Assembly (NCBI RefSeq): GCF_001194135.2
Contig: NC_068982.1
Span: 25,441,657-25,505,656 of the forward strand
Direction: 5' to 3'
DNA length: 64,000 bases
DNA from: Octopus bimaculoides
Taxonomy: Eukaryota
A program made the translations under genes and the position numbers. This document shows, one piece after another, positions 1 through 64,000 of the stretch. Positions within the stretch are counted from its first letter, which is position 1, and each line of letters starts with the position of its first letter. The notes under the pieces were generated by a model that searched no databases, had not been told where the DNA came from, and was given only the letters and a program-made list of their open reading frames with translations.

Positions 1-417
1 GAGATGAACTGAAGAAAAAAAATATAGGCAAATATGGTGGAAATGATTCTTGCAGCTGAGTTTTAAATATTAAAAATAATTATAACGAAAGAAATATTTT
101 GCTTTGAAATTGTTATACTACGATTTAGCAGATCATCCAATAAAAGTGAAGCAAATGCAGTAAACATTTGTTTAGGCGCAAGTTAATCGTGCTAAAAGCA
201 AGGTTGTAAATATTTAGATATTACTGAAACAAATCCACATGACATCTCGATATCGATTAGTTTATCTTGTCAGTTACCAGCAGTGGGTGAGGTCTAAGAA
301 TGGAAACTTTACAGACTCATTTTGAACGGTTGTACGAATTAACATATTGAGTTATTACAAATGTTGTTCACACATTCATCCTAAGGTGTTTATATATATA
401 TATATAAATATATATAT

Positions 418-845
418 ACTAGCTGAGGATGCCGCCATTGCCGGGCAATTTTCACAATAGATTGCCTTGGCAGATTTTCGGAATAGCACACCCACATATG
501 TTAGATTTTGTCCGTTTTGACAGGAATTTTAAAATCTTTCTTGTTTCTTTTTTTATTACCACACATTTGAAAATGATGGAGAGAAACATTGTTTGAAAAA
601 ATATGTGCTTGGAAATTTGATTCGCAGTCCCACTTCCTGACCCGTTTTGTCCAATTTCTATTTTTCACTATGTACTTACAAACAATGGCACACGCCCTTT
701 CGGTAAAAAATGAAAATTAAAAATTAGAAAATTTATGAGTTTTTTAAACACCATCCACCACTTAATACCGCTTTAGGCCAATTTTCTATTTTTGCACGTC
801 GCCCTCATGAAATTCCCTACGCACATGCATATACACACTGACAAA
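418..845. mobile_element. Possible non-autonomous DNA element (Helitron-like or MITE-like) remnant
   Basis: Starts TACTAGCTGAGGATGCCGCCATTGCCGGGC directly after an (AT)n tract. It contains an internal sub-repeat (CCGTTTTGTCCAATTTCTATTTTTCAC ~641 and CCGCTTTAGGCCAATTTTCTATTTTTGCAC ~768). No clear 3' terminus. Confidence 0.25.
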
Positions 846-864
846 CTCTCACAGTGTGAACGAT

Positions 865-1461
865 TTTATGGTTCATTTACTCACAATGGATGAAACTGGA
901 CTCCAGCATTATGATCTCCAGAACAAGCAGTAATCAATAAAGCGATTTCACAGCGGTTCGCCACGTCACAAAATGTTTCGAATCCGGAAGTCAACTAGAA
1001 AGATCCTGACCTCAGTGTTCTGGAACAAAGACGGAGGACTCATAAAATACCTATCAAAGGGTCGCACCATCAACGTAGAATACTACACATCTCTAATGGA
1101 CGAACTGCGAGAAGCTTTGAAGCAGAAACTCCGTAGAAAGCTGAGCGGTAATGTCCTGTTTTTGTAGGACCATTCACCAGCACACACAGCACATGAAACT
1201 CTACGGAAAATACATGATTCTGTTTTCGAATTTGTAGACCATCCACCTTAATCTCCTGACTTGTCCAACTCTGACTATCACCTCTTTCCACGACTGAGGA
1301 AACATCTCAAGGAAAAGAAATTTCACTCCGATTCGGAAGTGATCGCTGCTACAAAGATCTGGTTGGAAGCCCGACCTTCCGAGTTTCTTTTATAAGGCTT
1401 ACAAAAACTGAAGGACCACTGCAATAAGTGTGTGAATTTGTGAGAGGAATATGTTCAGTAA
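865..1461 (+). mobile_element. Mariner (DD34D) transposase pseudogene, catalytic domain only
   Basis: One frame with 5 internal stops: MVHLLTMDET..., SVFWNKDGG..., *DHSPAH, HPP*SPDLSNSDYHLF, ...KCVNL*EEYVQ*. The second and third Asp are exactly 34 residues apart. Confidence 0.92.
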
Positions 1462-2320
1462 GTGCTCGACTACAATCTAGATTCTGGCTAACAACATCGT
1501 ATTATATGAAATTGTTTGAGGTAAGCAATTACACAATATTTCACTCGATGGGGAGATTCCTATTTTTTAAAAAAAGTTTTGTGCTCATTTCAGTTCCTAC
1601 TCTCTTAATTACTCTTAATCTATCAATATACCCTGAAAATTCTTCTATCAGTATCTTACGTGGCCTATGGGCGAAACTATCCTGATTCAGTTACCGCTTC
1701 TCTGACTACCAATTTCATTGAAACGCTATTCCCCTTAAAACCTTAACGGCCACTCTAGGTTTAAATGATAATAGACTTCATTGCCAAATCGTATTTCACA
1801 ACAACCTTTGCTCTATTCTACACTAAGCACACACATCCTCCACCTAAATTGTACCTAGGATAAGTCTATCAAACACATAGCTCTTCAATTCACTTCAAAA
1901 CCTCGTAGCAGTAGCAACTTGGATAAACCTGAATGGATACGTACACCCGGGATGAACTTATAAACAATTAAACCAATAGGCTGCAGCTAGATACAAGATC
2001 TTAAAATATCTATGCAGTAGAAACACGTGTCGGACAAAGATTTAAAGTGAATATGCTATTATAAACAAGATTTTGAGGATGTAAAATTCTCCATTCTTAC
2101 TTTTAATATACAGTACACACAAAGACACACACACATACACACATTAGTTGCTTTAAAGGCAGCATCCCCGAGGAAGTTCCGACCCACTGCGACTGCTGGA
2201 TCATATTCACTTATAAACTAATTAATGCAATGTTATGAGATTGAAAACTCGGTAACCTGCAGTTGTTGCCACTACCCAGAAACAAATATTTATTTTGTAG
2301 CTAAAACGTGTTTATTTTAT

Positions 2321-2835
2321 NNNNNNNNNNNNNNNNNNNNNNNNNNNNNNNNNNNNNNNNNNNNNNNNNNNNNNNNNNNNNNNNNNNNNNNNNNNNNNNN
2401 NNNNNNNNNNNNNNNNNNNNNNNNNNNNNNNNNNNNNNNNNNNNNNNNNNNNNNNNNNNNNNNNNNNNNNNNNNNNNNNNNNNNNNNNNNNNNNNNNNNN
2501 NNNNNNNNNNNNNNNNNNNNNNNNNNNNNNNNNNNNNNNNNNNNNNNNNNNNNNNNNNNNNNNNNNNNNNNNNNNNNNNNNNNNNNNNNNNNNNNNNNNN
2601 NNNNNNNNNNNNNNNNNNNNNNNNNNNNNNNNNNNNNNNNNNNNNNNNNNNNNNNNNNNNNNNNNNNNNNNNNNNNNNNNNNNNNNNNNNNNNNNNNNNN
2701 NNNNNNNNNNNNNNNNNNNNNNNNNNNNNNNNNNNNNNNNNNNNNNNNNNNNNNNNNNNNNNNNNNNNNNNNNNNNNNNNNNNNNNNNNNNNNNNNNNNN
2801 NNNNNNNNNNNNNNNNNNNNNNNNNNNNNNNNNNN
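2321..2835. other. Assembly gap (first of 10: 2321-2835, 7419-7505, 14829-14887, 20772-20841, 28243-28420, 32914-33640, 44837-45295, 47949-48157, 51716-51768, 53243-53863)
   Basis: N runs, many flanked by (TA)n or (CA)n microsatellites. Confidence 0.98.
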
Positions 2836-3464
2836 TATACACACACATACAATTCAAATAAAAAAAAGACAATTATACATCTACAGAGGTTTTATTATTA
2901 CAGTCATTTATGAAGCGTAGCGTATTCACTTTAAAACTCTTTCCGAGATATGTTTCTGCTGCACGGATACCTTGCAATCGTGTTTTCATTTGCATTTTGT
3001 TTATTCATTTGCATCAAGATTTCATTCCGGTTACAAACGTGTCAATGTGTTGCTACTATTAAAGCTTGAAGCCAACTGGAATATTATTGTTTAGATAATC
3101 TTACATTTTATTAGGGTACAATTAGTGTTGAAGGGAAAGAATAAAGGAGGAAGTAGTTAGAAACATGATATGGCTCTAAATTCTGCTATTAAATCGACTC
3201 TAGGATGACCCTAAGGTTTGAATATCGAATCATGAATGTTCGATGTTAATCTAGGTCAAAATAGCTTTCATCCACTAGATTTAAGGTCATCTCAGCGTTT
3301 ATCTGATAATGAGCTAGTAAAATCTTTAGTACACTGGAATAAATGCTTTGCTGTATTTGTTTCCCCCTCCGAGACTGACAAAATAAAATGCCAAGTATTC
3401 GGGTCGTCTTTCTTCACTTAAAATACTGGCCTTATGCTGAGATGAGAATTGTATTTGTGCGTGC

Positions 3465-3465
<1 letters not shown>

Positions 3466-3524
<59 letters not shown>

Positions 3525-3525
3525 G

Positions 3526-3599
<74 letters not shown>
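3466..3599. repeat. Compound microsatellite (GT)n-(GACA)n-(GATA)n
   Basis: Directly visible. Confidence 0.97.
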
Positions 3600-3600
<1 letters not shown>

Positions 3601-5314
3601 ACAAACCAGCTTCATAAACACACTGTCCGGTAGCGTCAGACACATACACAAACACATAAATAGTCTTAACAGCGTCACATACACTCGTGGATGCATATAC
3701 GCAAACGCGTAGAAACGTTAAAATCTTCCTCCATTTTTCTTCAGTGTAAACCTAGTATACGCTCTTTGCTGTGATTTTATCTCATTTTTGTGGTTCGTTC
3801 TATTCTTTAACTATGTTACCGCGCGCGCGCGTGTGTGTGCGCACGCGCGTCTGTGTAAGCGTGTGTGCGTGTGTGTGTGTGCGTGTGTGTGTGTGTGCGT
3901 GTAATATGAAAGACAGAAGAAGAGTAAAATATATGAATTCTTGGGTGGTACGTATTTCTTAGTATCTCAGTATATGCGTTTGTCTGTTGTTCAAGAGTTC
4001 TGAATATGTAGAATAAATGATTTTTTTCAGATTTTGCAAATGAGGACAGTTGCGAATTCATATTGGTTCAACTGATTAAAAACAAAACGCTTGTATTTGA
4101 CATTTTTATAAATATGGAAGTATTCTATTTATTAATCCCGTCTGGTTTCTAACTCCCCAAAGTCATAATCGATTTGGTGAGGATTTTTCTTTATAGAACG
4201 GTTTTCTATCGTTCAAGTGAATAATTACAATACAACAGATCGTTAAGTTATAAGAGTTAATTATCTTTAGTAGTCACTTAATAATTTCAATGTTTTAACA
4301 CAGCTTATGCTTTATATTATAAATAAATAAAACAAAAAATATGAAAAACTCTATGAAGATAGAATAACTATTAAAAAAACTGAGATGTAATGTTATATTA
4401 CAAAAATTCTTTTATTATAGAAATATTTTTGTCATCCAACTATTCTACTTGATAGAATTATAGCTTTATATTTGCTAACATGACAAAAAATCATTAACAA
4501 CTAGATTCTGCTTGTGTTTGCTAATCCCACATGACAACCAATTGAATGAGTGATATCGACTGTACTTAAAATGTTGACGTTTTAAGTAGGTTTCTGATAA
4601 CATCAGTTCGGACACTATTTAATTTTGCTTGCCTGAGTACTAGGCGGCGCTGATGTGAGTAGTAAAGGGGGAATCAATAAAATTGTACGTTTTAAATAGA
4701 TCTCAGTTCTGTTTTCTAATAAAATGTATTGTGATCTTTTACTTTTACAATTTACATCTCATGACAGTTGTTTTCAATCGAGTTAATAAATGACTTCTAG
4801 CGCAGGCACAAGGTTAGATGCTTATTGGGAGTGTAATAATCAATTGTATCAAACGCAATACTTAAGTGATGCGTTATTTTATCGACTCCTTAAAAGTGAA
4901 GACGAAATCGACGTCAGAGAAGAATTTGAGAATAAAGTGTAAATATTTGAAACAAATGACACAGGGGAGTCTTCAGGATATTTCAATGATTCTGTCATCT
5001 ATCGACCTTCAGTAGATATCAACAACCGAATTGGCAGGATATTTAAGGCAACAGATCATCACCTCTTTGATTTATTTGTTCCAGCTATCTGCACTCTGAG
5101 TTCAAATCAGGCTGAGTTCAATCCTATCATTTTATTCACCGGGAATCAAATTGACGACCTTACGATCGTGATACGAATAATCTAACCACTAAGCTACGCG
5201 CCTTCACGAGATGAGTCTGGAGGGAGTATCACTAACGACTCTGCAGAAAGGAAGGAGGCCTGAGCAAGAGGCTACGAAGCTCTTTTCAGAGAAATAATAT
5301 GTTGCAGGACCCAC

Positions 5315-5555
5315 CTTAGCCATGTGCTGAGAAGAATTATTTGGCGTGTGGATAATTTACCATTGGAAACATAAGTGTTTCGTTCAACATCCCCAAACAA
5401 CCCTTACTCAGGGACCTTTTGCGCGGGATGCCCTACTCGACCTGAATTAAACATTCTAACTGGGCCCCACCTGCAAGGTTATGCGCTGTTAATCTTGATA
5501 AGTGATCAACATGTCGCGCACATATTGTTGTGATGCATGTGCCTAGGGTAACCTT
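5315..5555 (+). mobile_element. Interspersed repeat fragment (family also at ~40935-41205)
   Basis: GCCATGTGCTGAGAAGAATTATTTGGCGTGTGGATAATT...GTGTTTCGTTCAACATCCCCAAACAA aligns with 41125-41200 GCCATGTGTTGAGAGGAATTCTTTGGGGTTTGGATAATT...GTGTTTCGTTCAACCTCCTTGAACAA. Confidence 0.7.
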
Positions 5556-6684
5556 TTGGAAAGTTGGAACTTTTCTGGCAATGATTCGATTCAAGCATAA
5601 ATAACAACAAAAACAATAGTTAAAAATAGCATAAAAAATAATATTAGGCTCTACACAGAATATCGGTTTCGTTTGCCTTAGAATAATAGAATTTGAGAAA
5701 AACGATTTTAGAGTATATACAAACCCTACAAGCGTACCCAAGTCAGAATAAGACCTACCTTTGCATAAAACATAAGTTAGTTTGACATGATTGAAATAGA
5801 GAATGTTAAAAGACAATTTAGAATGGAATTAGGAGTTGAGTTATAACAATATTAGTTATAGACTATAGCTTATTTCGGTGGGTGCAATTTAAGCTTATTT
5901 GACCGTTCCAAGAAAGTATTTACTTTATTGCATTTGATATAATAATCACAAGAGATTCGGTAACTAAAAATACATTATAGACGTGTTGGTATATAAATAT
6001 GCACATTTTTCAACGATTTAATTACTTTTAGACGCCTTCAACATAAAAGAAATCAATTAAGTCAATGGTAAAATATTTATTGTAATTGAATTAAAAAGGT
6101 ATGTTAAAATAATTATTCAGTCAGTTAATAATTATTCAGTTAGTGTTATGACTTCAAACAAATACGAGAGACATTTCTATTAATGATTCGCAATTATCTT
6201 GAACATATCTGCAACATACTACCTAATTGCATATGTTAAATCCGATTTAATTTTTGTTTTTCATTCAAATGAAACCTCGGCGTTATTTTCTAATCTGAAT
6301 ATACATGAGTATCAAAGGATACAATGATTAACCAATATAAGTATCTTATCATTGCCCACTGTCTAAATAGGGAGTTGCGAATACATGCGTACAGCTACAG
6401 TGTATCGCTAGCCACTTACAACCTTACCTAGAATGCGCTAAATCAAATAAGTTGGTTAACACAAGAATTAACTTGAAATATCAATAATAAGAGAGAAGTA
6501 AGCTAGGAACTCCCACAATTTCTTCAAAGATAGCATCACTATATGTTGGAAATTGTCACTACCTTAATAGTTTCAAGCGATACAGTGAAAATGTCATTAT
6601 GTCCATTAGAGCAAAGAAATAGAAAAAAAATAGCGACAATACAAGACAGATAAGGGAGTCGGACAGATGACTTAAAACACAATG

Positions 6685-6688
<4 letters not shown>

Positions 6689-6761
<73 letters not shown>

Positions 6762-6842
6762 GAGAGAGACAGACAGAGACAGAGACAGAGACAGACAGAC
6801 AGAGACAGAGAGACAGAGAGAGACAGAGACAGAGAGAGAGAC

Positions 6843-6889
<47 letters not shown>

Positions 6890-6937
6890 GAGACAGAGAC
6901 AGACAGACAGACTGACAGACAGTAACAGAGAGAGAGC
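6689..6937. repeat. (GA)n / (GACA)n-degenerate microsatellite
   Basis: Directly visible. Confidence 0.97.
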
Positions 6938-7137
6938 AGAAATCGGACACGCCTGTTTTGTTTTGTTATTCAAATACTTAGAGTTAGACGAAAGTAAAAG
7001 TTTAGATATGAAATCTATGCGATTATTTGTCATATTAAAAATACAAAAGAATAAAACTTATCTGTATAACAATTCCGCCATGAAACCTATTAGCAGTACT
7101 CACCATATTTTATAGTTCCGTTTTACCGAGTAGAAAC

Positions 7138-7418
7138 TTAATATATATTACTTATATATCGTAACTCTGCTGGTCTACAAAATACCCTACCTAGATAAGA
7201 TCTGGATGACCCAACACTGTTTACCCATGTACAGACTGGAGTCTTCGGGAAATTTAGTCTGAACCTGTCCGCCAGCTGGAAACGACGGATCAGGTTTGCG
7301 AGGCTTGCAATGTCATACGGAAAGTTCCGCTTAATGCTCGTATAAGTCTCTAATGTCATTCACACCATCATTAGGCTCTCTGGTACTCTAAAGTGTTAGA
7401 GCTGCAGATTCTCCCCCC
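7138..7418 (-). pseudogene. Non-LTR retrotransposon ORF2 AP-endonuclease fragment (L1/Tx1-like)
   Basis: LIRRFQLADRFRLNFPKTPVCTWVNSVGSSRSYLGRVF matches the APE C-terminal pattern L.D.(W/F)R..(H/F)P...TW....S(R/Y)(I/L)DR.F. Truncated before the RT domain. Confidence 0.65.
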
Positions 7419-7505
7419 NNNNNNNNNNNNNNNNNNNNNNNNNNNNNNNNNNNNNNNNNNNNNNNNNNNNNNNNNNNNNNNNNNNNNNNNNNNNNNNNNN
7501 NNNNN

Positions 7506-8805
7506 CTCTGTTTCAATGTTCTCGTCTTGTGCTTTGAGAGTCATCAGCTTTCCATCGGCCCTCCTCACTAGCACGAAATTCTGCTGCTGCACAGATTGTT
7601 GTTGTTGTGACGTTTTTCCTTTCAAAGTTTCTTGTTTTTGATTCTGTTCTGGGTGTGTGTAATGGTGTTGGTAATTGTGGTGCTTGTAGTGTGGGGGTTG
7701 TCATCAGTATGTCAGTGTTTGCCGCTTCTTGGATTTCTTCCATTTTTCTGTGTCTCTTTTTATTTTTTTTGTCATTTGTCCTCCCCTGTCATCAACACTT
7801 GGATGCGCGGAGGAGCCCGTGTTACGTATGTTTTCTTCTGATACTGTTTGTTCTGGTTCTCTTGTACTTGTTGTTGCTCCTGCTACTGTAGCTTCTGCCA
7901 CTGCTGCTGGTGCTACTCCCACTGCTTCTGGTGCTACTCCCACTGCTGCTGGTGCTACTCTCACTGCCACCTTTACTCTAATACCTGTTTTGTCTCCTTG
8001 GGTTCAATTTCTGTTTCTATTCCCCTGCCTTTCTGTTGTTGTTGTTTTCGTCAACTCATGGGATGTGGGGCTTTTGTTTGGGCATTTCTTTTTACCCTTC
8101 TGTTCTGGTTCTGTGGGCAGAAAAACCATAAGTGATCCATTGAACCACAATCGCGGCACTTCGGCTTTCTGCCTTCCATGTTAACCTTTAATTCTACTCC
8201 ATTCGAGTGGGAAATCAGGTCTGGTACTTTCTCTAGCTGCTTTGGCTTCATGTGGAGAAGAACCGCCAAGGTAGTCCCAACGCAATCTTCCCTCCTCGAT
8301 CTTTTAACATCCATAAGGTTCTTTCCCTCGTCCGTACAAATACAAGCGAGAATCCACCATAAATCCAGGCCTGGTGGGACTTCAGGTGCTGTAATTCGTA
8401 CCACCCTTCTTCCAATGTACGTTGGGAAGCGGACGATTTCCTTGGTACGACGCGTGGTCACCGAGTTTTGTATCGACTGCCCCTCGGTCTTAAAAAGGAC
8501 CTCTACCCCGCCGTACTGTCTCGCTGTCGCAATGTAGTGGATATCCTGCCATATGTTTTTCAAGGTTTTTTCATCCTGGTTACAATTTAGCATTTTTGGA
8601 GTTTCCTTTCCTTTGTGTTCACGTACCTGTAGACAACTGTCTGTTTGGCTGTTGCTTCAAGCATATCGCGTGGAGACGTCAATTCTGCCTTCCTTCCATT
8701 CATTTTCATACATTTTCTAACTTGTTTAGTCTTTCTATTTTGTTCTCCAAATTCCTTAGCTGCCGTGATATTTGCAAAGGTCTGTTTCTCGCCGCTAACT
8801 CCAGC
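7506..8805 (-). mobile_element. Non-LTR retrotransposon ORF1 (gag-like, CCHC zinc knuckle), frameshifted; Tx1/L1-like
   Basis: ORF 8051-8593 contains EGRKPKCRDCGSMDHLWFFCP (C-x2-C-x4-H-x4-C). An upstream piece (8596-8805) and a long low-complexity, basic/Thr-rich tail (7506-8050) lie in other frames. GC content is higher than the flanks and an APE fragment follows. Confidence 0.8.
7903..7965. repeat. 21-bp tandem repeat x3 inside ORF1
   Basis: GCTGCTGGTGCTACTCCCACT / GCTTCTGGTGCTACTCCCACT / GCTGCTGGTGCTACTCTCACT. Confidence 0.95.
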
Positions 8806-8809
8806 TACC

Positions 8810-8852
<43 letters not shown>

Positions 8853-9049
8853 GTGATAATAATAAAGATGATGACGACGAAGAAGAAGAAGAAGAAGAAG
8901 AAGAAGAAGAAGAAGAAGAAGAAGAAGAAGAAGAAGAAGAAGAAGAAGAAGAAGAAGAAGAAGAAGAAGAAGAAGAAGAAGAAGAAGAAGAAGAAGAAGA
9001 AGAAGAAGAAGAAGAAGAAGAAGAAGAAGAAGAAGAAGAAGAAGAAGAA
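8810..9049. repeat. Compound trinucleotide tract (AAT)n-(GAT)-(GAC)-(GAA)n
   Basis: Directly visible; source of the spurious poly-E/poly-K/poly-S/poly-L ORFs. Confidence 0.98.
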
Positions 9050-9691
9050 ATATTTTTAAAATAATCTTCCACACATCTTTTGTTCATTCCACTCATCCGA
9101 TATTTGACATTAACCATCTCAAGAACAAAATCTATCAACTCAATATATAATATCTACTTCCATTATTCACAATACATCTAATAACACAATAATCAGTTTA
9201 TTGCGTCTGACATCAATTAATTAAATAAGTTTTAAAACATATTTCATCATAATTACGACAATTATCGTAGTATTTATCTTGAGATTTTTTTTAATGTTCT
9301 GCAATCTACGTGATTACTTATTGTAGAAAATAACAATATTTGTAATATGAAAGTTCAACGTATCATAATTATGTACAGCCATCTAAGAAAGAAATACTTA
9401 CGAATCACTAATAGTTATAACTTAAATAGTAATAGATATATTACTATGAATGAATAAGAAAAAAATATATACGAATATATATGATATACTTATTTTCGGT
9501 TCTAAACTTTTCGAGATGAAGCCCTGCTGCTATAAACGAAGAAAAAAAAAAGAGATAATCAAGATACATCAGGAACATGACATGTTCTATCAAATGTTCC
9601 TTCATAACACTTAGATCAGTATTTCATTTAGGTTCAGCTTGAGGCTGCATTTCTCAATCAAATAATATTAATACGACGATGAAATTAAAGT

Positions 9692-9895
9692 CGGTGAGCT
9701 GGCAGAATCGTTGGCGCACCAACCAAAATATTTAGAGGTATTCCTTCGAGGTTTTACGTTCTGAATTCAAATGCAGTCGAAGTAGATTTTGCATTTGATC
9801 CTTACAGGGTTGGTAAAATAATGTGCGTGGTAGTCCGTGGAGACGATTTAATCGATACTCTTCTTTATAAATTTCAGGCCTTGTAGAAATAATTA
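9692..9895 (+). mobile_element. tRNA-derived SINE, family A, diverged copy
   Basis: GGTGAGCTGGCAGAATCGTTGGCGCACC head and GAATTCAAAT B-box-like motif; aligns with 62593-62820. Confidence 0.75.
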
Positions 9896-12800
9896 TTAAC
9901 AAGATGAATTATGCTTGTGTATAAAGTATATTTGTTGATTTCTCTTCAACTTATTCTTTTGCTAATAAATCAAAAATTAACGACACCTTTTAGGTTCTCG
10001 AACAATTTCTATTTCAGACTTGATCTATTCACCATCACTTATATTGATATTCCATTCGAAAATAATTAATATGCTGTTCTCATACAAATTAATTGCCTGT
10101 TACTTGGGCATTATACGTTAAGTTCATTTAGACATGGGTGTAACTTATTAGTTAGATATGTTAACATGTCTTCAGCAGCAATAGTGAATATTGAATGTGG
10201 TCCTAGTTACCTATTGTCATTGTTAATAATGATTGAGTAGGCACAAATAAATGCGTTAAAATAGTGATAATTCTGACTAATTTTGAGTGAACTATGTTGC
10301 ATGCACGGTGTTCCACGGTATATACACACACACACGTACACACGCGCACGCGCATGTGTGTCTGTGTATACGTGCGAGTGCGTACGCCTACATATAGTTA
10401 TCTATAGTTATGGAACTGTATATGAAAGACGAAACCGCCTCTGCCATTTCGAAAGATACAAATCAGTTTTGACTAGTTCATAAGAACCAATATTGATTTG
10501 TGATAAAAGCACATAGATATAACTGCAGGTTTATATCGACTGGAACAGTAAATGTATATGCAATCGATTGAATTAGTCCAAGGTATATATAACTTATCAA
10601 TTCTAGGTAATAACGTGAAACTTTTCTGAAAAATTGCTCTCGGCAATGCAACGACAATCATTCATGTTTCACATTTTAGAATAACTTCCATCCTGGATCT
10701 ATTCGTTGCAGGAAGATGATTGAGTGCAAAAAAAGTAGAAGATATGGCAGAAAGTGTGAATCACTCATGAAGAAGTCGCAGATTTTGTGTAAGATTACTT
10801 TAAAATTACGAGGAATAATTACAGTGTCAAAGAATTGTCACTTCATATTCAATAACAGTGTCACATAGACATGACCATAAAATTGACGATGAGTGCATAT
10901 ATAATATACATATCAAGGAATTGCTTTCAGAGATGGATATATGCTTATATATAATGGTTAAAATGCTGAAATATTGATATAATTTTATAGATGTAGCTAG
11001 ATGAAGAAGAGAGTTAAATTTGATCTTCACGCAGTGGCACAGCAACGAAGAGACACAATTATTTTGGCGTTTGTATGTTTAGACAATAGCAGCAAATTCT
11101 TCGAAATCACACACCGCTACCATTAAATGAGTGCAGTATATATTTGGTTTTGATCATTAGTATTCTGAATCAAGGCAATCATCTTGCTAAACAACAACAA
11201 CAAAACAAAACAAAAAAACGTGAGATATGCAAGAAACAAACGAATTATTTCTATATTCAAACGTCAAATTGCTTCAACGAGTTAATATTTCAATATATTC
11301 GTTTGGGAATAAATGCGATGTGAATTATAAACAGTTGTAAGTAGAGGATGCAGCAACAGAAATTAGGAATACAATGAAGTTCAGGCAAATAAATGAAGTT
11401 TTGCTAAATATAGTGCTGCCAAAAATAAAGAATAAAACTAACAGAACGACGTGAATAGTGTTTAGATTAACAAAGAAATGCACTTTTTATTCTTAGGCAA
11501 TGTCTTTTAAACTATTGCTTATTTATGTAATATAAAGAGAACATGATAGCACTGGATGATTACGTTTACAATACATTACATGCTCTGCTGCAGCTGCGCA
11601 AGAACAAATTCAAAACAAATACTGAACCAACATAAAATGTCTTGATCTGCAAGAAACAGCAGCCGAATTTCCTTAAAGTTGCATTAAACTGTCTTATAGA
11701 AAATAATAAAAAGAATACATTGGATAACGTACTTAGGGGAATGGGTATATTGAAAACAATACAAGACAAATTCTTTTATAAAGGTGTCAAGTTTGATCAT
11801 AGGTCTAGGGTTTGATTTGAGGTTGCACAATAATACGCTAATACAATCACAATTTGGTGATATATATATATATATATATACATACATACATGCAAACAAA
11901 AATACATAGGCATAAAAATATCTAGATAGCTAGATTGACTTGTGTTTAAGGTATTCAATATATGTAGTCAGTAACCGTAGAACATGGGAGACTCTGAAAA
12001 GTAATAGAATGAGTAATAAGCTCCAAACGAGAATAACGATATAATTGCGTGTCTGTCTGTCTGTGTGTTTGCATATGTGCGCGCGTGCGCAAGCAAGTTA
12101 TAAACACCGTATTTCAGAATAATAGAAATGAAAATTCATTGAACAAATTTGAAATAACCTTTTTTATTGTCTGCAAAAATGTGAGTTTTAATTTAATCTA
12201 CAGTGATAGCTTTATGAAAGTCTGATAAAACATTTTGCCAAAAATAAGCACGTCACGTTTTGCCAATTATTTGGCTGTAATGGCTTGAAAAGTCGAATAA
12301 AGAACATATTACATTTAAGTAAAGATATTTCTTGACAGCCAGGCTACTTAAATCTGACAAAATGATTGGGGATTTTTCTATTCTGTTAGATTTTTTGTTG
12401 TTGTTTTTTTTAACATTTTTTCCTAATATAAAAAGAAAACATACTTAAGTTTTATCTAAAATAATACTTCTTAAATGAACTTATTAAGTTGAAGTTCTCT
12501 TTTTATTTCATGCCTTAAGATGTTTTTTAAATCCTAAAATTAATACTATTCAATGTGACATTTGGCACTATTTCTGATAAATCCACTTGCAAATTAAAAT
12601 ACATTTTGGTTGAAAAATAAGATTAAACCCACTCCACGGCAACATTTTTGTTTAGATAAATAATAGCATATTTTATACGCAAAAAAAAAAAACAAACTGA
12701 AAATCTGATTTATTCAATGCAGTGATTAAGATATGGTATTTAACAAATGTTTGAGAGAAAAAGGTCGCCAACAATCATCATTTATCAGGCTAAGATATGT

Positions 12801-13029
12801 TGATATGTTTTCTAAAGAAATGTAGTTTTGTGTTTTCTGATTCATTATAATTCTTTTTTAATTATTGGCTTTAAACTTTGCCACGAGGCCAGTAAAATGG
12901 TAGCTTCTCGAGTCTGAGAATGACAGTTCTGCAATTTCTTGCTAAACAAGCTGAACTAATGATTTGTTTGTAGTGATCAAATATTCGTGCTCCACATTAG
13001 CTCGCTTTTTCTATCAAATAGACATTATT

Positions 13030-13180
13030 TGTACAGGTGTACGGTGTGCCACATATCAGGTGTCGAAGTGATCGCAGAGCAACGCGAGATGAAGTGGCTT
13101 GCTCAAAAACACATTGCACCACCAGGTTTGGAATTCGAACTCATGATGATGAAGGCAATTCCCTTAACCCGTAGGCCCCA
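13030..13180 (-). mobile_element. tRNA-derived SINE, family C (related copy at ~51510-51672, +)
   Basis: The minus strand reads ...GAGTTCGAATTCC (B-box) then TGTGTTTTTGAGCAAGCCACTTCATCTCGCGTTGCTC. The 51510 copy has GAGTTCGAATAC...GTACCCTTGGGGAAGACACTCTAC. Confidence 0.6.
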
Positions 13181-15329
13181 CACCCTCACATTCTTTTCTA
13201 ATTATTAAGACACAAAATTTATATTTGATTGCGACTATATTTTTGGAATAGTTTGTTCATACAGAGAATACTGGTGAGGTCATCTCGTTAAGAAATTCGC
13301 ATCGATATCAGTATATCTCATTTGTCACTATAACATCTGGTAGAATTAAGTCTGAAACTGGGTAAAGAGAAATAATGTGAGTCCAATATGTACTGCACAT
13401 GTATTTTAGAGAGCTTGCCTTGCCACATAATGCGCAACGCTGTCTCTATGTGTAGATTAAGCTAGGGTACAAATGTATATGGAAATCTCAAAACGAACTA
13501 CTGGAATACTCACCATCGCGGATGTATTCACATCTGACTGAGGTTTATTTATTCATGAAGACTGGTGATGATGAGAACATTAGAAGTCAGATACACTCAT
13601 GCAAAGCGAGTAACAAAATTATAACAGGAACATTGAGAGGTGCTGTAACTCTCTCCATCTCTCCCTCTTTCTGTACCACTTTCTCTCTCCTACAATCTTT
13701 GTGTACACCCGCTTATATACATCCTTACGCACACACACATATGCATATATATGTGCACACACACACACACACATATAAACAAATATAGAACTTCTTGCTA
13801 TTTCAGTTGATCCCACTATTACAGCATCTATCTGAATTTGGGAGAGCAAACTACTCGCTTTAGTCAATGATTGATAAGAAGTGTGCGGTAAAATTAGAGT
13901 TCGTACTAGTTGTGTTTAGCTGTGATATTATTACTTTAATAAATATTCATGTAAAGACTGATTTAAAGGTTAATGACTTTCCTCGTTTTGCTTGGCTAGC
14001 ATCTATTTCAGCGTTTTGTCGGACTAACAGTCAAACTAGTGACGACTGTGACAATGGTGATAATGATTTATAAAATAGAAGGAACGAACGCCTCACAATT
14101 TGGCGGAGTATGTAGACGATTATATCAATCCCAGCACTTTATAATTCTATGAAGAATAATGCGAAAATTACTCTCGGTAGACTTTTAAATTGAAACACGT
14201 GTGTGGTGATGTAAATGCTACATGTCAATTAATTCGGCGTCCTAACCATTTTGGTAATAAAATACGAAATATATGCGTATAAAATGACACTTTATTTTTA
14301 TATGTGTATGAATGGAAGGTTTTCTGTTTCAGATAAACAGCATTTAGCTATTAATGATCGTGTTTTATATCTACAAATGTTGTCTAAGTTAACTGCACTT
14401 AGTAGAATCTAATAATATGTCCTACTGAACATCTGTCAGAGTAATAATTAATCAATTTAAATGCAATATAGTCGGGTCTGTCCTAAATTGTTCCAGTCAT
14501 AGATTCTGCTATGTTTTGCAAATGAAAATATCTAGGTAATCTTAAAAGGGATTTACATATCCTTGTACAGAATGCCGTCATATAAATAAGATGCTATTCC
14601 GCTTCCTGTTAGAAACTTGAATAGAATATATGCAGAATTATTATGCATGAAGACGTCTGGTCGATGTTTACGGTCCATAAACCAACAACAGTTTAAAGTT
14701 GCGGTTTTAACGGGCACCCATTTCCAAAAGCACCAGCCTGTCGTTCGATTCTGTGAGATCCTAATTCACTTATGTACGAAACCTGTGTAAAGTAAACCGA
14801 TTCTATCCGATTGGCATTATATAAGATCNNNNNNNNNNNNNNNNNNNNNNNNNNNNNNNNNNNNNNNNNNNNNNNNNNNNNNNNNNNATATATATATATA
14901 TATATATATACATACATACATACATATCTATATATAATCATGTATGTATGTGTGTATGTATTGTTTTCATGATGACAGACTATGTCCCTTTTAGATAAGA
15001 ATGTAATGTTTACATAACAATTGCTCTGTGGTTGTTGTAGTTCAGAACAACTTAAAAATAAACCGATCAATAGCAACATTAAGTTAGTGTTTACTCATCA
15101 TAGAAAAAAGCAGACAGCATCCTTCTTGAAAAAGAGTATGATTGTACAAATGGCTTAATGATGAATTTGGTTGCTTAGAGACTTAGAGGTTGCATTTTGA
15201 GAATCCTTGAAAGCTGATAAAATATACAGACAGATTATATATCATTACGTAGATAGAATTGTCTATTCTCTTTAGAATCTTTGTAAATTTGACTATATGA
15301 CAAATTCATATATATAGATACATATGTGC

Positions 15330-15362
<33 letters not shown>

Positions 15363-17965
15363 TTGCAGCAATTAAATATGAGTGGCTGGAGTAGTTCTTT
15401 GTTGATTCTTTCAAGAGTGTACACAAGCAGACGAACCCCCAGAACTTGATATTGTTCTGTTATATATTTTAACACTACACTAACTATTTGTCGAACTAAC
15501 GGTTTATTAGACATAAACAAACACCAACATAGTGAGAGAGAAAAGAAAATTTCGTGACCACGGAAAGAAATTCATAAATACACATCCAAAACTGTACCTA
15601 TATATTTGTGTGTGCGCGTACATGCGGAAAAAATGTGCTCAACAGGTTGTTAACTATTCGTCTCAATTGATATGTGTACGTGTGAGTGTGCGTGCATGTG
15701 AATGTGTTGCTTCGTTGAAGGTGATTTTAACAGATATAGAGTACTTAACAACCAACGACACAGTTTTGTTCCTTCGTTTTCCAATTGCCTCAATGAGATA
15801 GTCGTCACTGGTCGCAGGCCATTTAAGATTTCTACTGTTTTTCGAATGTAATGGTAAACAGGTTTTTAGCAGAACCACCCAAGATTCTATCTCAGTTGTA
15901 GTTATGGTTTAGACACAGCTCAACTCTAATGAAACACATTTGTGATCTCAAGTATTTGAGAGATAACGATCCTTATCTTATATTAGATGTAGTGGATTGG
16001 ATATAGGATTTTCTGATGTATCCCATTCTAGGAAAAATGAGGAACTTCTTCTATAAGATTTAGTGACCACAAAGTATCCCCTTTGTTGTCGAGTCCGTTC
16101 CTAGCTGGGAGATTCAGTGATTTTTTTTTCTGTGGTTCTTTAGCTCAAAATCAATAAAATATGTGACTGACATTCCAGCCGTAACCATCCAGACGTTTAT
16201 TCTGACAAAATATTTAGTACCACATTATCTATAGTGTATGTTAAGAAAGGTGAGATTTGAATGCAATTTGACTACAGTTTCTATCATGACAAACTATCAT
16301 ATAGAGAATCTCCTATTTGGTTTTTTGATGAATACTTGATCAGTGTGTGACATCTTATTAAGGATTACTTCCACAGCTCTGCTAAATTTCATGATTTAGT
16401 ACATCTTAGATTCTTTATTGTATATGTCTTAAAAGAGTGCTCGTATTAAGAAGGAATATATTTTCATTGTCAGTCTTTGAAGCAAAAATGAGCGTCTGAC
16501 GGTTGTGTTAATTAAATATAGTCAGCAGGTAAGTTATATCAGCTATTTCGATGACATTTAAGACTATAGTAACATTTAAATCTCAAACGCTTAGTGTTTA
16601 GATGTACTATGATGATAAAATGGCAAATTTTTATCACTTGAAATGGAGAGATCTTGTTCCTGAAGGTATTTCTGAAGGTGTCTTTTAATTGCATTCTTGA
16701 GATACACAACTCAATAAATATTTTCTTTTGTAAAGAGAATATATGTGTAGTGCTTAGTTCTACTAGTCTTTCTATGCAATATATACAAGCTGTACGAATT
16801 TGAGTATACAAAATGTGCCTGCCTCCTTTTAAATCATTCCCGAACAATTCATTTTTAGAGGGAGGTTTATTGACCTCAATAACCACTTGTGATTTCGTCA
16901 TCTCTATCTCCGAATGTTTATATTTGGATAATCTTTGATTTTTCAACAAATAAGTACTTCATTACCTGGTTAACTTCTATAACAATATCCAGTCGAGTTG
17001 ACGTGCTGGTTTCTAGTGTAATTTTTCACCGTCTCTTTCTAGCAGAGACGCCCGCAATGTTTTATAAAACCTTCCAACAAGCATTTATTCATTCTCCTAA
17101 TATCTGTGTGTCTCTGATTCGTGTGTCTCCATGGAATGGTGACTACCGTGTTCGTAATAAATCCAACTATCACACGAAGTTATCGGGAAGATGAACCCCG
17201 CCATGTTTTGCAAGGATGGACGCGTAGTTTTCTATTGCATAAATGCTATGGTGAAGGAATATGCATGTTGGAAACTGTTGAGAGGTTGAGAATATAGAGT
17301 GCGCTCCCTGAATAATCCATCATCAATTTGTTTTAATACCTCTGAATAAACCCTCATCAATTTGTTTTAATGCCTCTTTAAAATATTCAGTGGCTAGGAG
17401 TATAGGAGTATGGTTGCTGCCATCTGTTCACTGTCATGAAGAGAGGCCACATCGATGCACACTACATAGATTCACAGTAAATACAGTATATTTCTGTAGG
17501 CTGTTCGAAAGGAGTATGAAGAGAAACTTACCTCTGTGTCAATGTAAAACGGGGTTATGTAAAGAATGCCACAATTTGCTCTATGTGAATGGCTTTCATT
17601 TTTGCACGTGCTAGCGTCATGTAAATTTGGTATGACATAAGTGAAAGTGACAAAAGAGACGACAAGTAGTTAAAATCTACTCAAAGACTGCGGTCGGACA
17701 ACTGAAAATTTCAAGAGTAACTGGTGTTTAGGTTTCTAGTGTTGCTTTCAAGATGTTACTACCTAACGTGTAGCGAGTATTTCTATCTATTTTGCGTCTA
17801 CATTTATCACATGTCTCTTTTAAATTTTGTTCAAATTTCGTACCCTCACCGTCTTAACTATATGTGTATCTCAATATGCGACACTCTAATCATTTTCTAT
17901 AAAATATTTTGGAATTGTGACTGAGGGAACTATGAGTAATTTATAAAGTATTCATAATCGTTACC

Positions 17966-18136
17966 TTCTTCTTCTTCTTCTTCTTCTTCTTCTTCTTCTT
18001 CTTCTTCTTCTTCTTCTTCTTCTTCTTCTTCTTCTTCTTCTTCTTCTTCTTCTTCTTCTTCTTCTTCTTCTTCTTCTTCTTCTTCTTCTTCTTCTTCTTC
18101 TTCTTCTTCTTCTTCTTCTTCTTCTTCTTCTTCTTC
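17966..18136. repeat. Long (CTT)n microsatellite
   Basis: About 57 near-perfect units, directly visible. Confidence 0.98.
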
Positions 18137-18149
18137 GTCTTATTATTAT

Positions 18150-18446
18150 TATTGATCAGTAGTTTTGTTTTTATAACGTGCTTTCACTTCACTACCGAGC
18201 GCAGCTCTGTGCGCCTTGGGTATGTGCTGTGGTTTGCTGTGGTGTTCTTATGGTTACTGTATTGAAAGTGTTTTGCGTAGGATGTGTGCAGTGCCCAGTA
18301 GTGCAATTTTCTGTATGTTATATATATTTCTATTTTAGATAGTTCGTTTAGTGTCCAGTTAAGGATGTTGTAGCTGTAGCTTATAACTGGGACAGCTAAA
18401 GTGTTGATACCCATTATCTTGTTTTTAGCATTGAGCTCTGTTTTTA
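18150..18446 (-). mobile_element. R4/Dong-like (RLE) LINE, internally deleted, flanked by (TTA)n on both sides
   Basis: The 5' part encodes KTELNAKNKIMGINTLAVPVISYSYNILNWTLNELSKI (post-RT region). It is joined to the 3' end YNIQKIALLGTAHILRKTLSIQ* and a 3'UTR matching 63215-63330. Confidence 0.85.
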
Positions 18447-21400
18447 TTATTATTATTATTATTATAATTATTATTATTATTATTATTATTATTATTGTTA
18501 TTAATATTAATATCATATAGACAGCGAGTTCTCAGAGTTCTTAGAGCGTCAGAAGAAATACTTTGCGTTGTAGCTTCGAGTTCTTTAAATTCTGAGTCCA
18601 AATCTCCGCGCAGACGTCATATTTGCCTTTCATCCATTCAGGGACGATAAAGTAATGTGCGATTGATAACGTAGCTGTTAGGGAGTCGCAGAAAATACTT
18701 TACAGTACCTGATCCAGTTTCTTTATGTTCTAGATTCGATTTGGATTCCGCTAATGTCAGCTTTGTCTTTCGTCTTCCCATGGGGAAAAAACAGTTGATG
18801 TAATATCCGGAGCCACAGTTTATATTCTTATGAGTCATGCATGTGATAATGTGCTCAACATCACCTTGACACCTACAATTGGAGAGAAGGTATGGTGTAT
18901 GCAGTGACTCAATCATTAACGTTCTGGTTTATGAAATTATCAATCATGATGCGGATATACACAATGAAGGTGACAACGGTGATGAAGATTGTGATGTAGA
19001 TGATAATGTTTTTTTTATGGAGGTGGATTGTGATGAGACGGCTTCATGAAAAGTGGCGGTGGAGGTGGAGGAGATGGTGTAAAAAGTAGGAAGGGCGGTA
19101 GGGTTGGTATATTGCTTTTGAAAAAGAAGGAAAGGAAAGCGAAAATCTCCAATATAAGCAAGCAACGGATATAACCGTTATTTCCAACATAGGCGCATTA
19201 TCACATATTTCTAAAATCGACCCACTCACTTCATCATAGAAAAAAATGGATAGCCATTTACGTGAGTCTGTGTAAGTATATGAAAAAAAGGAAACGAGAC
19301 AAAAAAAGTGCTTCATAAAATAGAATCAATTCTGGTGAGATAGGACGTAGAATATAACTAGAAACAGCCATGCATTATTATTCGGGGCTCTACTGATTCG
19401 GAAAAATTATGAAAATTTCCTCTGTATCGATACGCTCCTCCTCCCCCACACACAAAGTCACACAAATATTATACATACCTACACTCAAAGACAAATACAC
19501 CCATATGTATATATATATATACATACGTACACACATATATATATATATTATATATATATATTATATATATATATTATATATATACGTATATCAATATATA
19601 CATTTGTGCGTGTGTGAGTGTGTATGTTTCTGTTTGTGTGTGTGTATGTGTGTATATGTGTGTGCATTTGTGTGTGTGTATTAGAGAAAAAGATGAACAA
19701 ACGGAGAAATGGGCAATACTAATAGCTATGTTCAATTGAAAACAATGAGTTTAAAATGCACTCTATTTAAAACTAGTCGCTGATTTCACAGTTTCTTGCA
19801 TTGTCTGCAAGATAGTCATAAATATCGACATGGTGTAATTGAATTTTTTTTTTTTCTGAAAGACTTGGCATTTCTTAATAAAATTTAATTAAGTTCTCTC
19901 TGTTCGTAATATATATTTATATCTGTGCCAATTGTGGACTTCAAGCTACACTGATTATCCAAGCAATTATTTCAATAAGCCATCAAATTCATTTAAGTAT
20001 ATGGAAAACGACTAATTTAGAAAATGTTTCAATTTGAAATTTTATTTTATTCACCTTGATTTGTTAAACGATTGATAAGTTGGTATAGATTTAAATCCAA
20101 TTCTACTCTTCTACTAGTTTTACTCATTGGACTGAAACGATGCTGGGCCACAGCCTTCGACAAGTTTTGTCAGTCACGACATTTAATATTTCATTCTTGA
20201 AAGTATTTTATCAAATCGATAAATTTCACATTGTAGTTAGCTTGTTGGGCAGCAGATCTGTAACTGTATTTGGTTGCTTTTGTCTTTATTTAGATATTAA
20301 TGGCATATTTACTCTCCTTATCACAAGGACACAAATTATTGTTCTATTGACATAGTTTGACACTGAACAAGCAGAAATATGCTCAAACATTTTATAGTTT
20401 TGACGATGTTGTCTGTTTATTTTAACCAATATACTTTCTTTAACAAAGAAATGTCTTGAGCCTGTGTTAATTATTCGACCATATATGGAGCACAGTTCAC
20501 GCTGGTTGTAATTTGTTTGTGCAAGTTGATTCGTTAAGCTGAAACTTCTTTTAAACCATTACAGTCAGTTCAAATGACAAATATACACACATCGTACTTA
20601 CATCAGCTGTTACTTAAAACAGCTTGGATCTTAAACAAAGGCACTTTCTTGCAAGTCTGCAAGTCTTCAGCTCTTGTATGAAAGCATTACATCTAATGTT
20701 CATTTGCTCGTTGGGATTCACCAAAATATTAAATCAATAAATTAAATTATTTAGTCAGGTATATAGATTATNNNNNNNNNNNNNNNNNNNNNNNNNNNNN
20801 NNNNNNNNNNNNNNNNNNNNNNNNNNNNNNNNNNNNNNNNNTATACCACCATCTCTTTTTCAGTAATATAAATATAATTTTGTTAGCATATTCAATGAAG
20901 TAGTTATTAGTTTATTTATCTATTTAGAATGCAAATATTTCTGATAGGATATTATTTCTATAGTGTTAGATCACATTTACTGTAGGCAAATATTAGATAT
21001 AGCTGACACGGAAGCTAAAAGCTTCTATTTTGTCATTGAATATTACGATTATGTTCGCCTCCTTAGGGAAAAGAACATATAAGATCCTGTTATGCAGTTT
21101 GCATTAGCTTTATGGAAGAGGAAGATACACGTCCTTGACCGAAAACCATAAGCGATTAGGAAATGTTTTTCAATCAGAAAAATAAAACAGCAAATAAAGA
21201 TCGACATACAGGAAATTTCAATGATTTAACATTTTATGGAATCATAACTTTAGAACATTGAATGTTTTGCTAAATTTTGCTACGATTACGATTCGCCTTA
21301 AACAAGGAATTGTGAAGAAAGATATTGGTGAGAAGAAGAACCTAACGTGGATTACCTCTCTACAGGCACATTTACGTAGACTCAGGAAAAATATGGGACA

Positions 21401-21479
21401 GTTAGATAATACCAGTAAATGCAAAGTGAATATATTTATAAATCAGCTTCAATTTTATTATAGATTATTTAAGGTAAAA

Positions 21480-22700
21480 TAAACTTAAGGCCAAGCTAAT
21501 CGCCCGTAAGTAAGAAGTTCGAGTGGTAACTGAACTATTTTGTCATGAAAATCAATTACTAGAACGAAAATCCGCCAATCGCAATTTTGCTAGAAGCTCA
21601 CAAGTAATGTATCCCAATTTGAATGGTCATACCATCAAATATGCGAAAACCTCAGTCCGAAATGACACAAAGTAAATTTCCAATAAAAATAGTCAACACA
21701 ACCGTGACACACATTGGTTAAATGAGCAACTGAATGCGTCCTGTACATACGCCTCTCCCAGAACTTATACCAACAGTGAAGCTCTCTTAACAATTGTTAC
21801 AAAACTGCCAAACGGGATAATTTGGGGGTGCTGATTGTAGGATTGTAGGTATACATTCTACAGGCCAGCCTTAGTTACTGTTCAAAAATAATGAATACTG
21901 AGATTAATATGCTAGACTAGCTGCAGTCGCACGAACCAAAACGGGGAGCCAAATGTCAAGAGATGCCGGTGACCAAACATTACACGCCTGAATGCAATAT
22001 ATAAACCATGCACAGCCTGCTTAAATGCATTCCTCTAGGATCAATACTCGATTCATTAAGCAGGCAGGTGAAAAGAAAGTTAGAAGTTACGGTTATACTC
22101 AGTCATGGATAATAGAGTAACTATGCCTTGCTAAGTGTCCAACTGCTACAGTTGATACTATTAAGAGCTCGAAAACAAACTGGTTTGCAGAGCTACCGTC
22201 AAGAACTGAGGCTGCCACTACAGGCTATCAGCAGGAATATTTCAGCGTGGATTTTCCTTCAAATAATAAACTCCAGGCCATCCCTCAAGGAAATACAAAG
22301 GTTAAATTATTGACTCTGAAAGTGAGAGAAAGGTCAAGCTTACCACAATCATTTCGTTGATGCCCTTACTTTGTATTCGGCTAATATTTATGGCACCAAA
22401 AGACAGATCTTGTCTCCAAATTTTCACTGAAAATAAGACTGGAGTTTAATCGGAACAAATGTTCATATTTGGTTGCGAAGAAAGGAAAAACGTTGACTAG
22501 GCAAGGGATCAATGACCTGTCTATCTCCAGCGTCACCAGTGCTGAATGTTGTAAATAATTTAGAATTGACGAGAATATTATATGTTGAAGCTGTGAGCAC
22601 AGCCAGAGTGACAACAGAATACTTCAGCAGATTTCGAAAGATATAGAATTCAGATCTGTTAGCATTCAATATGAGTATATCCCCAATGCTTACGCATTTC
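21480..22700 (+). mobile_element. Highly decayed LINE RT-like remnant
   Basis: GC-elevated block with weak motif echoes only (KHYTPECNI for 'NYRPI.C', AGIFQRG for 'GIFQGD'); many stops. Confidence 0.3.
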
Positions 22701-24240
22701 CAGTGCTAGAAACAACAATATTAGTGAGTCTTATTGTCTATATGGTTGTTCTAAGTAGAAAAAGCAATAGATATTCTGAAATAATTCTCCTCGCTCTGCT
22801 ATTTAGAAGTAGAAGGCAACTTTCAAAGCAAAGTAGGAAACTTTATATACGATCTTCTCAAGTTAATCAAAAATAAACTCGTGCGAATAAGTATAAAAAT
22901 CAAATAAATTCCTCAATAACTAACCGTTTAATTTACTTTAAGTATAATATTACGAATATGAAAGCCCCCCCCCCCTTTGTTTTGATGTAAGCTACGCCTA
23001 ATTCAGTGTATCGACTTTTTTTAGAAATCTGATTAGTTTCATCCTCTGAAATAGCAAATAACATTTAGATTTAATTGAAACTGTCTGTCGGTTTGTCAAT
23101 GCAAATTAGTGGTCAATTATAGTCTTCGGAAATATTTGCTTTTGCTTTACATGAATCGAGTATATTCTATACGTTTTGGGCCGGTTATTTATGTTGGTAC
23201 AGAATTAAGTTGTCTGACAAGTTTTAAAAGGAAGTTTAAAAATAACTTCCAAAGGTGGAGAGCCGATTAAATGAAATTTGGCTCAGTTACCTACAAGGCT
23301 TACTTCCTGAAAACCGTCCTGTCAAATAGAGTTGGCAGCCATTATTAACCCAATGGTAAAATAAGATGCAATAGAAACAAAACGAAAATAAATACAATGA
23401 TAATATGAGTATATAAGCCAAAACAAGTAGGAATTTGGTCTAAAGCCAACCGTACGGAATTTAAACAGTGACCTACAAAATAATATTCCATGGAAAGCAC
23501 GTCTAATAGTCCCCAGAAAGAAGCAATTATAGATTATATGAAGTTTTGTTTATATACTATCTTTTTAAACAAGTTATTCAATTGTTTGCTGGTTAAATAT
23601 ATTCTATGGATTATTTCCTACTCTTTTATAAATATGCAGACCACGTCTTTAGAAATATACGAGGTTGAATGTATAGATATTATTTCTAGAGGCCATAAAA
23701 TATTTAAATTTGTAACGTACAACTAAACTCAATACTTTTTGTAATTTGTTTTACTGGTGAAACAGAGAGAAAGTCTGAAGGGCTTTGTTAGAATGATATA
23801 AATTAACGTAAAATTCTTACAATTCCCCTCGGTAACTTCCTTGACATACACGTGCAGACACACACTGATATATATAAGCAGACTAATATACACATATACA
23901 CACGCATAAGTGTATTTTTATGTACATGCGTGTGTTTCTGCGTGTGTATGTCTGCGTATTACTAGGAGGAAGGGACAGTGCCCATATCTTTTACAGCGTT
24001 GTATAGAACAGTGACTTTCATGCAATGAAGTTTGGATTTGAAACAGTATAAGTCAAAATCTGTGGAAAAGATGTTAGCGGGTAGGAAATCTCAGAATGTC
24101 AATGTTCTGGGATGGAATATTTTGGTGTTGTGATTAGTGCAGATCATGAAAAGGGCCACAAGACTGTTAAAAGAATGGGAGACTGATATAGTATGACTGA
24201 GAGGAACCTAGGTCTTTATAGTCGCACTACATAAAGCTGA

Positions 24241-24362
24241 AAGAGAGAGAAAGAGATAGAGAGAGGAAGAGAGAGAAAGAGATAGAGAGAGGAAGAGAGA
24301 GATAGAGATAGAGAGAGGAAGAGAGAGAAAGAGATAGAGAGAGGAAGAGAGAGAAAGAGATA
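24241..24362. repeat. 26-bp purine minisatellite (AAGAGAGAGAAAGAGATAGAGAGAGG) ~4.7 copies
   Basis: Directly visible higher-order GA repeat. Confidence 0.9.
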
Positions 24363-24377
24363 TTTTTCACTTCCACA

Positions 24378-24540
24378 GATGGCATAGTTGTGTGGTAAGA
24401 AGTTTGCTTTCCAACATTTTTTCATTTTCAAATCCATTGCGAGATACTGTAGATAGAGTCTTCTCCTATAGCTCCGAGCTGACCAAAGACTTGTAAATGG
24501 GTTTGGTAGACAGAAAGTAAAAGAAGCCCATCATATACGT
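24378..24540 (+). mobile_element. SINE family B, 5' half, diverged
   Basis: TTGTGTGGTAAGAAGTTTGCTTTCCAAC...CTATAGCTCCGAGCTGACCAAAGACTTGTAAATGGGTTTGGTAGACAGAAAGTAAAAGAAGCCC aligns with the reverse complement of 44550-44715. Confidence 0.8.
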
Positions 24541-26514
24541 GTACATATATATATATATGTGTATGTTTTTGCGATTTTTACGTATAAATACACATAGTAT
24601 TTATATTCGCTTTTACACACCTCACAGAAATATACCCCTTTTCTTTCCAGCACTTTAGCCTTTCAACTCCCTAATATGTGAATTCATTCACCCTTCCTCT
24701 CCTAATTCATCTCTGTCTATAATCTGATTTTTTGAATATATACGACTTGCTTTTCGATGTGTTTCACTATTCTAATAAACAATACGTTTACATGAGGGGA
24801 ATTTGTATGGAGAAATTCTTTGAAGTTTTCTTCATAATAATTTTCTTACAGCTGTTTTACAATGTAATTTTCCTAATTTAGTTTCAAACGTAATACTACA
24901 CATTCAGAAGATGGGATAACTAGCTAAAAAGCTTTGTGTTTCATTGTTAGCTAAACTATGCAGAAAGTTTCAGTTATAGAGGACAGTGCACACTAAGAAA
25001 ATAACCACTTGACGCAAAGCAGCTGTTACCCAGCAATCTCCACTGTTATTTTTTCGATTTTCCTCATTTCAGGCTCGTAAGGTATATCTTGACTTCAGTG
25101 GAGAATGATACTCTAACGCATAGCGTATTATCTCCATTAGTAAATCATAATTGGAATTTAGAAGGAACTTAGATGCTTCGATGGTGAAAGATCATAGTGC
25201 TAAAAAGGAGCCACGCAAATTTAAGGGCTAACGGACTTCATTTTTATTGAATTATATTGTTGAGCAAATACTAAATCATCTGCTGGTGCAAGAAATTTCG
25301 TAGCAAAAGGTATGTATCCTGATGTGGTTATGATGAAACATTTTATCCAACTGCGATCATGTAGTAACAACGTCAGTGGTGTAGAAACCAAAACTTCTAC
25401 TGCCGAGGGAGGCACATGGGCCGTAGGAATTTGAAGCTAGTTTAAAAATCGACTTTGAGTGGGTAAGACTGTTTGCTATAGTGAAATAGCCAGCGTTCCA
25501 ACCGAGAATCGTTCCATTCGGGAGGAGTTTAGATGATCTAACTAAAAAAGTAAAGGGCTCCGATTATCACAACTATCTAGTGAAGATGAAACTGGATTGT
25601 ACTGAAAATTATTACAGCGGAATACTTAAAGTTTGAAAAATAAAATCTCCGTATCGTGTCTGAAATTAGGTAAATAATATTTGTAGGTGTTGTTTCACTG
25701 AATGAAAACCTTCTGCAGATGAGATGAAGACACTCTTGATTAAGATCAATGCACACGCTCATTCAGGTGCTCACCGTTTTATCAATGATGACGAGAAAAC
25801 AAGGTGTATTTTCTCATCACCTAGTGTTACCTTCACAAACCAGGTTATAACTGTATTCTGCAAACGATTATACCATCGATGATATTTGAATAAAGTCTTC
25901 ATGGTTACAGAAGCGCAAAATTCACGATGGGCACGAATTCTCAATTAATTACATCAAGAACTATAACTTCAAGTCATGCGGGGACAAAAAACACTCAATG
26001 AATATAAATAATATAACCTCAAGTCTTCAATAATCAGTAGTATCAACTACTGAAGAACAGCATTCAAACCAAAGTTTGGGAAAGAAATAAACATCGGGCA
26101 AGTCGCATGCATTTAGTAGAGTTAGTTCATAGTGTTCCGAAAATTCACGTTAGGTCTCCAGTTTGAGGATACCTTACTCCAATTAGTTTCGGACAAAAGT
26201 ACAACCTACCCCTGTCACCAGAAATAAATGGACAGACATATGTTTATATAGTATTTTTTAATCAAAACTTAGCTTTCATAAGTATATTTTAAGCAACCAA
26301 TCCTATCTGGCAGCGAAAACGTAATTGAGAAATTTACAGTGCAATAAGGATGCTAATGGTGACATACACTACATCGTGTTAACCAGCGCGTTTTTCTCAT
26401 CGACTGTGTAAATTGAATAAAAATAAGTAGTTGATATATACATGCATGAATAAATATCTATACTACTAGATAGATAGTCAACTATGTCTTTATTAGCATA
26501 AAACTTCATAATGT

Positions 26515-26873
26515 CAGCAACATCGATAAACGGATTAGCCTATCATGGACTGCAAATAGGTGTAACGCAATTCCTAACACTGACAAAAGATAGGGATCCA
26601 AGTAAATTGCCTAAATTCAGCAACTGGTGCATTTTCTGCGGAAGAAGGAAGTAAGATTTCATATACATCATTAAGCAGTTGCCTGAACATCATACAAATT
26701 AAATACCATAAGTATGGCCTGATATCCTGGGTATAAGAAAATTGTTAATGCTACAAATACAAGCTATAGTGATGAAGTGGATAAAATCATTCATACTGTG
26801 TAAAAATACTGCTGGAATATTCATAACATATTTCGAAAAATAGAAGCCAAAATGACTAGAGATAATGATATGT

Positions 26874-26914
<41 letters not shown>

Positions 26915-27130
26915 ATTTAAGTATTATAGTTTCCTACAAGTATTTAACATGATGGTAAATATTGGTGAAAATAAAAACAACTCTGCCGAAATCATGAGAA
27001 ATCGGTTTTTACTCAAAGTGGGCTAGATCTTTACATGCCTTCCTATAATTATCAGATTACTTGGATACATTGCACACCACCTCAGTCTTGAAATGCTGAG
27101 TTTTCCAAAACCAGGAAGGACACGCTTAAT
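26515..27130 (+). mobile_element. Decayed RTE-like LINE remnant interrupted by (GA)n
   Basis: IDKRISLSWTA resembles the RTE 'DI..RI..AW.A' motif; otherwise heavily degraded. Confidence 0.3.
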
Positions 27131-28168
27131 CAGGAGATTTCAGTTACAAGCCATCAAAGACTGGAAATATGGAAAGTATTCAAGTAGATTTTCGTACAAT
27201 AGCGGCATACATACGCATGTAGGAGCACGAGGACAGGATTATGCACAAAAACAGTTTTAAAAAGTCAAGCCATAAAATTTCACATATGAATGAACAGTCA
27301 TGCTTTTGTTACTTATAGAGTATGCACATGCTTCAGCATGACCGCAGCTACATGGCTGAAACGAATAAAAGAATAGTATATCATTTCATTTGGAGTTTGT
27401 TTTAAGATCGTCCACGGCTACCGGCAATAAAATGCAAGTAGAAAATTGATGTTATATCTGAAAATCCGTAAATAATCGTAGTGTCTATACCGTTATGAAC
27501 AAGGAGAACGCGTGAGCAATTCGCTTTATTACATAGTTTTACAATTATTACCGAAACAAAGAACATTGACTCGTCAATTTTATGTATAAAATCCATTTGG
27601 TGGATGAAGTTTTTCAAGAATATATATACCTTACGTCCAGTATATTCTTATCACTTCTCTTGTGTATCTTAATTAAAGCAAAATAATAAAAAGCAAGTAT
27701 ATTATAAATCACAAACTCAAATTAGAAGGTGAAAAATAGGGTGAATCAATGTGAACAAATGTAATACGGAAAAACTAATTGAAAGATCCGAAGCAATGTA
27801 TTGTTATACATTATATGCAATAATAACAACAATAATAGGGCATTGCTATTCTGACAAAAGATCGATGAAGCAATTGTAAAATTATATAATAAAACAAATA
27901 GTTCACTCCATTCTATTTGTTGATAATTGTACATACATACACACGCACACAAATATATATATATATGAAGTAGAGAAACTTGAAAAGACAACACGAAACC
28001 GGTTATTTCTCCAAATACAATGTTTATATATTAAAAAAATTTTATAACATTTTTCTGACATATTTTAAATATATACTTTAACCACGTAACACAAGCCTTC
28101 TGTAGTTTTTTCACTCTTGTTTATCTTTTATACATCCAACCACGTGCTTTCACATACCAATTTTCTCA

Positions 28169-28242
<74 letters not shown>

Positions 28243-28420
28243 NNNNNNNNNNNNNNNNNNNNNNNNNNNNNNNNNNNNNNNNNNNNNNNNNNNNNNNNNN
28301 NNNNNNNNNNNNNNNNNNNNNNNNNNNNNNNNNNNNNNNNNNNNNNNNNNNNNNNNNNNNNNNNNNNNNNNNNNNNNNNNNNNNNNNNNNNNNNNNNNNN
28401 NNNNNNNNNNNNNNNNNNNN

Positions 28421-28751
28421 CGTACAAGCTCCATTTATTCATGTCGTGAGAACACCACAGAATGTACAATGAAAATGTACTCCTCAGCTACATAATGGAA
28501 TTTCATTTTAGAAAGTCATTTTGAGGATGTTTGCAAAAAACAAGAGTAAGAAAAGAAAACATATCATCTCGACTATGCTGTTGTTCCACAGCAGCATAGT
28601 CGAGATGATATGTTTTCTTCTCTTACTCTTGTTTTTTGCAAACATCCTCAAAATGACTTTCTAAAATGAAATTCCATTATGTAGCTGAGGAGTACATTTT
28701 CATTGTACATTCTGTGGTGTTCTCACGACATGAATAAATGGAGCTTGTACG
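28421..28751. repeat. 331-bp near-perfect inverted repeat (164-bp arms, 3-nt loop)
   Basis: The left arm CGTACAAGCTCC...GACTATGCTGTTGT is the reverse complement of the right arm, with 2 mismatches. The loop is TCC at 28585-28587. Confidence 0.97.
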
Positions 28752-28809
28752 AAACGTACGTACTGCTATAACCTATTGAATTTTTGTTGCTTATCTTCAA
28801 ATATATATA

Positions 28810-28840
<31 letters not shown>

Positions 28841-29579
28841 GTGTATGTATGTATGTATGTATATATACATATATATGTAGGTATGTACATATATGCATGT
28901 ATGTATGCATACATAAATTCATACTTGACGACGTCATTGATGTTGTCAAAATTCCAATGGATGACTAAATGGTTAACGTTATAGCTTTTTTAACAGTTCT
29001 TCGTGTAACTCCAGCTTCATAAACCATTTTCTTTCGTTATTCAAATGACATTGATCAAATAATTACCCTTTATATGCTTAGGTGTTCTCTCCCATAATTA
29101 CCCTGTCCATAATATAAGATTATCTATCATCAAACACACTGTGTTATATAATAGATTCACCATATTCTTCTAGAAATAAACTCAGAGCTTAGGGGATGAT
29201 GAACAAACCACTGAATATTGATTGTTCCTCAAAAGAAATGGGGAAAAAATATAATTCTAGCTTTTAGTAAGCTCATTGATAAATCCAATTCTTTTGAGGC
29301 AATTTGAATGTCGTTACAACGTCATAAAATACATGTATGACTGAATCGAAGTATTTCTGCTTTTTATGTCAGATCATAATATGATCTTATAATAACACGA
29401 CTAGCACGAACATCTGTCAATTAGTTTTCTTGAATAGCTATTGAAGAAGATACCCCAGTTGAAAGGAAACGTTACAGGAAGAAGGATACAGTTTTCTATT
29501 CAGTAATACATTTCGAAAACAGAAGAGTGATAAGCATCACTGAGCATGGAATTAGTTGTATGCAGTTTCCATATTCAAC

Positions 29580-29940
29580 AGGCGCTGGAATAGCTGTGTG
29601 GTAAGACGTTTGCTTTCCAACAATATATTTTTGGTATCAGACCCATTGTGAGATACCGCAGATAAAATCTACTATAGCCCTGAGCTGACCAACAATTTGT
29701 AAGTGGGTTTGTTAGACAGAAATTAAATGAAGACCATCATATATATACACATATATATATATATGTGTGTGTATGTCTTTACGTTTCTTTACGTCACCGT
29801 AACTTCACAGTTTGAAGAAAGAAACCAATAGAATGAGGACCAAACTTTAAAGACAAGTTCTGGTGTCCATTTGTTCAACTAAACCCTTCAATACGTGGCC
29901 CCAGCATGGCCGCATTTCAATGACTAAAAATAAGTGAAAG
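29580..29940 (+). mobile_element. SINE family B, full bipartite copy with internal (TA)/(TG) microsatellite
   Basis: 5' half as at 24378, then (TA)n(TG)n, then a 3' half ending ...GTGGCCCCAGCATGGCCGC...ATGACTAAAAATAAG. A further 3' half lies at ~30810-31000. Confidence 0.8.
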
Positions 29941-32900
29941 AAAAATACATATTACTGGAATCATAGATAAGTCTGTCCGCTGCAAATATATGTTTCTTGG
30001 TTTCTTTTTATAATTTTAAATTATACCTAATAAATATAGTCGATTTCTAAAACTAAAAACAAAAAAAGAAAAAGAAAAGAAAAACCTGCTACCTGCGCTA
30101 TACATATGAATGATATTCTGAAAACTTGATGTCAGCCTTTCAAAAAAACCGTTCACTTTTCTACGGAACATAACACGGTGAGGTGACAGAAATCATTATT
30201 GGAATGATAACCCTTGAAGAAACATATTCTCCCATGGCTCGTCTCAATTCAGAAGTAGTCGGAGTAATGCTTACTTTAATACCCACTCTGATTCCAATTG
30301 GAAATTGGAAATTGCCTTACTAGTTAACATATTGGAAAATTTCATGCCCCGAGATCTTGGCTTCATGAACTAAGCCAGTTGCACTTTCCTTTTCACTCAA
30401 CATCTACAAGCACTGCTCGTTCAAACGCAATGTGAATAATGTTATCTGTAACCTGGATATGGGAATAATTTTTCTACTGTCTAAATTATCTCATACCTTT
30501 AAACATGCATGCACTCATACACACACAGACACAAAAGCAGACGTATTCATACATATACACACACATGTGTGTGTGTGTGTTGAGTATATGTGTGTGTTGT
30601 GTGTGTGTGCATGTGTGTGCATGTGTGCGCGTGTGTGTGCATGTGTGCGTGTGTGTGCATGTGTATGTATCTGCATGAGTGTGTGTGTACATATATACAT
30701 ATGTATATGAACGCACACGTATATATATGGATGTCATTATTCAGTTTTATTCCAAGATTTCTTGCCAATAGAGAAAGAGTCAGTTTCTAATATAGATCCA
30801 AGGCTCCAGTATGTGTGTGTATATGTTTGGTCCCCGCCACAGTGTCAGAAGCGGTATTGGTGTGTTTATGTCCCTGTAACGTAGGGTTTCGACAAAAGAA
30901 AATGATAAGTTATGTACCAGGCTTAAAATTATAAGTATTGGGGTAGGTTCATTTGCTTAAAAACCTTTCAATGTGGTGCCCCAGTATGGCTGCAGTCTAT
31001 TCAAACAAATAGCAGCAGTCGATTGAAACAAGTTTAAAAAATTAGGAGTAAATTTCTTGCGTTATTTCAGCAATTTTATCGGTTCATGACTAGTCATATA
31101 AATAATTAGTTTCAGTTTAAGTTAGATATAAATAGAAAGTAAAATTTGACCCCTAGAATATCAAAAGTAGTATTTTTATATATTCCGCACAAATGAAAGA
31201 AAAAATAGTTCGAATCCCAAGGTTTAACCCCAAGAAAGTATAGCTATATAGTAGCTATATATAGTTCTGTTATATTTACGTTTTCCTCAGTCAGCCTCTT
31301 TGAGATCACAACCATGTCTGGGATGCCTTCAGCGAAATCCACTGTTTTGAAACTTTATAGACGTCTCGAATCTGATGATAATTTTGATATCTTTATCCAT
31401 TACTTCTGTATGTGAAATGCGGTCGATTTTCCTCACGCCCTCTAACATTCTCGGATGAACAGAAAAAAAATTGCGTTCCTCTTTTTAATCTAAATTCATA
31501 ATAATAAAACACGAAGCACAGGTGTATCTGTGTGTTTAAGAAGTTCGCTTTGGAACGGATCGGTATTGATGTCCGTCCCATTGCTCGGTATCTTGTGCAA
31601 TGTCTTGTACAATAATCTTGGGCCAGGAAATATTTGTGAACAGGTTTGATAGCCGGAAATTGTACGGAAACTCGCGTTTACTATGTGTGTGTTTTGTTGC
31701 GCTTTGTCTCTCGATATTGGCTTGTCTGCATCCCCGAAAATTAATGATTCAATAAAGACAGAATGTTACAATAATTACCAGACTTTAAAATAATCACTGT
31801 AATCGATCTTATGGGCTAGAAATATTAAGGTGCTACACCAGCAGAGTAGTAGTCTTAAGGCTGAGACAAGTAACATTAGAAAATATAATGCCTTGATATT
31901 TCTGATTTATTAAACATTGAACATACTTCTAAAATAACGTAAATCTACAGTTATTAGAAAAAAGAATAAGTTTTCAAAATGTAAAGTCACGTGAACTCAA
32001 CAAAATGAAAGTTCGACAAACTTCCAAATCTCAAGTGAGTAATACAAATCGGTGCCAAGAAACACTATTGCTTTAATAAGAGACGGAGAGAAGCCAATTA
32101 GAATCTCATTGATATGATATATATATAGGCTGCTTATCTATTCTTCGTTTTCTTTCGCTTTTTGTTTTTGTTTCCTTTTTTTGCTTTCTTCCTCTTTAAC
32201 TGACAGCATTGATAGGACTATCAAATAATCCGGTTCAAAAATAATCACGTGAACAATATCTACAGAATCTTCTACTGCCTCAGATTTATTTCCTTTATTT
32301 TCACAATCACAGTAAAAATAATATTTTGTTGTACAGAATACATTGAATGAATCTGCGTTCTTGTCTATTGAATATAAGCTTTAGCAAACGACTCCAAGAG
32401 AGGATTTACTCCAGTGACTTAGAAGTAAGTTGTCTGCATTATTTCTTGTTTCATTACATTTCCTGATTTATTTTACACAATAGTACATTTAATATGATTT
32501 CATTAGTTGTATTGTTCAGATTATTCAATAATGAAAATAATATTTAATTAAAATTATCACAAACGGTTATTTAATTAATACATTTGTTTACGACAAAAAC
32601 AGCTTTCATAAACAAATCTACATTAGAAATTTCTATATTAGTTTGTTTATTGATTTAGTTTTCGAGTAAATATAAATAAAACATCCAAATTTCAGGAAAA
32701 TTGTTCATTTGCTTTCTGAAAAATATCGTTTTGGTCCTGATTCTGTGTTCTTCTATAGGTCATAAATAATTCAATATGAGTTTTGAAATTATAAAATAAC
32801 TGTACTGACTAATTTAATTTTATTCATATATTTTAAGTTTTGTAATGTTATAAGCTAAACTATTTTCAAATAAATAGATAAACGCACTTATACACACAAG

Positions 32901-33639
32901 CATGCATATATATNNNNNNNNNNNNNNNNNNNNNNNNNNNNNNNNNNNNNNNNNNNNNNNNNNNNNNNNNNNNNNNNNNNNNNNNNNNNNNNNNNNNNNN
33001 NNNNNNNNNNNNNNNNNNNNNNNNNNNNNNNNNNNNNNNNNNNNNNNNNNNNNNNNNNNNNNNNNNNNNNNNNNNNNNNNNNNNNNNNNNNNNNNNNNNN
33101 NNNNNNNNNNNNNNNNNNNNNNNNNNNNNNNNNNNNNNNNNNNNNNNNNNNNNNNNNNNNNNNNNNNNNNNNNNNNNNNNNNNNNNNNNNNNNNNNNNNN
33201 NNNNNNNNNNNNNNNNNNNNNNNNNNNNNNNNNNNNNNNNNNNNNNNNNNNNNNNNNNNNNNNNNNNNNNNNNNNNNNNNNNNNNNNNNNNNNNNNNNNN
33301 NNNNNNNNNNNNNNNNNNNNNNNNNNNNNNNNNNNNNNNNNNNNNNNNNNNNNNNNNNNNNNNNNNNNNNNNNNNNNNNNNNNNNNNNNNNNNNNNNNNN
33401 NNNNNNNNNNNNNNNNNNNNNNNNNNNNNNNNNNNNNNNNNNNNNNNNNNNNNNNNNNNNNNNNNNNNNNNNNNNNNNNNNNNNNNNNNNNNNNNNNNNN
33501 NNNNNNNNNNNNNNNNNNNNNNNNNNNNNNNNNNNNNNNNNNNNNNNNNNNNNNNNNNNNNNNNNNNNNNNNNNNNNNNNNNNNNNNNNNNNNNNNNNNN
33601 NNNNNNNNNNNNNNNNNNNNNNNNNNNNNNNNNNNNNNN

Positions 33640-33715
<76 letters not shown>

Positions 33716-35038
33716 TGTGTGCGCGCGTGCGTATGTGCATGTATATATATATCAGTATACACAAGTTCTGAGGAAATTTACGGAAGTCTATTCAGCATGT
33801 CATGTGTTTCTTTGTCAAAAATACAAGAATAATTTAATGAAGGATGATTAAAAAGTATGACGTTTTGAGATAATTAATAATAAGTAGAACAGAATTAGAA
33901 TTAAATTTTTTTTTTTTTATTATTTCAAATATTTAAGCGAAAAGTGTACAAGAAATTTTCTTACAGACTTGTTGGTGACCTGTTATTCATTTTTTGCTAT
34001 ATCCATTATATTCTATGGGTTGAGAGCCAGTTGGATGATAGTAGTCATACTAGTAATTTTAGAATATACTCAAAATAATCTAGTCTACACAAAAAAGATT
34101 GAGAATCAGATGTACTGATATTTATGGTCATAAATCTCAAATACCTTCAAATTTTGAGGAAATTCTAATAGAAATTTATCATTTTGCTTTATTGTTGTAT
34201 TATTAACTGAGTGTAAGACAGGCCTATTGTAGATAAAATTATTATAAAATCTGTTGCATATAGTTGTTGAAGAATTCTAATTGACTCTACAACTGAATTG
34301 CTTGTTGTTCTATAAATTTAAATGTAAAACACAATATGATTTCACAAATTAAAAAACAATAATGGTGCATTTATATGTTAAATATATACAGTGATCTGAT
34401 GAGCCCACTTAAATAATGTACAAGGTTGTGCTAAAAGTGACCTTTTTGATATTAGAAAGTTATACAAAGTTTTAAAGAAAAGAGTAATTATACAGAATCT
34501 ATAGAGTTTTACGTTATATCATTCTTATATAATATTCTCTGTATATTTCTTACAAAAAGTATTTGTCCGCCGAGGAATCATCTATTAAATAATATACATG
34601 ACGAGTTATAAATGACGGTCAATTCATAATTTTCTTAAGTAAATCTATCAATAACGAACCTGTAATGACTACTGGAAACAGTTGTAAGTCAACTTTATTG
34701 CAATAAAGAAGAATATACAATGACCATTATTTATGCATTGTCTTGTATATCACCTTGAGTAAAACCCAGTATAACTGGAGCACAGGTTTACAATATGGAA
34801 TGGTGATGAAGTATAATCTAGGAGCTTGCCACAAGTATATGCAGAGTTCTTTACAAATCTAAAAAAATATTGCTAGCCTAGTGTACTAACAGAAGCTTAT
34901 AGAATATTTTGTCTGCATTGGTTATCCCTCTATAATAACGTTGATTAAATATCATATATATATAATTATATCTGTGTATGTGTGAGTGTGTCTGTGTCTG
35001 TATGTTTGTGTGTGTATTCATGTATGTATGTATGTCTT

Positions 35039-35569
35039 CAGTGTGTCCCAGAATTAACTATCTATTTCAATGAAATCAGGAAAATTTCAAAAAAAGAACT
35101 GACAGAATTTTATGCTTATTACTTAATTATATCAAAAGAAATCAATTTATAAATCTTACGTTAAAACTTAATTGTAAATTTTCAACATGTGCTCGATCTG
35201 TACCCTGCAAATTTCAAATCTATCCTTAGCGTTGCGAAACACATTTCAGGCGTTGTCATCTGCACTGCTAACTTAATGCGTGTTTTAAGGTCAGTTTAAC
35301 TATTACTCCATCCCGAGAATGGAAGAAGAGAAAATGATTGCATCCACATTGAAAAAACGCTGTGGTGAACAGATAAGGTAGATCCAACAGGAATGAAAAA
35401 AAGATCATTAAAAATATCTAAAGATTATAAAATTATAAGCAAAATTAAATAAAAACGTATGCACTTTTAACGCATATCAAATTTGATAAATAAATAAATA
35501 AATAAAAGTGAATTTTAAAAAATATTGTCCGATTTCATTTAATTACATTGTTAATTCTGGGACACCCTG
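35039..35569. mobile_element. Tc1/mariner-type MITE (~530 bp)
   Basis: TIRs CAGTGTGTCCCAGAATTAAC (35039-35058) and GTTAATTCTGGGACACCCTG (35550-35569) match at 19/20 and extend imperfectly to ~45 bp. The right end is followed by TA. Confidence 0.8.
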
Positions 35570-35644
<75 letters not shown>

Positions 35645-35984
35645 AAATCGTTATTCTGCTAACAACATAATAGAGTACAATATAAAGTTTTACCCTGTGC
35701 TATCCAGTAGTAGTATTATACGTACTTCCAGGTTTGCTTTGGGCATTTGTTGTGTGGGAATAGATAATTGAAAAAATTGGAGTCAACGAGGAGTACGATT
35801 GGACATTTATTTTTTAATCGCTGCAATTGTTTCCACGCAACGCAGTTCACGAAGCATGCAAGTACTTGTTTATACCACTGATTCCTTGCATTATGAGATC
35901 TAGTTCTGTTTCCTCAGTCGATTTGTAAATATTGTCTCCGTAAGTTCAAAATCCTCGGTTTCAACAACATCTCTGTCTGTCGTG

Positions 35985-37276
35985 TAATGTGTAATTAATT
36001 CAAATGAGTAAAATTTGTCGGCAAAATAAGTTTAAGACCGTACCAACATTATTTTGTTTGAATTGAGAATTCACGGCACAAATGATCAATGAACAAAAAT
36101 TTATTAGTCGTATTTAGTTTCATAGCTATTATTTTCAATTACAGCCTTACAACGGCAGGATATGGAGTTCGACAAATGAGCACAGAAATCACCTGAAATG
36201 TTCTGCTATTTTTCTGCGATAAAATTATATAACTGGGACAAATTTGTTAGTTTTTTAGTATGAACTCTTTTTGAAACATAATTCCATAAATTTTGTATCG
36301 GATTCAAATCCGGGCTCTGCGGAGGCCACTCAATAACCACCAAATTATTGCGCTAAAAATATTTCAAAACTTGCCTAGTCTTATGAAAAAGGCAATTGTC
36401 CTGCTGGAAAATAGATCCCGATGGCATCTGATTTTTTACATATGGCAGCACATTTTCATATACTAATTGCAGATAGCCTACATTGTTCACTCTGCCATCA
36501 ACCGTAACAACTGGACCCGTACCTAAGCTGCTGAACGCGGCCCACGGCATAACCCCTCACCTGCCGCTTGCGCTGTTTTCTTGACACTTAGAATGGAATT
36601 CTTAAGTTGGACGGCGCCTAACATAAATCTTTCCGTCTAATTCAAAGATGCAGAAGTGGGATTCGTCGCTCCAAAGTACTTTTGACCAGTTTTCAGCTGC
36701 TCATTCAGTATGACTTTTAGCTAACTTGATCCCCTTCCACCGGTTCGTCTCAGAAATTATCAGCTTCTCTCGAGCGATACGGCTGAACAGTCCACATTCT
36801 TTTAGGGGGTTTCTGACAGTTTGTGGTGTAAAACTGTTGTCAGTTTCATGAGATAATTGCTTGCAAATGTCCACTGCTGTTAGCATTCGGTTACCCTCAG
36901 AGAGTCTATGAATTCGCCGATCCATCTGTACTGTTGTTTTTCTCGGAGCGCCTGTTCTTTGTCGATATTTGTATTGACCAGTGACTTGATAAAGCTTCCC
37001 TACTTGAACCCAAGGCGTCTTGCTGTATCCTAATTGCTTGCTCATGAAGGACACATTTTGCTGTTGAAGCAATGCGATCTTTAATCTAGTAACTGGGCTG
37101 ATACCAGACGCTTTTCCATAGCGAATTAATGTGTAACTGCTCGATTATTAAATAAAACAATGCAGTACGACAAGCCATATGACCACACATTTGGCTTATC
37201 AATTTGCATAATCTTGGTATGGTCTTAAACTAATTTTGCCGACAATTTCTAATCATTTGAATTAATTTCACATTAA
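35985..37276 (-). mobile_element. Tc1-like DNA transposon, near full length, with ~55-60-bp imperfect TIRs
   Basis: Left AATTAATTCAAATGAGTAAAATTTGTCGGCAAAATAAGTTTAAGACCGTAC versus right reverse complement AATTAATTCAAATGATTAGAAATTGTCGGCAAAATTAGTTTAAGACCATAC; these enclose a transposase pseudogene. Confidence 0.88.
36104..37119 (-). pseudogene. Tc1 transposase pseudogene (DD34E, with E mutated to Q)
   Basis: HTH region (...RTGAPRKTT..MDRRI), WSKVLWSDESHF, GVMPWAAFS, FQQDN, EWPPQSPDLNPIQNLW, ending ...YETKYD*. Contains stops and frameshifts. Confidence 0.93.
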
Positions 37277-37811
37277 AGTTATTCGAATTGTAGAAAGATA
37301 TATAACGCCTATATCATTCGAAAGAGAAAAAATTCTACATAAATTGGAAAATATAAAATAATTTTTACAGTTTTGTTAAAAATATATTAATGGAGGAATA
37401 GAACTGACATCATCGGTCTTAAACTTATTTTGGACAGTGTAGCTCGAAAGCACAAATTACTTTGCCATATTATTATATTCAGTGGATACACATCTTCATT
37501 TATTTGTAATTTACAACATTTGATGAAGTTGTTTATATAATTTTTTTCTTTTTGTATCAAGTTGTTTCTTATTTTGCTGCTCATTTACATGTTCAAGTGT
37601 ATTATGTGCTACAGAAAATACATGCAACTTACCCATTGCAGACTTACAAGGGCACACTACACGTAAGAATACCGACTTTTTATGATGTGTTTTATTTACT
37701 TCTGTTGATAGATATCCATGTTTGACATGCTTTACCTTCGTATACGTGAGTCCTTCTGTGCGTGCGTTTGTACACATATTATGTGTGAGTACATTATCTG
37801 CAGCTCTACGT

Positions 37812-37848
<37 letters not shown>

Positions 37849-40319
37849 ACTTTTTATATGTATGTATACATATGAAAAGTTATTTAAGTGAAATAACAAC
37901 TGACAATTAGCTTAGAAGCTAATTTTTTAAATCGTGAATATTTTTTTATACACCAGAATGCATAATTCCAATCAAAAAGCTTTTATCCTAATATTGTGTG
38001 AGAGTTGTTTTTCAATCATAATTTAATTTTTGTAATATTCATTTTCGTTCTTGTAAGTGTTACTTAAATCACAAACATAGATTTATATTTCAAAAAAAAA
38101 AATATGACAAAAGGAAAACGTTCATAGCGTGGTAGAGTCTCCTGAACAAACGTGACATATAAGATATATGTTATTCTTGTTCCTTTTGAAGATTTGCTTA
38201 ACATTTATGAGCAGGGATGAAATTGTCGGGAGAAATGAGAAGGAAAGACTGGACATAGTTTCTATTGTGGTGATTCATGAATTAGACATCATGAGCGATA
38301 AGAGAATAAGAGTTAAATGAGAATGTATAAGTGGGTTAGCATTATCTGACAGCGTCGCAGAAGAGAAAGGCTCATTAAAGTAGTGGTAAAAAATAGAAAG
38401 AAGATGCGTTTCACCAGTAAACTAAAGGTTGGAGCGTATCTGAGATTTACTTTAGGTAGTCAGCGCTTTTATGGATGTGGTCTAGGATATCTCGGTTTGT
38501 AGCAGCTGTACCGTCCAGGTTTCAGATATTACTCTACTGTAGCCCTCGCCTGAGCATTGGGTAGTATCAATAGTTATTGGGATCTGATGTATCTCCTGAT
38601 TATGAACGATTGTAACAATGTGAACAATATGTGTGTGCTTGTTTGTGCTTGAGAATATATATACCTATATGTAAACGGGGTGAACTACATCCATCTATAC
38701 AAAATTAAGAGCATCTGAGCTACGTAAACCTCAGAATTCAACACCACACCATATTTTGTGTATTGTCTTGGCTGTTTGTGACGGATAGGTGATCTCACCT
38801 ATTTCTATTAGAATAGAAACTCAGCGAAAACAATGTTTTCTTCATACCATACTTTGTATGACAGACACAAACACCAATAACCAATATATTAAAAATCAGA
38901 ATAGACAGAAAATAATGCTACGGATAGATGAAAGTACCATTTGGAATGGAAGGATTCAAGGTGCATGTTGTAAATGATAAACAATTGGAAGCTTGACTTT
39001 ATGCAATACAGGTATATACTAAAAGTATATGAGAAATCGTGCCAGAAAACGAGTTGAGGCAAGCTTAAAAAGAAGAAATTAATTAAGAACATTCATGTCA
39101 AGTTGGTTAATTATAGATTGATAAATGGACCGAAAACTGACTAACACATTCTTACAAATCAATAATATATACCGATCACAACTAAAATTAAACATTAGGG
39201 CCTAATGTCTTATATGAATTATACTTAAATATAAAACAGAATTTTTTTTTATCGAGTTATAGGAATGAGCTCTCTATTTCTCCAAATAAAATTCAAAACA
39301 TTCTCAACTCGATGGATAATGTAGGAACAAGAGGTGACAGAAGAAAAAGAAAAATAATGATAATGTTTAGAATATACCATACAGAATTCGAGAGATAAAA
39401 TAATTGTTTTGTACGAATTCAGGAAGATAGTTGCCTAAGATAACTAGGAAGCTAATATCAATTCTAGAACTACAAATTACGTGTAACGAAGATCAAGCCA
39501 AAACTGCTACGATTAGTTATCAAACACGAGCAAAACAAAACAAAAATGTGTTTACTGCATTCAGATAATCAAAAACAGCACAGCAATGACTGACTGAGAT
39601 AAGAAAGAGAGAACTGAAATTAATGAAAAATGTCAAAAGTAGGCTTGCAATGGTGATACATTATGCAAACTTAAAACAATTGCTTGAGACGCTGAAAGAG
39701 TATTAGAGCACCGAATACATTGCTTTCGGTCAATCATTCTCTTTCTCTATTCTCAAAGTCAAAATACCACCGAGATCACCAATGACGCAAATCATATTGT
39801 TGTCAATAATTTTTCTGTTCATTTAGGATCGCTCCCTTTCTCTATATTTTTGCCTTTCTCTCAGCGTTTTGCCGAAATCATCTGTAGACAAGCCTAGAGT
39901 GAGATGGGCTCAATCAGGTTCAAAACTACCCAAGACACACCGGATGTCACAATGTTAATCTCTATGACACCGTTATGGATTAAAGACACAAGATAGATTT
40001 CCACGTGAAAAATACATAAAATAATGGACAGGGGTTAAGAGGAAGATTCCGACCTGAGGGAGAAGTGTCCTCAATTTCAGTAGATCTTCAAAGATTTATT
40101 ATAATCTGTACGTAGAGCAGTAGATTAGATCAAGTAAACGCTGAATGTACGGGTGCAAAACAATTAACCATATTGATATTGGCACCGTAATCTCACCCAA
40201 CCAACAAAAAATGCATCTACAAACATGAAAGAGAGATGAGGGTTCATTTACTGGGGACTGTGTTAGGATTATCAACTAATAAGAGAGAAGGGCATTATAT
40301 AAATACAACAAAGATACCC

Positions 40320-40780
40320 TCTGATGACAAAGCGAAAATACTCTGGGATATGCTACACGACATAGGCACAGACATCAAGGCAAGTGATCAGATAGTGATA
40401 TGGAAGACTATGACAGCTTCCTAACCTAAGCATCAGTGTACACAAACGATAATATATCACTGAAAGAAAGGGTGAATTTAACTTAAACAGAATACCTGAA
40501 GATAGAGATATCCTGAATGTGAGGAATGAAAGCAGAAATAATATCTATTATAAAAGCTTTTAGCGAATGATTTAAAAAAGTAACGTGCAGAAAAATAAAC
40601 TTTGCAAACATCCAGTCACACAAATAAGCGTAAAATAGAATTAGTAATATTGAGTACTGCAGTCAGCTTACGTATATTGCTGTCACAATATAAAACAAAA
40701 TACAAAATCAAAACAGAACATTACACTAACCTAAATAGCACAGTGCTCATTCTAAATAGAAGGAAGTCTACTGATCAACA
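40320..40780 (+). mobile_element. Decayed R4/Dong-like LINE 3' end followed by (CAA)/(TAA)n tail
   Basis: DDKAKILWD, DNISLKE, IEIS*M*GMK echo the RLE domain. Ends ...CTACTGATCAACAAC like the 18150 copy (...CTACTGATCAATAAT); the repeat tract runs ~40778-40921. Confidence 0.65.
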
Positions 40781-40845
40781 ACAACAACAATAAGAAGAAT
40801 AATACTACTAATAATAATAACAATAATAATAATAATAATAATAAT

Positions 40846-40885
<40 letters not shown>

Positions 40886-41264
40886 GTAATAATAATATTG
40901 ATGATGATAATGATAATAATAAACGCCCTCATGCAATACCAGGCAGTGGATCCCATGGTTTCTGATCTTAACTGATTCCAAGTGTTATCTTGTATATGAA
41001 TTGTCTTGGTATAAAAGAAAGGCTACAGCAAATATTCTGCTCAATTCCACAGATTTGCTTGTCAGCTGTTTGATCTTAACCAGTTGAGCATGTTCCTTAG
41101 TGGCTGACGATATGTACATCTCTGCCATGTGTTGAGAGGAATTCTTTGGGGTTTGGATAATTCACTGAAATCATGGTGTTTCGTTCAACCTCCTTGAACA
41201 ATCGTACGAATCAAGACATGATAGAGTTAGCCAATATTTACATGTCGGCATTATAAAACCAAAA

Positions 41265-41535
41265 CTACTGACAAATGGAAGAAGTACTACCCTGTGATTG
41301 TAACTGAGGGAGAAAATGTAACAATTCTTTGAGATTTTCTAGTACATAGAGACTGGACCATCAAAGCTCATAAACCAGGTATTGTCGTGAAAGACCAACT
41401 CAAGAAAGTCTGCTTATTGATTGATATTAGCATACCTTGTGACAATAATATCTCGACAAAAGAGTTTGATAAGCTCAGAAAATACAAAGATTTGCTGAAT
41501 GAAATCGAAAAGATGTGGCACCTCCAGATGCTTAC
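41265..41535 (+). mobile_element. R4/Dong-like LINE restriction-like endonuclease fragment
   Basis: In frame: NVTIL*DFLVHRDWTIKAHKPGIVVKDQLKKVCLLIDISIPCDNNISTKEFDKLRKYKDLLNEIEKMWHLQ, the (R/K)PD..ID..P.D..K..KY RLE signature. Confidence 0.88.
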
Positions 41536-41704
41536 AGTCGATCACGGCGAAATTCCAACCCAGAAAGCAAAGCAGGACGAAATGTTGCTAGGAATTTTGT
41601 CTGGCATTCTAACGATTCTGCCAGCATGCAGCCCTTACTTTCAAGACTTGGGGAAAGTCATTAACTTTTAGTGAAACGAGAAAATCAATAATATTGACAC
41701 TGAT

Positions 41705-41815
41705 ACTTGACTGATACTTATTTTATCGACCCCAATGAGCGAAAGGCAAAGTCGGCCTCAGCAGAATTAGTACTCGAAAGATAATGACAGCAACAAATAC
41801 CACGAATCATTATCT
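41705..41815 (-). mobile_element. SINE family A fragment (another at ~42060-42170; older fragments at ~4795-4935 and ~14090-14190)
   Basis: ATCGACCCC...GAAAGGCAAAGTCGGCCTCAGCAGAATT matches the family A core on the minus strand. Confidence 0.7.
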
Positions 41816-42479
41816 CCAACGAAGTATGTTCGTTGGAGAGTTCTATTTAATTACATCCAATCCAATGGTGAACTAATAATATATTTCTTTGACTAAGGAG
41901 GATTAAAAAACAAAGTTAAACTCTGTAAGATTTAAATTCACATTCGAGTAAAGAACCGAAACACATAGCATAAGACATTATTTGTCTAGTGAGTGAATCG
42001 CCACTGTTACAGTAATAAAGCTAACAATTTTGGGGGATGGGATTTGCTGATACTATTGACACTAGTTCTTAACTGGTACCTAAATCTATCGCCACTAGAA
42101 GGATGAAAGGCAAAAATTATGACGGTAGGATTTGAAATCAGAACGTAATGAGCCGGAAGAGGAACAACCGCAAATCATTTCTTATACACTCTATTCTACG
42201 TAGACTATTTGGGTAGTCAGGCAACGCTGGAATACTATTAGTTCCGCTGATAATTGAATACTGTTTGGCGATCATAGTTTTATGTGCAATATTCAAAATG
42301 GCTGATGGCAAATGTTTTCCATAGAATCAGAATGATTTCACGCTCTCCCTCAGAAACCACTACACCATCCACCCAGCCTTTTGTTGTTCATTAATATTTC
42401 AGTAATTTGAACATAAAAATTATTCACCAGTTTTAATATACACACACATACATACACACACACACATCTATTAAGTCAC

Positions 42480-42905
42480 GCAGTTTCAGTATTTCAGCTA
42501 TAGCAATCCAGAACCTTTGTATCTGATAATGGTATGTCAGTGGGCTGATAGCAAAGTGCTTAAAATTTTCCGTCATTAAATTGCTTCTTTTTTATGGACT
42601 GAAATGTTTTTTATTACCAATGCAGTGATTGCAAGAGTCTGCCTGTATATTTGAGATCATGTCTAGCATACCTTCTATAAAGAACAAGCTTGACATTGTT
42701 ATTTGAGAGATCCAGTCAAAATCGGCATTTTCTCTGAAAGAGCATAGTTCTTGTGCCTATCTGACGTTTGTCACAAATGTCAGCTAAAGTCCAACTTTCT
42801 CAGCAATACCGAGATGAAATAGTTTGCGACACAGCATGCAGTAGTGATCTTTTTCAAAATGCTTCTCCCTCAATACGCCACTATCTGCACAACAAACAAC
42901 TATCT
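42480..42905 (-). mobile_element. Decayed hAT (Charlie/SPIN-like) transposase remnant
   Basis: The minus strand gives LCSFRENADFDWISQITMSSLFFIEGMLDMI and QFNDGKF*ALCYQPTDI, echoing hAT 'LC.E...F..L...VRWLS.G..L' and 'F.D..W...LAYL.DI'. Confidence 0.4.
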
Positions 42906-44295
42906 TCATAAGTGGTCACGTCAACAAGGTGCGACTATAATTCTTTCTCTTGAATACGGAGGTTTTAAAATGTTAATTGACGAAAGAGCTCTATTATTTT
43001 CAAATATGAAATACGCTTAAGATGTACAAATTGGAACGAAGTTGCAGTTAATGGAAGAAGTGAAAAACAGCATTAATAATTCAAAAGGAATAATAAAAGC
43101 AGAAAAAAAATTCAAATAATGATTTCCTCCTAAACTTGGTGAATAAAATACGAGTAAAAAATGAAATGGATGTATCGCAAGATGAGTTCAGGAAATGCGT
43201 ATATGCTTTCTCAAATTGTCGCGGGGAAATGAAACTTATGAATTATAGTAAGAATTATTGAAAGAACTACGTTATTGCTTGAAGGAAAGCTGCTTTGTAA
43301 TTTAATTATAAAAATATAATAAGTCGTTGTAAAATAGAAATTTTAAAGTATAACAGGGTGCTGAAAAATACATGTGATTTGAATAAATAGATGTTACAGG
43401 AGTAATGACTTCCTGAAATTTCTAAAGGTTTTAGAGTTCGTAAACAGTTTAGGATCGTAACAAGTATATTTATGTGTATGAAGGTAGCATAGAGTGTTTA
43501 ATAATGATTAATTTTAGTGCTATTTGAATGGGATACGATAATATAATAATATTATGCCATAGAAAATAATAAAGACGTCATGATCAAATTATCAAACAGT
43601 TAATCAGGGATTAAAAGAACTAGGTAAAGGAAATAAAGCAGTTTTATGTTGAAGAAAACAAGAAATGAGAACAAAATAAACTAAAAGAAATAGTGAAATC
43701 GGTTATTAGATATAATATATAAATATGATTAAACATATGAACTTAAATATATAAGGACATATGAAGAATGGAGATGAAATACATAAACAGTATAGTGAAG
43801 TCAAATCATAGGGGATTAAGTGAAATGCAATGAAATAATGAGGAGAGTGATTGATTAATATAAAGGACATAGAAAGGGAATCAAGACTGAGAACACAAAT
43901 GAACAAAAGAAATGTGCGTACGCATTCAGAGATTTCAGAAAAGGTTTCCGCTGATTAATAATCTGAGAAATGGGAACATAGTAATTATGGTTCACCGAGT
44001 TAAAAGAGATTGATAAATTAAGCACTTCATTAATCTTCATTGAATAAGTATGTGGACTAAGGTAATGGATTCATAGATACCAAGCAGAATGAGCAGAAGT
44101 AAGGCATAGCCAAATATACCAAAAAGGTGTAAGGCGTACAAATATAACAGAAAATGGCAAATATTAGGAGCCAGATAAGAGATGGCTTTCTTGAGTTTCA
44201 GGTGAAAGATAATCAATAATACGTTAGACATTAATATATTTCTCGAAACAATCTCTTGCTAATATGAACTTTCGACGGTGCCTTTACTCATTTGA

Positions 44296-44480
44296 CAGCG
44301 GCCATGCTGGAGCACCACCTGTAGTCGAAGAAATCGACCGCAGGATTTATTCTTTGTAAGCCTAGTACTTATTCTATCGGACACTTTTTGCCGAACCGTT
44401 AAGTTACGGGGACATAAGCACACCAGCATCGGTTGTCAAGCGATGTTGGGGGGACAAACACAGACACACAAACATATACA

Positions 44481-44548
<68 letters not shown>

Positions 44549-44715
44549 TACGACGGGCTTCTTTCAGTTTCCGTCTACCAAATCCACTCACAAGGGTTTG
44601 GTCGGCCCGAGGCTAAAGTAGAAGACACCTGCCCAAGGTACCACGAAGTGGGACTGAACCCGGAACCATGTGGTTGGTAAGCAAGCTACTTATCACACAG
44701 ACACTCCTGTGCCTG
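44296..44715 (-). mobile_element. SINE family B, young full bipartite copy with internal (CA)n(TA)n
   Basis: Minus-strand head AGGCACAGGAGTGTCTGTGTGATAAGTAG...GGTTCAGTCCC (A/B-box-like), body ...GGATTTGGTAGACGGAAACTGAAAGAAGCCCGTCG, microsatellite, then 3' half ...GGTGCTCCAGCATGGCCGCTG. Confidence 0.9.
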
Positions 44716-45295
44716 ATAAATATGTTTAAGATTTGAACATAAGAAATTATAAGTAGGACTTAAGGACGTGTCGTTTAAATAATGAATATTTAGTGCATTT
44801 TTTGCTGATTTTTCTATTTTTCTATCACAAAGCAGTNNNNNNNNNNNNNNNNNNNNNNNNNNNNNNNNNNNNNNNNNNNNNNNNNNNNNNNNNNNNNNNN
44901 NNNNNNNNNNNNNNNNNNNNNNNNNNNNNNNNNNNNNNNNNNNNNNNNNNNNNNNNNNNNNNNNNNNNNNNNNNNNNNNNNNNNNNNNNNNNNNNNNNNN
45001 NNNNNNNNNNNNNNNNNNNNNNNNNNNNNNNNNNNNNNNNNNNNNNNNNNNNNNNNNNNNNNNNNNNNNNNNNNNNNNNNNNNNNNNNNNNNNNNNNNNN
45101 NNNNNNNNNNNNNNNNNNNNNNNNNNNNNNNNNNNNNNNNNNNNNNNNNNNNNNNNNNNNNNNNNNNNNNNNNNNNNNNNNNNNNNNNNNNNNNNNNNNN
45201 NNNNNNNNNNNNNNNNNNNNNNNNNNNNNNNNNNNNNNNNNNNNNNNNNNNNNNNNNNNNNNNNNNNNNNNNNNNNNNNNNNNNNNNNNNNNNNN

Positions 45296-45643
45296 GTAAT
45301 ATAATAAATTTAAAATTTAAAATATAAATATACGAAATATAAATATAAATATGTATAAAAACATGAATGTAGATAAATATACGTGTGAATATAAATGCGT
45401 ATAAAAATTTATGCGTAATTAAGCATGAATATTGTAAAGTCTAAAATATAAAATACAAAAACCTAAAATTTTAGGTTTTTTATATTTTATATTTTAGACT
45501 TTACAATATCCATGCTTAATTACGCATGAATTTTTATACGCATTTATATTCACACGTATATTTATCTACATTCATGTCTTTATACATATTTATATTTATA
45601 TTTCGTATATTTATATTTTAAAATTTTAAATTTATTATATTAC
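45296..45643. repeat. 348-bp AT-rich near-perfect palindrome without spacer
   Basis: Centre CCTAAAA|TTTTAGG at 45468/45469. The arms differ by 4 transitions and 2 single-base homopolymer indels. Confidence 0.95.
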
Positions 45644-47348
45644 CATGTCATATTGGATATATATCTTTCGAAATATTAAATATTGATTTCCTGAGTATAT
45701 TATTGATAAGTTTATGAATTTATTAATAATATAAAAACACATATATACACATTTATTTGCTCAAAATAATTGAGCACTCAATATAAGTTCAGTTATATAT
45801 TCTTTTAGAATATTACTTATAAAAGTTATATATATATATATATTTCTGTATGTATATATACATATGTCTAAATATGTACACTTATATATGCATATATATA
45901 CATGTATATACACATATACACACATAATCAAATACGTATGCACGTATGTTCATACATGCATATGGACAAACTTATATATTCATGCATATATCCCTGCATG
46001 CATATATGTGTTTATGTAAGTACATGTCAATGTTTAACATAAAAGAATTTAAAATGACTTTGTTTTGCATTGTATGCTTCCGTAGATTTGTTGTGGTAGG
46101 TTGCCGGAACTTTTTATGTCTGTATCTATGGGTACATGTCCGTGATCTTGTGTGCCTGTGAGTAGGTGTGAATTTAGTTTGTTAAATATGTTTAAGCGTG
46201 GAGGAAACAAAAGGTCGGTAAAAATATGAATTTAAGCATAGCACGCGGGGGATCGACTCTATAAATTGTTCATCTGGGAAGCGTATCGAATTGAAAGCAA
46301 CAAATAATTAACTTTAATGAGGCGTCTACGCGACATTTTTTGCAAGTGGAGAATTTAGGTGAATGGCATATCTAAATAGAAAATCCTGCGCTTATTTATT
46401 TAATAAACATACTACCAGGCTAATCATCAATATAAAATGAGCTTTCTCTCACAACAATAAAGCTGGATTATATGGCATCAGGTCATACTAGAAAAATCGG
46501 TTAATTTAATAATCATATCCTTTATTAAATTATCTCAATAATAGGAAATGTGCAAGTGATTTAGTTTTAGTTGTAATGGTTGAGTGGGAGTTACAAGGGT
46601 AATAGTTAGAGAAAAATAACGTTAAAGCCATATACGTTATGTAGGGCAGGCTACGGAAGTATAATTAAAGAGAAATAGAAATAAATGTACATTTTTCATG
46701 TTAGGTAGCAAGATCATAAATTTATGACATTAAGAAGAAATGCTGTAAGGTATAATGTATTGGAAATCCATTAAATAGACCGATACATATCGTGTGTGTC
46801 CGTGTGTATACATACAAATCATGGTCCAAACCCTTGGATGAAACTACTAAATGAGAAAAAAAACAACATACAAACATGCATATACAGACAGACAGACAGA
46901 TAGATAGATTTATGACTTTATGCGAAATTGAAACACCGGTTTGGGATTTATGAAGCGTCTTACTACGTGATATTCTCGAAACTTATCAGATTTTTCGCTC
47001 GGTGAAGAGTAAAATTTAACAAGCAGATATATATATATAAGATTTAAAATATTGGTATAAATTGTTAAACGCACCAAAGAATCTTTATTTTCCCTCTGAC
47101 AGCCACCAAAATTCTTTCTAAATATATCTAATATTTGATAAGATGTATATATTGAAACCTTTTATATTTTATTAACCATTCTCTAAAATATGCACCTGTG
47201 CCCTTCGCAACTTTATTTACATTTTTGAATTATATTTTTTTATTTGGATGAGCTCCTAACCACATAAAAGTATTTTGAAATACATATATTATATATAACA
47301 TATACAGATATACGTATGTATGTTTGTATGTATGTATGTATGTATGTA

Positions 47349-47400
<52 letters not shown>

Positions 47401-47469
47401 CATGTATGTATGTATGTAAGTACGTATGTATATATGTATATAACGAATGAAGGAAACGGAAAATGGTGT

Positions 47470-47635
47470 GATATATTGCCCGTGGCTACGTCCTAAGTTC
47501 AAATTCCAGCCAGGTCGACTTTACCTTTCATCCTTTCAGGGTCGATGAAATAAGTACTAGTTGAACAATGGAGTCGATGTAATCGTCTCATCCCCTCCCC
47601 CCAAATTGCTGCCTTTGTGGCAAAATTTGAAACCA
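47470..47635 (+). mobile_element. SINE family A subfamily with GAAATTGCTGGCCTTGTGCCAAAATTTGAA-type tail (also 49858-50060 and 56463-56650)
   Basis: Shared AGTTCAAAT...GGTCGACTTT..CTTTCATC core and a conserved 3' tail in all three copies. Confidence 0.82.
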
Positions 47636-47912
47636 TTATTAACAATTTTACAAAATCATAATAATAGGATATTATGTCTGTTGTGTTAAAACTAGCATTT
47701 TCATGCGTTACGCAATCACCAGGTTTGTGCAGAAGTAGTAATAATTGTATTCCAAGATGAAAAACTGTTGGGAAGTGATTAAATTTTCCCTTTAAATCCT
47801 TCCGATGGGCTCCAGCAGGCTGAATCATACAAATAGTATTTTGGCCAATCAGTATCTGGCTTAGATGTTACGGTTTTGTGAGCGTGGCAACTAATTTTAA
47901 ACTCTATATATG

Positions 47913-47948
<36 letters not shown>

Positions 47949-48157
47949 NNNNNNNNNNNNNNNNNNNNNNNNNNNNNNNNNNNNNNNNNNNNNNNNNNNN
48001 NNNNNNNNNNNNNNNNNNNNNNNNNNNNNNNNNNNNNNNNNNNNNNNNNNNNNNNNNNNNNNNNNNNNNNNNNNNNNNNNNNNNNNNNNNNNNNNNNNNN
48101 NNNNNNNNNNNNNNNNNNNNNNNNNNNNNNNNNNNNNNNNNNNNNNNNNNNNNNNNN

Positions 48158-48312
48158 TACAACGGGTTTCTTTCAGTTTCCGTCTACCAAATCCACTCAC
48201 ACGACTTTTGTCGGCCCGAAGCTATAGGAGAAGACACTTGCCCAAGGTGCTATACAGTGGGACGGAACCTGGAACCATGTGGTTGGTAAGCAAGCTACTT
48301 ACCACACAGCCA
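48158..48312 (-). mobile_element. SINE family B 5' half; its internal microsatellite runs into the gap
   Basis: Closely matches 44550-44700. Confidence 0.9.
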
Positions 48313-48564
48313 CATAAATACAAACACAAACAAGCACACAAACACACGCACACATATAAGGTGATCGGTCAATAAAATGTGGGGTGGACAAGTATCAACT
48401 AAATGTCATGCTGCGTGAAATGAAATCTATCTCATTCGTCGAAACCCAAGGAACATAAGTGGGTGTTATCACATTTATCGCAACAGTTCATAATTTTATT
48501 GCATTTCTTCTCTAAATACCACAAACTGTGAAAAAATACATTTCGCTCCAATGTATTTATATGC

Positions 48565-48703
<139 letters not shown>

Positions 48704-50575
48704 TTTCCTTTAATGAGCGTTTTTGTAGATATGGACACAACAGATTCGGTTTCGGCCTATAATGCTCTGTTGACCTGAAATCCCTGTGTTGCAATGAACA
48801 GAGATAACTTTGTTTTCCTACAGTGCCTCATTATATAATTTTTCTCACCTTATAACCGCAAAAGCAATAACTCAAGTAAATAAAAACACAATATAATTAC
48901 GACTGATGGGAAAATATTTCCTGTTTTAATATAGCATCCAGGAAGAACATGAATATTGATGTAACACGACGTTTATTTGTAATCAATACATTATTCTCAA
49001 ATTACGGTAGATGTAATTCATATTCCGACAGCAAAAACAAAAAAATCAACTCTATGGAAAAGTAAGAATTGCGAAGAAACGCAATTTCGTTACATAGGAA
49101 AATTATAACTTAAATATATTTCAAATTAAAGTGATGACAACTTTATCTGGAGATCATAAAAATAGTTATATCTCAATAACAAAATACTAACACTTAATCT
49201 ACTGTATGTTTTTTGTTGAATCTAAGTTTTACGATTTTCGAGTATCATGTAATTTCTTAACTTTTGATGGAAATAATGTATTCGTGGATTAAAATTTAGA
49301 AGTATTTATGTTATAATTTCTGCAGTACTTCGTCTGGAAATATGCCTGTAGAAAATGTTCGGTAAAATTCAACAAATGTTGAGGCTTTAATTGGCTTTGT
49401 AACGTTTTCCTATTAGAGAACTAGCCTACTATAAATGCTCTCCATGTACCTCGCTTAAAGTACACTGGCATTTACAGATATTACTCCACCTGCGAGCCCA
49501 GGAATAAAGTGACACTTATCTGCCGTGTTTTGTATGACTTAGGATGAACACCAAATATTTCAGAATGGATTTCACTAGTAATTTCTCTAAATCTATGCAG
49601 ACACTTCTAAATATATTGCACAAAGCTTCCCAATTTCGTTAAACCCAACATCATAACGTTTAACTATTAATGTGCCTTAAAGATGAAGGATTACTAATGT
49701 TCCACAATTTTTACAACACATTATTTTTCGTCTGGAATAAGTGACGTAGGTTAACCTTTTAATTCTACTTAACGAAAAAACACAAATACTTGGCTAATCT
49801 AGATGCAAACTTTCCCAAAGTAAGATGAATTTTATTAATATTACTGCCTATGTAAAGTAGCGAGATGGCAGAGTCGTTAGCGAGCTGCGCAAATTGGTGA
49901 ACGTCAGTTCGTCCATCTTTGCGTTCCAGGTTCAAATGCCACATGGGTCGACTTTGCTTTTCATCGTCTCGGAGGTCGATAAAATAAGTTCTAGTTGAGC
50001 AATGGATTTGATTTTAGCGACTTTCCTCTGAAATTGCTGGCCTTGTGCCAAAATTTGAACTCAGTATGATTAACTATGTAAGAATATATATCCTGATTTC
50101 GGTGGAATATTGAACTAGATAGTAGTTTCGGCAAATTTCTAGCTTTACCTTTAAATTCATATTTCAACTGAATTTATGGTATCAGAAGTAAATGGCAAAT
50201 TGTGCCTTTTGGTGAAGAACTATTTGTGAAATTGTGTTGACATTAATAATAAAAGTGCTTGCAAAACTTAAATGAAACCTATTTAAACTATAATAATTTT
50301 TAATAAAGACAACATATCACTTTTGTAAAGGAACTGTAATTCTATACGCTTATATTCCGTTACTATTAGGTGAAAGAAAGACAAAGTCAGTCAGCGTTCG
50401 ATCAGGATTTGCGCTCAAAATATTAAAAAAAAAAGGCATTCAGACTCAATGCTTGCGTCATGAATCAGGTCTGAATATGAATTTATATATGTGTAATATA
50501 TGAATACCTTTAATTCATTTAGATGTTTTGCTGATTTTTTTCTTTTTTCAGGAGGAAAACGGCACGAGTACAGAT

Positions 50576-50818
50576 ATGATGAAGACTTTAATTATACCGA
50601 TACTGCTCAGTCTGTTATTTATCACAGACTGTAATGCTTACTATAGCAGCTACAGTAATTTGCCATATCCAGTCAACCGACAAAACAAGCAAAATTACAA
50701 TTGTAACAACTGCTTCAAGATACGAAACCTTTGCCGTGAGAACTACATGCCTTTCTGGTTTTGCCATGAAACACACTCCAGTTGCTACTATCGCTTCTGC
50801 TATCATTATAAAACGTAA
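50576..50818 (+). CDS. Small secreted Cys/Tyr-rich peptide precursor (signal peptide plus 6-Cys domain); coding part of exon 50552-50814
   Basis: Polypyrimidine tract plus CAG acceptor at 50549-50551, ATGATG at 50576, and donor AC|GTAAGT at 50815. Translation: MMKTLIIPILLSLLFITDCNA|YYSSYSNLPYPVNRQNKQNYNCNNCFKIRNLCRENYMPFWFCHETHSSCYYRFCYHYKT. The sequence is non-repetitive and more GC-rich than its flanks. Confidence 0.72.
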   Translation: MMKTLIIPILLSLLFITDCNAYYSSYSNLPYPVNRQNKQNYNCNNCFKIRNLCRENYMPFWFCHETHSSCYYRFCYHYKT

Positions 50819-51672
50819 GTAAAGTAATAATTCGTTTTTCAGACACATCAGAAACCAATGTAAAATAAATTTGAGCAACAGAGTCACTGCATGGAATTGA
50901 AGTAGATTTCTATCACTTGCTCTAGTAACGAGGTGAATGACACAAAGACCAGTTGTGATGTACGCGTCAGTATGTGCCTTTGTGCACACATGTGTGTATG
51001 TATTGATGTGCATTGAAGTGTGCGTGTTGAAGCGTGTTTGTTTGGGGAGTGTATATCAAGCCACTGCGATCTTCAGGCGAGAATACACACATACGTATAA
51101 ATGTTTCCATCTAAATGCCTCCAGCGTGAAACTCTCTATTCGTGAGGCAAAAATTCATTTTCAATAAGTTTACGTGTGTTTGTGCCTGTGTATGTCTATG
51201 TATGTAACCCCGAAAAATGACAGAATAGTCATTCCTGTAAGACCTTTCAATATAGGTCTGGTGGACGGCTGGAAAGACATCGCTCTAAACTCCAGTAACA
51301 ATGTTTTTACCAAAATAATTTCTACAGTTATATTAATTCAACACAAAGAAAAGATAGATGTGTATAATATCATTAGACTGAATTATATGTAGACCCTCTA
51401 TATTTAAGTTTATATGTAAATATTATAGGTTGTAAACACAATTCTGTGATAAATGGATTCGATTGCTTCACCTACTTTATTATCTCTTCGCTATGTATCG
51501 ATGAGCGAAGGCGCGTTGCATATTGGTCAGCGGGTATTCGACACACAATAATAAGGTAGTGAGTTCGAATACTTGCACCACGTTGTACCCTTGGGGAAGA
51601 CACTCTACATCATGTTGCAACAGTCTATTCAGCAGGAAAAAATGAGTTGTATCTGTAATTCAAAGGACCAGC

Positions 51673-51715
<43 letters not shown>

Positions 51716-51768
51716 NNNNNNNNNNNNNNNNNNNNNNNNNNNNNNNNNNNNNNNNNNNNNNNNNNNNN

Positions 51769-51848
<80 letters not shown>

Positions 51849-51877
51849 GAGATGGTGATTTATTATCAATTACAACC

Positions 51878-52453
51878 TAAAGGCAATATTAATAGCGGTC
51901 ACAAAAGTGACGGAGGCTGTTGGCTAGCATCGCTTATGCTAAAATAAGAGTTAAATTTACAACCACTAAAGCACTTTACTTAATGATTGCCAAGGTGAAG
52001 TAAGTCCCTGGCGTATACAGCCGTATCGCGATTTCGAATTTTGGTGTAGACCATCTTAACTCTCATCAGCGGCTTTTAACACCTATGATTAAGCTCATCT
52101 TCCTTTGTCAATCTTATAAGTAAAACCGTTGAAAACATGTGCTGATTTTCAAAACGGTAAATTAAAACAAATTAAATGAGTGGCTTATTAGCAAGTAGAA
52201 CCTAAAGACAAAATTAATAGTGACGGAGGGTACTGACTAGCACCTCTTATGCAAAACTAACAGTTAAATTAACTCTTTGGAGTTAATTTAACTGAAGCCA
52301 CTGAAGCACCATACAAGGTAAGTCCTTATTGTATATAGCCGTATCGCGATTTCCTCCACCCTTTGCCAGTCATTAAATGTAGTGGTTTAGTGGCTTTGGA
52401 GTTAATTTTACAGTACTCTCCGTCACTCTTGTGACCTATTAATTTTGCCTTTA
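51878..52453. mobile_element. MITE-like element with long imperfect TIRs and an internal third copy of the terminal module
   Basis: Left end TAAAGGCAATATTAATAGCGGTCACAAAAGTGACGGAG; right end reverse complement TAAAGGCAAAATTAATAGGTCACAAGAGTGACGGAG; internal direct copy at 52203. Confidence 0.7.
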
Positions 52454-52454
52454 T

Positions 52455-52495
<41 letters not shown>

Positions 52496-52671
52496 CAGGT
52501 TAGCTGAGTTAGAGGTTAAAATAACCGTCTAAGGGATGTAAGTTTCCATTGTATTACCGGTGTATTACCTATATTTAAACATGGGCAAACATGTTATGCT
52601 CATAAATTATAGGTAAGGACAGATAAAAAAATAGGAGTCAAGATTTAAAGAAAACAGAAAATGGAGATATT

Positions 52672-53131
52672 ATAGAAATATTAATATTTCTAAGTCTCTC
52701 TAAAGGAGACTACGGCAGCGGTACAGGATATTAATAGTTATCGCCAGGCCAACATGGTAATCCAAAAAATAGAACGAATGCTGCTGTTGATTAGCTCCAA
52801 GAGGCCATTGCCTCTAGCTACCTATGTGACACACGAATCTGTGTCCATTATAACCTTCGAACAGGGGAGGTCAGCCACTTCCCCTTGCTGGTCTGGCATC
52901 TACAGACTAGTTTCGAGTTATTGCCTCTTATCAATGTAGAGTGGCCGAACCCAGCAGGCGTCACTACTGACCGTCTGTACGAAGGATTATGTTCCTAAAT
53001 TCAGTGGAATACATCCACTGGTTTTCAAAAATAGAAACATTAATATTTCTAAGTCTCTCTAAAGGAGACTACGGCAACAGTACTGGATATTAATAGTTAT
53101 CGCCAAGCCAACATGGCAGTCCCAAAAATAG
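52672..53131. repeat. 359-bp unit bounded by 101-bp direct repeats (52672-52772 and 53031-53131)
   Basis: The two copies of ATAGAAA.ATTAATATTTCTAAGTCTCTCTAAAGGAGACTACGGCA...AAAAATAG differ at 8 positions. Confidence 0.92.
52899..52940 (-). ncRNA. Degenerate minimal type I hammerhead ribozyme
   Basis: Minus strand: TCTACA (stem I) TTGATAA (CUGAUGA core with 2 transitions) GAG-GCAATAA-CTC (stem II) GAA ACTAGT (palindromic stem III) C, then TGTAGA (stem I'). Confidence 0.6.
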
Positions 53132-53863
53132 GACTTAGAAATAATAATAATTCTATTTTTCATTTTGATTTCATTCTACTGTATCTTTAGTTTATTTTGT
53201 ATTTTCCTAAACGACTTCGGACCCCTTACAACATATATATATNNNNNNNNNNNNNNNNNNNNNNNNNNNNNNNNNNNNNNNNNNNNNNNNNNNNNNNNNN
53301 NNNNNNNNNNNNNNNNNNNNNNNNNNNNNNNNNNNNNNNNNNNNNNNNNNNNNNNNNNNNNNNNNNNNNNNNNNNNNNNNNNNNNNNNNNNNNNNNNNNN
53401 NNNNNNNNNNNNNNNNNNNNNNNNNNNNNNNNNNNNNNNNNNNNNNNNNNNNNNNNNNNNNNNNNNNNNNNNNNNNNNNNNNNNNNNNNNNNNNNNNNNN
53501 NNNNNNNNNNNNNNNNNNNNNNNNNNNNNNNNNNNNNNNNNNNNNNNNNNNNNNNNNNNNNNNNNNNNNNNNNNNNNNNNNNNNNNNNNNNNNNNNNNNN
53601 NNNNNNNNNNNNNNNNNNNNNNNNNNNNNNNNNNNNNNNNNNNNNNNNNNNNNNNNNNNNNNNNNNNNNNNNNNNNNNNNNNNNNNNNNNNNNNNNNNNN
53701 NNNNNNNNNNNNNNNNNNNNNNNNNNNNNNNNNNNNNNNNNNNNNNNNNNNNNNNNNNNNNNNNNNNNNNNNNNNNNNNNNNNNNNNNNNNNNNNNNNNN
53801 NNNNNNNNNNNNNNNNNNNNNNNNNNNNNNNNNNNNNNNNNNNNNNNNNNNNNNNNNNNNNNN

Positions 53864-53894
<31 letters not shown>

Positions 53895-54189
53895 TGTATA
53901 TATTTGTGTCAATGTTTGTCTGAATCAGGCATACATCTACTTGGAACTGACAGTAAAGAAATGCTGAGAAAAGCACAAAGAAATCTTGTGCATTTTAAGA
54001 GCGGTGATGAGAGCATTTGCCTTGACCAGAAATGTACTGAAAACACAAACGAACAGCATTCTGCATGCATGTCTCTTCTATATAACCGTCATGTCTGCAC
54101 GCTTAAATACAAGCAAGTCATAGGTTTCTGCAAAGAAAAAAAGGACAACGAGAGGCCATGGCTGAAAAAGAAAATGGAGTGACCCATGC

Positions 54190-54365
54190 TAGGAATAAGT
54201 TTGTGGGACGATATTCGAAACGAGATAATTCTATAACGTCATCTAATGTGAATGTTATTGCCACGTAATACCGAAAGCATAAGTTCCGCCAGATCAGATA
54301 TGGTCTAAAGGTAAAGACGTGCAGGAAGAGACTACTCAGAAGGCCTCCAAGATGATGGGAAAATA
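54190..54365 (+). mobile_element. Decayed RTE-like LINE C-terminal fragment
   Basis: GISLWDDIRNEIIL resembles the RTE 'GI(S/T)L.D.IRNE.IR' motif. Confidence 0.4.
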
Positions 54366-55196
54366 ACACAAACTTTTCAGGCTGAAATGGAAAAGATGAG
54401 AGCAATCGAACAAATACTTGAGGCGTATCGTGAATAAGAACATCTGATAGTCTGTTCGATAGTGTAATAGAGCAACATCATCCCTCCATTCTTTTACCAG
54501 CTGCTATTATACAGAAATTCAGATAAAAACCGTACAATGTTTTCAAACCTACTTATTTAAGTATTGTATTTTTCATGGAAAAATAGATTGCGTATTTATG
54601 TATTCATTCCTCGGTTTTATATAATTCTCGGAATTGTCAAATTAAGATCGTAATTAATCCTTACTCATGATCACCTTCAGAATATAAAATGTATTTGATC
54701 GATCAGATTGCGTCATTCATATTAGCATTAGAAACAATGCTTACACATTTGAATTAATGGAAAGTTTTACAAATGACAAACAACTTTGTTTTCCATCAAT
54801 CACCATGAAGAGCAAAAACGTCTACTTAATTTGTATTTAAGACGACGTGCTTTTATTTCGAAAAAAATAATAACATATAATTATGCGCATAGACATTTGT
54901 CCTATACTGACATGTGTAATCAATCATAATTTACTGCCATAGGATAAAAGGCCAAGAGGACATAGTGCTATCCTGTAAAGAGGAGGATACGTAGTTCGCA
55001 TTCTCTTATGATCATCTCAAAATTGCTTTAATTTTTAATGATTCCTTTGGGTAATCTTTTAATAGCTATAATATTGAAACCTAGACTAATGCAATATTCA
55101 GTTATCTCACTCCTAAACGACAGTAACTTCTCTTAAATCGTTTTTGTATTTACTTGCTAAATTTAGTTGAAGAAATCATGGATCATAGTCTATTAT

Positions 55197-55433
55197 TTAT
55201 TCCTTTATTGCCTACAGAGGGCTAAACTTAGAGGGGACAAACAAGGACAGACAAAGGGATTATTAAGTCGATTACATCGACCCCAGTGTGTAACTGGTAC
55301 TTATTTAATCAACCCCGAAAGGATGAAAGGTAAAGTCCACCTCAGCGGAATTTGAACTCAGAACATAACGGCAGACGAAGTACCGCTAAGCATTTCGCCC
55401 GGCGTGCTACCGATTCTGCCAGCTCGCCACCCT
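55197..55433 (-). mobile_element. SINE family A, full-length young copy with 14-bp TSD
   Basis: Reverse complement of the 62593-62820 sequence. TCATAGTCTATTAT flanks both ends (55183-55196 and 55434-55447). Confidence 0.93.
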
Positions 55434-55703
55434 TCATAGTCTATTATCAATACTACACTTTCCCATGGATAAGACACTTACTCTCTCGATCTATACATGA
55501 ACCATTAAAGTAGTGCTAGATAGCAGTCTAATACGTTTTTTGATAATTGTCTCGGATCAAACAGACATTTAAGAAACGCTTGGGCGTGATCGAAAATTTA
55601 CATAGCTGAAGTAGCGTCTTTCAAATGTGTAACCTATAGTTTGTTAGAAGCAGCGTATTATAGATCTTGAATAGTTTTGGCCTGGAGGTCAAAGGGAAAT
55701 ACA

Positions 55704-55748
55704 TGAGCAATATTTGGTGCATATTATATATACACCAAATATTGCTCA
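55704..55748. repeat. 16-bp perfect inverted repeat with 13-nt AT loop
   Basis: TGAGCAATATTTGGTG ... CACCAAATATTGCTCA. Confidence 0.9.
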
Positions 55749-57746
55749 GAAACTTTTCATGATAAGAAATCAAGAAGCATATCCATTGTACTTGCCCTTG
55801 AGTAATTATCGGTTATGATTTTATGCTATAGCAATCACTTTATCAATCAATCAAATTCATTTATCAATTTTCATTTATCTAGCCGATGTTATATAACATA
55901 AATCAATAAATCTCATTTCCTAATCTAGTGAATATGTGATCAACTACATTATCTTCGAAATAGTACTTCAACTCGTTATAAGTGAGCTTTGATTGTTGTT
56001 GTTGTTGTCGCTGTTGCTGCTGCCGCTGTTGTTGGTGTTGTTTAGCCACATGAAAACTCGATTGAGCAGATCTGAAAAAATAACATAAATGTCATCCTCA
56101 CGTTTTATTTTAACAATAGCTTTGATTACATAAGAAAGGCCTATAACACAGACTAGTTCAAATGTAAAGTAAACACGATTGCAACAATAATGGACCATCA
56201 TTAAATATCGCTACTAAAAACAACAGCTATATTTCATTTTGTAGTGTAGTAACCAGTAATTTTATTAGAGCACCGTTGTATATAATTAATCTGCAGTTTA
56301 TCTCTTCGAAAAAATTATGACTTATAGTTTAGTCTTGGGTATTTTTAATATGCTCTTAATATTCTCACAATCACAAAGGCTGGTATGACTAAATAATTTG
56401 TTGCATTTATTCTGGTACTTATAGAATATATTATAAACCTTAGAATTATACAATATTGTAGGGCGGCTAACTGGCAAAATCGTTATCTCACTATGCAAAG
56501 GCTTAGCAGCATTTCTCAAGTTCGGAGTTCAAATTTTGTCGAGGTCGAATTTGTCTATCATTGATGAAATGAGTACCAGTTAACACTAGGGTGGATTTTA
56601 TCGACCTTCCCCTCCTCCGAAATTGCTGGCCTTGTGCCAAAACTTGAACCCAGTATTATATCATTTTCTAAATATGTTAGATCAAATTTATACATGTTGC
56701 CGATATGAACTCAGGGAATAGTTGTTGGGACTAAATAACATTTATCTTTTAATCAATGATCTACATTTCTAACACTATTTTTACTTTTGTCAACTAAAAA
56801 AGTTTTCTAAATTTATTTTGATTCACATTACTTTAAGAACCTGATGAAAAAATGTCAAGAAGATCTCTTTCTTTTTTTTCCTTTTTTTATTTTTTCCACA
56901 TGATGCGAATAATCTATTGCATAAAACTGAAATTGAAACGTATATTTACATTTCAGAAATGATTGGTCTGAGAATGCGCTACCACTCAAAAGAACTCATC
57001 AGAATGAATCAAATCCAGATTTACTCGCTTAGTGAATATAATAAAATCAAACATCATACTGACAACCATGATGAAATAGAGTGTGAAGAAAAGGTCATGG
57101 AATATCATTTGAGCTTTGATAATTTATCCATTAAGTCAATATGCAGACAGAAATTTACATTATTTTTCTTCATTAATTTCTGTATTTTTCTTTCTTCATT
57201 AATTTGTTTCTTCTTTTCTTTTTTCCTTTTTCTTTTTTTTTGGGGGGGGGGATATTCGTCTATACAAATGGTCTGATGCTAAAAGTTTACCTAATGCTAA
57301 ACTATTTTCTTAAGAGAAAATGTCTGTTTGTTTAGTCATATGATAATTAGAATCTTTAATATTAATAAGATCAAGCAATCTATATGACGCCAATCAGCAA
57401 ACACATACACACATACACACATACACACACAGGCATATGAGCATGTGTCCGCTGCTACAAGACATGTAAATCTGAATCCATCTATTTACTGATGCTTTAA
57501 CATATTTTGTACTAACGCTATCGTATTCTATTTACTTATACACTTTACATTTTTAGAGAAAATTTTAATTTTAATTATATTATGTAATTCTAAAATTTCT
57601 GTATGCTTCATGATAACATTTTTGACGTTCATATGATATGCTACTAATATTGCTAAGAATTCTATCTCAATGTATCGCTAGCAAACACGTTGTACATTTC
57701 AGAACAGGTTTTATTCATTTTTTATTATATATTTTCTCTTCCACAG

Positions 57747-57759
57747 GCATACTTATTAA
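57747..57759 (+). CDS. Candidate downstream exon of the peptide gene (would add -HTY*)
   Basis: Strong acceptor ATTTTCTCTTCCACAG|G. Joining AC|G CAT ACT TAT TAA keeps the frame. Speculative; other acceptors exist. Confidence 0.22.
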
Positions 57760-60700
57760 GTTGGACTCTCATAAAACGAACACCTACGTGAAAACTTTTT
57801 CAGAAATATCATGGTAATTCTAGACAGGAAATTAGAGAGAAACTAACTGTCACATTTGCTGTGACAGTTTTATCGTCAAAAGTATTGGTTTTAAAATGGT
57901 AGGTTTCATTACGAACACAGTAAAAAGAAAAAGAACGACAGAAATATAACTAGGATTAAATATCATTGTGCTATACTTGGCTTTTAGTTTGACAATTTTG
58001 ACATTTAATTTCTCATTCTACTTCGATTATTGAAGAAGAATCTAATTGGGCATTGTAATTCGTAAGAAAAATTTAAATACCAGATGAACTTTAGTTTTAA
58101 TTCTGAAAATTCGTTGAAATATGACTGCGGCTGAAAACGTATTATCACCATGAAATAGTTTCATTCTAACTGCGGCAATGATATTGATGATAAGGATGAT
58201 GACGACAAGAGTGACATTCATCACAGTTATCACTATTATTGACGATGCCATCGCCGTAATCATTAATATTTGTCTGTGACCTTGCGTTTCTGATTTATAG
58301 AAGACAAGATACACTAGGATAACAATCTGAAAGAAGTGAGCAAGTGAATATATAGCAAATAACAATTTTAGTCAAATATATATTTATCTTTAGACAGCTT
58401 GTTATATAATCTTTTGTATACAAACTTAATTTTACAGTGAAAATTATTCCTCTTCTAGAGGTGTTTGTGGTCGAAAATTCCTTTAATGGCACAGCACCTG
58501 ACCGATATATTGAGTTCGAAATAAGTGTAGACAGTAAAAACTCCGAATAGGAGGTTGATGATTACGTATTTTAGACTAAAATAGTCTTCGGAGACCTAGG
58601 TAACATATTTACACTGATAGAATTAATGATATCCTTTGATGTTTAGAGAATTGCATAAATTAACCCGATCGCTTCACGACTAATCAATTCAATATTCATT
58701 GACTGCGACGAGTAGAAACATCCTCATATTCAAATTGACAAACTATCCCGTAGGAGCAGAAAACAAATCATTGCATGCATAATTATTGTTATGCTTTCTT
58801 ATAAACCATTGCTACGAAACAAAAGTGGCTTCAGTGTAGTGACCGAAACATCAAACATTGTAATAATTGAAATACCTAAACGTGTTTACATTATATATTA
58901 TTTAAATACAATGACTTTCTTTGGAGTGCGTCCCAAGTTCATTGATAATCGGCGTGAAGAATTTAGTTATGATATATAACAAAAACGAATATTCAAGATT
59001 AAGCAATACACTGCTTTTTGAATTATCCAATATACATTTCAATAATTTTCAAATGCTCAACATGAGACGTAGCATATCTTCATTAAGAAACATTTTTTAC
59101 GGTGCCTGCAAGTATTAGTGATTTTCTGTACTCACACAAATGATATTTTTACTTGTATATTTAACCTGATCAGAGGCAATAAGTTTAAGACCGTCTTGTA
59201 TGTGACGTGTTGTAGGATGTATAAACTGTAGTAGACTTATTCTTTAATAATATACAAAATTAATTAAAATACCAGCAGCGAAGTCTCTTACTAAAATCAT
59301 CGGCTTGTCTTCAATAGACCGGAATTCATAGGTATTTCTAGCATTTAAATGCTGTATAAATAGGCTGCGTTCATTAGTAACTCACCTCCTGCCGCTTGTG
59401 GACGTGTACGCTATACAACATGAAAAACACTTCTGCTGCTAACGTATCCGAGTCAACTTCCATCCACCTCTCACCGAACCACGCTTCAACCCCGAATCTG
59501 CATCGCTACAATGAGACTTGCATAGCCCTAATACCCAACCTTCACACTCCACAAATCTGTCCTACATGCATGTTTGTATACTTTTCATTACACGTTATTT
59601 TTTCACCAGCTCTATATTTTCCCACTTTCCTCTCTTTCACTTTCCCTCCCCTTGATTCTAGCGTAACGATGGTCTCCATGATGACTTTACGAAATGTCAC
59701 CCTCGATTTAATACACAGATCAATCTCAAGGTCGAGTCTAACACTACTGCTGACATCGTCTGCCTTCCTTTCCCACCTATTAATGCCTCTTAGGTTAGTA
59801 ACATCCTACAAACACTAAGGGAGTGTATACTCTGGTTTTCACAATTAGTTTAGAAATGAAAGAAACTGAAAAATAAATATGCTATGTAATGTTTAATAAA
59901 TATCTTTCAGAAAAAACGCAAATCTTACAGATACTTTGAGGAAGTCAGAAAATGTTTCATATATGAAAGTGCCAACTAATATAATTAACGTAGTGATCGT
60001 AATAAAATTACTTAGTTGAAATTACAACCTTAATAACAAAAGTAATTAGAATTAATGATAATTATCATCGTGTGATCAATGAAAAGAACTCCAGTTTTCA
60101 ATGTGATTAAAACTAAATAGTTACAGCAGTGTTGAATCCGTCTTGTTTTTGTTTAAGCTCCATAGTTACTAATGCCTCTTGTCGATTTTTGGTAAACGGC
60201 TAAGTGTAAGTTAATTATAAGCATAACCTCTTCTAAACTGCGATTTAATGAAATAGTTGTGTGTTGTAATTCTATGGCAGTTTTACGTGTGAATTACTAA
60301 AGGTATGTGGTAACTTACTTATTCTTATATTTTATATAATTTTAGAATCGGTTAGCGGAATGTGTCAGCTATTTGTCATTACACACGTTATTCTTATCTC
60401 ATTTACAAATAAAGCCCCCGCTTAACATTAAACAACTTAGATTTTTTTATTATTTTTGCAATGTATAGATACTTTATGATCATCTTTCAAATATATATAT
60501 AGGTAAGACGGTAGTTTATGTCTATGTTAATAGTACACAATCTTTTTAATTGTCACTTGGATAAACTTTCGATCAACTATAATGATAACAACTTTTATTA
60601 TATTTCAGATTTATGCAAGAAGAAAAATACAAAATATTTGAAGCATACTTAAATTTCATCACAACATAACAAGTAGAAAATTGTGAAAAAGTAAAAGACA

Positions 60701-62592
60701 TTTTATACAGATATTAACTCGTAAAGCATTTCTAGATGTCCTACATTGTCTATATTCTTCGTTTTGATATTGTCTTAGTTTTACAAATATGGAAGAGTTT
60801 GCGATAGGTTCACGTGATCAATATCTGAAGCAAAGGCTTGAAATATGTTAGAATATATCTCTAAAATTTAGTAGTGCTAACGCTTTGAGAATGCCAAGGT
60901 GTGGGTATAAAACCACTTCATTCAAAATGGTTTTAGCTTCAATTCCAGTCTCGAAATTTTAGTGGGAGGCGATTATATTGCAACCTAACTTCAACACTTC
61001 AACATCACTATAATACCATACTCTTTAATGTCTTATTGCGGATATGTTTATTGCATATTTAAAAAAAATACAATTCCATGTGCACATTCATTTTAGGCCT
61101 TAAACATATTTTCAATTATATATGTTGCTGTGGCTGTTCTGACGAAAACACATGGTTGAATTATCATTAAATTTATTTTTCTGTATTATTTAATCTTTCT
61201 TTCCTCACCTTTAAGCATTTGTAATATATAGAACAATATTAGTATTTTATCAACAAATCAACAAAGTTGCCATTCACAATGTGTTTACTGTGTTCTGTGT
61301 GTTTACATATCCTTGAAATTTCACGTATTTATGAAGTCTTGTATTGTAGAAAAAAAAACAAAAACTAGTGTCCTCACATGTATAGGAAATTGTTCAGTTA
61401 AAAACAAATGGTGAGCTTATGTTCTACACAACAGAAATAAAGATTTCATTCTTTGGATATCGTGTTCTTTTTTATCATATCGTGTTTGTATATTTTACAT
61501 AAACATCCAGTTGGGATACAGTAAAATATTGAATTTATATAATTGACCAAAGACCACCTATTTGGAAGTAATAGATACCAAACCTCCGGTATGCCTACTA
61601 AATGTATTTGCAATGCTAGAAATTAGAAAATTATTTTAAAGTTCTATTTAAAAGTTCTAAATAATCTACATATCTTATGTCACAAATGCGAACAGCCAGC
61701 TCTCTGAGTGAAATGTGTTGCTAGTAAGAGAGTGGTTGTATCTTTATTTTTCAATTTCTCCCTTACAACTTTGCCTTCTTTCGATATCTAATCCAGTTGT
61801 ATTCTTACATATTTGTCTTTCCAGTATTATGTACATATATAAACGTACATATCCTCTGTTTTTATTGTTTTTTCAGATACTTATATTTAAGGAAATAATG
61901 TTTGTCCGCTCTAATTTCCAAATCGTTCGACCGAGCTAACTCGGAAATTTCACTAAATAAACTCTTTAGTTTAGAATTGTTTAATGTTTCGAGACCTGCA
62001 GTCTCAAACATCGTATCGGTATTTAAAATCGAAGACGTAGCCAGCTCTTGAGGGCTGGCAAATCTCATAAAGAGGAATCAATGAAGAGTGAAATAGTTTG
62101 TGTCTAAAAACCGTCGAACTTTGGAACAACCATCTTGCGAACACCATATCAACCAAAACCGTTCGTTGTGTCCATAAAGCTAGATAATACGGGAGAGTTG
62201 CAAGCTTTCCAGTTTTATATTAATATAGATGAATATAAAATATAATGGTGTCTGGATTATCAGACATGGTCACTAGCTTAGCTGTACAAGCAAAGTATTT
62301 TTCTGTAAATTGAATTATACTTGCTGAAGTACTATGTTAATGTTTAATGTTACTACGAGCCGTACGATGACACTTATCTACTAAATCAAGTAGAAGTGAC
62401 TATAATCTTATCCGTAAGCCCTAAATAGCTGGCGCTACACCACTATGTGGCATTTGTAAATGATTCTCGGAATTAAAAAAAAAAATTCATTTAAATATGA
62501 GTATAAAGATAATTGTTCTTGATTATTTCAACATCATTTAGATATTTCCTCATAAGATATTAAACTGCAATCGCATCATCAATGATACGATT

Positions 62593-62820
62593 GGCGAGCT
62601 GGCAGAAACGTTAGCACGCCGGTCGAAATGCTTAGCGGTATTTCGTCTGTCTTTACGTTCTGAGTTCAAATTCTGCCGAAGTCGACTTCGCCTTTCATCC
62701 TTTCGGGATCGATAACTTAAGTACCAGTTACGCACTGGGGTTGATGTAATCGACTTAATCCCTTTGTCTGTCCTTGATTGTCCCCTGTATGTTTAGCCCC
62801 TTGTGGGCCATAAAAAAAAA
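62593..62820 (+). mobile_element. SINE family A, full-length young copy with A-tail
   Basis: GGCGAGCTGGCAGAAACGTTAGC head (A-box-like), GAGTTCAAATTC (B-box), A9 tail, and an imperfect 22-bp flanking duplication. Confidence 0.93.
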
Positions 62821-63160
62821 CAAGATATTAAACTGCTATTGCAGTTTAATATTGTAAACATATTAATTTTCAAGATCATAATGAAAATTCCTAAAGAAAT
62901 TATAATTAACGCATGTGCCAATTTGTTTACGGCAAAATTTAGCTACTAAAGAGATTAATTAATTGCGGAGCATTTTCAATGGGGAAATCTATACACATGA
63001 TTTGATAGATGCTGTCTTTGTCTAAAGTTACCTGGTTTGCTGTCATGTAAAAGATAACAAGATACTCAATAACTTTAGTCCGAATAACATACGCAATCAC
63101 TCAATCCGATGCTAAAAGAAACCGATATCACATCAATGCACCTGATGTCAGTCGAATTCA

Positions 63161-63162
<2 letters not shown>

Positions 63163-63218
<56 letters not shown>

Positions 63219-63590
63219 TAGTCTTATTTTTATTGCGTGCTTTCACTTCACTGCCGAGCGCAGCTCTGTTTGCCTTGGGTATGTGCTGTGCTTTGTTGTG
63301 ATGCTCTGATGGTTACTGTATTAAAAGTGTTTTAAGTAGGACGTGTGCGGTGCTTAGTAGTGCTATTTTCTGTATGTTATATATATTTCTTATCCCAAGT
63401 GTTTTTGTTATGTATTTGTGTGAATATTTTTTTATCATACCTAATGCGCCAACTATGATAGGAATCGTTTCTGATTTTAGACTCCACATTCGAGTTACCT
63501 CTATTTCTAGGTCTTTGTATATTGAAAGTTCTCCATTTCTTTTAGAGAAACGTTGCCATCTGTTGGTATTGATGCATCCGCGTTGAATAT
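63163..63590 (-). mobile_element. 5'-truncated R4/Dong-like LINE 3' end with (TAA)n tail
   Basis: DASIPTDGNVSLKEME, frameshift, then LSIYKDLEIEVTRMWSLKSETIPIIVGALGMIKKY...NIQKIALLSTAHVLLKTLLIQ*. The 3'UTR ends ...AAGACTACTGAATAATAAT(AAT)n. Confidence 0.9.
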
Positions 63591-63967
63591 CCAGTGAAAG
63601 CTCTAGTATCACTAAATAACTAACTAAAATAACATCCTCAATCGACCACTGGATGCATAAATATCTTCAACAAGAATTCACTTAAATTTCGATTAGAAAG
63701 TTTTCAATCTCAAAAACTGATAGACTGAACGTTTCCTACACTCAAGTATCTAACAATGAAATGAATAAGCTGTTATGTCATGCATTCAACTAAATGTTGG
63801 ACAGTATTTTATTTACAGATTCAACTAATCTTCATATTTACTTAGGTGTAAAAGTGTTTTCAACACACATATACACACGCACGCACACACAAATACACAC
63901 ATGCACACGCATAAACATATATATGTATATATGTATACATATATATGTGTGTGTGTATGTATGTATG

Positions 63968-64000
<33 letters not shown>

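Follow-up and report, generated by a model that had tools for sequence, protein, structure and literature searches.

A conserved octopod gene for a six-cysteine secreted peptide with a possible prohormone-like precursor

The locus and its gene structure

The window, that is, the whole stretch of 64,000 nucleotides of Octopus bimaculoides DNA analysed here, contains what is with high probability a real, conserved gene for a secreted peptide, with a precursor divided between two coding exons (Table 1). Its structure can be read against the orthologue in another octopod, Argonauta hians, where the hypothetical protein Ahia01_000555300 (GCA_054771915.1, contig BAAFZT010000027.1) matches with E = 2e-39. 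The two genes share the AAAAC exon end followed by a GTAAGT donor, a phase-2 intron, the second coding exon, a Lys-Arg site and an NES sequon. The Argonauta orthologue is unnamed and uncharacterised, and so carries no information on function. The window also contains open reading frames (ORFs) of transposable elements (TEs), gag-like and Tc1-like. A search with the gag-like one returned no match, and the Tc1-like one is 70% identical to an Octopus bimaculoides protein, which agrees with an octopod origin.

Table 1. Features of the six-cysteine peptide gene in the window, in order of position.
Feature	Position	Strand	Remarks
Candidate promoter and start of non-coding exon 1	31971-32254	+	Single-copy block conserved with Argonauta
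Putative non-coding exon 1	32150-32424	+	Transcription start guessed ~30 nt after the TATA box; GTAAGT donor from 32425
Exon 2 (first coding exon)	50552-50814	+	5' UTR 50552-50575 and CDS 50576-50814, then phase-2 intron
Signal peptide, 21 aa, MMKTLIIPILLSLLFITDCNA	50576-50638	+	Hydrophobic core; pN 0.31 versus invariant sequence right after the predicted cleavage site
N-terminal arm of the mature peptide (YYSSYSNLPYP..., Tyr/Asn-rich) and six-Cys core (C43...C75)	50639-50814	+	88% identity with Argonauta
Phase-2 intron, GTAAGT...tttcag	50815-56956	+	6.1 kb here, ~0.6 kb in Argonauta; assembly gaps and microsatellites inside
Exon 3, coding part	56957-57032	+	Adds (T)NDWSENALPLKRTHQNESNPDLLA; stop TAG 57030-57032
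AATAAA, possible poly(A) signal	57040-57045	+	8 nt past the stop; weak evidence in AT-rich DNA

The first coding exon (exon 2) measures 263 nt, follows the acceptor ...ttttttcag and ends in AAAAC directly before GTAAGT. The canonical acceptor and donor that an earlier note had described are thus present in the sequence. The exon holds an 80-codon ORF (50576-50818, + strand) that opens with an ATG at 50576 and closes with a TAA (50816-50818) overlapping the GTAAGT donor; its translation is MMKTLIIPILLSLLFITDCNA followed by YYSSYSNLPYPVNRQNKQNYNCNNCFKIRNLCRENYMPFWFCHETHSSCYYRFCYHYKT. The length of this ORF is by itself unremarkable for an AT-rich window. Direct reading of the translation gives the cysteine spacing already proposed, C-x2-C-x6-C-x9-C-x6-C-x4-C. 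A minus-strand ORF of 132 aa (50615-51013) overlaps the exon, and can be ruled out because stops interrupt its Argonauta counterpart.

The start of translation is fixed by the comparison between species. From the acceptor to the ATG there are 24 nt in the window and 20 nt in Argonauta, and because this distance differs, the stretch upstream of MMK is non-coding and MMK is the start. A further coding exon upstream of MMK is likewise ruled out, since the 4-nt difference would put it in a different phase in each species. In the Argonauta gene model translation begins further upstream, at an additional ATG (MKEYN-) that the window lacks. The leader that follows MMK agrees with the earlier note in its 21 aa, its lysine at position 3, its hydrophobic core and its C-N-A cleavage site. 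The core spans 13 residues and has a mean Kyte-Doolittle value of 2.7-2.9, and by inspection small residues occupy -3 and -1 in both species (C-N-A in the window, S-S-A in Argonauta). The signal peptide is a prediction from inspection together with the evolutionary pattern.

The second coding exon (exon 3) continues the frame. The claim that the 64 kb had no other credible host coding exon than exon 2 accordingly falls, since this exon is also conserved: it shows 80% nucleotide identity to the second coding exon of Argonauta, with the acceptor conserved as well. It contributes NDWSENALPL-KR-THQNESNPDLLA, giving a precursor of 104 aa, and it carries a Lys-Arg pair (Lys91-Arg92, at 56988-56993) and an N-glycosylation sequon, NES (57003-57011). 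The dibasic site lies within NALPLKRT.QNES, a stretch identical in Argonauta, and only the final 6-7 residues differ between the two products. Given this exon, the mature region is probably longer than the ~59 aa first described; the count of 10 tyrosines given with that length stands. Beyond the stop, the 3' UTR may extend past the AATAAA, as conservation with Argonauta continues there.

A different gene product would result if the intron were retained. Translation would then end after 80 aa (...CYHYKT) at the TAA overlapping the donor, and the conserved downstream block would be something else, for instance a 3' UTR or regulatory element. The in-frame TAA is conserved in both species and would stop intron-retaining transcripts, but a phase-2 GTAAGT donor yields a stop at that place automatically. 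Moreover, the start of the downstream block coincides exactly with a polypyrimidine-AG acceptor that both species share. Within the block the spliced frame alone is open in the window and in Argonauta alike, and the two frames end within one codon of each other. Its substitutions also look like those of coding sequence: third codon positions account for 8 of the 13 differences, and over residues 81-98 pN is 0.094 against a pS of 0.77. Taken together, these features make intron retention very unlikely.

Upstream of the coding exons, a block resembling a promoter is also shared with Argonauta. It is 78% identical over 290 nt to positions 814-1095 of the Argonauta locus (L001), keeps its orientation and its place before the gene in both species, and occurs once in each sequence. 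Within it there are a CCAAT box (32094-32098), the motif TATATATAGG (32120-32129) and two E-box-like CACGTGAAC motifs (31988-31996 and 32246-32254). The distance from the TATA box to a GTAAGT is similar in both species, at 305 nt in the window and 297 nt in Argonauta (L001 1259). Judged by motifs and conservation, this CCAAT/TATA block, ~18 kb upstream, would be the promoter of the six-cysteine gene, and behind it there is probably a non-coding first exon.

Conservation and selection

Conservation between the two octopods is high where the peptide is predicted to be mature. The proteins are 79% identical overall and 88% identical over the mature part encoded by exon 2 (52/59 residues), all six cysteines are kept, and the N-terminal arm YYSSYSNLPYP is fully conserved. 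The cysteine framework could have failed to recur in a relative, as the earlier note had allowed; instead it recurs intact. In addition, only one frame of exon 2 is open in both species, and it is the coding frame. Identity is 0.78 across the coding sequence versus 0.61-0.63 in the flanking intron, the latter being background level.

The mature peptide is under strong purifying selection, as measured from one pairwise comparison of two species. Synonymous sites are saturated (pS 0.78-0.88), while pN is 0.31 in the signal peptide, 0.054 in the mature part and as low as 0.031 in the cysteine core. Differences in the mature part fall 6/3/21 by codon position, so that third positions account for 21 of 30 (binomial P = 4e-5).

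These results bear on whether the exon belongs to a host gene at all, or is a chance ORF or TE fragment. The window consists of AT-rich DNA crowded with microsatellites, assembly gaps and TE fragments, and many of its ORFs reach this length. Against such an origin stand the coding substitution pattern and the strong constraint, the order conserved with the upstream block and the downstream exon, the single copy in both the window and the Argonauta locus, and the lack of any Pfam or TE match. A chance or TE origin is thus extremely unlikely and already effectively refuted. The Argonauta gene model was built by a pipeline in which ab initio prediction is combined with RNA-seq and homology evidence (PMC12682272), so the Argonauta model alone is no proof of transcription or splicing.

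Searches for relatives, fold and precedent

The peptide has no detectable family. A word-indexed search of 5.8 billion clusters (E<=10) returned the Argonauta hians protein as its sole match, and phmmer, run exhaustively on 1.84 billion representative proteins (E<=0.001), returned the same single match. The lineage-specific character claimed for the peptide is thereby upheld, and as far as protein databases show, the gene is an octopod-restricted orphan; this range refers to predicted proteins rather than to genomes such as those of decapodiforms, Vampyroteuthis or Nautilus. An exact-sequence look-up of the 80-aa ORF product found no called gene on record in public assemblies. By tblastn, neither the 64-kb window nor the 21-kb Argonauta locus contains a paralogue.

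Profile and structure searches match the peptide to no described family, in line with the earlier note, which could fit the framework to none of the families it considered. With hmmscan against Pfam-A (E<=10), the 104-aa precursor gave one spurious match, to Herpes_UL43 (E 0.3), and the Argonauta protein gave none. A two-sequence profile searched against PDB sequences gave spurious Fab CH1 matches alone, all at E>0.2. AlphaFold2 models of the precursor (mean pLDDT 43, low confidence) and of the 69-aa peptide (mean pLDDT 54; cysteine core 64-71, with three short helices weakly predicted) are both too weak for a fold assignment. Foldseek returned 0 matches to the PDB for the 69-aa model, a result that is uninformative at such model quality. 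Finally, the peptide strings were found in no paper of the literature searched, and searching it for the octopus neuropeptidome and for six-cysteine peptides turned up no match.

The precursor and its possible function

The 104-aa precursor reads as a 21-aa signal peptide, a 69-aa basic peptide, Lys-Arg and a 12-aa C-terminal peptide with the conserved sequon. The 69-aa product has 10 Tyr, 11 Asn, 6 Cys and 6 Ser, a pI of ~8.6 and no internal repeats; its six cysteines presumably form three disulfides. Peptide-hormone precursors are usually built in this order, with a signal peptide ahead of a cysteine-rich peptide, then a dibasic site and last a C-terminal peptide. No amidation signal is present, as there is no Gly before the KR, and this counts against a hormone, as does the lack of similarity to any known hormone family.

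From this layout a maturation pathway can be proposed. Signal peptidase would cut after Ala21, and the core would fold in the endoplasmic reticulum with three disulfides, possibly as a short helical bundle. Cleavage at Lys-Arg by a prohormone convertase would follow, and a carboxypeptidase would remove the basic residues. The ~8.6 kDa peptide so released could act as an extracellular ligand (a neuropeptide, hormone or pheromone) for a specific receptor. Binding to such a receptor is the proposed reason why the core has stayed unchanged at nearly all of its residues. A lone KR can, however, stay uncleaved, and processing at this one is predicted from the sequence. The function as a signalling ligand is put forward tentatively, as a little short of evenly balanced. 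The best reading overall, to which we give about an even chance, is an octopod-restricted, prohormone-like signalling peptide gene.

The composition of the peptide could also fit a structural or adhesive matrix protein. Such a protein would be cross-linked through its tyrosines (as DOPA or dityrosine) and thiols, and would serve, for instance, in egg-string or egg-case cement, the sucker lining or the matrix of beak or radula. Mussel foot protein 6 (mfp-6) has a basic, Tyr/Cys-rich composition and belongs to the adhesive plaque; like the octopod peptide it is small, basic and secreted, with ~15-20% Tyr and ~10% Cys. The likeness is compositional alone, with no sequence similarity, and the octopod peptide has a fixed cysteine framework and a dibasic site. 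The basic Tyr/Cys/Asn-rich make-up speaks for a structural role, as does the full conservation of the Tyr/Pro/Ser-rich N-terminal arm. As a rule, though, low-complexity structural proteins can vary in sequence and length, and they are often repetitive or multi-copy, whereas here the core is near-invariant against saturated synonymous sites, and the sequence neither repeats internally nor has a second copy nearby. In addition, the dibasic site is conserved, and the cysteines, even in number and fixed in spacing, point to disulfides more than to free thiols. We therefore consider a structural role unlikely.

A further alternative is an effector made in the posterior salivary gland or in epithelia, either a venom or salivary toxin acting on the ion channels of prey or an antimicrobial peptide acting on microbial membranes. 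A small, basic, six-cysteine product with a signal peptide and outside known families would suit such a role, and cephalopod salivary glands do secrete novel peptides. Genes for venom and antimicrobial peptides are typically multi-copy, and they usually combine a conserved signal peptide with a mature region that evolves fast and is hypervariable. In this gene the pattern is the reverse, with a very strongly constrained mature part and a faster signal peptide, and neither the 64 kb nor the 21-kb Argonauta locus contains a tandem family. The absence of the peptide strings from the literature searched also counts against a toxin. Among the effector options listed in the earlier note, the venom or salivary and the antimicrobial ones are consequently disfavoured, and we rate them as quite improbable. 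A conserved signalling peptide fits better, because pN is ~0.03-0.05 with saturated pS, there is no second copy and the Lys-Arg site is conserved.

Comparison with known systems

Several hormone precursors are built along similar lines. The crustacean hyperglycaemic and ion transport peptides (CHH/ITP), eclosion hormone and insulin-related precursors likewise have a signal peptide, a six-cysteine peptide of 60-75 aa, a dibasic site and a C-terminal peptide, and the octopod gene is, like theirs, under strong purifying selection without a nearby second copy. It differs from them in having no Pfam or phmmer match to a known family and no amidation signal. To our knowledge, its C-x2-C-x6-C-x9-C-x6-C-x4-C spacing matches none of them.

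The earlier note had also seen a resemblance to Aplysia attractin, a water-borne helical pheromone with three disulfides. Attractin is likewise molluscan, secreted, similar in size and equipped with six cysteines, including two C-x6-C intervals, and a helical core is weakly predicted for the octopod peptide. Nothing beyond this low-confidence helical prediction bears the resemblance out: the other spacings differ, and there is no match by sequence, profile, PDB sequence or Foldseek (the last with a low-confidence model). The conserved heptapeptide motif of attractin is absent as well. The likeness is at most an analogy.

PXRX offers a precedent for lineage-restricted neuropeptides in molluscs: it is a conchiferan-restricted proneuropeptide family with four cysteines and the motif P[FM]R[WY], bearing no likeness to other neuropeptides (PMC6425005, De Oliveira et al. 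2019). The octopod peptide is similarly lineage-restricted and cysteine-containing, and its MPFWF recalls the Pro-aromatic motif. By the published definition the octopod peptide falls outside the family, as it has six cysteines rather than four and its PFWF lacks the Arg.

Implications

On its own, the gene adds one more taxonomically restricted secreted peptide, which is no surprise in kind. What sets it apart is a new cysteine framework that is nearly frozen between two octopod lineages whose synonymous sites are saturated, in a protein present in one octopod protein set alone among those searched. It also illustrates that genome annotation still overlooks short peptide genes of two exons when their introns are long. 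A bolder version of the signalling proposal, which we find possible but would not ourselves favour, is that the product is an ultra-conserved, octopod-specific hormone or pheromone with a new six-cysteine framework and fold and an orphan receptor, missed in annotating the other octopod genomes that the searched protein databases represent. If true, signalling of this kind would be specific to the octopus lineage, having arisen and then become fixed there. Cephalopods have many lineage-specific genes, and little is known of what these do in their unusual nervous, sensory and reproductive biology; this gene provides a well-delimited case. Molluscan endocrinology or chemical communication could in the end gain a new ligand family from it.

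A conserved two-exon peptide gene

The flagged exon (Table) encodes an 80-codon frame from ATG 50576 (MMKTLIIPILLSLLFITDCNA YYSSYSNLPYPVNRQNKQNYNCNNCFKIRNLCRENYMPFWFCHETHSSCYYRFCYHYKT) whose TAA stop overlaps the donor. Its description in the earlier note is accurate: the exon is 263 nt long, the 21-residue leader has Lys3, a hydrophobic core and C-N-A ahead of the predicted cut, the cysteines are spaced C-x2-C-x6-C-x9-C-x6-C-x4-C, and 10 of the 59 residues after the predicted cleavage are Tyr. ORFs this long are common in an AT-rich window full of microsatellites and gaps, and length by itself is therefore no proof.

Among 5.8 billion protein clusters searched, a single candidate came up, the Argonauta hians hypothetical protein Ahia01_000555300 (whose gene model has an extra upstream ATG, MKEYN-). 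When the 59-aa mature part was run by exhaustive phmmer against 1.84 billion representatives, this protein was again the sole match (E = 9e-30, 88% identity). Neither search returned an Octopus orthologue, though Octopus proteins are present in the databases; the gene is thus absent from the octopod protein sets reached, except that of A. hians. The latter annotation (GINGER) draws on RNA-seq from brain, eyes, heart and embryo as well as on homology and ab initio prediction (PMC12682272). So far as protein databases show, the family is restricted to octopods.

At the 21-kb Argonauta locus (L001), the exon has the same acceptor arrangement as in the window, and the donor surroundings (TATAAAACGTAAGTAAAG) are identical. 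In the Argonauta gene model this donor is joined to a second coding exon some 0.6 kb further on, and blastn and tblastn place its counterpart in the window about 6.1 kb downstream of the flagged exon. The earlier claim that no credible coding exon other than the flagged one exists in the window is thus incorrect. The second acceptor (atttcag/A) is conserved, the spliced frame is the only one open in both species, and the exon adds the residues (T)NDWSENALPLKRTHQNESNPDLLA before the stop. Through residue 98, 8 of 13 differences fall at third positions (pN 0.094 vs pS 0.77). Both coding exons are parts of one gene. Counted from the shared MMK start, the precursor has 104 aa in the window and 105 aa in Argonauta, with a conserved DWS.NALPLKRT.QNES that contains a Lys-Arg pair and an N-glycosylation sequon.

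The in-frame TAA formed by the phase-2 GTAAGT donor is kept in both species; intron-retaining transcripts would therefore give an 80-aa product with the full Cys core and without the C-terminal tail. Its conservation may be a mere by-product of the donor consensus.

Table. Positions of features in the window and at the Argonauta locus (L001, contig BAAFZT010000027.1)
Feature	Window	Strand	L001	Remarks
Conserved upstream block	31971-32254	+	814-1095	78% over 290 nt
Flagged exon	50552-50814	+		polypyrimidine tract and AG (…ttttttcag/GAGG) before; AAAAC/GTAAGT at end
Donor TAA	50816-50818		10256-10258	in frame
Second coding exon	56957-57032	+		
Tc1/mariner-type transposase fragment	36701-37072	-		Pfam HTH_Tnp_Tc3_2, E = 1e-11
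Short inverted matches flanking it	37832-37893, 35570-35648		2534-2595, 3065-3143	respective pairs
Dispersed repeat	24423-24532 (+), 44551-44645 (-), 48162-48250 (-)		7784-7895, 18724-18762	
180-aa ORF	8051-8593	-		weak CCHC zinc-knuckle match, E = 0.097
Trinucleotide tract	8587-9138	both		
N runs 1-5	2321-2835, 7419-7505, 14829-14887, 20772-20841, 28243-28420			
N runs 6-10	32914-33639, 44837-45295, 47949-48157, 51716-51768, 53243-53863			

Constraint on the precursor

By the Nei-Gojobori method, the window-Argonauta pair gives pN 0.31 and pS 0.82 for the predicted signal peptide, 0.054 and 0.78 for the mature part of the flagged exon, and 0.031 and 0.88 for the Cys core. The protein is almost frozen while synonymous sites are saturated, and this saturation indicates a deep divergence; a fossil minimum of about 29 Ma has been used for the split between Argonauta and Octopus (PMC12682272). 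Third codon positions hold 21 of the 30 nucleotide differences in the mature part (binomial P = 4e-5), the ORF frame alone is open in both species at the flagged exon, and the adjoining introns align at background level (0.61-0.63). An overlapping minus-strand ORF of 132 aa is broken in Argonauta and was ruled out. By tblastn, there is no second copy anywhere in the window (64 kb) or at the Argonauta locus (21 kb). Orthologue, constraint and single copy at both loci effectively exclude a chance ORF or an origin from a transposable element.

A candidate promoter upstream

The stretch from acceptor to ATG (24 nt in the window, 20 nt in Argonauta) is non-coding, which makes MMK the start; the acceptor ahead of the ATG implies a non-coding exon further upstream. 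A conserved block lies 18.6 kb from the peptide exon in the window and 9.2 kb in Argonauta, in single copy and in the same order and orientation relative to the gene. It has GCCAATTAG, followed 27 nt further on by TATATATAGG, and carries a CCAAT box and CACGTGAAC E-box motifs; a GTAAGT follows the TATA box after 305 nt in the window and 297 nt in Argonauta. The block is probably the peptide gene's promoter together with its first, non-coding exon, and it could instead be another conserved regulatory element.

Repeats and gaps

The closest database relative of the Tc1-like fragment is an Octopus bimaculoides Tc1-like protein (70% identical); with the octopod orthologue of the peptide, this places the window in an octopod other than A. 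hians. The short matches on its flanks are inverted at the Argonauta locus, suggesting the same transposon family there. Several copies of a dispersed repeat, some 90-110 nt long and 72-88% identical, occur at both loci; the repeat is probably a SINE-like element common to octopods. The 180-aa ORF may be a decayed retroelement gag, and a database search at E<=1e-5 gave no homologue. Translated, the long trinucleotide tract yields poly-Ser from one strand and poly-Glu/Asn from the opposite one, and gives artefactual ORFs of 139-183 aa. Ten N runs (2977 nt in total), mostly flanked by di- or tetranucleotide microsatellites (AC/TG, AT, GTAT), represent either gaps in the assembly or masked repeats. 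Four fall within the inferred first intron and two within the intron separating the coding exons, where they could conceal small features.

Family and proposed function

Pfam has no family for either orthologue, and a two-sequence profile run against all PDB sequences gave spurious antibody matches alone (E>0.2). From a two-sequence alignment, AlphaFold2 modelled the precursor at a mean pLDDT of 43 and the 69-aa mature peptide at 54; in the latter model the Cys core (64-71) has three short helices (mature residues 22-34, 39-45 and 51-54). Foldseek found no match in the PDB with this low-confidence model. An earlier analogy with attractin has nothing in its favour except the weak helical prediction. 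The peptide strings occur in no paper of the library searched. In a mollusc-wide prohormone survey (PMC6425005), PXRX is a mollusc-restricted four-Cys family defined by P[FM]R[WY]; compared by family description, the octopod peptide differs in both motif and Cys number.

The predicted signal peptide evolves fast, the mature N-terminus is invariant, the six-Cys core is fixed, and a conserved dibasic site precedes a short C-terminal peptide. With very strong purifying selection and no nearby second copy, these features match the precursor of a peptide hormone, neuropeptide or pheromone, with molecular roles read from sequence. In such a precursor, the signal peptide would be cut off after Ala21, three disulfides would form, and cleavage at Lys91-Arg92 would release a basic peptide of about 8.6 kDa (computed pI 8.6), to be secreted and to act on a specific receptor. 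Given its composition (Tyr 10, Asn 11, Cys 6), the 69-residue product might instead serve a structural or adhesive role, a real alternative that is less consistent with its residue-by-residue conservation. A venom or antimicrobial role, both among the options of the earlier note, fits worst: such genes usually pair a conserved signal peptide with a hypervariable mature region and occur in tandem families, the opposite of the fast-evolving leader, frozen mature part and lack of a tandem copy seen here.

What stands of that interpretation is an orphan, predicted secreted Cys-rich peptide, without a Pfam family and with its sole protein match in A. hians. Lineage-restricted secreted peptides are common, and the locus is well defined and easy to test. 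The gene represents a new family among the small, disulfide-rich secreted peptides, a familiar class.
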